Positions 1 to 60,965 of a stretch of DNA of 60,965 nt are shown in pieces; the stretch's first letter is position 1; each line of letters opens with the position of its first letter. Source of the DNA: Octopus bimaculoides (Eukaryota). A program made the translations under genes and the position numbers. The stretch spans positions 142,638,120 to 142,699,084 of the forward strand of contig NC_068983.1 in NCBI RefSeq assembly GCF_001194135.2, read 5' to 3'. The notes beneath the pieces are model-generated. The model was not told the DNA's origin, made no database searches, and saw only the letters and a program-made list of their open reading frames with translations.

Positions 1-797
1 TAACCCTAACCCTAAAACTAACCCTAACTCTAGAATCCGAACTCTAAAATTGTTACACACACAGATACGCACAGCGTAATTTATTATATAAACAATATAT
101 GCGTATAAATTACGATTAAACCGGATGAAATATGTCACAGGGAATAACATTTTTATGACCGCCTAGCAGTAACTCTATTCAGCTGAATAGACGTCAGTGA
201 TTGGTTGAAATTACAGAAATACGACAACTTTAACATGGAATAACTTGCGAATTCCTTTTTTTTTTTGTTAAGAAGACTAAGAGTAAAAGATGTTTTATAT
301 GATACATTCTACCAGTGTCCCAAGTTTCAAAGTGTTTCGTTAAGAAAATACTGGCGCCCCCGTTTTAAAATAGATCCCAAACATTTTTTTAAAGTTTATC
401 AAACATTAAAGATTGTAATGAAAAGTAAAAAAGAAAGATACTAGTTTTTGCAATGATATTATTTCATGTTGAATCAACGATTATTCATTCATTATTGTTA
501 TAATAGCATGAGAAAGCAAAATGCTTTCAATTCTGTCAGCAGTGCTCTATTCTCGTAGCACGCGTATATAGTTTGCAAGTGTTAATTGAACATCATTTTT
601 GCCATCTTTTATATATATGCACGTTTATGTTTTCACTTTAAAATAAGTCTTCGAAAGACTGGGCGCATATGTATTATATATCAAATGTAAGTAAAATACA
701 CACATTATCATACAATATTCTAACTCTAGTAGTAGTCCTTTTACTGCATACCAGACTTTTCTGTATAAAGTGACCAATGTAGAAAGTGTTTGTCAGT

Positions 798-1158
798 TGT
801 TGGCACTCCGTTGCTTACGACGTCGAGGGTTCCAGTTGATCCGATTAACGGAACAGCCTGCTCGTGAAATTAACGTGCAAGTGGCTGAGCACTCCACAGA
901 CACGTGTACCCTTAACGCAGTTCTCGGGGATATTCAGCGTGACACAGTGTGACAAGGCTGACCCTTTGAATTACAGGCACAACAGAAACAGGAAGTAAGA
1001 GAAAGTTGTGGTGAAAGAGTACAGCAGGGATCGTCACCATCCCCTGCCGGAGCCTCGTGGAGCTTTAGGTGTTTTCGCTCAATAAACACTCACAACACCC
1101 GGTCTGGGAATCGAAACCGCGATCCTATGCCCTAACCACTGGACCATTGCGCCTCCAC
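798..1158 (-). mobile_element. tRNA-derived SINE, full length with 11-bp TSD
   Basis: tRNA-like head (TGGTCCAGTGG...GGTTTCGATTCC); TSD TGTTTGTCAGT at 787-797 and 1159-1169; homologous to 14526-14894. Confidence 0.88.
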
Positions 1159-1577
1159 TGTTTGTCAGTAAAAGAGAGATAATAGCATAAAACCCACAAC
1201 TGTTTGAAATGTTATTTTATAATTATTTGTGCTTCGTGCAGCCTTGCTAAGTATCTATGTTTTTTTAATTATTTATTTAAATCAATTTGTTTGAAAGCAT
1301 TAAAAAAATTTTTAAGGTAAGATTTGTTTTCTACTTTAAAAAATAGTTTTTTAAACTTTCTTATTAACAATCATTGCTTTTTGATGTAGCTTTTTAATAA
1401 ATAATTCAAAGTATTAAGACAGTGTTGTCATTAACATAATACACTGGTGTACTTTAATATTTTATAATTTGAAAATTTAAACATTATGTTCTCTAATAAA
1501 ATTTAGAAAATAGATGGAACAACTACTTGACAGTGAATATTAAATGTTTTTGAACAAATTTTGTTAATATTTTTCAA

Positions 1578-4008
1578 ATGAGCTCAAAAAAAGGAAAACA
1601 GAAGCGGAAAATAAACAATTTAGTAGTCAATGGGGAAAAGAATATTTTTTTCATATGCCAAAACTCATAGTTGATTTGTCTCATCCACAAAGCAAATATT
1701 GCTGTTTTTAAAGAATATAATGTTAGAAAACATTATAAAACTGTTCATCTTGAATACTCACAGTTCAGTAAAGATGGAAGGAAAATGAAGTTAAATAAAT
1801 TCAAATCTGACTTTAAAAATGAACAAACGATATTCAGTTTAATGTTTCAACAACCGTCAAATATTGTTCAAGCAAGTTATTCAGTTGCTTTTTACTTGCA
1901 AAAAAAAAAATTAAACAATTTTCAGATGGTGAACTTGTGAAAGAGTGTTTATCAGCTGCTGTAAAAGATATTTTACCAGAAAAAAGTGAGCCGTTCTCAA
2001 AAGTGTCTTTGTCACGTCAGACTATATACCGCCATACTAAAGAAATTTCAGATGAAATTCAGTTATGCTTACAAGAAAAACTACAAAACTTCAAATTTTA
2101 TGCTCTGGTTTTTATGAAAGCACTGATATTTCTGACATATCTCAACTTGCTGTATTTGTTCGTGGAATAAATTAATGAATCGTGTCAAATTACTGAGAAA
2201 ATGCTAAGTCTTGAAACCTTGAAGAATACAGTTACAGGTGAGGATATTTTTCGATCAATTAAAAGTTGTCTTGTAGAAAATAATCTAAGTTTGGAAAAAC
2301 TTTCAGGTATAACAACTGATGGAGCACTTGCTATGGTTGGTAAAAACAGCAGTGCAGTAACATTACTGATGAAAGAAGTTGAGTCTATAACAAAACATAG
2401 CGATGATGTTTTTGTTGTTCACTGTTTGATACGTAAACAGAATTTATGCTAAAAAATGTTATCCATGAATCATGTTATGGATGTTGTAACGACAATAAAC
2501 TACATTCAATCACACGCACTTCAACATAGGCAATATAAGGAATTTCTCACGGAAATAGATTCCGAATATGGTGATGTAATTTATTTCACTAAAGTTAGAT
2601 GGCTAAAACAAGGTTCTTGTCTAAAACGATTTTTTGAATTAAGAGAAGAAATAAATATTTTTATGAGTGAGAAACAGAAATTCATTTCTAGAAAAACAAT
2701 TCTGTACATTTTACATTTTTAAATAATTTTTGTGAAAAAAGAAAATTTTCAGAATACGCGGATGAAATTAAAAAGTTACTTATTTTTTTAAAAAATCATT
2801 AAAAAATTTGAAATTTTCTTTTCCATTTGATGTCGAGGTTGAGACTGTTCCTGAAAATCTACAAATGGAAATTATTGAACTGCAGTGTAATATGGAACTT
2901 AAACTTCTTTTCGAAAAAACTTCAAGGTATGACTTTTACAAAAATTTAATCACATTTGAAAAATATCCTAAATTTGAGAGCCTTTCCTCAAATAATTTCG
3001 AGTGCTTTTGGCTCCACTCATGCATGAGAAACGTTTTTTTTTTTTTCAAAAATGAATATTGCAAAAAATAAAACAAGAAGCTCAATAACTCTTTTCTTTG
3101 TTAACCATATAGGTTTAAATAGAGAGAGGACGAAAACAAGGACAGACAAAGAGATGAGGGATCAGGGATTGAATGGGGTTGACAGTGAAGGATGAAGGTT
3201 TTAAAAATTACAAAAATCATATTAACAAAGTAAAACATCGAATGTTAAAACAAAGGTGAAGAGAAGGACGTGGCTGACCCCACAAACCACGTTCTCACAC
3301 TGAAGACTTTATTTTTTCCCTTTTGTGTACTCGCTTAAACAGGTTCTTCCACTCTCAACACGCCACAGACTTCCATCTTTTCCGAAACACACCGTGTGAC
3401 AGGCATTTCTTCTCCAGCCTTATTTTTCCTTTCATATGGGAAAGGAAAAAGTCAACCAACCCAAAGCTGGAGATAAAAATGCCCGGCACAATCCCTTTCA
3501 ATTTCGTCTTCCACACTACCTCTTTCGCAATAGCTACTACCGAGAGAAAACAGGCCTGCTCTTCCTTGTTAAGGGAGGGCAGCGGAACGATCTTAATTAT
3601 AGATTCGGACGACAGTTGTAGTCTTCTTAGATGTGACAGCAGATGTTCGACTTAAGCCCAGAGTTCCGAAATCTTCGGACATTGTACAATTGCGTGCAGA
3701 ACATGTTCACTATCCTGCTCGCATCTTGGACAAGCCGGCGAAGACGCAGAACCATGTCTAAAGAGCTTATCCCGAACAAGTAAAGCACCTCTGTAACAAC
3801 ACTGCCATGCCAAGGACTTCTGGTAATTGTCCATAGGCCCTGGCCTGAATGTTCGTCGGTACAGGCTGGCGAGTTGACCTTCGTCGAAGCCCAAAGAAGC
3901 TCAATAGCTGATGAAAATTTGAGCAGTCAAATGCGCTGTGCAGTAAGTAACCTTGAAATAGATTTGAAGACAATAAATCAAAAGAAAATAAAGCAAATAT
4001 CTCATTAA
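1578..4008 (+). pseudogene. hAT (Charlie/SPIN, GTF2IRD2-like) transposase pseudogene, frameshifted and interrupted by a LINE
   Basis: Fragments KEYNVRKHY, SLSRQTI, DIS.ISQLAVFVR, GITTDGALAMVG, VHCLI, KVRWL, and C-terminal RSSIADENLSSQMRCAVSNLEIDL...KQISH* resuming at 3895 after the insertion. Confidence 0.9.
3088..3893 (-). mobile_element. 5'-truncated Tx1/L1-clade LINE 3' end with 13-bp TSD
   Basis: zf-RVT-like CPRC...EHVLHAIVQC motif in ORF 3652-3894; TSD AAGAAGCTCAATA at 3075-3087 and 3894-3906; host reading frame resumes after it. Confidence 0.85.
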
Positions 4009-4252
4009 ATTATGACTTTCATACTTGTTCTATTTTTATTGCATCCTTTATTGTGTAAAGCATTTGTTTCAAAAAATAAATTTAATTTGTAAGTGGCTAT
4101 AAAGCAATAGCTTACAATTTTTTAATTTTAAACAAACGAAAAGTATGAAAAATTCTTGATTCTGTAATTTGATTATTTGACAATTAGTGCATAAAGTATA
4201 CAAGCAGCCCTCAAAAAACTTTCTGTCATTAAAGTGGCTCGCAATGTAATTT

Positions 4253-4276
4253 GAGTTGGTCAGCCCTGTTCTAGAA
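4253..4276. mobile_element. Probable right TIR of the hAT element plus 8-bp target site
   Basis: GAGTTGGTCAGCCCTG (reverse complement CAGGGCTG...) followed by TTCTAGAA, which fits the Charlie NTCTAGAN target consensus; left TIR not found in the window. Confidence 0.6.
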
Positions 4277-5174
4277 CATCCCACGACGCCCTGGTTCCTT
4301 CCTCGCTTCTTTGTCACATGTATTAATGTTTTTAAATATTTTTCTCCCCCTAAACACATTAGTGGTCCTTTGCTAAGATTAAGCAACAACAATAAAAATT
4401 GCAATTTACATGTTTAATTCCCCACCCCACCCCAAGCGAGTCCGTATGTGTGTGTGTAACAAAATCATATTTACTAACAGAAAAGTATGTTATTAAAATA
4501 AATCATCTTTTACATTTCTTTTTTAAATTACTCTGTCGCCCTGATGAAATTCTTTACACACATACATACACACACACTCACAAACACACTCGGCGTGTGC
4601 TATATACTTTTCTAGAGTGTGTAGTAAATATATATAGAGAGAGGAGAAAAGTTTACCGTGCGAAAAGCGAAAAATGAAGATATTCACCAAGTGAATTTTT
4701 TTCTGTTACTGTCACAGATTTTGAAATATTAAAATTAAGTGACAATTTTCAAATTTGGTAAATGGCAGTACTTTTTCATGCTGAATCTGAGTTTGTGATT
4801 CATTTATTCCAGAAAAATCTTAGTAAAATGTTACAGATGTTTAAAGTTTGATCATATTTACCCAATCCGAAAACAGGATTCGTACAGGATAGCTGTGACA
4901 AAATGAAAGTAAACATTAGAAGAGGAAGCTTTAAAAAAATGAAGGCAATACACAAGAGATAATACATATACAGAGTGATAAAGAGCTTGATAAATAATAG
5001 AGAGAGATAGGTTGATGGTGACAGAGAATAGATTTTTCCATCTAAAAATTGAGTTATTTCTCGTAGAAAATTTATTTACAGATGGCATTCTCTTTGGGAC
5101 GTCGAATTCGAAAATGAAATTCGTTTTTCTGGAGGACGCACCGTTTCAGACTCTTTCGAGATTAAACACTCATG

Positions 5175-5770
5175 CGTGGTCTGATCAATAAATACCCGGA
5201 CTGTTGCCATAGTAACGAGGCTAAAGCACGCAGAGTGAAGCCACTTGGCACAGATTGACATTGAACTCTGCTGTGCGTGCACACTAAGTTTTAACGTTCT
5301 AGCTCACTTCTGCTTTTTACAGCAGTGCTTGGAAGGAAGGTGTGTAGTGTGTGATCGTCGCATTGACCATGACAGAGAAAGTTGAGCAAAGAACCTGCAT
5401 CAAACTTTGCCAAAAGCTCAGAGGCCTACACAAATTTTTTTTCAAAGTTCTCATCGTTCTCAACGCAATCAAGATCTTGTGCAATTGAAACCCGAGTGTT
5501 TTTTTTTTTTTGGTTTTTTGTGTTTTTGTTTTTTGTCAGCTGAAAGCAGTTTTGGAACAAACCTGGCTGACGCGCATCTCATACCCAANNNNNNNNNNCT
5601 GCACATCCTCTGATAATTCACAGATGGTGATTCGACGATTTCCTCTCACAGCTGCACGCACATCGGCAATGTTTTTCTCAATTCTGCTGGTTGCGAATCT
5701 CCTAGAACGTTCGTCAATATCGACATCTTTTCGGCCATCTTGGAAACGTCTGAACCACTCGCACACGTTC
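5175..5770. mobile_element. Rearranged mariner element (5' end on +, transposase HTH fragment on -)
   Basis: + strand MTEKVEQRTCIKLCQKL start near 5368; - strand VCEWFRRFQDGRKDVDIDERS...RRITICELSEDV...RFVPKLLS. Confidence 0.8.
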
Positions 5771-5817
5771 GTACATACATACATGCATGCATACATACAT
5801 ACATACATACATACATA

Positions 5818-7990
5818 CATGCGTACAAACTGTACACAAGTTGCCTCAACCAATTCCTCCAGGACCNNNNNNNNNNATGCGTACAAACTGTACACAAGTT
5901 GCCTCAACCAATTCCTCCAGGACCATTGTGAGTCGAACAACATTGTGACTGGTGAACAGGCTGGTGGAAAGAAGGGAGTGTGAAGATGTGCCGAACAACT
6001 TTTGATAAGCAAAGCTGTACTGTCTGAAGTAAGAAAACAACGTAGAAACATTGTGACAGTATGGCTTGACTATAAGAAGGCATTCGACTCCATCATGGCT
6101 GTTGAAGTGCCTACATCTAGCAAAAGTACCTACTACCTTAGTTGCTGCTATAGAGATTCACAAAGACATGGACAATAATTGTTACCTTTACAACTTAGAA
6201 CAGAATAATTGTTTCTCATAATATAGGCATTTCAAAGGAAATATTCCATGGAGATAGTTTTTCTGTACTTCTTTTCATTTTGGCACTGAATCCATTATCG
6301 TTCCTACTGCAGAAAACAAATGGTTACATGTTAGGATCTTCAACGGCTAGAAATATCAATGTAACTCATAATTTCTTTGTAGACGACCTGGATATTTGTA
6401 CTAAAAGTATTATGAATGCCAAAAAACAACTGGAATTAACATTTTCAGTTGATATAGACATGGAATTTGGCCAAAAGAAATGTTCATATTTGGTAATAGG
6501 ACGAGGAAAGTCAGTCCCCCAAACCCAAAACCTGGACATCAACGGTCTCCCATTCCACGCAAAGAATGTTACAAGTACTTAGGCTTAGGCAGAAATGTAT
6601 CATATGAAGGCACTGTGGATACAGATAGAGTGACCCGAGAATATTACACCAGACTTAGGAAAATATGGCAGTCGGAACGCTCCTTCTACAACAAAACAAT
6701 ATCCCACAATGCATTTGCAGTACCGTTGCTGATCCCAACATTTGGGATACTTGATTGGTCTGTAGAGGAAGGAAATCCACTCCATAGATACCCAAACCCG
6801 CAAAATCCTGACAACTGGGAACTTCCACAGAAACAGTGATGTTGACAGGCTCTGCCTAAGAAGAAATAAAGGTGGTAGAGGTCTGAGATCAGTGAAGACG
6901 GCCTTCGAATGCCGTATGGCATCACCCAAGCAACACCTGCTAAACAACAGCAGCAAAAATAAATATATAAATGCAGTGCTGAAAAGTGAAGTGAGGAATA
7001 TTGTACGAGTTGGTAGTGAGCTCCTCAGGAAGCACTCTCTTCCTGATGATCTCCTATACAGCCCCAAAACGGACAAGACCTGGATAGAAAGCACTCAACA
7101 TACAAAAAAAAAAGACTACGCATGGGTATGTTTCCCGGAAGCTTGAAGAAGACAGTAGAATTGACACGAAGCACAGTCTCTCTTGTACACAAGACCACTA
7201 CAGCACATCATACTTTGAGGGCTATGCGTTTGCAATCTAGGAACATGGGATTGCCACAAGGTACCTGGTGAACAAGAGATACAGTGACGCTCTTGTAATC
7301 CCAAGGTGCAACCGCATGTATAGGCTATGGAAGATATGATGCATGTGATTAGCAGCTGTCCTAAAATGTCGTTACAGTATTATCTCCCTATGCAGCACGA
7401 TGTTGTGGCTAAAACAATTTACAATGTCATCCGCAAAAAAGACTGTCCTGAAATAAACTTAGAAAATCGCTCTGTTATGGAATACATTCATAAACCCCAA
7501 CCCAAGGAATACTGGTGGAATATTCCCATCAAAACGTCCGTCAAATGTAAACATAACAGGCCGGATATTGTTGTTTGTGGGAGAGGGACAAATGTATGTA
7601 CCATCATAGAGGTCAGCTGCCCTGCAAATATAAATATCTCTTTGAAAATCAAAGAAAAGAGGACACCTATGGACAACTGCTTCGAAACCTCCAGCTTCTA
7701 TATCCAGGCTATGTATTCATATTCATACCAATAATAATTGGCGCATTATATTTTGCTAGTAAACGCTTAAACGAGAATCTGGATAAACTGAGATTTCCAG
7801 AAAGAAAAATTGACCGGCTAATTCTTACATTACAAGTGCAATCTGCGAATGGAACAGTAAAAATATGCAAAGCTTTTCTCAAGTTCCAAATGTGAACTTG
7901 TCTGTGTTAACTACATCCCAAAGATGGAGCCTTGTATCTCTGTTGGAAACCGGCTCCCTCCTCAGTGGAAGATTTATAATAATTAAAAAA
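5818..7990 (+). mobile_element. 5'-truncated R4/Dong-clade non-LTR retrotransposon (RT plus restriction-like endonuclease), degraded
   Basis: EQAGGKKG, VWLDYKKAFDS, FHGDSFS, FFVDDL, CYKYLG, GGRGL, HVISSCP, HDVVAK, NRPDIVV, IIEVSCP motifs in order. Confidence 0.85.
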
Positions 7991-8000
7991 TAGAAGAGAC

Positions 8001-8160
8001 ACATACATACATACATACAAACATAGACAAGTAGACAGACAGACGGGCAGGCAGGCAAGCGGGCAGGCAGGCAAGCGGGCAGGCAGGCAAGCNNNNNNNN
8101 NNNNNNNNNNNNNNCAGGCAGGTAGGTAGATAGGTAGGTTGGTAGGTAGATAGGTAGGTA
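8001..8160. repeat. Compound tetranucleotide microsatellite (ACAT/AGAC/GGCA/GGTA) with N gap
   Basis: Directly visible. Confidence 0.9.
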
Positions 8161-8498
8161 GGTCCTTGTGTTCTCATTTTAGCTTTAGACAATAATGCTA
8201 TTTAATATATGTTTTAGTATGAGTGTGAACATCTTTAAATATAAATTTGAAAGCTGAATCAATGGAGAAGAGTTACAACTACATGAAATTTCCAAACGGT
8301 TTGAATGTATAAGTCTTCGATATCCGAGTGGCTAAAATGTATCAGCAGAAGAGCACCCGGGAGTCATGGCTTAGATGCGGCTCGACTCCCTGTGTAAGAA
8401 GTTAAGAGCCGAAAAATTTGTCCGAGGAGAGTTACTTCTCTGAAGGCCAACTATTTAGCTCTCTTGGGAGTTTCCTACCACTATGTGTGCGTGCGTGC

Positions 8499-8530
<32 letters not shown>

Positions 8531-8749
8531 GTTCAGTACCTTGTAGGAATATATTATCAAGTGATCATTAATACTTTTATCATGGGAAAGTTCTAACCCA
8601 ATATGGCGTCACAACCCGACTGTCATGTGCCAAGGGGGATAATTCCCAAATAAAAATTTTTCAAGACGCTTTCTTTAAAGGGAGATAACTTGTACATGAC
8701 TTGATATTAAAAATTAACATTTAGTATAGGTATTATTAATAGCTTGCTT

Positions 8750-8963
8750 AAGGCCTGGAGCTGACAGGATCGTTAGCACGCCAGGCAAAATGCTTAGCGG
8801 TATTTCTTCTGTCACTACGTTGTGAGTTCAAATTCCGCCGAGGTCGACTTTGCCTTTCATCCTTCCAGGGTCAATAAATTAAGTATCAGTTGCGTACTGG
8901 GGTCGATGTAATCGGCCAGTCCCCTCCCCAAAAATTTCAGGCTTTGTGTCCTTAGTAGAAAGG
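8750..8963 (+). mobile_element. tRNA-derived SINE (second family), copy A
   Basis: Head AAGGC..GAGCTG...GAGTTCAAATTCC; flanked by direct repeat ATTATTAATAGCTTGCTT (8732-8749, 8964-8981). Confidence 0.82.
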
Positions 8964-8981
8964 ATTATTAATAGCTTGCTT

Positions 8982-9135
8982 AAGGCGGCGAGCTGGCAGA
9001 ATCGTTAGCATGCCGGACAAAATGCTTAGTGGTATTTCGTTTGTCTTAACGGTCTGAGTTCAAGTGCCGCCAGGGTCAACTTTGCCTTTCATCCTTTCGG
9101 AGTTGGTAACATAAGTACCAGTTGAGCACTGGGGT
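8982..9135 (+). mobile_element. tRNA-derived SINE (second family), copy B, 3' truncated
   Basis: About 80% similar to copy A by eye; breaks at ACTGGGGT where LINE sequence begins. Confidence 0.8.
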
Positions 9136-11770
9136 TACAGATCCTCAGCTCACAAAACCGGTTGCTCCATGTCCACGTTGGCACATTTGGGTGGTCGAGA
9201 CGGTACCTGTCAGACAGTTGAAAGCGTCTGAGCAGATCTCTGAGGCATTTGCATCCCCTTCTATTACTGTCTCTCCCCACGTAGTCTAGATGTGTGTCCA
9301 AGGTAGCATTCCAATCCCCCACTAAAAGTAAAGGACGAGACGTTCCCAGGAATACTTCTAGACGTTGAAAGAAATCCGGCCGACCTGTTAAAGGTGGTAC
9401 ATAGACTGCTAGGAGTTGAAAAGCGCACCCATCGCTGCGGTCGACATCCAGGACAACCAGTCTACCCTCTGGGTCTACCAATATCGTCTTTACTTCGAGA
9501 TCCAGACTCTTGCGAAAAAGAACCGCCGTGCTACTACCGCCCATCCTCAGCAGACAGGGAGAAAAATAAATGTTAAACTGTCCGCCAAACATGGACTTTA
9601 AGGCCCGTGGCTCATATAGCCTTGTCTCACTTATGGCTATGATTCCCAAATCATGTGACTTCATGTCATTTAAGAGGTACCCTTGTTTCCAAGGGGACCC
9701 CAAGCCACACGCATTCACACAACCAATCTTGACCATGATCCTATTGAGTTGTGTGCTTTAAAACACAAACGAAACGAACAGAGAGTTACTTACCATTCGA
9801 AAGTTCAGTTTCCTCCTTTGATTTTTCACCAAGGAGGCTACTATACAGTTTTTACATAAATATTTTTGACATCCCACTACCGCATTGGGGAAGAGGGATT
9901 TTAGTGTGTGGGGCAATGTTGGTGAAATGTGGTAAATTTTGATGTTTTCTGGTGGTGTTGTGTATGGGTGGTTGCTCGTTTTAATGTCGTTTTCTGTAAT
10001 GTTTGTTTTTATGTTGATGTGTTTCATCAACTCTGTGTTTTTAGTGTCTATTGCTGTGAGCATATTTCCTGTATGTATTTTTGTGGTGTTGATGTTGTTT
10101 GTGGTAGGTTTCGAGATGTCTTTGGGAGATGTATATCTCCCTGCTTTGTTCGCGTTTGCATCGGGTTTGCTCCATTTTTTTGCTTTTTTTCCTCCTTCCC
10201 TTTCTGGCTATTTGCCATTCCTCATTGCTTTCGTCTTCCGACGAAATTTCTGAGGATCCGGAAGGGGGTAGGGGCATGTCGTATGCATCTGCGTTTGCTT
10301 GTGTAAGTGGTTGTGTTGTTTTATTTTTGTTGGTTGTTGACTCTCTGGTTGTGATTTATGTGATGTGGGGGAAGGGGAATCAATTTTTGTATTGTCTTTT
10401 GGTTTTACTGTTTCTTTAGTTCTTGTTTGTGTACTTGGTGCTTTTTCAGATGCTGTTGTATGTTCATTTGTTGGTGTTGGCGGGTTTGGTTGGTGTGTTT
10501 CTTTTGTTTTACTCCCTTTGTTTGTTCTCTATGTTGATGGTGGTGTGGGTAGTAAGGGTTCTTTTTTCTTGTACCTTTTCCTTGTTGTGGTTGTTGTTAT
10601 TGCTCTTGCTTTTATTGATTTCTTTTCTTTTTTCTTTTTTTTGCTGTTGGGCAGTCAGTTCTGAGGTACTCTTCGCTGCCGCACAAGTAACAGCGAGGCC
10701 TCCTACCTTCTACCACTACATAGAGATTATGGCCGTCTGGCAGCTCAATTTAGTGTGGGATGCTATTAATTTGATTTTGATTAATTTACAACAATAACTG
10801 AATCGTTTTTCCCAACCAGTTCTGTTGCTGCAAAGTAGCAAACTCGAGGATGTTGATGTCCTCCTCCATGCAGTAGCAAATTGCAGATAAAAGTCATTGT
10901 GACTCTACCTCTGGAGGGACATTCTTGATCAAAACTTTGGTCACATGTTGACCAAGGTAGGTCGGAATTAAAATTAGTTTTTCCGACTGTAGAGTGAGTA
11001 TCGACAGCTCTTTTGCTTTTTCTTTGCTGTCGAAGCGAACCTGTATTGTGGCATATTCGTTCCACCATAACGAGCGCAAACATTTTTCTATGAGTTTTTG
11101 GAGTGCTTGTTCTGGTCTGCGTGTTTTTGCGTTTATAATCTTGTACACTATTGTTCTCTTTTGTGTGGTCTTTATGATGTTTTGAGGAATGTTTAGGTGT
11201 AGACTTGAGCCCTTTTCAGTAAAGAGGACTTTTGTTTGTTTTATTTGTTCTGGTGTGAAATGTAGAAGGGTCTTCTTTTTTTTTTTTTTTGTTTCAATGC
11301 TTCTGCGAAATTGTTTTTGGCAGTAGTGTTGGTGGCAGAGGTGTCTGTTTTTGCAGTAGAAGGTGAAGTTTTAGTGGTAATGATGGTCTTTTCTTTCGTA
11401 CAGTTTGACGGCTTTGCAACGGCATCGTTGTTGTTGCTGGTGGTAGCAGTGGTGGTGGTGGTGGTGGTGGTGACAGGGTTGTTAACGGTCGTGGTTGCAG
11501 TATCCATGACGCTGACAGCGTTCACTTTTAAGTCTGTAATACTTGTCATTGATTCATTTGTTTTTTTCATTACTGTAGTTGTTTTCGTGTGTGTGCGCGT
11601 GCAGGATTCATTCTTTTTGTCTCCTAGCGTTTCAAGGCTAGGGAAATGCTGGTCCATGAAAGAATTTGCCGATCTTTCGGTACTAGACCACCATAACTTC
11701 TGGTCGTTGTGCGCACGCATACTGATTACATCATCTATAGTGCGTTTATTTTTAAATCACTTGAAAATAT
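9136..11770 (-). mobile_element. Tx1/L1-clade LINE 5' part: degraded ORF1 with zinc knuckle plus ORF2 APE endonuclease, 3' truncated
   Basis: ORF2 start MVKIGCVNACGLGS...SETRL...LVGDWNA (9736 downward); ORF1 VVVEGRRPRCYLCGSEEYLRTDC near 10660-10720; T/K/N-rich linkers. Confidence 0.85.
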
Positions 11771-12203
11771 GAAAAGACAACATTAAATAGAAAAAAAAAT
11801 GAATGGCCCACTAAACTCAAACCTTCTCTCCTCAGATTCATACAGTTCTCAAACTTTAAACACATAAACACACTATACGATAATGTAATCAGTATGCATG
11901 CGCACAACGACCGCAAGTTATGGTGGTCTCGTCCCGAAAGGTCGCCAAGAATTTGACCAGCGTTCTATAACAACATTTCTCGACATTTTTTAATGTCGAG
12001 AAGAAAATATATAGATTTAAATAAGATTGAAACTGTCCCTAGGGGCCAATTCCTCCCTCAAACGAAAGTTGGGTGCTTCACACACCTTATGGACAAAAAT
12101 GTTAACAAAATGTGGGCTCTAAATGGTCAAAAAAAGGATTATCTTCGGAGCCGATGCGACATCACGTCAGTCGATAGATAGATAGATAGATAGATAGATA
12201 AAT

Positions 12204-12320
12204 ATCCTTTTGAGGTCGATAAAATAAATTCCAGTTGATTACTGGGGTCGATGTAATGGACTTTCCCCAATCCCACCCCCACCTGAAATTGCTGGCATTG
12301 TGACAAAACATAGAAACCAA
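12204..12320 (+). mobile_element. 5'-truncated SINE (second family) after (GATA)n
   Basis: GGTCGATAAAATAAA...ACTGGGGTCGATGTAAT matches the 3' half of 8750-8963. Confidence 0.65.
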
Positions 12321-12939
12321 TACTAATTATTTCTAGTTAACTTTTTAAAGTTCACTGCATTAAAATATTATTACTATCTCTCTATCGTTAGTATGCAGGT
12401 GGCGTCACTGAGTAATTTCTTTCCGTTTCATTTCTCCTTATCTAAAATGTATGCAGTAATGATTTAATTTTGTTTTGTTTCGTTTCGTGTTAGAATTGGG
12501 AATCCCGATAACTCTGCAACGAAAAAATCACTCGTATAAAATAGGAATTGCCTCCCTTCAAATGTACCAAAATAATTCGGATTTTTTTTTTAATCGAAGT
12601 TTTTTTAGCATAATCAAATATTCTAAAACTACTCTGCTTTATTAAATTACTGCAGCATCAAAATAAACCACATCTTACTTATATGAAAATAAGTAACATA
12701 TGTAAACTATATGTTGAATCTAAATTCAAAGAAAGATAATTTCATAATTGCAGAAGGTTACCAGCACAATTAAGAAGTAAAGTTTTGACAAATCAAAATA
12801 ATATAATACTTTACTGTATTTATATATTTATTGATTTACTATTTTTATTGCATTTCTAAAAATCATTTATAGCTAATGATATACATTAGATTTTCTACTA
12901 AACTACAGATAACACATTTATTCAAAACAACGACTAAAA

Positions 12940-13003
12940 ATGGCGGAAGGTGAAACAGATTCCCGAATCCATTTCAGTGCAGTAAAATATATTCACCAAG
13001 CAG
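12940..13003 (+). CDS. CCNQ: CCNQ exon 1 (MAEGETDSRIHFSAVKYIHQA)
   Basis: AAAAATGG start context; donor CAG|GTAATT; phase 1 matches exon 2. Confidence 0.85.
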
Positions 13004-16000
13004 GTAATTTCGTTCTCAAAATGATTTTGATTTACAACCGTTTGGCTGTGTAATTTTTCTCTTTAAAAAATACTGTAAGAAAAAAAAAAGCATCAGTAAC
13101 AATAAAAGAAATACTTCTAAGCAGACGCGTTGTAAAACGTCCAGCTGATTTGACGACGTTGTTTCAAATCATGGGTAAAGAGGTATTGTTTTTCTTATGT
13201 TGTCAATATTCTTGGGAAAATCTTGAATGGTGTTAGTTCGCTCTTTCACTTAAAAATATATAAACTCATCGAGTTAAAATAGAAAAATTATTTGATATTA
13301 AAAGGGACGCAAGGGTTGCTTGGAGAAGCAGAAAGTCATGGAAAACATGTTGAGGTTCTGGCCGAAAAATTCTTGAAAATTAGCCCTGAAGATTTTACGA
13401 CGCTAAAATATATATTAGCCACTCTTTGTGTCTATTTGTATAAAAACAATACTGAATAGCCTTTCTTATGTCAGAAAAACTTTATTACCACTGACCGCTT
13501 TTTCTGTTTATTAAATATTGTTTTTAGTTGTCTTCTTATGTTCGGCCCTACTCGAACAGGCTTGTATGATCAACAGCATTCCAACCATGACCATCGCGTA
13601 ATGTATCCCGGGCTAATGTATTATTTTCTAAGATTAGGATGTGGTTTGATGGATCTTTGTCTAGTATTTCTATCAGATCGAACGGCCCATTGACTTGTTT
13701 GCTTTCGTAAAACCAACTGAAACAAACCAACAAAACACAAAACTAAACAGATAAAAGTCCGTAGTACTGTCTGCAATAAAGATGTCATGGTACATGTATT
13801 ATCTATTATCTTTGCATTACCACTGAAGAAGCCTTAACCTAAGACAAATCCGTGGAGGAGGGGTCTTATAAAAGTCATACAAGCAAGCTATATAAGCTGC
13901 ATGTTGCAACAATGAAACATAAATTATGTTCTCAAAACTGATCTGGTAAAGTTGGAAAGAGTAGGGAATGGCACAGGAAAAAAAATAACGAAATAAGCTT
14001 GCTCTTAAATATATAATACAGTTTAAACATTGAACAAAGAATTATCATGTTATTCACCATTACACCATACAGCTAAACAGCAGATCTGTGAAGTTTGAAT
14101 AAAATCCATTTACATTTACTCGTATATGGGATGATGCAGCATACTACAACTACGGGCTCACAGACACTGTTTCTTCTCAATCTCTTTTTATACTAGTATA
14201 GCAACCTCTGCTGTTATATATATTTTCTTTAATTGCTATTTCCTTCTTATGAAAATGATTTATGCTCTAAGCACAAGTTAATTTTTATCACTTTATTTAA
14301 CCTTAATAGTGAATTTTTGTTCAGTTTCTATCTCTGGTTCTACTAATCTTTTTTTTGAAATCCTCCTATGTTTAACAGGTGAAAGGTTAAGTACTCAGTG
14401 TATAAGTTATCACACTGTGTTCATGTAATCTAACTAATCTGTCTCTCTCCTCAGTCAAGGAGAATTGCTATCTCCTTCCCCTTAATCCATTCAATACCAA
14501 TTCATTCAAGACTACCCTTGGTTCTGTGGAGGCGCAATGGCCCAGTGGTTAGGGCAGCGGACTCACAGTCATAGGATTGCGGTTTCGATTCCCAGACCGG
14601 GCGTTGTGAGTGTTTATTGAGCGAAAACACCTAAAGCTCCATGAGGCTCCGGCAGGGGATGGTGGCGAATCCTGCTGTACTCTTTCACCACAACTTTCTC
14701 TCACTCTTACTTCCTGTTTCTGTTGTGCCTGTAATTCAAAGAGTCAGCCTTGTCACACTGTGTCATGCTGAATATCCCCTAGAACTACATTAAGAGTACA
14801 CGTGTCTGTGGAGTGCTCAGCCACTTGCACGTTAATTTCATGAGCAGGCTGTTCCGTTGATCGGATCAACTGGAACCCTCAACGAACAACAACAACCCTT
14901 GGTTCTATGAAACAAACTTCTATTTTAAAGTGATCTAAATTAAAATCTTCCATCAAAATTTCAAGTTAATTTAGGTTTTAAACACCAACTTAATAAGGAC
15001 AAAGTTATTTTTTTAAATACTTCATTATCTTCAAAATTAATTGAAACAACGATAGTGTATTACAATAGAAATATGGTAAACAAAAAGATTAAACAAAATA
15101 CTTGAAAATAAGATACAGTAATCCTTCACCATATCAAAGTTCACCTATCACAGTTTATCATTTAAGCTTACGTTGATTCCTCTGTGGTGTTGTTTTGCAT
15201 TTATAATAAAATAAATATATACAAATTATAAAAATAACAATAAAAAATATACAGTTCAGTACCGTTCTTACTTTGCGGATTTTCACCTATCGTTGGGGTT
15301 TTTGGAACATAACACCTGAAATAGTTGAGGGATTACTGTAACCCATTATATACTGTTTTGTGATAATCCCAGGTATACTTACTCAGAATTTCAAGCATCC
15401 ATGCCAAATCTAAGTCTTCATCCCCCTTACATTACCTATTTGTACAGAGTGAAGTTATTTTACAATGTAACATTATCTGAAGACAATCAGACATCAATTT
15501 CTAATTTCTTCTTTATAAACTAACCAAAACCAGTCGTAAATTGGAGAAACACAATCACACACACACACATATGACTAGCTTCTACCAATTTTACTCTTGA
15601 AATATTGGTCAGCTCCAGAGTACGCTTGAAGACACTTGCCCAAGGTGTTGCACAGTAAGACTAAACCTATTTATAATTATCTAAATCAAAAATTTGCTTT
15701 TTTAGTATCTGAATACTAAATTGATTTTTGTAAGAAATTTTATAACCAGCGAAAGTCATTTAGTGATATTAATAGTACTTATTTTCATTTCTTCTAGTTG
15801 ATTGAAAGGCAATGGAAGATTTTTACTCTAAAATAAGATAAGCTTTGTAAGTTGTGAGATGTGAGTTCTGATATTTTGAAACAGCAAGTTACATGTTGAA
15901 AACTTGATTCACAACCTTCAATACACATTTTTTTTTGAAGAGAGACTCAACTCAGTGTACATGAATTAGTCTTATCTAAAACTTGTACTAACGGCTTTTT

Positions 16001-17724
16001 TTGCTCGCTCACACTAGTATTAGATTTGAATTCTAGTTATTTTTGTGTTCTAAACATTGGTGTGCTAAACTCATATTGTTAAATACCTGTTTCTACCTCA
16101 TATCAGTCTCAAGTAGTCATAAAAAAAACAAGATTTAGAAATGTCTCATTTCTAACAAAACATTATAATCTGAAAGTAATATGTAAACCTTTAATGTTTA
16201 TATATATGTGTGTGTGTGTACTTTTTTTTGACAGGTTACAGATTAAAATTGAGTTCAGTTTCTCTAGCAACTGCATCTGTGATCTACCATAAATTTTTCA
16301 GAGAAAATTCTTTAAATGATTTCGACATCTATGTAAGTTGTTGCAATTTCATAAAATTTCTCTTGGAGGTGGGGAAAATCAGTTTTTTTCACTTATGTCA
16401 ATAAACTTTTGTTATAAGTTTTGCCTATCTGACTGATTAATTCTTAAGAGCTGTCAATAACATGTCACCCATTTGTTCACTGCTAGCTAATTAATTAAAA
16501 CATCTAACATTAAACTTGGATTGAACCTGTTACATTCTTCCAAAATATTTAATTACATTATTATGACTTTAGTATATTAATGTAATAATATAATGCCAGT
16601 CTGGTAAAAAAAATAAAATAAATGAAAAAATATCTGTACAAATCTTATGTAACACAGTATATGGGCATATGGTTGTTCTACCAATCAGTACTGATATTGG
16701 CTGCAACATCGTACATACACACAACATTTTTCACTCAGTTCAACCAAAGTTTTGTGAGTGGATTTGGTAGGTGAAAACTGAAAGGAGCCCATTGTGTGTG
16801 TTTCTGTATATACGTGTGTGTGTATATATGTATATATATATATATATAAATTTCAAAAAAGGATAAAACTCTTTTACAAGAATTTTATCAAAAAGCCAGT
16901 GTGTAAAAAAATTCATTAGGGAAATTTCTATTCCCAAGAACATAATTATTTGTATATATTTATATAAAGGGCATTATTATAGAAAAATAATAACGCCACA
17001 CAGTGGACTTCTCAAAAAATAACCACATTTAGTACCTATGCGAGGAAAAAACAACCAACAGAAGATGACCAACTTTCTTTTAAACTTAAGTCTATTTTAA
17101 AAGAAAGTTGGTCATCTTCTGTTGGTTGTTTTTTCCTCGCATAGGTACTAAATGTGGTTATTTTTTGAGAAGTCCACTGTGTGGCGTTATTATTTTTCTA
17201 TAGATGGAATAATGTGTTTGTGTCTCTTTATCTTGATATCAAATAATAGTTGTAAATAAAAATTCAATCACACAAGCAGTGCCATTCATTTCCAATATTC
17301 TGAGAACATGTCTGGCTATGGGGAAATACTACATTGCTTGGAAATAGGTGAAGGTTCACAACAGAAAGGGCTTCCAGCCATCAAGTGTCTGCCTCAGTAA
17401 ACTCCATCCAAATAAACTCATACAAGTATGAAAAGTGAACGTTAAAATGATGATGGTGACTGTATTTCATAAGAGATATATTAATGAAAGGATTAAGCAC
17501 TCAGTCCCTACATTGTTGATGATGTTTAGTCTCAAGTCAATTTCTACATTCAAAAGTATTCCCGTTTTGACTGACCTTATTGTGCTCTTCTTTTTTTGAG
17601 ATAGTAAAGTGTGATTTGTAGGGAAATTTTACTGGTATTTACAGCAGGCTGAGCAACCACAAAGTGTGTTTCCCTCATTGACTTGACTGCCATATTTGTC
17701 AGTTACCCAAAAATTGCTTACACC

Positions 17725-17770
<46 letters not shown>

Positions 17771-20700
17771 AAGCTAGCACCTAGGACACATTAACATGGT
17801 CATCTAAGGCTCTACTTGAAGAGATGTTCAGAACTGAAAACTCCATTTTTTCATGCATGCAGTCTGCTGAACTGAGGAAAACTTGGAAAGGATGCATTGC
17901 AAGAGGAAGAATAGTGTTCCTTTTCCTGCCCAACTAGATTCAATATCATAATGGAATGAACAATATTGATCATCGTTAATGATGGTTAAAAGTTGTGACT
18001 TTTAATCAATTTAGTCTGTTAATTTTATATATTTCCACTGTAAAATGCTTTTTTTTTTATCTAAATGTGCAAGTCAGAGAGCATGAAATCAGCAATCATT
18101 GGGCATTGCATGGTATATTCAAAGTTACAAAATTTTCGTGCACTTTTGTTTAGATGTGAATACTTTGAAAAAGCTACAAATAGCTGAGTTGATAGTGTTG
18201 GATTACTAGCCAAAATATGGGTTCTTTGCCCATTCTACATTTTGTCTATAACACTGTCAACGCTACAAAATAACTTTGAAATGGCCCAGCCCACCTAACT
18301 GTAAATTATAGCGCAAGATTATAACAGCACACTTGTTAGCATTTGAAGTGCTTGATTCAGTTATTCTTCCTTTAAGTACATCACAGCAAGAGCTAATGAG
18401 GTTATGAGACTCACCAACTACTTCATAGAATGCTGACTTAATTCAAATAGAAGCATTGAACTAACACTAAATCTCGAGTAGAAAAGAAAAATTTCCTTAA
18501 ATATTCTACTTTATAATTCACTAGCTATTCTAAATAAATTATTATAATGCCAGCTTAATTTGTATCAAAATGTATGTGTGACTTTGTTGAGAATGTTACT
18601 CTAAATATGAGATATTACCACTCAAAGAAGATAATATGTCCTCATGTACTGCATGTAATCTGACATTGAGAATGTTTTTAATACTTTTAATATCTCACTT
18701 AGAAATATGAAGTAAGGTGTTTTTTTTTTTTTTCTTTCTTTCTTTAGTTGATATCTGCTACATCATTATATCTAGCTGGGAAAATTGAAGAAGAGCATCG
18801 GAAAATCAGAGATGTTGTCAATGTCTGCTACAGGTGAAACTTAGTTATAAGATTATTTTGGTAAAAAAAAAAAGTTGAGAGAGAAGGTTAGAACTGGTCA
18901 AGTTAATACAATTTTGGTTCTGCTGACTGACAGCTCAGTATGTTATATTATGTTGGATAATGTCACTGATGTTGCTGGACTGTGTCACAGGTGAAGTTGT
19001 ACTGTTTCTTGAGTGACACACTGTATCAATGTTGCTGCTATGTTGTGTCACAGCTGCTGGTTCTACTCTGTTTCTTTTAGTCATACACTGTGTCTGACAT
19101 TGCCATTACTACACCATGTTTAACATGTTACCTTACTTATGCCCTTTGTATGTGACAAATGTTGAAAACACTTTTGTGATTAACATAAGGTGACGAGCTA
19201 ACAGAATCATTAGCATGTTGGACAAAATGTTTTGTGATATTTCCTCTGGCTCTTTATGTTCTGAGTTCAAATCCCACCAAGGTCAACTTTGTCTTTCATC
19301 CCTTCAGGGTTGATAAAATAAAGTACCAAGTATTGGGGTCAGTGTAATCAACTTACCCACTTCCCTCAAAATTGCTGACCAACATCCCATCCAGGGGCAA
19401 CTGTGGTGATTTTGGTCACTTATACATCCTGAAAATGAGGTAAATGACCTTGTGAGGCCCAGAACTAAAAAAAATATGAATAACATGTCGTGGTATTTTG
19501 ACATTCCTACACAGGAAGTACGATGTCTCTTAACCACTTACGCTTTTACAGGAAAGCAACAACATCATCATCATCATCATCATCATCATCATGCAGCTGC
19601 CACCAATAGAATACTGTTATCGCAACTTTTTCTTTCATTAAAAATCATTTTTAATTCCAGGACACTACACAAAAGCAAATCACCTCTTGATGTTGGGGAG
19701 ACATTCTGGGGTCTGCGAGATGCAATTGCCAAATGTGAACTTTATATCTTAAGAGTATTGCGTTTCAAAGTAGCCTTTGATCATCCTCATAAAGTAAGTG
19801 ACATGCCTAGTTTCATTTCCTTGTCCTTTCAAATGATAGATGACAAACTTTGTAAAAATTCAAAATTATCTTTTAGCTCATTTACACATTAGAATTTCTT
19901 CAGTGAAATGATATACAATATATTGAATGGGTAAGACATTAGGGTTTCAGTTATTGGGTGGTTGCAGGTTCAAATTCATTACAAGCATTTTCTTTTATCT
20001 CTTTATAAGCTTTACTTCACCAAATTATGGAGAATAGATACTAGAACTACAAAAGAATTGACTATACTTATTTGTAGGGCACAAGCATGGTTGCATGGTT
20101 AAGAATTTCACTTCACAACTATGTGATTCTAGATTCAATCCCACTTACTTGAGGAAAGTGTCTTCTGTCACAGCTTCAGTTTCATTTGCTAGACAGAATT
20201 GCAGAAAACCTCTCATATATTTCTGCATGTTAGGCATATGTTCTGAGTAAATACTCAGAATACGTAATAGACATTAATAAAGTAAATTATCAACAATATG
20301 TTTATATATGTTGACAAAAGAAAATATTTATTTATGAATAAGTATACCAAACCTTTAGTCTTGCTAGTAACATGACAACCTTTCTTGTGTTAATGCCACT
20401 ATAAAATACACCCAGTACACTCTGTTAAGTGGTTGGTATTAGGAAGAACATCCAACACATCTAGGAAAGCAGTAATTCCAGATAAGAACTTAATTTAGAC
20501 TGTGAGGACCTGTCCAAACATTTCCAGCATGGAAAATAGATGCAAAATAATGTCAGTGAATAACCAACGTTCCATGTAACAGATTTGATAATTGCTAAGA
20601 GATCTCTCTCTTACCATGAAACCTATGATAGCTTGGTTACCTACAAATAAAGAATATTTATCCACCAATGCAGTGTTGAGCACACATTCTCATAACTTGA

Positions 20701-23700
20701 TATTACCATGTATATGTGTGTGTATCTATATAGTCTCACCCATGCTGACATGGAAGGCAGATACTAAACAATGATGATGATGAGATATATATATATATTT
20801 ACATTCATTCATTATATTTCTTTTACCAAAAGTTTTAACAAAAATGTATCTCAACCCTACATGCATACTTTATTTCATTTTCCAAAGTGGTTAAGTGACT
20901 GAGAGTATACGTCTTCCTCTCTGAACCAGTTCATTAGAGAATCAACCTATGGCCAAAGCTGATACTCATTTTCAGCTGAGTCACCTGGAGCAGAGCATGC
21001 CACCCAGCCCATGAATCAAACATGTGACCTTATGGTCTTGAGTCCAACATTCTAACTACCATAAAATTCACTCATAAAATGTCTCTAAATATTATCTCAA
21101 TTACCAGAAGCAAACATGTGCATGGACACACACACACTGTTCACTCTGTAATGACACTGAGCAAAGATATCAGGCTGAGTAAAAAGTAAGCAACGTTTAA
21201 AACATGAAATTCACGACAATATATTTCAATAATGCGGAAATTTTATTCATCAAAGCAAGTACAATTACAATCAACACATTTTTGCCGAGTTACAAGTTTG
21301 TTTATTCTGGTAACATAAAAATCTGGAGTTCTGGAACTGATGAACTCCTTGAATGCACTTTCAGCATTGGTTTGATTTTTGAACTCCTTCTCTCACAAGA
21401 AGCCATCAAGGTGCTTGAAAAAGTGGTAGTCAGTAGGAGAAAGGTCTGAGAAATAAATTGGGTGGGAAAGAACTTCATAGCCAAGTTTCCTCAACTTCTG
21501 GAGTGTCATTAGTAAAACATGTGGTCGAGCATTGTCATGAAGAATGACTGGCCCATTTCTGTTAACCAGTCTGGGATGGAGGAGTAGTAGTTTTTCATTC
21601 ATTTTGGCAATTTCATGACAATATATTTCTGCAGTAATGGTTTTTCCAGATTTTTAAGAAGTTATAGTGGATAAGTCCAGCAGTACACCACCGAACAGTC
21701 ACCATAACCTTTTTGAAGAGCTCGGCTTTAGGGAAGGTTTTTGGTGCTTCATTTTGATCCAACCACTGTGAAGAATGTTTTTTATTATTGTACAAAATCC
21801 ACTTTTCACCACAAGATACAATACAGTCGAGAAATGGATCAGTCTGGTTACAGAGAAGAAGCTACGAGCAAATTTCATATTTGCACATTTTTGTAATTTT
21901 CATTCAAATCGTGTGGTACCCATTTGTTAAGCTTTTTTGATTTTCTGATCGCATGCAAATGGTTGCAGGCAGTTTTCTGGCTAACCTAAAATTCTTTTGC
22001 CAGTTCTCAAGTGGTTTTACATGGATTTTTCTCAATGACGGTCTGTAATTGACTGTCATTGATGACAGATTGCCGTCCACTACACTCACAATTTTCAAGG
22101 CTCAGGTCTCCACTACAAAATCGTTTAAACCGTTTTCGAGCTGACCACTCACTGGTCATTGCCTCACCAAACGTTTCATTGATATTGTGAGCAGTTTCAG
22201 CTGCTTTACATTCTCTTTTGAAGTTGAATAGCAAAATTACTCAAATATCACGGAGAAATACCTAGCCAAAGATAAACCTCTGTACCTGGCTTTCGTTGAC
22301 ATGGAAAAAGCCTTTGACAGGGTCCCCCACTCCCTTATCTGGTGGTCAATGAGGAAACTAGGGATAGAAGAATAGCTAGTGAGAGCTGTGTGAGCCATGT
22401 ACAGAGACGCTGTCAGTAAGGTGAGGGTTGGCAACAAGTAATGAAGAATTCCGGGTAGAGGTAGGGTTCCACCAAGGTTCAGTCCTCAGCCCCCTCCTAT
22501 TCATCATAGTCTTACAGGCAATAACACAAGAATTCAAGATGGGATGCCCCTGGGAGCTCCTCTATGCTGATGACCTTACACTGATTGCTGAGTCACTATC
22601 AGAACTAGAGGAGAAGTTTCAGGTGTGGAAGCAAGGACTAGAATCGAAGCGCCAGTGGAGCACTAACAGCACTGTCCGAGCGTGTTCATTGCCAGAGCAT
22701 CTGTCTGGCTTCTGTGCTAGTGGCCCGTAAATAGCACCATTTGAGCATAATCGTTACCAGCATTGCCTTCTAGCACTTGTGCTGGTGGTACGTTAGAAAA
22801 TCATTCGAGCAAGGTCATTGCCAGTGCAGGTGAGACGTAAAAAACACCTTTTTGAGTGTGGCCATTGCCAGTACCACATGACTGGCCCTCGTGCCGGTGG
22901 CACATAGAAGCACCCACTACACTCTCGGAGTGGTTGGCATCAGGAAGGGCATCCAGCTGTAGAAACTCTGCCAGATCAGATTGGAGCCTGGTGCAGCCAT
23001 CTGGCTCACCAGTCCGCAGTCAAACCGTCAAACCCATGCTAGCATGGAAAGCGGAAAGCAGACGTTAAACGATGATGATGATGATGATGATCGTGCTTTG
23101 ACAGTTCCATTTCAGATGATTGTAACAGTGCAAAAAGTATCAATATTAATTTGAGCAAGTCTTTGTCTGTATTATCAGATAATTGCAAAAAAAATGTTTA
23201 AAAAAATTCAAAACTCTGCAAAAATCTGGTACAAATTCTTCCTGGTTCAAAACGTTGCTTATTTTTACTCAACCTGATAGAATGAGATCTGTCTTTATGA
23301 CACTGTTTACATTCTGGTGCTGAGGTTTAATAGCTTTACATAGAAGCAGTAGAAATTGTGCTTTTCTAACATCAAATTAGTAGCTATTTACTGAATACTA
23401 TGCATTAAATTAGCATCATGTATTCCATCCCAGTTGCACATACACTTTTTATCATTCTCACCATCAGAAATGTGCTGAACTATTAAAACCTTTTACTGAC
23501 AATGCCTTTGTTCACAAAACGCATGATATAAGCAAAAATGAATAATTAACATATGTCCTTTTTTTAAAGATGGTAGAATATTGAAGGATCCTCTTTCACT
23601 GGTATATAGTATTTCTACAGGGTAACCTATATCTACCTAGATTTGCTTGTCTTACTGATTTTTTTACAGACCTATATTGCTTCAAATTTATATTTATAGG

Positions 23701-25423
23701 AATATAATTGTATGGATTCATGCCTTTTATTCACAGGAATTATCCTATCAAATGAATAAATGTAACTATTTAATAGCTGGATATTTTTTAGTCAAGTTCG
23801 AAATTACCAAAATGTAAACAATTTTAATAGCTGCTTTCATTTTCCTTTATTTTTATAGTATCTTCTGCATTACCTGAAGACTCTAAAAGATTGGTTTCAG
23901 CCTCATGTTTGGGATCAGGTCCCACTCACAAGAACATGCTGGTCAGTCCTTCGTGACAGTTACCATGGCAAAACTAGTCTCAAGTTCAAACCGCAGCATA
24001 TTGCTGTATCTATTATTTATTTATCTATGTTGTGCTATGGTCTGGAGGTACATCTTAACAGAGTAGCTCACACAAAGTGGTGGAGGGTAAGTATGGATTT
24101 CATTCTGTTTTTCTTTAGCAATACTGATTTCATATGTATGCATAACCTTTGAGATTTTTTTAACAAGTAGAAATATGGTAATATATTGTTGGTGGTGTTT
24201 TATGAAGAGTATTATCAATGTAACTAAAGGAAAATATCTATAACCAAGTTGCTGATTATGACTTCTAATATAAAGCACTTGTTAAAAGATAAATACCACC
24301 TTTCCTGGTGGTATTTAACCTTTTTACATCTAATTTACAATGATGCCCTTCCTACTGCTAACCACTCTACCATGAAGTAGGAGTAGAAGCTGTTTTTTTA
24401 TTAGCATTAACCAAGTAGACTTTTGAGTTCCATTAACTTACTCAGGAATTACATTGAGAAACAATATGTTGTCTTTATTAGATGACAATAAAGGCCACAA
24501 TAGCTGTGAGAGTAAGATGTTGGTTTACAGATTAATGATTCACCCTCACACACTTGCAATCTGGAATGCCATGCACCTCTGATCTTCTCATTGCAGAGAA
24601 TTAGCAGGCTTCTTTCAGTTTCTTTCCATGTATACCTGACAACTAAGTTCTCTGATACTAACCTTGGTCCTCCTCTCAACCTTTCCAGGTCTTTCTCAGT
24701 TTTTATTATTCTTATCTTTTTACCACTTACACCACCATGTCAGCTATCATCTGATCTGTAGCTTGTTCTTAACCATAGATTTAATCTGTGGCTCACAACA
24801 GGTCCTCCTCTGTGTTATAGATCTCCATCTCATCATCATCATTATAAATATCACAAAGAACTTCTCTTTAACAGAGAGATCTTTCAATTTCTGTCCATTC
24901 CTTCTCCAGCTTGCCTTATCTTTCTAGCTAGCTCTTACTCTATAGTCATTCATCACAAGGCTACACAGTTTTGTTTTATTATTTCTGAGTGTTACTTTCA
25001 TCAACCAGTGTTTCTAAGGAACTACATTCTCAACTTGTCTAAACTTCCACCTGTCTCTTAACTTTACATAGCTATCAGATTATACATTATAACTTTCTTC
25101 ATTTCCTACAATTGTTTTACATTCTCCTCTAATTCTTTATCTGTGTGTATGTACGTGTACACACACACACAGATACATATTTTAGTTTATGAAAAAAACT
25201 ATATGTCCACAATTTAAATATTGCCATCCTAGTAATCCTCATCACCAAAATACCTAACTCCTTTTGTATTAATGATTGATTTGCTTTGGTTAATTAATTA
25301 AGAAGCATGTAAATAATGTTTGTAAAATTCTATTTACAGGTGTTTTCTTCAGACTTGACTCTAGACATTATACGAGATGTCATCCTGGATATAATCCAGA
25401 CGTATGAACTAGAAACTGGTTAA
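12940..25423 (+). CDS. CCNQ: Cyclin-Q (FAM58A / cyclin M) gene, 6 coding exons, 230 aa
   Basis: Exons 12940-13003, 16235-16332, 18748-18833, 19661-19793, 23859-24086, 25340-25423 all have GT-AG ends and join in frame (693 nt). The protein has cyclin-box motifs typical of FAM58A: [68 protein letters not shown]. Confidence 0.93.
14526..14894 (+). mobile_element. tRNA-derived SINE, full length with 12-bp TSD (CCNQ intron 1)
   Basis: TSD ACCCTTGGTTCT at 14514-14525 and 14895-14906; (AAC)n tail; A/B-box-like head. Confidence 0.9.
15116..15338. mobile_element. Tigger/pogo-type MITE with TA TSD
   Basis: TA|CAGTAATCCTTCA ... TGAGGGATTACTG|TA. Confidence 0.75.
16235..16332 (+). CDS. CCNQ: CCNQ exon 2 ([33 protein letters not shown])
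   Basis: Acceptor TTTGACAG|, donor |GTAAGT; cyclin N-terminal box sequence. Confidence 0.92.
16978..17202. repeat. Perfect inverted repeat, 107-bp arms, 11-nt loop
   Basis: 16978-17084 is the exact reverse complement of 17096-17202 (checked by eye). Confidence 0.95.
17729..17767. repeat. Poly-T tract (39 nt)
   Basis: Directly visible. Confidence 0.95.
18748..18833 (+). CDS. CCNQ: CCNQ exon 3 ([29 protein letters not shown])
   Basis: Long polypyrimidine tract + TAG acceptor, donor AG|GTGAAA; conserved LYLAGKxEE motif. Confidence 0.93.
19190..19385 (+). mobile_element. Diverged SINE (second family)
   Basis: Similar to 8750-8963 (GAGTTCAAATCCC...TCATCCCTTCAGGG...AAGTACCAAGTATTGGGGTC). Confidence 0.7.
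19661..19793 (+). CDS. CCNQ: CCNQ exon 4 ([44 protein letters not shown])
   Basis: Acceptor TTCCAG|, donor |GTAAGT; in frame. Confidence 0.93.
21170..22245 (-). mobile_element. Degraded mariner transposon, 5' end lost
   Basis: KWVPHDL, ILHDNARPH, SDLSPTDYHFFKHLD and HTH fragments; probable terminal sequence TA|TCAGGCTGAGTAAAAAG. Confidence 0.88.
22250..23090 (+). mobile_element. RTE-clade LINE fragment (RT piece fused to 3' UTR with (GAT)n tail)
   Basis: [43 protein letters not shown]; tail GTTAAACGATGATGAT. Confidence 0.88.
23859..24086 (+). CDS. CCNQ: CCNQ exon 5 ([18 protein letters not shown]...KWWR)
   Basis: Acceptor TTTTATAG|, donor |GTAAGT; 76 codons, cyclin C-terminal box. Confidence 0.93.
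25340..25423 (+). CDS. CCNQ: CCNQ exon 6 (VFSSDLTLDIIRDVILDIIQTYELETG*)
   Basis: Acceptor TTTACAG|, ends in TAA; resembles the FAM58A C-terminal helix. Confidence 0.85.
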   Translation: MFSSDLTLDIIRDVILDIIQTYELETG

Positions 25424-26149
25424 AGCATTTCTACATCAGCTGGCATATATGGTCGCACTTTATGAAACTTCTCATATTGAATTTGTATGTATGTACATAT
25501 GTATGCTTGTGTATATATGTATGCATGCATGCAAATAGCAGAAGTGACATGCAGTGTCTTCAGCATAATCTAACAGGAAGAAACCAATTTTTTTCTCACC
25601 CTACAAGACCTCATTGCCTAAACAGAAGAACTGAAGTGAATATCCAGCAGCATTATTGCCAAGTATATTGCATATATCAATTCAAAGACTCAGTCTTCAG
25701 CAGTGACATTGCTAATATTAATATTACACAACTCATCACTTGTAAAAAAAAAAATCTATCTCATATTGAGGTATCTGCATATATCTGAAGTCCCAAAAGG
25801 ATAAAAACTAAAACATTTCATTTAAAAAAATAAATTATATTTTGTTTCCATTCCACTCTGACATAAAATATTTAATTAGATTTAGTTTACTTACAATTTA
25901 TCACCAATGTTTAAACTTGAAATTAATTCAGTGTGTCTTACTTTCAATATTTCATGCCATGACTTATTTCAGTGGGGTTAGGGTTTCAAAATATATCTTA
26001 TCTATCTATATATATATCAAGTCATCCCATAAGTTCAGTTTTAATTTTGAATAAGGGAAACAAGTGATCAAATGTTATATTTAATTGAAATTTAATCATC
26101 AGTGTACTTTCCCTGATTGTCTATGACTTCCATCTATTTACAAGCTTTT

Positions 26150-26830
26150 TAATCCCATCAATTTAAAACCCTTTTGGTTTCAAAGCGAAGAACTCTGAAA
26201 TGTCAGTTTCGACCTCCTCCTGACTTGCGAAAGTTATGTCCCCCAAATGATTCTGTAAACTACGAAACAAATGGTGGTCCGAAGGAGCAAGGTCGGGAGA
26301 ATAAGGTGGATGAGGAATTTTTTCCCAACCAAGCTCGTCAATCTTCTGTGATGTGATCTTTGCAGTGTGGGGTCACGCATTGTCCTGATGAAACATCACT
26401 CCTTTTTGATTCACTTAAGTGGGTCCTTTTTTCTTCGAAGCTTGGTTAAAACGCTCTAATTGCTGACAGTAGACTTGAGCGTTGATTGTTGCATTAGGTG
26501 GTAACAATTCAAAGTGAATTACTCCTTTGCAATCCCACCAAATAGAGAGAAGAACCTTTTTTCCATGAAATTCCCTTCTCGGTTGTGGTTGAGCTTTTTC
26601 CCTTTTAAGACATTTAACATTTCGATAGAAGATCCATTTTTCGTCACCAGTTACGAGTCTATCCAAAAAGGGTGAAATAGGTTCGTGAGAATGGAGAGAA
26701 GAGCAGATGTCAACTCGGGATTTGCAGTTGCTTTCAGACAATTCATGAGGCATCCATTTTCCAAGTTGTTGAAGATGACGATGAACAGTTGTATGGTTTG
26801 AAATAAGCTTCATTGCCAATTCTTCAACTG
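26150..26830 (-). mobile_element. Mariner transposase fragment
   Basis: WMPHEL, LVTGDEKWIFY, KKVLLSIWWDCKGVIHFELL in ORF 26415-26819. Confidence 0.85.
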
Positions 26831-26849
26831 ATAATTTTAAAACAAAGCA

Positions 26850-27640
26850 ATTTCTTCAATCAATGATATAATTACTGTTTCATTCCAGTATCTTCTACCT
26901 TCTTGTGAGCAGAGCCATTATTCCCTGTTCAAAGAATTTCCTGTTTTTACTAGCAAAAAATCTGTTCTAGGTGAATTTTTACATCCTCTTCAGAGTTGAA
27001 GGTCTGCCCATTTAGTGAATTTTGAAAACTGAAACTCATAGAAATCTGAAGGCACAAGGTTAGATAAGTATGGAGAGGGTGGCAAAACTTCCCAGCTAAC
27101 TTCTACCTCATCTGCAAAGTATACAGCCTGGCATTGTGGTGATGAAAGACAATGCCCATACAATTAGCAAGTGCTGGACACTTCCAGTGAATTGCTGCAT
27201 TTAATCTATCCAGCTGATCTATCTGAATTGATGATCCTGTATGTAAAAGACAACACCCAACTAGTCCCACCAAATTGAAAGCCTAACCTTCTTCAGATGA
27301 AGTCCTGCTTTGGAGGTTATTTGTAGTGGTTCACCATGCTTTTCCCATGACCATTTGTGCTTCACGTTGTTATAGATGATCCATTTTTCATCCCCTGTCA
27401 ACATTCTTTTAAAAATTAAAGGGATCTTTCTTTTCATATTTTTGCTATGAATTGCAAATGGAAATCTGTTGGGCAAGATTAGTTGCATTCAATTGATGTA
27501 AGATCCAAACATCAAGCCTATTGATGTAACCAAGTTGATGCAGATGATTTTCAACAATCAAGTTGAACATATTACCCTAAAGTCCATGCATCATATATGA
27601 TGCACATTCCCAATTTTTTTTTCAACTACAGAGTAACTTG
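26850..27640 (-). mobile_element. Second mariner transposase fragment
   Basis: LTGDEKWIIYNN, KKVRLSIWWD, downstream HHNAR and YLSNLVPSDFY-like motifs. Confidence 0.8.
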
Positions 27641-27819
27641 AGACTTATGAAAGGAAAATTTTATATTACTCAGAATGTATGAAACAAGGGCTAGCTAAAA
27701 GTTTGAAAACAAATATAAACATTTAAGACAAACTTATGAAAATGCTTTGGACAGGCAAAGGGTTAATGTTTTATTTTAAAGGCCTTTAGTTTTTATATCT
27801 TCATCATCACTGTCATCAC

Positions 27820-28487
27820 TTAATGTCTGCTTTCTATGCTGGCATGGGTTGGACAGTTTGACTGAGGACTGGCAAGCCAAAAGGCTGCACAAGGCTCCAA
27901 TCTGATCTGGCAAGGTTTCTACAGCTGGATGCCCTTCTTAACACCAACCACTCCAAGAATGTAGTGGGTGCTTTTTACATGCCACTGGCACAAGGGCCAG
28001 TCAGGTGATACTGGCATCAACCACGTTTGAATGGTGCTTTTTACATGCCACTGGCATGGAAGCTAGTCAGGCAGCACTGGCAACAACCACACTCTAATGA
28101 TGCTTTTTACATGCCACCAGCACAGGAGCCAGTCAGATGGCACTGGCAATGACCACGCAATGAGTTGTGGATTATTTTGTTTCTGTACTCTAATTGTCAT
28201 CATCATCATCGTTTAACGTCTGCTTTCCATGCTAGCATGGGTTGGATGATTCGACTGAGGACTGGCAAGCCAGCAAGCTGCACCAGGCTCCAATCTGATC
28301 TAGCAAAGTTTCTACAGTTGGATGCCCTTCCTAACGCCAACCACTCCGAGAGTGTAGTGGGTGCTTTTACGTGCCACCGGCACGAGGGCCAGTCACACAG
28401 TACTGGCAACGGCCTCGCTCAAATGATGTTTTTTACGTGCCACCTGCATGGGAGCCAGTCCAGCGGAACTGGCAACGACCTCGCTCC
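27820..28487 (-). mobile_element. Two tandem RTE 3'-UTR-derived repeats
   Basis: Reverse complement of the (GAT)n-tailed RTE 3' end, starting near 27820 and 28198. Confidence 0.8.
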
Positions 28488-28599
28488 ATGACATGAAACT
28501 ATTAGTAGCTCTTATTTAAATACTGTCTATATTAAATGATATTTATCTCTCATTGGATGGAGTACTTTTTTTGTTGATCCTACCTATAACAGAACAGTA

Positions 28600-28646
<47 letters not shown>

Positions 28647-28672
28647 CACATACACACATACAAACACACACA
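28600..28672. repeat. (TA)n then (CA)n microsatellite
   Basis: Directly visible. Confidence 0.92.
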
Positions 28673-28707
28673 CATTTTATTATTAAAGCTGCAAAAATAT
28701 CACAAAA

Positions 28708-28749
28708 AACTGCTACTCAGAGTTTCACATTCCCATTCATCAGGCAGTT
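28708..28749 (-). ncRNA. Minimal type I hammerhead ribozyme motif, intact core
   Basis: Minus strand: AACTGC-CTGATGA-ATG GGAA TGT-GAAA-CTC T GAG-TA-GCAGTT. 6-bp stem I, complete CUGAUGA/GAAA core, short stem II with GNRA loop, palindromic stem III, GUA cleavage triplet. Confidence 0.7.
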
Positions 28750-28776
28750 GTGATCAAGAATCTTGATCACAACTGC
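28744..28776. repeat. 33-bp palindrome (16-bp arms, 1-nt centre)
   Basis: GCAGTTGTGATCAAGA-A-TCTTGATCACAACTGC. Confidence 0.92.
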
Positions 28777-28844
28777 TCGACGAACAAGAAAGGAATCTGG
28801 CCAAAGAAAAATAGTGGGCAAAGAAGATGGATGTGTGTGTGTGT

Positions 28845-29180
28845 ATCATCATCATTGTTTAACATCCGCTTTCCATGCTAGCATGGGTTTGACAGTTTGA
28901 CTGAGATCTGGCAAGCCAATGGGCTGCACCAGTCTCCAATCTGATCTGGCAAGGTTTCTACAGCTGGATGCCCTTCCTAATGCCAACCACTCCATGTGTA
29001 GTGGGTGATTTTTTATGTGCCACCAGCATGGGAGTCAGTCAAGGGGCACTGGCATTGACCACATTCAGATAGTGCTTTTTACGTACCACCAGCACAGGAG
29101 CTAGTCAGGGGGCACTGGTATAGACCATGTTCGGATGGTGCTTTTGATGTGCCACTGGCACAGGAGCCAGTCAGGGGGCA
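28845..29180 (-). mobile_element. RTE 3'-UTR-derived repeat
   Basis: Same family as 27820-28487. Confidence 0.8.
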
Positions 29181-30738
29181 CATATTACGATAAATCTAAA
29201 CAAACCATAGTTTGCCTTAGAAGTGCTGAAACATGTGTTATGAGATAATTTATTTTCAAACATTTAAACTGAGAAAACATTAGGTTCTCTGAGAAATTAA
29301 AGTTAAGATGACTGTATAGACAAAGGGTTGAATTACTTGTTTGCTAGTTACAAGTTCAAATCTGTTATTGGTGTTCCATTGCATTTCTGAACAAAATGCT
29401 ATTTTTAATATTTTCTTTATCTACAAACAATATAAAAATATCTACGGCATCAGGAAGAAATTTAGAGCTCACCTATTTTGAAAAGATAGACTTGATATTG
29501 GAGGCAGAGCAGAAAACAGAAACAATTTGAAATGTACAGTCCTGTACATAGGACCGCAGTGTTCTATTTCTCTACACTAGCAGAGATAACTGATGATCAT
29601 AAAACAATCACAAGAAGGGTAAAATTATAATTTTGAATTATAAATTATAATTATAAATTTTCTTTATAGGTACACGTTCTTCAATATTTAGACTTATACT
29701 ATGTTTCAATCAGTTTGCTCTCCTGCCAGTATTAATTGTCACATAGTACCAGATATCTACATAGTACCAGATCAGATTTGAACTAGAAACCTTTTTTCTA
29801 AATAAAGGGGTTTAATGGTTCAACCCACGCAGCCATAAAATAAGACACCTGTCAGAAATCAAAACAGCATAGATATAAATATTGTAAAAATGCTGGTCTC
29901 TAAAAATAAAAATTGTAAATAACACACCTGAAAACAGTTGAACATGTAAAAGAAAGAAAAAAAAAGACAAAGAGTCACAGTACTAAAAACATGTGACCCA
30001 AATTTAAACAAAGAAATAAAATTTATAATCAAACCCAAACTTAACTTATTTACAAATGATAAAATATCATCATCATTATCCTCATTATTCTTAACAGATT
30101 AAAATTCTAATGTTTAGTCTTAAATTTAGATTCATGGTTTTAAATGGATTAAGTCAGGATAACTTTCATGGATCAGATTTATCAGATATATTCTGCATTT
30201 ACAAAACCTACTGAAATTTTACTTCAAAATAAATGTTTCCTAAGTGGATAATTACAAATGTACACAAATATCACAGTAGAGAAACTAGAAGAAAAAAACA
30301 AACTCGCAGAATCTATTATATTTTTTTACTGAAATAAAATGTTTTGAAGAAAGAATTCATATTAAGAATACATATCTATTTACTTTCACAAAATACATAA
30401 TCCATATGTGAAGCTTTTCTTCCAAGGACAAAATGTTTCTTTCTCTAAAAGATTCTATTTACATAAGATACAAAAAATAAATAAATATAAACCAGAAAGT
30501 GCTGAATAAATATAATTTAGACTTTATATTACTTTTTCAGATTGTATCGTCTGTTTTCAGGCACAATAAGGTATAAGGATATAAGGAAAATAAAGTCACA
30601 TTGATTTCATTATATTTATATATGTACGCATGTATGTATTTACAACCTATTGATAGTTGATGGAAACAATAATAATAATGCACAGAATAAGAGATAGGAA
30701 AACATTTTTGCAAACAAATGCTTTCATTTGCATTAAGG

Positions 30739-30942
30739 TTATGTACTTCCTTGTAATCTTTCCTCAAGCATATTTATTCGCTGCTCTAATGAATTCATCT
30801 GAGTTACTACATCAGCAATCCTGGGGCCCGCATTATATATCCTTAACTCATGTTCCAATAACTCGATTTTGTTTGCTTTCTTAACAAGTACCTTCATTTT
30901 ATCCTCGTATACAGCAAGCCGTTGCTCCATCAAACTCATCGT
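30739..30942 (-). CDS. POC1: POC1 last exon ([16 protein letters not shown]...[10 protein letters not shown])
   Basis: Acceptor TTTTAG|; continues the Poc1 coiled-coil motif; ends in TAA. Confidence 0.88.
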   Translation of the reverse strand, partial: TMSLMEQRLAVYEDKMKVLVKKANKIELLEHELRIYNAGPRIADVVTQMNSLEQRINMLEERLQGST

Positions 30943-33900
30943 CTAAAATTAACAGAATTAAAACAGGTTATAGACTATTATGACTTCATGCAAGATGTTT
31001 GATATAAAAATATGAACAGCCCCAGCAAACCTAAAAGGCCAGTACTAAACTCTGAATTCATAAGGTTATTGACTAAGGTAAATCTCTATATCTCTAACAG
31101 TCTACTGTCATTTATATTCCCAAATAATTATTCTTAACAGCTGGGTGATTGATGTGTGAAGTATTAAGTGTACTACCTAAATACATAACAGAACACTTGC
31201 AGTCAATCTCAACAAAAGACCTGTGAGTTGCTTATTCAACACTATGCTTATTTGGCTATTATTTTACTTCTTTAACTTCTTTTCCACTTGATATCAAACA
31301 ACAAAAACTGCTAAAACTTCTTGTAACAAGTTGTTTGTAGAATATACTGAAGCGAATGATACCTTACTTTATATATATATATATATATATATATTAATAG
31401 TAATGATATGACAACAAAAAAATGAATGAGACCTCAATATTATGTAAATAGAGGAATTTATCTGTAATATAATATGTGACAATTATTCGGTTGCCATAAT
31501 AAAACTCCAAGTTTCGGATGTCGGGGCAGAAATCTGCTCCGGCATCTCATCTGTTATCAAGGCAATAAAAATTTTTTTCTGATTGCATTGATAATAGACG
31601 AGGTGCCAGAACAGATTTCCACCCCGACATCCGAAACTTGGAGTCTTATTGTGGCAACCGAATAATTGTCACATATTATATATATCATCATGATGATGAT
31701 GATATTGTTTAATGTCCATCGAGCTGACTAGGTATTTTATAGTATTTCTGTTATAGGTTCACTTCAAGTCAGAGTGAATGAAATTTGTTTCTCTTTCTTC
31801 TTTGGATTCTTTTGTATATTATGTAACATCTCTAAGAATTTTCCTTTGAAATCTTGTTGAAGAATGAGCTGTCATATCTTTACCAGCACATCAACAAGCA
31901 TGAAAATTCAAAGCAGAAATTTTCTAAAATCATTGTCAAATGTAAATTTGTGTCAGTTAAGTAAAATTTTTATAAGGCCTTATTTTCAAGGAAAGCGTCA
32001 TTAGACTGGTAGAATTAATGTAATTACAGAAGTTTGAACATCAAAACAAACTAATCGTAAAACTACTGAAGATTGACATCCAACAGATCCAATATCTTTT
32101 ATAATGCAGTTTACTGGCATGGCAAAATAAATGTTTGCTTGAAGGCCGTGTAACTGGCCAGGGTCACAGATTAGAAGAGAATAATCAAGATCAAACATGT
32201 GCATCATGATGTGTGTTAAGTTCCAAGACATAAATGATTGTAAAGTCTGGGCAACAGCCTGAAGAAATGATACTTCAGAATTTATTTAGGAGCGAGATCG
32301 TTGCCAGTGCCCCTGGACTGGCTCTTGTGCGGGTGGCACATAAAATACACCATTTTGAGCGTGGCCGTTGCCAGTACCGCCTGACTGGCCTTCGTGTGGG
32401 TGACACGTAAAAGCACCCAGTACACTCTCTGAGTGGTTGGCGTTAGGAAGGGCATCCAGCTGTAGAAACTCTGCCAAATCAGATTGGAGCCTGGTGTAGC
32501 CATCTGGTTCACCAGTCCTCAGTCAAATCGTCCAACCCATGCTAGCATGGAAAGTGGACGTTAAACGACGATGATGATCATGATCATGAAAGGATTGTTG
32601 AGACAGCAGGCAACCAATATTGTAGATTACTAAATTTAAAGTATACTTCTGCTACTGAGTCATTCAGAAATCAGTGATGTCAGCTTTTTGAATATTGTTC
32701 TTCCTAAGACCTGAAATGATATTTCTATGTCATAATCAAAAAGACAATTGTATCAGTGATGAGGAGCTTGTAACAATGTTGAATCAGATTAAACATTGTT
32801 AATGTTAGTTTTGCTAATTCCCAGCAGTTTGTTAGATACTTTGTATAATGGAACAAGTACAGATTCAGTTAATAAAGGTACACAAATTACATTTTTAAAA
32901 TTATTTTTACCATCTTACTGGTTTCAGCTATTTGACTGCTTAAGATATTTTATACAAAAGCAGGAAAGGTTATCTCCCTTCGTTTTTGAAATAGTTGTTA
33001 GAATGCAATACTAAATTTTCAGGAAACCACCATCTACAATCCGGTTTCACTTATATTGCCCATGCTCTCCACAAACAGCTTCTCTTATTAATATATGTTT
33101 GAGGAGATTTCTGTGCATATGTCATTCAATTTCTTTTGCAATTAGTTTGTTAATCTCAATTTGCTATTTAGGAAGTTATTCAATTAACATTAATAAATCA
33201 TCTAAAACTAATTAGATATAAAATTAAGAAACATGTATGTAAATTTGCATCTCACTTTCCATCTTTTGGCTTCCTATGAAAAAGTCCTCAAAGATAGAAC
33301 ATTTCAAATTTTTATTGCATATTTTAATTTCAAATTTATAAATATCCATGTACATTAGTTAATACAAAATGAAAAGCAAAACAAAATCTAGCATCCTTAC
33401 CTGAGTAACTGATTGCATCTGATCAACAATATTTCCAAGAGTTCTAGAAATCGAATTTTCAAGTGTATCCCAATTATGCAGCATTCCTAATAATACTTCC
33501 TGATAAGCAAAGATCATAATTTAGAACACAGAATAAAATGCAATTGTAAATTATATATATATTGGGAGCTCCTCTATGCTGATGACTTTGCTCTTATTGC
33601 TGAGACACTATCAGAACTAGAGGAGAAGTTTCAGGTGTGGAAATTTGGTATAGTGAAATAATTTTCCATGTGAAATCTAATTTTGTTCTTTATTTGTTCC
33701 AGAAAAATTGCAGAAAAATGTTACTGAGGTTTAAAGTTTAATCAATTTTACCTAATCAGAAAACACAATTAGGGAGCTGGCATTTTCTGCATAATAGCTG
33801 TCTATCACAAAATGAAAGCAAAATCATTACAAGAAGGAATTTTTATTAAACAAACGAAAGTAAAGAAATTATGATGACCAAAGTTGTAAGAACTTCTGAA

Positions 33901-36900
33901 GTTTTAATGAATAAAGTCATGAGAAACAGTTGAACAGACATGTGAATAATTTAAAAAAGAAAAAAATCCTAAACAAAGTTTTTTGTGGAAAATTGCATCA
34001 TCATTTAATATCGTTTAACACCCGCTTTCAATGCTGGCATAGGTTGGATGGTTTGACTGAGGACTGGCAAGCCAGGAGGCTGCACCAGGCTTCAATCTGA
34101 TCTGGTAAGTTTTCTAAAGTTGGATGCCATTCCTAACGCCAACCACTCTGAGAGTGTAGTGGGTGCTTTTTATGTGCCACTGGCATGGGAGCCAGTCAGG
34201 TGGCACTGGCACTGACCATGCTCAAATGGTGCTTTTTAACATTCCACCGGCATGGGAGTCAGTCAAGAGAAACTTGCATGACACACACTCAAGTGGTGCT
34301 TTTTACGTGCCACTAACACAGGAGCCAGTCAGATGGCACTGGCATCGACAATGCTCAAATGGTGCTTTCTACATACCACTGGCACAGGTGCCAATCAGGT
34401 AACACTGGCATCAGTCATGCTTCAATGAAGCTTTTTACATGCCACTGGCATCGGCCATGCTCGTATGGTGCTTTTTATGAACCACTGGCACGGGAGCCAG
34501 TCAGACAGCATTGGCATCAACCACGTTGGATCAACAGGCCTTCTCAAGCATGGCATATTGCCTACAATTGAAGGGGTACTTTTAAACTGGCCAGTTATGC
34601 AACACTGGCATCAGCCATGGCTACGATCTCACTTGGCTTACTGGGTCTTCTCAAGCACTTAATATCTCCAAAGATCTCAGTCACTTGTCATTGCCTCTGT
34701 GAGGCCCAACATTCGAAGATCATTCTTCACCACCTCATCCTGTATCTTCCTGGGTCTACCACTTTCACAGGTACTCTCCACTGTTAGGGTGTGACACTTC
34801 TTCATACAGTTGTCCTCATCCATACGCATGACCATAACAGCGCAGTCGTCTCTGTTGCACACCACATCTGATGTTTCTTATGTCCAACTTTTCTCTCAGG
34901 GCACTTACACTCTGCCATGTATGCACACTGACAATACACATCCAGCAGCGCATACTGGCTGCATTCCTTGCAAGCTTACGCATGTCTTCAGCAGTCACAG
35001 CCCATGTTTCACTGCCATGTAGCATGGCTGTTCATACACATGTTTCACTGCTATATAGCATAACACACAGGTATCATACACTCTACCTGTCACTCTGGGT
35101 GTGTTTACATCCCCATAACTTAGCAGTTTGATAAAAGAGATCAATAGAATAAGTGCTAAGTTTAAAAAATAAGTCCTGAAGTCAATTTGTTTGACTAAAG
35201 CCTTTCAAGGAAGCACTCCAGCATGGCCACAGTCAAATAACTGAAACAAGTAAAAGAATAAAAGAATATTATATTCACGGGGTTCTGAGTAGTTAAGGCA
35301 CCAGAATATAAATATAAAATCCATTGAATCAATGCCTTCTACAGCCAGTGTGCTGAGTACTCAGTTGAATTATTTCATGTTGCTTGCCATTGTACTTCTC
35401 TTTTCACAATTCACGCAATGTCAGTGATTGCATGAGTGCTATCCATTCTTTCATTCACATTGTTTTTACTGCACCTATTTATCAACGAGTTCTGATGTTA
35501 ACCAACTTAATGATTTTCATCTATCTATTGAGTATTGATAGTTTTCAATTGAAAAACACAATTTAATTTCTGAATGAAAGCCTGTTAAAAAGTGCGAAGA
35601 GTTTAGTGCATTTGTTAACATTTTAATTATACCATCATTTCAAATCAGGTGTATGTGAGACACAGTTTGTCCCACAGTTTTACTCCATATAGAGCAAACA
35701 AGAGAGCCCATATGCAGTGGCTCAACCTCCTACAAATAATAGTCATATCTCATTCAAATCATACCCTACTGGACAATGAATCTTGGATACATAAAATATG
35801 GAATGGTTATGAGTGGTATGTTTTAATTCACTCAATGATGTCTGACTATAGGCTAAACAAGAACCACATGCACTATTTTACTTCAATTTTTGAAGTTAGA
35901 AGACGTGTTATATTTCCTTCGTAGATGCTTTATAGGAAGAAATATAGCAATCCATCCAATACTTGAGTAGGTCAATCAGAAATATTAACATCAAATAAGA
36001 CAGACAAAAAGCTTAAAAGAAGAGGAAGAACAATATTGTGATAAGAAAATATAGACAACAATAAAGACTTACGGTTTGTTCTGGAGGAAAAGGAGCTGAA
36101 AGTTGACTTGCAGCAGCACCTTCACCACGTTCCATCTGCAGAGTGTAAAGAAAATGAAATATTTGAAGCAAATTATTTCTAGATACACTAGTTATTTCCC
36201 TGAATAAGAGTTTAAAAATTTGAAAAATTATATTAAGTCCAATACTGGCATGCCACTTCTATGGCTCAACTCCCTTCAGGAAAATAGCTCTGTTCAATAT
36301 GTCCATTATCTAGAAAAGGTGTAGGTAGAATTTCATACAGTGTATTCAGTGCAAACTATAAATACATAAGAGGTGCAGGGGAATCACAGGAAGGTTGACT
36401 GGGAAAATAGACTTTGTGTGTAGCAAATGTGCAGGAGGAATAAACACTGAACTCATACAGAAAACAGATCAACTCAAATATTCAGTTGGATCCCTAGTGG
36501 TAGCAAAGTTTTTATTACCTAGATGACCTAATTAGCTGTGAAATAGGATGTTCTGAACATACAGGCCCTAGAATAAGAAAAGGCTAGACAAAGTTCAGGG
36601 AACTGTTACTTCTGCTGATAATAAAAAGGTCTCTCTCACAGAGTGAAAGGCAGATTGTATAATTCTTGGGTACAGACAGCAATACTACATGGTAGTGAGA
36701 TGAGCCCTGAATGCAGGGCACAGGCAAAGACTAGAACGAAATGAAGCTAGCATGCTCCGCTAGATGTGCAACAACTACTAGATGTGAACAACAAATGTTT
36801 TGAGAGAAAAATTGGGCTTAAGAGGAATCAGATATAATGTGCAAGAGAGAAAACTGTGATGGTATGGTCATGCAATACATATGGATGAGGACAGCTGCCA

Positions 36901-39096
36901 ATCACTAAATGCGGATGGAACATGTAGAAGAGGGAGACCCCGGAAGATGTGAGAGAAAATAGTGAAGTCCAACTTTAGGATGTTGAACATCACAAAGCAA
37001 ATAATCAAGAACCAAGATGATTACTGATTTGCTGTACCAGAGAAGAGCCATTGCATCTTCACAGAAATGATCCCCTAAAAACATATGGTTTATGTATATG
37101 CCCCAGCACCCAATCTGTCCCTGTCAAGTTTTCCCCATCTCTCATCTTTCTAACACCCATCCCTCCACCATTCTCCTAACTACAGTATTACTCATTCAGC
37201 TGCTGAAATTATATGACAGTAGAACTACACATATTTCATCCCCTTTTGTGCTATCAGTTATCCCTTTCCTTGGAACCACTTCCTTTTGTAACCCAATCCT
37301 CATTTTCAGTATCATCCTTTCCCACTCTACTGTCCACTGAACATTTCTTTCCCATGATCTACAGACAATGACTACCATACCTAATCCTTAACACCCTCCC
37401 ATATCTTCTATCATTCACAATACCCTCTCTTATGTATCATCAACGGGCACCCACCTTTGTTCATTACACATTATATCCACCCATATGTACTCTGTCACTG
37501 AGGTTGCCATCTTTGTCATTGCACATCCTTCTTTCTCTCCCCCACTCCACCCAGTTACATCATCTTATTCTTCATCTATCTACAGTTTTATTATGCTGCT
37601 GCTCTTCGCCCTGCTTTTTCTATTGCCACTAATCCCCTTCTCCCTAACCCACTCCTACATCAGGGCTTAATTCTCTGCCTTCTACTATTTATTATAGTTC
37701 TTTAAACCATGACAAAGAGTTTAAGATTTATTTGTTGTACAAACTCCTTTATGTCAACATTCTAGTTCCTATAGTTGAATTAGTCAAAGAATTCGAAGAA
37801 AAATTACAAACTCATGCTAGAAAGGTAAAGAGGACATGAGATGGCAATGATAACTAAAAGTATTTGAAAAAAAAAACTCTTACATTTCCAACGGGAGTAC
37901 TGGCTCTAGCAGGTGCATCCTGATGTTGCTCTGGCAAAGCTTCTTCAGAGTCAGAACCGGAAGAGAAAGCATCTGCTAGACTCTGTCTCTGAGTAGTTGG
38001 ATGTGCCCTTGTAACAAGGTTCGCCTTCCAAACTAGAACCTGGAAATTAAGAAAAGAGATGTACATAAAAAAGAACTAAAATTAAAACAAAAATAAATTA
38101 GATAAAATACAGCTTCATTACAGTAACAGTATAAAGAAATACTAAGTGTTGACTGCTCTACTCTCACCTGTTTTTCAGAAGATACTTAAAATGTTCTATA
38201 TACATTCCAATAAGGAAATTATCATTTTTGATGATGCCACTCAAAAAAGGCTTGCTCAGTGGCTTTTCCCCTAAAACTTGGTGAGTGTAGATTTTACTTG
38301 AAAATAATTGTCACAATTTACAACTATAAAACATTACACAAGTCAGCATCTAATGTTTTATAGCTGTTCAATATGACAATTTCCTGCTCAAAAGCATAGC
38401 AAAATGACTGTCAAAGACTTCGACTAATATATTATGAGTTTGTAGTCCAATAGGTTATGCAATTCACTAATTCAGATCAACAACATATACTTTTATATTT
38501 CCCATTTCATTGTTGAGTGGTTAGAAGTAGCAAGGCATTCATGTTAGAGAAAAGACATTTCAATCATTATTTACATGGCAGTTGTTGACTTCAGTTCTAT
38601 ATTACCTTACTTTTGGTCCTCAAGGTTTCCATTACCTCTTGAATTTGTACTTTCTATATTCTTACTCAGTTCGTTTGGAAACAGGTATGATTGCTATTTT
38701 ATTTGTAAGTATATCTTTTTTAAGTATACCTTTTTGTAAGTATATCTTTCTCAGTTCTACCTCTAAATGAAAAATTGATAAAGGTTGATGGATGTTTAAT
38801 TTTAAAATGTTTATCTTTTAGGAAAAATATTTGCTTGAATTTAGGAAGATATGAGATAATGTTTTATATTGTTTCTTTAATCTAGGGATAAGGGCCTGGT
38901 GGTTTGTCTCTATTTCATGCCAAGGGAGACAACAGCATTGAAGTATTTCAAATTACAAGACAATGTATTTTGACATAGGATGTTAGTGTGAACTGACTGA
39001 AATAATAAGTGCCTTCCCCTAATGACTATAAGAAGAGAAAAGAGATATGAGTTTTACTATGTGAGGCACTAAACAAACAGTACAAATGAGGAGGAG

Positions 39097-39181
<85 letters not shown>

Positions 39182-42100
39182 TTCCAGAACCAATCAATTT
39201 CGTATATATACACATGGTCTTCAGGTAAGTTACAACAGTCATAACTTGCTGAATGGATTAACAAATCCTACATAACTGGATCTTTCTAAGACTGTTCTTT
39301 TCTTAAGATGGAACTTTGAGCCTGAAATATAAAGGTTTCATTAAACTTTCTGCATTGTCAGAAGCTGTCTAGTGCCGATCTCTAACTGTGGAAGGAACCT
39401 GTAGAAAAGGTAGACCCAAGAAGACCTGGGATGAGGTGGTGAAGCATGACCTCCGAACATTGGGTTTTGCTAAGGCAATGATGAGACCTTTGGAGATGTA
39501 CTGTGCTTGAGAAGACCCAGAAAGCTAAGTGAGATCGTAGCTATGGCCTATGCCAGTGTTGCATAACCAGCCCATTTAAGGGTTCCCTTCAATGTGCTGT
39601 GCTTGAGAAGACCTACTGAGTCAAGTAAAATCACTGTCATGGCTGATGTCAGTACCACTAGACTGGCTCCTATGCCAGTGGCACGTAAAAAGCACCATTC
39701 GAGCATGGATGATGCCAGTGCTGCCAGTGGAATGTAAAAAGCATCATTTGAGCTGGATTTGGTAGACAGAAACTGAAAGAAGCCCGTTGTATATATGTGT
39801 GTGNNNNNNNNNNNNNNNNNNNNNNNNNNNNNNNNNNNNNNNNNNNNNNNNNNNNNNNNNNNNNNNNNNNNNNNNNNNNNNNNNNNNNNNNNNNNNNNNN
39901 NNNCGTCCCTGTAACTTAGCGGTTCGGCAAAAGAGACCGATAGAATAAGTACGTAAAACACACCATTCAAGGATGGCCAATGCCAGTACCACATGACTGG
40001 CTCCTGTGTCCTGTGCTGGTGGCGTGTAAAAAGCACCATTCAAGCATTGTCATTGCCAGTTCCGGTGATATGTAAAAACCACCCACTACACTCTTGGAGC
40101 GGTTGGCATTATGAAGGGCATCCAACTGTAGAAACCTTGACAGAACAGATTGGAGTGTGGTGTAGCTTCCTGGCTTGCCAGTCCTCAGTCAAACCATCCA
40201 GCCTATGCCAGCATGGAAAGCAGATGTTAAAAGACGATGATGATGATGATGATGATGATATATTCCTTTAATCATCTTATTGTGTATCCCTTCAGATCCT
40301 ACACTAAACACTTTGACATATCCTTCCTTCTCAAAAATTATGAAATTCTCTCTGCTGTTCACGTTTTCTTCTGCAAATGTCAATCTACAAATCTTCAAAT
40401 TAGACTGAACACAGAGAAAACTGAGCCTTTTACTTGGATTAACTTATGAACAAAAATGTTCAGTGCATGCCTGATATTTAATATATTGATACCAGAAGGA
40501 TGAAAACCCAAATCAGAATCAAATTTGAAACCAGAACAAAGAGAGAAGTTAATATTATAAAGTATTTAATCCATCCCTCATGTTTTACAAAGTTGCTCTT
40601 CTGCTCTATTTTCTTTTTGTCAATATTAATCATAAATTAAAGAAATCTGCCAACATACCTGATTGTCCCCTCCTCCTGAGGCAAAGTAGTTACCATCTGG
40701 TGAGAAAATACAAGCAGTTGCACCATGCTAGTAGGAAAAAAATGGTAATGAATGAAATTTTCAAAATAAACAAACCCATGCTAGCATGGAAAGCGGACGT
40801 TAAACGATGATGATGATGAAAGAAAATTAAAAAAATATGAATATGAAGAGGAAGGTGTTTCTGGTAATGACCATAGCAATAATGAATAAATGATCACATA
40901 AAACAACACTTATGAATCAAAATGCTTATCATCATCATGATTAAATGTCCATTTTCCATGCTAGCATGCGTAGGACTGTGCATGTGTTATTCTTGGTTTA
41001 ATGATCTTCCCAAAACACAAGATTTGTTCAACACATGTATTCACATCAAGAATCTTGTAAACCAAATGCAAAGACAAAGTAAAGACAGGGAACCAGCAAG
41101 TTGTAGGGCTCTATTGAGCTCCAATGTGATCTTTGACATGGTTTCTACAGATAGATGCCCTTCCTAACACCAACCACTTTACAGAGTGTACTGGGTGCAT
41201 TTTTTTTTTTTTTTGACAGCCACCAATACTAGTCAATTTGCCATGTAACTTACAAAATAGAAAGAAAAGAGAAAAAGAAAAGGCTCCTACTACTAAGAGA
41301 AAGCATTTGGGAGAGGAAGATGGAGATAGGTGGGTTTGTGCCAGATGTTGAAAGGATAAAGTATGAGAGAGAGAGACAAGCACAGGAGTGTCATTATAGA
41401 GGAAATATATAGTTGAAGGAGATAAGAGGAAGGTAGTGATGGGGTGCTAGAGTGAAATCTCAAGGAACAAGGAGAGCATGAGAGCATAGGTGGTAGATCA
41501 GAGGAGGGGACTAGAGAGTAGATGCTTTCTTAAGAATAAGGATGGAGTAAACACACACACACACACACACTCACATATATACATATGTGTGTGCTACTGT
41601 CTCTTTGCTTCGGCTTAGCTTGACAGCTGCTTAATGAAGTGCTAATCTCTAAATGTTGAAGGAATAAGTGGAAGAGAAAGACCCAGGAGAATGTGGGACA
41701 AAGTGGAGAAAGATGATCTTGAGATGCTGAACCTCACAGAGGAGAGACAAAGGACTCAGATAATTGAGGATTTGCTGTGCTTGAGAAAACCTGTCCAGCT
41801 AAGTAAAATTGTAGCCAGAAACCATGCCAGCATGGAAGGCAGATGTTAAATGATGATGACAAAAGCATGTCCTTTATGTCCATGCCCATTCCTCTGTATG
41901 CAATCTGTTTCCTGACAAAGCCCGCCCCCTTTCCCCTACCTACACTCACCATTTGCTGTATTCCCCTCCCTTCCCCATAATTTCCCACTCTCTCTCATGA
42001 ACCTACCTCACACAATATGTCCCTCCTGAGTCGCTTCTCCACAACATATCTCTCCTTATTTGTGCCCCACTCCATCTCCCACACTCCTAATGCAATCTCG

Positions 42101-45100
42101 CAAACTTACTTGCCCACTTACCCTCTCCAATCCCTGGTCCTCTTCACTATATGCACCTCCATGTAACTTGGGTATATGCCTCACCTCACCTTTCTCTCCA
42201 TTCTTTCTCTGAGATAGCCATGTTTCTTCTCTGCTACAGGGTTCAATACAAATGACTGGGGTAGCTGTACCCTCAGTTAAGGAGCATTGTCCTGCAAGTT
42301 ACTTGGTGACCTTGCTGGTGCTGGTGCCACATAAAAAGCGCCCAGTGCACTCTGCAAAATGCTTGGCATAAGGAAGGGCATCCAGCCATAGAAACCATGC
42401 CAAAGCAGACAGCAGAGCTTAGTGCAACCTTCTTGCTGACATGCCAGTTCCTGTCAAACCATCAAACCCATGCCAGTATGGAAAACAGATATTAAATGAT
42501 GATTGTTTACCTACCTTATGACCATAAAGAGTGTAATATTGATGCCCTTCAATCAAATCAAAGATCTTTAATGTGTTATCATCTGCTGCTGATAGTAAAT
42601 AATTACCAGAGTTATGAATTGAAATACTATTCACATTACTAGTATGATCTGGTAAAAAGTAAAAAGAAAAAAAAACATAACTTTTTTAAATTGATTTTTA
42701 ACATTTTATTTTGGTTTATTCTAAATTAAAACAAGTTCATTTCTTAATATGATGTGAGGCACAATGGTTGTGACATTAAAAAAAAAAAACGAAACATAGC
42801 TATGGGCTCAAATCTGACTGAGTAAAGCTCATAACACTACAAATGACCAGTTTCCACTGCTACTGGATAAGTTGTGACTGATTTGTTGTTGCTTAGCATT
42901 GAAGTGAGGTAGTTGATAGCTTCCGCTATCTGGGTGACCAAATTAGAAGTGGGGGTGGGTGCGCTGAAAGTGTAGCTGCTAGAATAAGAGTAGCCTGGGC
43001 AAAGTTCAGAGAGCTCTTACCTCTGCTGGCGACAAAGGGACTCTCACTCAGAGTAAAAGGCAGACTGTATGACGCATGTGTACGAACAGCCATGCTACAT
43101 GGCAGTGAAACATGGGCTGTGACTGCTGAGGACATGCGTAAGCTCGCAAGGAATGAAACCAGTATGCTCCAATGGATGAGTAATGTCAGTGTGCATACCC
43201 GACAGAGTGTAAGTATCTTGAGAGAAAAGTTGAACATAAGAAGCATCAGCTGTTGTGTGCAAGAGAGACGATTGCGCTGGAATGGACATGTGACGAGAAT
43301 GGACGAGGATAGCTGCATGAAAAAGTGCCACACCCTAACAGTTGAGGGAACCAGTGGAAGAGGTAGGCCTAGGAAGACCTGGGCTGAGGTGGTGAAGCAA
43401 GACCTTTGAACATTGGGCCTCACCGAGGCAATGACTTCTGACCGAGACCTTTGGAAATATGCTGTGCGTGAGAAGACCCAGCAAGCCAAGTGAAACCTAA
43501 ATCCAAGGCCTCTGCCAGGGGTGTAGCCAGCCCACTTATGCGTACCTTTCCTTCTTTGGACAAGAAAACTCTGCTTGCGAAGACTTGTTGAGGCAAGTGA
43601 AATTGAAACCGAACTAAATTCGACAACTGGCATCCATGCCAACGTCGTCTCCTTCATTGGACACGAAACTCAGCTTGCGAAGACTTATTGGGGCAAGCAA
43701 AATCAGGATGGCACCTATGCCCAGCCTCGCCTTTCTGGCACTTGTGCCCGTGGCATGTGTAAGGACTTTCGAGCGAGATCGTTGCCAGTGCCCCTGGACT
43801 GGCTCTTGTGCGGGTGGCACATAAAATACACCATTTGAGCGTGGCTGTTGCCAGTACCGCCTGACTGGCCTTCGTGCCAGTGGCACGTAAAAGCACCCAC
43901 TACACTCTCTGAGTGGTTGGCGTTAGGAAGGGCATCCAGCTGTAGAAACTCTGCCAAATCAGATTGGAGCCTAGTGTAGCCATCTGGTTTCACCAGTCCT
44001 CAGTCAAATTGTCCAACCCATGCTAGCATGGAAAGCAGACGTTAAACGATGATGATGATGATGATGAATATAAAAAATATTTGAATAGTTTAAATCTTCA
44101 CACTCAAATTACTCACCCTTGAAATGAAGTAATCTCATCTTTACCCTTAAGTCCCAAAGTTTCACACTGAAATCATTACAACCAGTTGCAATTGAAACAT
44201 CTTCAGGGGTAAACTGGAGGTCATAAACTGCGCTGCACAGACAGTAAAATAAAATTTAATCAAACTTACAACACAAATTATACTGATGAAAAAAATGCTA
44301 TGTGAAATGGTTATTTTCATATTTGTTTAAACACTTGTTATCAGATTCTTTGACAGATGCTAAATGGAACAGTGAAAGTATCAGTGACCTATTAGTGATG
44401 AAATTAAACTAATGTCTGTTTAGCCATTGTAATTGGCTACACAAATTTCAATAAGGGTGATACTATATATTTCATTATCATTGAATGCTTGCTACAGTGA
44501 TTTTCTCTTTGCTAAAAACTTCTATAGTTATCTAAGAACAGAAATCAAAGGTACCACATCCTGACACAAACTTAAGCTGCAGCTTATCTAAGTTAATTTT
44601 CTTCCTAATTATTTGTACACGATTCATCAGTGTCATGCCACAGCAGCTGCTTTTTTCTAGAACATATCTCCTTTGCCCTTGTAACAGTTGATGAGGGTAC
44701 AGCTACACTAGTCATTTGGAGTGAACCCTTTTTGTCAGCTGACTGACTAGTGGGTGTTCTACTTCAGATATTTTCAACATCTCAGCAACTAACTCCAATG
44801 GTCTGACTACTTTCCTTATCTTCAAATCTTTAATGGCCATTTCAGTCTTATAGCTGTGAAATTCAGTAACTGATCCTTTGTTGGATCAAATTGCATAGTC
44901 CCTCTCTCCTATGCCTTCCCCTCATTCAGCAACCTCTCATATTAGCATTTTCTCACTATTAGTGAAGGCAAGTACATTACTGTCATTCTGTACAGACATT
45001 TTCCCAATGACATCTTAATTCATACTGGCACATTGCTTTGCAATTCACAACACCTCAAATCTCTGCTCCCCTCTTTGCAGAACATTAGCAAACCACTTCT

Positions 45101-48100
45101 TTCTGAACTACGTCTAACTTCTCTTTTAACTAATTGATACTCTTCCTTCTAGAAACTTGCTTCATCCACAGATGTGGTCTGAAGCTCAGAGCAGCTTTGT
45201 TTCATTGACACTCTTAGTTGTCTCCTATGTTTTCATTGCCTCTTCATTCTCAAAATACACAGCAACCACCCAACATTGGTTTGAACCTACATCTGGCAGT
45301 TTCCATAACTTCCTTCACCAGATTATCTGCATCTCTGGGTCTGTATAGCTCTTAATCTAAATGTCACTAAACAGTAGGAAAGACTTAAAATTCACAACCA
45401 TCTGTCTATGACGTTTCCTGGTGAGGATAAGGGCTATTTGGCTTGAATGTTCACCTGGGTAGTGGATGATCAGGTGGTTAGCCACTTGCAGTACTAACTT
45501 CTGGAAACTGGCTATTTGCACCACAGAACTCCAAGAGACTTGATTCTTCTTCATTTCATGTACCATAACCATAGGCTCTGTGTATGTTCAAATATGTGTA
45601 TATAGACAACGGTTTTTCTCTGGAGATGATAACTGTCTACATCGATATAAAATGTCAGAAAATTTTTTAGATTCCCTTTGACAAATGAAATATGTCATAA
45701 AGAAATTTATAGAAAATAAATGCCTGATGTACAAACATTTTAGGAACCCAAACTACAGGATGATGTAGAAATAAATTCAGGATAATAAATACAAAGGTAG
45801 AACACCTAATAAAATAAGCAACTATACATCGAGTGTATTGTATGAAAGAGAACATTTGCCTATAGAAAAAATGAACACAACAGTCATTAAATCCAATCAT
45901 AAACAAGTATTATTTCTCTAAATTCCCAAAACAAATAGGTACTGTAAAAAATAATCAATGGTGACTAACACAGAATTAATACAAAAAAGTAATAATTTTC
46001 TACCACTTAAAAGTGGATGTTGTGTTACAACACAGAATACTGAGATAGTTACCAGGAGGGGACCTCTCATATGACTTTGTGGTGCATATAAGCACTTCTG
46101 TTTATATTATTAGAGGGAGATAATCACTGCCATTGCCAGTACCAGATCACATGGCTTCAGCCTTCCTTGGCCTTGTCAATGGTAGACAGAGCCAGTCATT
46201 AGTTTTGGTTTTAAGTAGCAGAGAAGCAAAATAGTTCCTTGGTTGCAGTTCTATTATAGACAAAAGGTTTTAGATTTATATATATGTAGGAAAATAATAC
46301 AATGTGACATACATCTTTCTCAAGGCCATCAAGAACATTAGTGGAGTAAAATGAAATCAAAACAACCAGGAAATGAAATTCATAAGCAAAACTTACCCTG
46401 TTTCTTTGAGTGTTTGTACACATTTTTTGGAACGAAGATCAAACAAACGCACAGTTTTGTCATCACCTCCAGAAGCCACAAAATTCATGTCATGCGAAAA
46501 CCTGAAATAAATTTGAACGGAGATGTGTTGATTTGTGCTGCCTCCAAGAAGTAAGGCGGAGAGAAGGTTCCACTAGGTTCCTCACAGGCAAAGAACACAG
46601 GTACAAGATTTTCTGGGCAGGGAACACTGACGGGATCAGATGCATGGGTATACTTCTTGCGGAGAAATGGGTTGATAAAGTAATCGAGGTAGTCAGAGTA
46701 AGCAACAGAATACTTAAGATTAGATTAGTGCTTCATCATGGGTTAGCAAACATTATCTTGGCTTATGCCCCTCAGCCGGGGCTACCGGATGGGCAGAAAG
46801 ACAGATTTTATGACACCCTCTTGCAGACCACCTCATAAACAAATTACAGGGACCTTCTCTTTGTGGCTGGTGACTTCAATGGACATGTAGGACAACATGC
46901 AGGGGGCTTCCATGGCATATATGAAGGCTACGATTTTGGTTCCCGCAATGAAGAGGGAACCAGGCTGCTGGAGTTCTGCAATGCAAATGATCTTATGGCT
47001 TGCAATACTAACTTCAGGAAACCTGCCAGTCACCTAGTCACCTACCGTTCTGGCAGGCACACTAGCCAAATTGACTACATCCTCGCCAGAAAAAGGGAAA
47101 GATGGCTGCTTATAAATGCCAAACCCTTCCCAGGCAAAGAATATACCCCTCAACATAGACTGGTAGTTAGCAACTTCAGGATCAGGTCTATATGGATGCC
47201 CAGAAGACGACCAGCATGGAGGAGAAGGGACTGGAAGCTTAAAGATCCTGCAAATGTCCTTCTTTAGTCAGTTTATATAATTTATAAGACAACNNNNNNN
47301 NNNNNNNNNNNNNNNNNNNNNNNNNNNNNNNNNNNNNNNNNNNNNNNNNNNNNNNNNNNNNNTTTTTTTTTTTTTTCATATATAGAAAGCAAAAACTAAT
47401 TAATTATAAAGAAGGGGTAATTTGGGGCTTACTTTACTGAGAATGGAAGAATATAAAGTAAAACTGACTTTGGCAAAATTTGATTTCAGAAGACAGAACA
47501 AAGTTAAAGGTCAATCACTTATTTCAGCCAACTCACCTAAATTACATATGATTATTAATTGTAAAGGAGATGGGAAGCAATAAATAACAAGTAGCAACCT
47601 TGTGGTCAGTAGAGCCTGCTATAAACTTCAGTTCTCAGTTGAAACAATTTTACTTCATTGACACAGAAATGTTGGCAGAGAACTGAATTGGTATTAAACA
47701 ATCAAAAGCTCATATCCTATAGGTGAAACTATGCTCAAAAGCATTTCCTTTGTGATGAGCCATCTACTACTGATCACACAACTGAAATTCTGTATTATCA
47801 TCACCATTGTTTAAACCAGGAGTTTTCAAACTTTTTGACTTGCGGACCCCTTTATATTTTAGGCTTTACCTTAGGGACTCCCTTATAAACGCTTATGAAA
47901 TTTACACATAAATATTTGCTTAAAATAACATTTTTACATTTATTTATTTAACTGTATTTAACAAATAGGTTTATTGTCAATTAAAAGATTTCGATTAAAA
48001 AACATATATAAAATCAAATTGCCCATAAAGAGTATTTGCTGTCCATGGACTCCCTGTTTTGTTCTTGCGGACCCCTGTGGTCCGGGGACCACAGTTTGAA

Positions 48101-51100
48101 AACCCCTGGTTTAAACATCCACTTTTCTATGCTTCCATGGATCAGATGAAATCTGTAGAGACAGATTCTCCTATGGCTAGATACTTTCCCTGTTGCCAAT
48201 CCTCACCTATTTCCGAGCAAAGTAATACTTCCCCTAAGTCCCTCAAACAACAAACAGCTCAATGGTCAGTCATGCTTTTGCAAAAGACTAAACAAAGAAC
48301 ACTGAATGGACAGTGACCGTCTTCAATCACGATATAAATGTCAAGATATGGAGAAGACACAAACATACACATTAATGTGTGTTTGTTACAATCAAATGGA
48401 AATTGTAGTTATGACCCCTGTGCCAGTGGCACGTAAAAAGCACCATCCGAACGTGGCCGATGCCAATGCTGCCTTGACCGGCTTCCGTGCTGGTGGCACA
48501 TAAAAGGCACCATCCAATCGTGGCCGAGGCCAGCTCCCTTGGCCCCTGGGCCGGTGGCATGTGAAAAGCACCCACTACACTCACAGAGTGGTTGGTGTTA
48601 GGAAGGGCATCCAACTGTAGAAACACTGCCAGATCAGACTGGGGCCTGGTGCAGCCTCCTGGCTTAAAAGACCCCAATCAAACCATCCAACCCATGCCAG
48701 TATGGAAAACAGACATTAAATGATGATAATGATGATGATATACATACACACACAAGTAACATAAATGCAAAATAAAGTGGAAAAAATAATAATCAAATAC
48801 CAGAATTAGGGTAATATGCTTTTTATATTAAAGCCAACTATGTAGTCTTGTATTCAGTCCCACTGCATGGCACCTTGGGTAAGTGTCTTCTACAATAGCC
48901 CAGAAACTGAAAGAAACCCATCATATGTGTGTGAGTAACATCATCATCGCCATTTAACGTCCATCTTCCATGCTGACATGGGCTAGATGGTTTTACAGGA
49001 GCCGGCTAGGCAGAAGCCGGCAGACTTCTGTGTCTGTTTTGTCATGGTTTTTAAGGCTGGATGCCCTTTCTAACACCAACCACCCAGCAGAGTGATCATC
49101 ATCATCGTTTAACATCCGCTTTCCATTCTAGCATAGATTGGACAATTTGACTGAGGACTGGTGAACCAGATGGCTACACCAGGCTCCAATCTGATCTGGC
49201 AGAGTTTCTACAGCTGGATGCCTTTCCTAACGCCAACCACTCTGAGAGTGTAGTGGGTGCTTTTACGTGCCACTGGCACGAAGGCCAGTCGGGCGGTACT
49301 GGCAACGGCCACGCTCAAAATGGTGTATTTTACGTGCCACCAGTACAAATGCCAAGAAGGAGACGCTGGGCACAGGTGCCATTACGATTTCGCATTCGCT
49401 TGCCCCAACAGGTCTTCGCAAGCCGAGTTTCGTGTCCAATGAAGGAGACGATGTTGGCATGGGTGCCAGTCATCGAATTTAGTTCGATTTCAATTTCACT
49501 TGCCTCAACAGGTCTTCGTAAGCGGAGTTTAGTGTCCGATGAAGGAAAGGTATGCATAAGTGGGCTGGCTACACCCTTGGCAGAGGCCTTGGATTTAGGT
49601 CTCACTTGGCTTGCCAGGTCTTCTCATGCACAACATATTTCCAAAGGTCTTGGTCAGAAGTCATCGCCTCAGTGAGGCTCAATGTTCGAAGGTTGTGCCT
49701 CACCACCTAATCCCAGGTCTTCCTGGGCCTACCTCTTCCAAAACAAAACCCAAAACTTATGGAAATAAGCACCAATACATTCATAATATATTTACTGTCG
49801 AGAAATATTGGTCAATACTATTGATACCTCTCACTCAGATCTTTCAGTTTAACCTAGACAGAAAAGATTTTCATTTTCTGTTCACTTTTGTTCATGCATA
49901 CATACACATACGCTTGCCTGGCTACACAAATACACATGAGAAAGGAAATCCATAACAAGAGAGAATTATTATAGGTTATTGTCAGGTAAATAATATTTTC
50001 AAAGATCCAGTCTTCAAATAACTCAACAATGCTAATAATGATAATGTAGAAATATTGTATACCTTTACACTTTTATCATCGGATGCTGTACACATAAACG
50101 TTCCATCTCCACTGAAGTCCACACTTCTCACAGTAGCTGTATGACTTCTGAGGATTTTCGCTGCTCCATCTCTGATTCAATAGAGCAAAATAAAAATTTA
50201 AAACGGACACTTTTCAAAATTAAACAGTAGGCATAAAATCTTGCTTCCTAAACATGTAGTTTGGGGTTCAGTCTCACTGCACAGCACCTTGGGCAAGTAT
50301 TTTCTACTATAGCCCCGGTACATTCAAATCCTTGTGAGCAAATTTGACAGGTGAGAACTGAAAGAAGCCCATCATGTGTGCGTGTGTGTGTACTCTTGTC
50401 TGGATATCAAGTCATAGTTGTAAATGAGCATCATTGTGATAAAAGTGCAGTTGTTAATTTCTAGTCTTCCATGAAAAACATGTCTAGGTAAGAGAAATTT
50501 CCTTGCTTGGAAACATGTGAAGCTTGGTGGCAGAAAAGGCATCTACAATAGAAAAATCTGCCTCAGCAAATTTCATTTCACCCATGCAAGCATGGGAAAT
50601 GCACCTTAAATGATGATAATAACAACAGAAAAATAATTTCTAATCCAAACAATTTTAAAATTTTTTCTGTAATAGTCGTGTAAATGAAAAATTGTTAAAA
50701 CTTAATGCTTCCACTGATATTTTAAAATTGTTTTCTTTTTTCTTTACAAGTAAAAAAAAATAATTTCTAGTAATTACACAGATGGAACCCAGAGGCGAAC
50801 TGTTTTGTCTCGTGAAGCTGATGCAATAAGATTTCCATTTGGAGAAAAACATGCATGAAGGACAGCATCCTGCAAAAAATATAAAATAATTAGTTAGAAA
50901 ATGAAAAGACAATGATGACGTTTAACACATTTAAAAACAAGTTTTTCATACATGAACATTGCATTGTTGTTAAAGAGTATATATAAAATTTGTTAAGTCT
51001 CTGACCAATCAAACAATCAAGTTACAACCTGACCAAGTACAGATGTGATCAAAAATATTCAAGTGACCACACCATCTTTTATTCAAGTATAAGGTATCTA

Positions 51101-54100
51101 GAACTACATTAACTATTGAGACCTCCCTTTTTTAAGTTAGTAGCATGACATGAAAGAAATTTGGCGGCTATTTCTAGCTAGTTGAGTAACTGGTATGGAA
51201 GTTTCTATTCAGTTGGTTCTGAAGCCCTTTTATCATTACATTTTGTCAATAGAAAAGGGCTAAAGACTTATGAATGCTACTGGTCATTGCCTCGGTGAGG
51301 CCTAAAGTTGGAAGGTCGTGCTTCACCACCTCATCCCAGGTCTTCCTGGGTCTACCTCTTCCACAGGTTCCCTCAACCGCTAGGGTGTGGCACTTTTTCA
51401 CACAGATATCCTCATCCATTCTTGCCACATGTCCATACCAGCGCAATCGTCTCTCTTGCACACCACAACTGATGCTTCTTAGGTCTAACTTTTCTCTCAA
51501 GGTACTTACACTCTGTTGAGTATGCACACTGACATTACACATCCATCAGAGCATACTGGCTTCATTTCTTGCGANNNNNNNNNNCTACAAACTTGGTCAC
51601 CTAGGTAGCGGAAGCTATCAACTACTTCTAGTTTTTCTCCCTGGAGTGTGGCAACGGTTGTTTTTTGCACATTTTCAGTGTTTATTGCTCCTGAGCATCT
51701 GCCACATACAAAAACTATCTTGCTAGTTAGCCTTCCTTTGATATTGCTGCACCTCTTATGTGTCCATAGCTTGCACTGGGTACATCTTATAGAGTTTCTA
51801 CCTACGCCTTTTCTACAGATTGAGCAGGGCCATCTACCTGAAGGGGTTTGCGTTTTCTCTACCTTCTTACTTATTAGGACTTTGGTTTTAGCTAGGTTGA
51901 CTCTAAGGCTCTTCGATTCTAGTCCTTGCTTCCACACCTGAAACTTCTACTGTAGTTCTGATAGTGACTCAACAATTAGGGCAAGGTCATCAGCATAGAG
52001 CAGCTCCCAGGGGCATCCCGTCTTGAATTCCTGTGTTATTGCCTGGAGGACTATGATAAATAGGAGTGGGCTGAGGACTGAACCTTGATGGACCCCTACC
52101 TCTACCCAGAATTCTTCACTATACTTGTTGCTAACCCTCACCTTACTGACAGCGTCCCTGTACATGGCTTGCACAGCTCTCACTAACCACTCATCTATTC
52201 CTAGTTTCCTCATTGACCACCAGATAAGGGAGCGGGGGACCCTATCAAAGGCTTTCTCCATGTCCACAAAAGCCAGGTACAGAGCTTTATCTTTGGCTAG
52301 GTATTTCTCCTGCAGCTGTCTTACCAGAAATAGAGCATCAGTGGTGCTTTTTCCTGGAACGAACCCAAACTGCATCTCATCTAAACTGACTCTCTCTAAT
52401 CCACCTCTTTTAAAATGCTACTTTCTTTCACTCTCTTCCATATCTCTCAGCACAGTTTTCTTCTACATCTCGATAGAAAGTGTCCGAAACCAACGAATAA
52501 AAATGGTTACACATGACTTGGCCTTTTATAAATAGAAATTTCACGTATAACTAATGTACTTACTCCATGACCTAAATATCGGTAAGCACGCATTTTATCT
52601 TTTAAATGCCAAATCATGACACTGGAATCCAAAGAACTTGATACTGCAATACAAAAATTACAAAGAATAAAAATCATTTAAACGTTATACTTTTATTAAT
52701 GAGTTTGAGGAAAAGCAGTCAAGCTGCAGAAGCACCAGCAGTTGATACAGTTGAATTACTTAAAGTTAGTGAGTGAATGCAGATAGGGAGAGAATTCTGG
52801 AGGTATGCAAATCTGAGAAAGGCAAAATGAGTGAAGTGTTATCAAAAGACAGGAGCTTGTAGAGGAATGTCCCTTTTCCTGTCTGGGTAGTACACTCAGT
52901 AATGACGGATAGGCTTAGGAATGAGCTTGAACACAACATGATCAAAACCACTAGTCATCTGGCAGGTTGACAGCAAGCACATATATAGTCCAAGTGAAGC
53001 TCAAAGCATACCAAACATTAGTATCATCTACACTACGGATTGATGGCACAGACAATATAACACAAATGGTTAAAAAAAACTGCATACATTCAAAAGATAC
53101 TGGAGACATTGTTAACATCACATAGAAAAAATAAGGCCAAGAACATCCACATAATCATTATTTTTACATCCACTTTTCCAAGCTAACATGAACTGGACAG
53201 TTCTTACACTTAAGTATGAAAGTAATTGGTGCACAAAAACTTCTACCAACTTAGGCATGTCCAAAGAAAGGAGAAAACCTAATTGCTAAGATAAGTACTC
53301 TATTCACAATTGTTTAGTGGCTGAAAATAACATGCGGAGATTAGACATTGGTACTTACAGCAAGACTACAGCAAATGGGGAAAGAGACCAATGGAGAAGA
53401 CTGATTCCCTTATGATACTACTGATATAACTCATGACATTTCATATGCCTAGTCATCAATTATTAATGGACTATCTTTGACAACAGGATGAGATACAAAA
53501 ATGCAATTGCATCAAATAGTGGTTGTTTTGGTTGCACAGCTTCAGATCAGCTCTGATTTTTGAGTAGTGGCAGAGCACAGTGTACATGTCTGAAAGAGAA
53601 GAGACTGTTTCACAAGAAACAGAATAACAACACATCAGTGGGCTATTTGCTGAAGACTTGAGATGAGAGACTTACTCTTTTACTCTTTTATTTCAGTCAT
53701 TTGACTGCAGCTATGCTGGAACACCACCTTTAGTCAAACAAATCAACCCCAGGACTCATTCTTTGTAAGTCTAGTACTTATTCTATCAGTGTCTTTTGCT
53801 GAACTGCTAAATTACAGGGATGTGGACACACCAGTATTGGTTGTGAAGTGATAGTGGGGGAACAAACAGACACACAAACATACACACACACACACATATA
53901 TATATAACGGGCTGCTTTCAGTTTCCATCTACCAAATCCACTCCTAAGGCTTTGGTCAGCCTGAGGCTATAGAAGACACTTGCCCAAGGTGTCATGCAGT
54001 GGGACTGAACCCGGAACCATGTAGTTGGTAAGAGCAAGCTACTTACCACACATCCAATATAATTTAACAGTATACCAAAAAGTTTTTTTTTAGTGTAGCA

Positions 54101-57100
54101 ACTGCACTCTTCTTGAATATATGAGAAAGACAAACTTTACCAACTCATAAGCAATTTTTTCTTCATCACCACTAACTTGTTCCATAACTGAAATGATGCA
54201 GTGTTTCTTCCATCATTTAAACTATCCATTATCTACATAAACCAAGCCAATAAAATTCTGACCAACCAACTGAAACATCAACAATTCCTACTCTCGCATT
54301 CAGATGAGATTCATCCCTCAACAGCCCAATCCATTTGGTTATATAATGGCATAACTAATAAGTTCATCATTCTGAGCAGTAAGGATGTTTCCAGTTTTTT
54401 TTTTNNNNNNNNNNNNNNNNNNNNNNNNNNNNNNNNNNNNNNNNNNNNNNNNNGGGGGGTTTAGAGCTTAAATCCTGTTGAAAGTAAAATAACCTTGCTA
54501 AACTTAGTTTGTGATTTACTGCAAGCAAAATGATAATTTATATCATCATTATCAGTGTACTCTAATAATGAGTTGCACAATTTCAACAGGGAAATCACAA
54601 GAGGTCATCTATGATGTTCTGGCTTGAGGAAATACATTTATACAAGATCACTGAAAATGTATAAAAGACTTCTAGAAAGTGAATAATTTTGAAAATTTCA
54701 TTAACTATCATCAACATTGTTTAATGTCAGTTTCCCCAGGCTGACATGGGTTGGTTAAATCAGCAATACAGCTTCATGGCTATTAACTCATAGGCCATCA
54801 ATTCAAATCCACAGCAAGTATTCATTGTGTAATTGAGGAAGCTACTTAATTTTACATTGTTTCAGGTAAGCTAGCTGTCAAAAATAGGTAAGAAATCTGA
54901 TGAAAATTTTACCTGTAATAAACTGGCTTCCTAGTAATATTATATTTCATCTAATTAACATCATGGAACTAAAAATATGAGCTCTTATGAGTCCCTTACA
55001 ACTTCTGGAGTCATTTATAATGCATCTCATTTGCAAGGGTCAATCTTTCCGTGTCTGGCTAAAACAATTTCTCATAAGACTTCCTCAATCTATTTCTGCT
55101 ATGAACACCTCTATCCTTCATTTTTATAATAGAGTATATACATCCGACAATTCTTTTGTCACCAAACCACTTTCTCAACTCTCACATTTTCTTTTTACAT
55201 TCAATGGATCACATTTGACACATTTTTAAATATAGCTCCACAATTACGTGTAATTTGCTTCAAAAGAAAAACCATTTATTGTTGTTAAGCTACAGGTCAA
55301 TTCTGATCAGACAATCATATAATCATATGCATTCTAACTATAACCTCCCTATCCTTTTAGGGGCATCTAAGTATAATATCTACTGTGTCTTTTCCTTATT
55401 TAAGTAGACTGTTGAAATTTGGTTGCTATTTCTAGCTGTTTGACCAACTGATTAACCCTTTAGCATTTAAACTGGCGATATCCAACCCAAATATTCTCCA
55501 TGGTGTACATTCAAACTGGCCATATCTGGCCTCTCGAACCTAATCTACACTGACATTCTTAAAATAAACAATCACATCATCAAAACCCCAAGGCTATAAC
55601 ATATTGCATGATTAATTAAAAACAATTTGAATAAAAAGACATTATATTTTAACACAGTAATCTGAACACTGAAGGATTAAAGGCTTTTTCATAAGCATTA
55701 TTTGTATCCAATAACAGTAGCAGTACTTCAAATTCTTTTCCATCTTCCTCACTTCTATTTCATGTAAGTTTATCTACTACTTACAACTTCCAGCAAACAA
55801 TCTGAGCAATCCCTATTGGTTGGTTCAAGGCTTTTCATTCAGTGCACCTCAAGCTTTGATTGCATAACCAACAACCAGAAATCCAACTACACCTTTTGTC
55901 TACTCACAGCTCTTCTAAAACTAACAGTGACGTCAAGGTAGAGCTAGACATACTCAGAGACACAAAACAATCAATAGAAGACAGGTATGGAAGTTGAAGA
56001 TCCGTCTTCCAGACATAGATACAAAGAAATACTAACTGATGTATATGGCAAGACAGTCTAGATAGTGAGTTATAACACAGAGGGCAACTAGAAGCTTCCT
56101 TAAGACAATCTGTTGTAAGCCACAAACCAGATCAATGGATGGAGGAAACTTCCAACCAAACAGAATGTGATAATGATGGATAAAGCCATAAATGCTAAAA
56201 GATAGGCCTGGAAAGATTGAAAGATGGAGGGTAGCAAGTGATAATTTCAAAAAGCTAAGCATTAAGTATACATAGCAAGGAGAGAAACTAAAAATAAGAG
56301 GTTTACCAATATTCTTCAATGAGAGGATCAGGAGTAAGGTAGTCTAAATTGCAAAGCCATATGTCAGTTTGAACCAAAATGTTAGAGACGAGCTGTGTAG
56401 AATCATAGCAGCACACTTATCTTCACTGATAACAAGAGGCAGGGAAATATTACAATAAGAAGTAAATGAATGAAGAGATTGTATAGGAGAGAAAGAGGCA
56501 ACAGTTATTGGAGTTGACAGTTATACAGCTAAAAGTACAATCATCATTATTCAATGTGTTTTTCATGTTGGCATAGGTTGAACTGAAGGATACAAAGACT
56601 AAGAAACCAACTAGACCATGGGGGGGGGAGTCACTGAAATACTGAAACCATCAAGTTGAGTAGATCATGTGCTAGTCCCTAACACAGTATAGGAAGCAAT
56701 CATTCCCTATTACAAGGGCAAAGGAGAAGCAACTTCAATGGCACTAAATTAATGGACCAAATTATGAAAGTAACAAAAAGAATTACAGATGTTTTTAGCA
56801 AAAAGTAAACCAAGTATTCCTAGCAACATGGAGAAGGCCATGCTCTGTAATCAGTTAGTTGCTAAGAATAGATGAATGGCTTATTAGAGTCATGCAAACA
56901 ATGTACAGAGATGCTGTCAACAGAACAAGAGTTAGCAAGGAATTCAATGAGGAATTTAACATGCCAATAGGTTTTCATCCTCCTACTTCATTTATTTTAA
57001 TTCTCCAGGTCATAATAGAGGAGTTTAAGACTAACTGTCCATTGGTGCTTCTGTATGAACAACATAGTTCTCATAGATGAATCTATCAAAGAATTAGAGA

Positions 57101-58060
57101 TAAATATTCCAAATATGGATACAAAGACCAGAAACAAGAAGTATTGAGCCAAGCAAATACAAAAGTTCTAGTTAGCAGAAAAAAACAGAAAGGTAATAAT
57201 GTTCAAAATACAAGAAGGGAGTAGCTATGAACTCTGAACTAATAAACTATAGGATCACAAGAGATACAGTGGAATCACAGTTAGCCTGAGAGAGGAAATA
57301 CACAGTAGTTAGTAGTAAGAGCATGCATGAAATTAAGTCTTTCAAATACTTGAAAAACTTCCTAGAAGTAGGTGACAGCGTCTATTACTTAGATAACCTA
57401 ATTAGCAGTGGGGAAAAATTCAGGGAGATATTACCTCTGCTGGCAAGAAGGGGATTCTCTTTCCATGTGAAGGGCAGACTGTATGATGCTTGTGTATGAA
57501 GTGTGGTGTTGTATGTTAGCAAAACAAGAGCATTAAATGCAAAAACAAACAAAAACTGGAAAGAAATGAAGCAAGTACACACTATTGGATGCATAATGTG
57601 AGTGTGTATGAGCAAGCACAAATGAGCTGAAAAAAATTACAAGTGGTATCAGATGTAGCATGTTAGAGAGCAGACTCTGCTGGTATGGATATGTGATGTA
57701 CCCAAGTGGAAAGATCATGTGAAAAAGGAAAACTGAGCAAGATATGAGAAAGAGTTGATGAAAGCTGATATCAGGAAGTTGAACTTCATAAAGATGACAA
57801 AGGACTAGATACTATGATGGACTTGCCCAACTTATACTAACATGGAAAAGAAGACTTAGAATGATGATGATGATGACGATGATGATGATGATGACAATGA
57901 TGGTTTTCTGGCTATGAAACAGAAAATGAAAACAAAATATAACTCAATGAACCAAAAACAAAAAAAAACGCTTACCTAACTGATTCATGTTAGGGCTAAA
58001 AGATACTGATGTAACACTATTTTTGTGTCCTCTGAAATTTTTTTCCAAAACGGGATCTCT
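30739..58060 (-). CDS. POC1: POC1 centriolar protein homolog (7x WD40 plus C-terminal Poc1 coiled coil); multi-exon
   Basis: Twelve GT-AG exons with consistent phases: 57976-58060, 52564-52643, 50778-50869, 50063-50171, [one exon not found], 46397-46501, 44117-44232, 42515-42648, 40659-40727, 37884-38039, 36073-36135, 33401-33499, 30739-30942. Translation includes [43 protein letters not shown] and [12 protein letters not shown], which match the POC1A/B pattern. Confidence 0.92.
31497..31559 (-). ncRNA. Degenerate hammerhead-like motif (left arm of inverted pair)
   Basis: TGATAA-CAGATGA-GATG...CATC C-GAAAC TTGGAG TT-TTATTA. Stem I and III pair; core has U4>A and stem II has a 1-nt bulge. Confidence 0.45.
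31589..31651 (+). ncRNA. Degenerate hammerhead-like motif (right arm of inverted pair)
   Basis: TGATAA-TAGACGA-GGTG...CATC C-GAAAC TTGGA GTC-TTATTG. GUC triplet present, two core substitutions. Confidence 0.4.
32290..32576 (+). mobile_element. RTE 3'-UTR-derived repeat
   Basis: Near-identical to 43768-44066. Confidence 0.85.
33401..33499 (-). CDS. POC1: POC1 exon ([33 protein letters not shown])
   Basis: Donor CAG|GTAAGG; L..IV.Q...TQ Poc1 motif; acceptor position less certain. Confidence 0.82.
34010..35105 (-). mobile_element. RTE 3' end (RT C-terminus plus 3' UTR) with an expanded internal ~55-60-bp tandem unit
   Basis: [18 protein letters not shown] and GRPRK motifs; repeated GTGCCACTGGCA.GGGAGCCAGTCAG...GGTGCTTTTT units at 34160-34530. 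Confidence 0.85.
36073..36135 (-). CDS. POC1: POC1 linker exon ([21 protein letters not shown])
   Basis: Acceptor CTCTGCAG|, donor |GTAAGT, phase 0-0, GC-richer than flanks; no family motif to confirm it. Confidence 0.65.
36620..37060 (+). mobile_element. Highly diverged RTE 3' fragment
   Basis: Degenerate GRL..., HGSE.., GRPRK.. motifs. Confidence 0.6.
37884..38039 (-). CDS. POC1: POC1 exon ([16 protein letters not shown]...ASTPVGN)
   Basis: Acceptor TTTCCAG|, donor |GTAAGA; end of WD7 plus low-complexity linker. Confidence 0.88.
39101..39180. repeat. (GA)n microsatellite
   Basis: Directly visible. Confidence 0.95.
39370..40258 (+). mobile_element. RTE 3' fragments and SINE pieces around a 100-N gap
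   Basis: [15 protein letters not shown] motif, 3' UTR units, (GAT)n tail at 40236-40258. Confidence 0.7.
40659..40727 (-). CDS. POC1: POC1 exon ([23 protein letters not shown])
   Basis: Acceptor TTCCTACTAG|, donor CAG|GTATGT. Confidence 0.92.
42515..42648 (-). CDS. POC1: POC1 exon ([45 protein letters not shown])
   Basis: Acceptor TTTTACCAG|, donor AAG|GTAGGT. Confidence 0.93.
42906..44066 (+). mobile_element. 5'-truncated RTE LINE with complete 3' UTR and (GAT)n tail
   Basis: [50 protein letters not shown]; tail GTTAAACGATGATGAT. Confidence 0.9.
44117..44232 (-). CDS. POC1: POC1 exon ([38 protein letters not shown])
   Basis: Acceptor TGTGCAG|, donor |GTGAGT. Confidence 0.9.
46397..46501 (-). 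CDS. POC1: POC1 exon ([35 protein letters not shown])
   Basis: Acceptor TTTATTTCAG|, donor |GTAAGT. Confidence 0.92.
46517..47255 (+). mobile_element. RTE LINE APE endonuclease fragment
   Basis: [34 protein letters not shown]. Confidence 0.9.
47817..48108. mobile_element. hAT (Charlie-type) MITE, 292 bp, 8-bp TSD
   Basis: TIRs CAGGAGTTTTCAAACT / AGTTTGAAAACCCCTG; TSD GTTTAAAC at 47809-47816 and 48109-48116. Confidence 0.9.
48395..48740 (+). mobile_element. RTE 3'-UTR-derived repeat
   Basis: Same core (GTGGTTGGTGTTAGGAAGGGCATCCA) and tail. Confidence 0.8.
49095..49740 (-). mobile_element. RTE 3' end
   Basis: Reverse complement of about 43370-44060. Confidence 0.88.
50063..50171 (-). CDS. 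POC1: POC1 exon ([36 protein letters not shown])
   Basis: Acceptor AATCAG|, donor AAG|GTATAC. Confidence 0.92.
50230..50390 (+). mobile_element. tRNA-derived SINE (third family)
   Basis: GGGTTCAGTCTCACTGC..CACCTTGGGCAAGT...AACTGAAAGAAGCCC followed by (GT)n. Confidence 0.7.
50778..50869 (-). CDS. POC1: POC1 exon ([30 protein letters not shown])
   Basis: Acceptor TTTTGCAG|, donor |GTAATT. Confidence 0.93.
51280..52400 (-). mobile_element. RTE LINE RT region
   Basis: [38 protein letters not shown]2HC-like CSICRK...CTQC..WTHKRC. Confidence 0.92.
52564..52643 (-). CDS. POC1: POC1 exon ([27 protein letters not shown])
   Basis: Acceptor TTGCAG|, donor |GTAAGT. Confidence 0.92.
53670..54050 (-). 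mobile_element. Two adjacent SINEs
   Basis: 53670-53880 matches the 35105-35260 family; 53900-54050 is the reverse complement of the third SINE family. Confidence 0.7.
55960..57890 (+). mobile_element. Old, heavily diverged RTE LINE remnant
   Basis: [20 protein letters not shown]...[11 protein letters not shown] parallels the younger RTE copies; ends in (GAT)n. Confidence 0.65.
57976..58060 (-). CDS. POC1: POC1 exon ([28 protein letters not shown])
   Basis: Acceptor TTCTTTATAG|, donor |GTAAGC; WD1. Confidence 0.88.
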
Positions 58061-58189
58061 CTATAAAGAAACAGAACATTATTACCATCATCACAATATA
58101 AATTTCTCTCAACTAAGGCTTCTCAATTTCCTGGGGCTCATTATTTCCAGGAAATCAGAAACATACAAAAGTAAAAAAAAACATTAAAC

Positions 58190-59160
58190 ACATTCATGTT
58201 TCTGTAATTTATTAAAACAAAAGCAGTGGGTTGAAGAATCACATCGTTTTTCAACATAGTCTCCTTGCTTTTATAATGCACTTCTTCCAGCAGTTCACAA
58301 GCTTTATTCCATTAGAGAAGAACGTTTTTGGCTTGTCATGCAGCTATTTATGCACCACTTCCTGCACTTTATCCATAGCAAATCTACGAATTTGTAAAAG
58401 ATGTTTGGGTGGTCCATAGAGGTGATAGTCAGAAGAGCATGATCTGGACTGTATGCAGGATGTTCCAGAAACTCAAAACTCAATTCTTTAGTGGTTTCAA
58501 TGGTGTTGACAGCTGTATGTGGGCATGCATTGTCATGCAACAGTAACACGTTGACAACAGACTTCAACTTTTGGTGTGACTTGCTGGTTTCAGTTTCTTG
58601 GCCGGTATTTCACTGTAGCCTACAACAGTGACTGCAGACCACTTTTCCAGAAAATGTTCTAGTATAGACCCTTTTGCATGAAAAAAAAAAACGGTTAGCA
58701 TCACTTTTTTTCTGCAAAAGGTTGAGTCATGAATTTCTTTTTCACTGACAATTCCAGACGTTTCCACACCATACTCTATCTTTTGGATTCTAGCTGAAAG
58801 TAATGGACCTAGGTCTCATCTCCTGTGGCTATTCTCTCCAAAAAAAGCTTCCTCTTCATCATTGTAGCAGTTGAGTAAGCAGTGACATATCTCAACATAA
58901 ATATACACTTCAGTAACCTCTCTTGGAACCCATCGTGCACACACTTTATAAAAGTGAAGCTTGTTGTGGATGATTTCATATGCATAACCATAACTAATTT
59001 GCAGAGAACATGTCAGCTCATTGATGGTCACTCATCAGTTCACCAGAACCATCTCTCAAGCATGTCGAATCTTCATGTCAGTCTGCATGTTGATGGGTGT
59101 CCTACTCCCTCTTAGTGCTTCTTGCTTGTCTGACCATTTTTAAATTTCTAGATCCACTCA
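58190..59160 (-). mobile_element. Degraded mariner transposon
   Basis: KVCARWVPRE, RIATGDET, KKVMLTVF, LLHDNACPH, HPAYSPD. Confidence 0.88.
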
Positions 59161-59910
59161 TACACACTTCTATACAATAGTGCTGTTCCTGTATTGTATC
59201 GAAAGCCTATAATGAATTTCAGCCCTTGACACACCTTCAGACTCAAGAAAATGGATCACTGATCTGTTTTTCCTTGATACACACTGCAAGCAAAGCAACT
59301 GTGTTTACCCTGTAACACAAGAAAACTGGAGTGATCAAGGTTAAGCCTTAGTTACATAACTACAAGAGTATCACATTCTAAGTTCCCAAGAACAGGCTTC
59401 AATCTTTATTTTTCCTTTTTTTAAACTTTCTTAATTTAATGATTTAAAGTTTTGTTGGATACTAAAAAGCAAGACACATGACCATCAAAATTTGTTCCAT
59501 TAAAAAACATGGATACTTGCATAAAAACTAACAATTCAGAAACAAAGAAATCCTGAATACCATAAAACAGTTCAAGCAAATTGATACTATTAGCTCAAGA
59601 AGTATATATCATTAATGGTGTTTTCATTCAAACAAGACTGCAGTTTTGTAACAAAGAGTTCTAGTGCAGAAAAGGCATTCTCTGTTTCAAAGTTGGAGAA
59701 ATAGTAGAAAGAGCAAAAAAGTTTCTACAAGTTAATACCTCTATGTCCAGTTATTTCAAATATTTTCATCTTTTCAACAACGTTTTTTTTTGGGGGGGGG
59801 GGGAGGTCACAAAATAACTGAATACTCTCTTGATTGTTTTCATTTATTAATGGCAATGTTTAATCTTTGTAGCAAGACGTTTCATTCGATGAAGTGGCTG
59901 CTTCAATTAC

Positions 59911-59913
59911 CAT
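59911..59913 (-). CDS. POC1: Candidate POC1 first coding micro-exon (ATG only)
   Basis: Minus strand TTCT-ATG|GTAATT; phase 0 joins exon 57976-58060 to give MRDPVLEK. An alternative (ATGAG|GT near 60413) exists. Confidence 0.35.
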
Positions 59914-60734
59914 AGAATTAGAATAGGAAGTAGTGCATCTAAAATTAAAAGAGGATTGTTTAAATATTTCATCAATTCTCTCGGATGAAATTATTTTGCT
60001 TCTCATTTCTCTTTTTCGACGCAGTCTCTTGACAAGACGGACATGAGAGTATTTTTTTTAATTTTAGAATTGAATCAACTAAGCTTTCTGCAGAAATCAG
60101 GGTTACGTCCCTTTGACCGAATTTTTCAACTCAAAATTTTAATCGGTTTCAATGTTGTAACATTTATTAAACGTTTTGTAGTCGCCTGATATTTTTGCAA
60201 TACAAGTTTTAAAGAAGAACTGTTCTAACTTTGCAAATAAACTATTCTATCTTGTTATGGTATCATTGATTAACTGCAATTCACCATATTCCACTTTAAC
60301 ATAATTCTGAAGTAATTAAAAAAACACTGACTAACGAGATAAGGTTATCTCGTTAACCAGCTGAGTGGTCAGTGTCACTTGCACTAACTGCAGATATGGC
60401 TATTACTAACACCTCATCCTCAACAGTTCGGTCCACCAACGAAATGAACTGACAATTATTCTCGCTTCTTTAATGACTTTGTCAACGCTTAAATTTTCTC
60501 AAGTAAAAGGGTTCTTTAACAACCGCAGCCTTTTCACTAAGTGAAATTTGCTGCAAATCAATCATCATCATAAATATATTTATTAAACGCCTTCATAACC
60601 GCGGGAACATTTTCATCATAATCCTTGAACAAACCTTCTTCAAACTTATCGGTTGTTGCATGTGTCGTTAATTTCATGACAATTATTGTTTTATTGAAGA
60701 TCATCATAAATAGTCAAATAAAGTCAATGTAGTT

Positions 60735-60895
60735 CTATATTTAAGAGATGAGGAATTATTTACATTATTTACATTTGTCGGATATTTGTCCTCATCTTCT
60801 TTGTTGTTAACACAACGTTTCGGCTGATATACATTCCAGCCTTCGTCAGGTGTCTTGGGGAAATTTCGAACCTGGGTTCTCATTCCTAACGACCT
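60735..60895 (-). mobile_element. Short non-autonomous Penelope-like (pLTR-type) element carrying the hammerhead, abutting (TAA)n
   Basis: Hammerhead with GAAACG, a second hairpin (AGATGAGGA/TCCTCATCT), and an adjacent microsatellite. PLE assignment is inferred from architecture; boundaries approximate. Confidence 0.5.
60809..60854 (-). ncRNA. Minimal type I hammerhead ribozyme motif, intact core
   Basis: Minus strand: GACAC-CTGACGA-A-GGCTG GAATGTATAT CAGCC-GAAAC GTT-GTGTT. 5-bp stem I, 5-bp stem II, loopless palindromic stem III (AACGTT), GUU triplet, extra A after A9. Confidence 0.75.
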
Positions 60896-60897
60896 GA

Positions 60898-60950
60898 TTA
60901 ATAATAGTAATAATAATAATAATAATATAATAATAATAATAATAATAATA
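60898..60950. repeat. (TAA)n microsatellite
   Basis: Directly visible. Confidence 0.95.
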
Positions 60951-60965
60951 GTAACATCGTTAGGA

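What the first reader, a model, noticed from the sequence alone, without database searches (positions are those of the whole stretch)
31468..31680. Head-to-head double hammerhead-like palindrome in the last POC1 intron
Each arm reads outward from the centre as stem I (TGATAA), NAGANGA, long stem II, GAAAC, palindromic stem III, then the UH triplet and stem I partner. Both arms have A at core position 4, so this may be a family variant and not random decay. On either strand the transcript could fold as one long hairpin (editing substrate) or as a ribozyme, and the two folds are mutually exclusive.
Basis: partly seen in the sequence, partly recalled or inferred. Interest (0 to 1): 0.7.

Follow-up and report, generated by a model that had tools for sequence, protein, structure and literature searches.

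The report
Decayed hammerhead-like motifs in intronic palindrome
A 215-base mirror-image DNA insertion in a gene intron carries, in each half, a worn-out look-alike of a self-cutting hammerhead RNA; it is most likely a dead remnant of a mobile element and not a working ribozyme.

Summary
The palindrome is real: arms 31467-31571 and 31577-31681, 105 nt each, 89% complementary. Read from the centre outward, each arm has the order of a type-I hammerhead: stem I, C/U-A-G-A-N-G-A, stem II, GAAA, short stem III, U-H, stem I partner. The left arm (minus strand) matches 10 of 11 core bases with all three helices. It is the only such site in the window, against about 0.007 expected per window by chance. 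The right arm matches 9 of 11 and its helix II no longer pairs.

No Rfam hammerhead model matches, even at E<=10. No second copy was found in the window or in any searchable collection, so the family-consensus test could not be run. A4 is shared only because the two arms are copies of one sequence. Published complete mutagenesis finds that every single change in the CUGA turn gives low activity. Any transcript folds into a 105-bp hairpin (-148 to -158 kcal/mol, against about -48 for the arms folded apart), which hides the ribozyme fold.

Best reading: a decaying head-to-head mobile-element insertion in TA-rich intron DNA. The layout matches published inverted, 5'-truncated Penelope-like element insertions, which carry hammerheads near their 3' ends. 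An ordinary foldback MITE with a chance resemblance remains a serious rival. Interest is low to moderate.

The parts
31467..31681 (.). Whole 215-bp near-perfect palindrome (foldback insertion)
   Evidence: arms 105 nt, 89% complementary; hairpin -147.9 kcal/mol, z -23.9
31467..31571 (-). Left arm; its minus strand is the sense strand of the better-preserved hammerhead-like motif
31577..31681 (+). Right arm; its plus strand carries the more decayed hammerhead-like motif (U3, A4, helix II collapsed)
31567..31581 (.). Centre AAAAATTTTTTTCTG: a self-complementary A5/T5 core plus an asymmetric TTCTG; junction of the two inner (5') ends
   Evidence: Read
31547..31553 (-). Core box CAGAUGA of the left arm (C3 A4 G5 A6 U7 G8 A9); A4 at 31552
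31516..31546 (-). Helix II hairpin of the left arm (31 nt, about 11 pairs with interruptions, -14.8 kcal/mol)
31503..31515 (-). GAA (G12-A14), 3-bp helix III with UGG loop, and U17; predicted cleavage site would be between 31503 and 31502
31497..31502 (-). 3' strand of helix I (UUAUUA), pairing with UGAUAA at 31554-31559
31595..31601 (+). Core box UAGACGA of the right arm (U3 A4 G5 A6 C7 G8 A9); A4 at 31596
31633..31651 (+). Right arm GAA, helix III, C17 (31645) and helix I partner UUAUUG
31370..31397 (.). (TA)n microsatellite about 70 nt to the left; the palindrome ends themselves merge into ATAT(A/T)ATAT, so no target-site duplication can be defined
31686..31705 (.). (ATC/ATG)n microsatellite immediately to the right of the palindrome
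30742..30942 (-). Last coding exon (coiled-coil C-terminus, ttttag acceptor, stop at 30739-30741) of the minus-strand WD40 gene; the palindrome lies about 525 nt upstream in the preceding intron

Best explanation
The feature is a roughly 215-bp head-to-head (3' ends outward) insertion of a non-autonomous mobile element in TA-rich, microsatellite-rich intron DNA. Each arm is a copy of the same roughly 105-nt element end, and that end carries a type-I hammerhead-like motif about 40 nt from the outer terminus.

Origin (inferred). Four features fit the published description of Penelope-like element (PLE) insertions: the layout, the lack of a poly(A) tail, the (TA)n-type target with no definable target-site duplication, and a hammerhead near the outer ends. 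Those insertions are heavily 5'-truncated, often have an inverted 5'-truncated copy abutting, carry hammerheads near the 3' end, and are biased towards microsatellites. The PLE enzyme has been shown in vitro to nick and extend both DNA strands. That would produce exactly two outward-facing cDNA copies. Here they could have joined at the self-complementary A5T5 centre. I therefore think the hammerhead likeness is inherited from an HHR-bearing retroelement lineage and is not chance.

Present state (shown or strongly inferred). The motif is a relic. U4 is A in both arms, a change in the CUGA turn where all single mutants have low activity. The right arm also has C3 changed to U and a collapsed helix II. 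The arms have drifted 11% apart, mostly by transitions and CpG decay, with no compensatory change. Any transcript containing both arms folds into a 105-bp hairpin about 110 kcal/mol more stable than the separately folded arms, so the ribozyme fold is masked.

The only plausible present-day activity is as an intronic double-stranded RNA, a possible ADAR or Dicer substrate. That is inference only.
For: - Palindrome and hairpin.
- Hammerhead-like topology appears as the minimum-free-energy fold of the left arm alone. All 23 model pairs form in the left arm.
- It is the only descriptor hit in the window, against about 0.007 expected per window. That is about 2.5e-5 for a 215-bp stretch.
- Arm differences are 10 transitions and 2 transversions, four of them at CpG sites. 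Window CpG observed/expected is 0.39.
- A CpG-corrected ancestor still forms helix II at -6.7 to -10.7 kcal/mol.
- PMC4209133: PLE hammerheads have a long helix II, a short helix I and G10.1-C11.1. 'Dual min-HHRs' are found 100-700 bp apart on opposite strands and attributed to truncated PLEs. Core variants exist (U3-A8), and in vitro activity is low.
- PMC8557442: PLE insertions are 5'-truncated, often with an inverted 5'-truncated copy adjacent; hammerheads lie near the 3' ends; (TA)n target bias makes target-site duplications undiscernible.
- PMC11167929: the PLE protein cleaves and extends both strands, and hammerhead-dead mutants still insert.
- PMC9901934: CUGA-turn single mutants all have low activity.
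Against: - Only one locus is available. No other copy was found in the window or in the metagenome, viral and prokaryote collections, and none by six-frame protein search. Family structure, varied truncation points and linkage to a PLE reading frame are therefore all untested.
- No PLE coding sequence was seen in the window. The reverse-transcriptase fragment goes with LINE-type AP-endonuclease fragments.
- No Rfam hammerhead model matches.
- The PLE hallmark of an unpaired base between A9 and G10.1 is absent. Instead there is a bulge on the 3' side of helix II.
- A second, unrelated, perfect palindrome of almost the same size (107-nt arms, 16978-17202) lies in the same window. This suggests the genome hosts foldback MITE-like elements in general, which favours the rival.
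- The near-symmetric truncation of both arms is more natural for a foldback element than for two independent truncations.
- The empty-site test in a related species was inconclusive.
Confidence: 0.45

Rival explanations
1. It is an ordinary foldback MITE, a non-autonomous DNA transposon whose inverted repeats span nearly the whole element. The hammerhead resemblance is a coincidence that a reader looking for such motifs picked out.
For: - The structure is a near-perfect palindrome with a small loop, flanked by TA.
- A second, unrelated, perfect palindrome of nearly the same size (16978-17202) lies in the same window.
- Mariner-type transposase remnants are present in the window.
- No Rfam hammerhead hit, a core mismatch at a sensitive position and no compensatory changes.
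- At about 0.007 chance sites per 61 kb, a Gb-sized genome holds hundreds of chance matches.
Against: - The chance of such a motif falling inside this particular 215 bp is about 2.5e-5.
- The motif sits where PLE tails carry theirs, sense strand outward in both arms.
- There is no definable target-site duplication or terminal motif of a known DNA-transposon superfamily.
- The ends show no similarity to anything else in the window, including the mariner remnants.
Confidence: 0.35
2. It is a local inverted duplication of unique intron sequence, for example by replication template switching, and not a mobile element at all. The hammerhead likeness is chance.
For: Only one copy was found anywhere I could search. 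The empty-site comparison does not prove an insertion.
Against: The collections searched do not contain the source genome, so absence of copies says little. The low chance probability of the motif applies here as well. The location between microsatellites and the clean palindrome ends look like an insertion.
Confidence: 0.07
3. It belongs to a family of U4A-variant hammerheads that still self-cleave, perhaps as dimers or with protein help. The hairpin and ribozyme folds would form a regulated switch in the intron.
For: The left arm keeps 10 of 11 core bases and all three helices, and the hammerhead-like junction is its minimum-free-energy fold. PLE hammerheads tolerate some core variants and cleave poorly in vitro anyway.
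Against: - All single mutants of the CUGA turn have low activity.
- The right arm has lost helix II and C3.
- The hairpin is about 110 kcal/mol more stable, and the antisense arm is transcribed first on either strand.
- Each transcript holds only one sense copy, so a cis dimer is impossible.
- There is no covariation.
Confidence: 0.03
4. It is a hairpin-RNA or microRNA-type gene selected for small-RNA production.
For: It forms a long stable hairpin. Many Rfam microRNA-precursor models match weakly.
Against: All those matches are far below gathering scores and spread over unrelated, mostly plant, families. That is the generic behaviour of hairpin models on inverted repeats. The arms are decaying neutrally: 12 differences, all weakening the hairpin.
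Confidence: 0.03

Closest known systems
Minimal or atypical type-I hammerheads of Penelope-like elements (Cervera & de la Pena 2014, PMC4209133)
   Same: Type-I topology, long helix II, short helix I, a G10.1-C11.1 pair and a short, partly self-complementary helix III. They occur as 'dual' motifs close together on opposite strands, attributed to truncated elements. Core variants and very low intrinsic activity are documented.
   Different: A at position 4 is not among the variants described there. There is no unpaired base between A9 and G10.1; instead there is a bulge on the 3' side of helix II. Helix II is even longer (31 nt). No PLE reading frame or family could be linked to this copy.
Inverted, 5'-truncated insertion structures of Penelope-like elements (Craig et al. 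2021, PMC8557442; PAc biochemistry, PMC11167929)
   Same: Head-to-head arrangement with 3' ends outward, no poly(A), hammerhead near the outer ends, insertion in TA-rich or microsatellite DNA with no discernible target-site duplication. The enzyme primes on both strands.
   Different: Here both copies are cut down to about 105 nt and are almost symmetric, with no full-length partner. Nothing ties the sequence to a known PLE clade.
Foldback or palindromic MITEs
   Same: Short (about 215 bp), non-coding, near-perfect inverted repeat with a tiny loop, TA-flanked and intronic. A second element of the same build is in the window.
   Different: MITEs are not known for carrying hammerhead cores. No family, target-site duplication or matching autonomous transposon end was found here.
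Canonical metazoan type-I hammerheads and non-LTR retrozymes (Rfam Hammerhead_1, RF00163; PMC7229834)
   Same: Type-I order of elements, 6-bp helix I, short helix III with a small loop.
   Different: Those occur in head-to-tail tandem repeats of 170-400 nt with a canonical CUGAUGA core and loop-loop contacts. Here there is an inverted pair, A4, no Rfam match at E<=10 and no tandem array.

Membership tests
Hammerhead ribozyme (type I) | All 11 conserved core nucleotides (C3 U4 G5 A6 G8 A9 G12 A13 A14 A15.1 U16.1) | tested here: not met
   Left arm 10/11 (A4). Right arm 9/11 (U3, A4)..
Hammerhead ribozyme (type I) | Three helices around the core in type-I order, with H at position 17 | tested here: met
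   Left arm: all 23 model pairs form, and the junction is the minimum-free-energy fold. The right arm fails, with five non-pairs (four in helix II) and a model energy of +6.1 kcal/mol.
Hammerhead ribozyme (type I) | Match to a curated covariance model (Rfam hammerhead families) | tested here: not met
   No hammerhead family at gathering score or at E<=10, on the region or on each arm alone.
Hammerhead ribozyme (type I) | Helices supported by covariation among family members | tested here: inconclusive
   Only the two arms are available. Their 10 differences inside the 71-nt hammerhead model (12 over the whole 105-nt arm) include no compensatory pair: two give G-U, and four break helix II in the right arm.
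Hammerhead ribozyme (type I) | Site-specific self-cleavage after position 17 | not testable with these tools
   Needs an in vitro transcription and cleavage assay. Published mutagenesis predicts low activity for U4A.
PLE-associated hammerhead | Long helix II, short helix I, G10.1-C11.1 | tested here: met
   Helix II has about 11 pairs in 31 nt, helix I has 6 bp, and the G-C closing pair needs an adjacent one-base bulge. Criteria.
PLE-associated hammerhead | Unpaired nucleotide between A9 and G10.1 | tested here: not met
   No register gives both this extra base and a G10.1-C11.1 pair (read).
PLE-associated hammerhead | Self-complementary 15.2-16.2 / loop 3 allowing a dimeric helix III | tested here: inconclusive
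   CUUGGAG pairs with itself only through two G-U pairs and has a central G-G mismatch.
PLE-associated hammerhead | Lies in the pseudo-LTR or 3' region of a Penelope-like element; many copies in consensus families | not testable with these tools
   The source genome is not searchable here. No copy was found in the accessible collections, and no PLE reading frame was seen among the large ORFs of the window.
PLE insertion architecture | 5'-truncated copies joined in inverted orientation, microsatellite/(TA)n target, no clear target-site duplication | tested here: met
   Head-to-head arms with the sense 3' ends outward. The ends merge into ATAT(A/T)ATAT, with (TA)14 70 nt to the left and (ATC/ATG)n immediately to the right. 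Criteria. The same features also fit a foldback MITE.
MITE (DNA-transposon derivative) | Terminal inverted repeats plus a target-site duplication of fixed length | tested here: inconclusive
   The inverted repeats are trivially present. TA-rich palindromic ends make any duplication from 2 to 9 bp equally readable.
MITE (DNA-transposon derivative) | Multiple dispersed copies; ends matching an autonomous transposon | tested here: not met
   No other copy, and no similar end, in the 61-kb window, which contains mariner-type remnants. The whole genome could not be searched.

The most novel reading that the evidence does not exclude
The element is one copy of an undescribed family of palindromic mobile elements. 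In that family each arm would encode a U4A-variant type-I hammerhead that is still catalytically competent, for example when one arm is transcribed alone or when the RNA is unwound. The ribozyme fold would compete with an ADAR/Dicer-substrate hairpin as a switch.
Probability: 0.03. Interest if true: 0.7.

Novelty: new member of a known kind. Interest (0 to 1): 0.25.

Why it matters
If the Penelope-like origin holds, this locus is a compact example of the inverted, double-primed insertion products of those elements. It would also show how hammerhead cores survive as recognisable fossils inside introns, which is useful for annotating 'hammerhead-like' hits in animal genomes and for separating relics from active ribozymes. 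It would not change what is known about ribozyme catalysis. For the host gene, the practical consequence is a 105-bp intronic double-stranded RNA, which could attract RNA editing or small-RNA processing. If the resemblance is chance in a MITE, the finding is ordinary.

Tried and rejected
- Rfam at gathering scores on the whole window gave nothing. Rfam at E<=10 on the region and on each arm alone gave no hammerhead family. It returned only generic microRNA-hairpin models far below threshold and a chance Na+ riboswitch match at E=0.02.
- I looked for other copies with two conserved 22- and 27-mers at 3 mismatches, blastn with word size 7, and an nhmmer profile of both arms against the window. 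None were found.
- Pattern scans of the metagenome, viral and prokaryote-genome collections with CpG-degenerate 21- and 22-mers gave nothing, or two chance 21-mer matches that do not extend (L004, L005).
- A six-frame translation of the element searched against 5.8 billion proteins, to catch spurious ORFs over other copies, gave none.
- Orthologous empty site: the only relative found (Logan contigs L001-L003, 82% identical to window 29677-31382) ends about 50 nt short of a decisive overlap. Alignment with the palindrome removed scores 128.5 against 127.5 with it present, so the test is inconclusive.
- Confirming the gene as POC1: the WD40 exons and the coiled-coil last exon fit, but the protein search found nothing at 1e-10. 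PDB matches are generic WD40 or coiled-coil proteins, with POC1 only one among many.
- Supplementary sequence files of the two key PLE papers are not held.
- The second palindrome at 16978-17202 shows no sequence similarity to this one.
- The idea that the excess of transitions records RNA editing was rejected. A ratio of 10:2 is unremarkable given CpG observed/expected of 0.39 and four CpG-site changes.
Full report
**Observation**

The window holds a 215-bp near-perfect palindrome. Its arms are 31467-31571 and 31577-31681, 105 nt each and 89% complementary. This is within one base of the coordinates given. As RNA it folds into a single hairpin of -147.9 kcal/mol (z = -23.9). The minus-strand transcript, which is the sense strand of the host gene, folds at -158.1 kcal/mol.

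- **Left arm, minus strand:** UGAUAA / CAGAUGA / 31-nt hairpin / GAA-A / CU-UGG-AG / U-U / UUAUUA.
- **Right arm, plus strand:** UGAUAA / UAGACGA / 31 nt / GAA-A / CU-UGG-AG / U-C / UUAUUG.

Both arms have A where the hammerhead core has U4. The right arm also has U at C3.

**Is it more than chance?**

Folded on its own, the left arm gives a three-way junction with helices I, II and III as its minimum-free-energy structure (-21.6 kcal/mol, z = -3.3). The right arm does not.

I wrote a relaxed type-I descriptor with these requirements:
- at most 1 mismatch in C3 U4 G5 A6 G8 A9 G12 A13 A14 A15.1;
- U16.1 fixed and H17 not G;
- helix I of at least 5 bp and helix III of at least 3 bp;
- helix II a hairpin of -4 kcal/mol or better.

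It finds only the left arm in all 61 kb on both strands. It gave 5 hits in 710 first-order Markov simulations of the window and none in the reversed window. That is about 0.007 per window, or about 2.5e-5 for a 215-bp stretch.

The likeness is therefore notable locally. The descriptor was written after seeing the site, however, and a Gb-sized genome would still contain a few hundred such chance sites. The two arms are copies of one sequence and are a single observation.

**Curated models and family evidence**

No Rfam family reaches its gathering score anywhere in the window. At E<=10 no hammerhead family matches the region or either arm alone. The hits are generic microRNA-hairpin models far below threshold.

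No second copy turned up by any route:
- in the window;
- in the metagenome, viral or prokaryote contig collections, where there were only two non-extending 21-mer coincidences;
- among predicted proteins, searched with the six-frame translation.

**What the two arms say about selection**

The arms differ at 12 of 105 positions: 10 transitions and 2 transversions, four of them at CpG sites. The window has CpG observed/expected of 0.39, so this is ordinary decay.

Mapped on the hammerhead model, none of the differences is compensatory. Two give G-U. Four break helix II in the right arm, and a fifth breaks a pair in the outer extension of helix I. The right arm's model energy is +6.1 kcal/mol, against -15.3 for the left arm. 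One left-arm helix-II pair (A-U) owes its existence to a CpG-to-TpG change. A CpG-corrected ancestor still forms helix II, at -6.7 to -10.7 kcal/mol.

A4 was therefore present in the progenitor of this insertion, and nothing indicates selection on the fold since then.

**Would it work?**

A complete single- and double-mutant scan of a hammerhead found low activity for all single mutants in the CUGA turn. Only the C3G/G8C swap was rescued (PMC9901934). That predicts a crippled A4 core. This agrees with the classical mutagenesis as I recall it (Ruffner et al. 1990; from memory, not checked here).

Structurally, the hairpin beats the separately folded arms by about 110 kcal/mol (-158 against -48). 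On either strand the antisense arm is transcribed before the sense arm. Each transcript contains only one sense copy, so the dimeric mode used by short-helix-III hammerheads is not available in cis. I conclude the motif is not a working ribozyme at this locus.

**What it most likely is**

The architecture has these features:
- two copies of one element end joined head-to-head with the sense 3' ends outward;
- no poly(A) tail;
- a hammerhead-like motif about 40 nt from each outer end;
- insertion between a (TA)14 tract and an (ATC/ATG)n tract;
- ends that dissolve into ATAT(A/T)ATAT, so that no target-site duplication can be defined.

This matches the published description of Penelope-like element (PLE) insertions. 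Those show strong 5' truncation, often have an inverted 5'-truncated copy abutting, carry hammerheads near the 3' ends, and show (TA)n or microsatellite target bias with indiscernible target-site duplications (PMC8557442).

Cervera and de la Pena reported that PLE hammerheads have a long helix II, a short helix I and a G10.1-C11.1 pair. They also reported core variants and poor in vitro activity. Motifs occur as 'dual' copies 100-700 bp apart on opposite strands (PMC4209133).

A purified PLE protein nicks and extends both target strands, and hammerhead-dead mutants insert normally (PMC11167929). Priming on both strands would give exactly two outward-facing copies. The self-complementary A5T5 at the centre (31567-31576) could be where the two cDNAs annealed. 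That last step is my inference.

**The main rival**

An ordinary foldback MITE with a chance resemblance remains serious. A second, unrelated, perfect palindrome of almost the same size lies at 16978-17202, with 107-nt arms that are 100% complementary. Mariner-type transposase remnants are in the window. The near-symmetry of the arms is natural for a foldback element. The PLE hallmark of an extra base between A9 and G10.1 is missing. No PLE reading frame is nearby.

The only related-species sequence I could obtain is Logan contigs L001-L003, 82% identical over window 29677-31382. It stops about 50 nt short of a decisive overlap. Alignments with and without the palindrome score 127.5 and 128.5. 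The insertion status is therefore unproven, although arm divergence (11%) below the between-species divergence (17.5%) predicts an empty site there.

**Gene context**

On the minus strand there are WD40 exons at 46396-46482, 44112-44213, 42515-42637 and 40656-40727. A last coding exon at 30742-30942 has a ttttag acceptor and a coiled-coil sequence.

This is POC1-like architecture, and a POC1 chain is among many WD40 matches in the PDB. I could not confirm the name. The palindrome lies about 525 nt upstream of that last exon, so 'last intron' is reasonable.

**Verdict**

The sequence observation is confirmed. This is a hammerhead-like relic pair inside a decaying palindromic mobile-element insertion, probably of Penelope-like ancestry (0.45) and possibly a chance resemblance in a MITE (0.35). 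It is very unlikely to be an active A4-variant ribozyme or switch (0.03).

It is at most a new member of a known kind. Interest is 0.25.

Noticed in passing
window 16978-17202: A second palindrome of nearly the same build: arms 16978-17084 and 17096-17202, 107 nt, 100% complementary, 11-nt loop, TA-flanked (TATAGAAAAATAATAACGCC...). It has no sequence similarity to the element studied and no hammerhead-descriptor hit. It looks like a very young foldback MITE-type insertion.
   Followed up: partly
window 38306-38381: A small 76-bp palindrome (31-nt arms, 84% complementary). Its left end shares the 13-mer AATAATTGTCACA with the terminus of the studied element. This is probably chance (blast E about 0.7).
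   Followed up: no
window 28165-28491, 32285-32568, 34011-34660, 40774-41203, 42333-43958, 48564-49264: Many copies, in direct and inverted orientation, of a short interspersed repeat whose spurious ORFs read ...[17 protein letters not shown].... Inverted pairs are 76-87% complementary. It appears to be the dominant SINE-like family of this genome.
   Followed up: no
window 26418-26855 (-) and 27261-27488 (-): Mariner-type transposase remnants (Pfam Transposase_1, E = 2.7e-22). Their ends show no similarity to the palindrome termini.
   Followed up: partly
window 9092-9757 (-), 46839-47264 (+), 51509-52417 (-): LINE fragments: AP-endonuclease (Exo_endo_phos), reverse transcriptase (RVT_1, E = 7e-22) and a PHD-like zinc finger downstream of the RT. 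No GIY-YIG or Penelope-type reading frame was seen among the large ORFs tested.
   Followed up: partly
whole window: GC 36.8% and CpG observed/expected 0.39, with TpG and CpA in excess (1.27). This indicates germline CpG methylation decay. The window contains 270 N in short assembly gaps.
   Followed up: yes
L001-L003 (Logan SRR11869391, SRR11869390, SRR11869384) vs window 29677-31382: A related species shares 82% nucleotide identity over the intron, last exon and 3' flank. The last coding exon, however, is only 65% identical at the protein level, so this coiled-coil C-terminus evolves fast. All three contigs break at the same point inside microsatellite sequence.
   Followed up: partly
window 31613-31659 (-): Weak Rfam match to the Na+ riboswitch aptamer (19.4 bits against a gathering score of 40.5, E = 0.02) inside the right arm. 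I regard it as chance.
   Followed up: no
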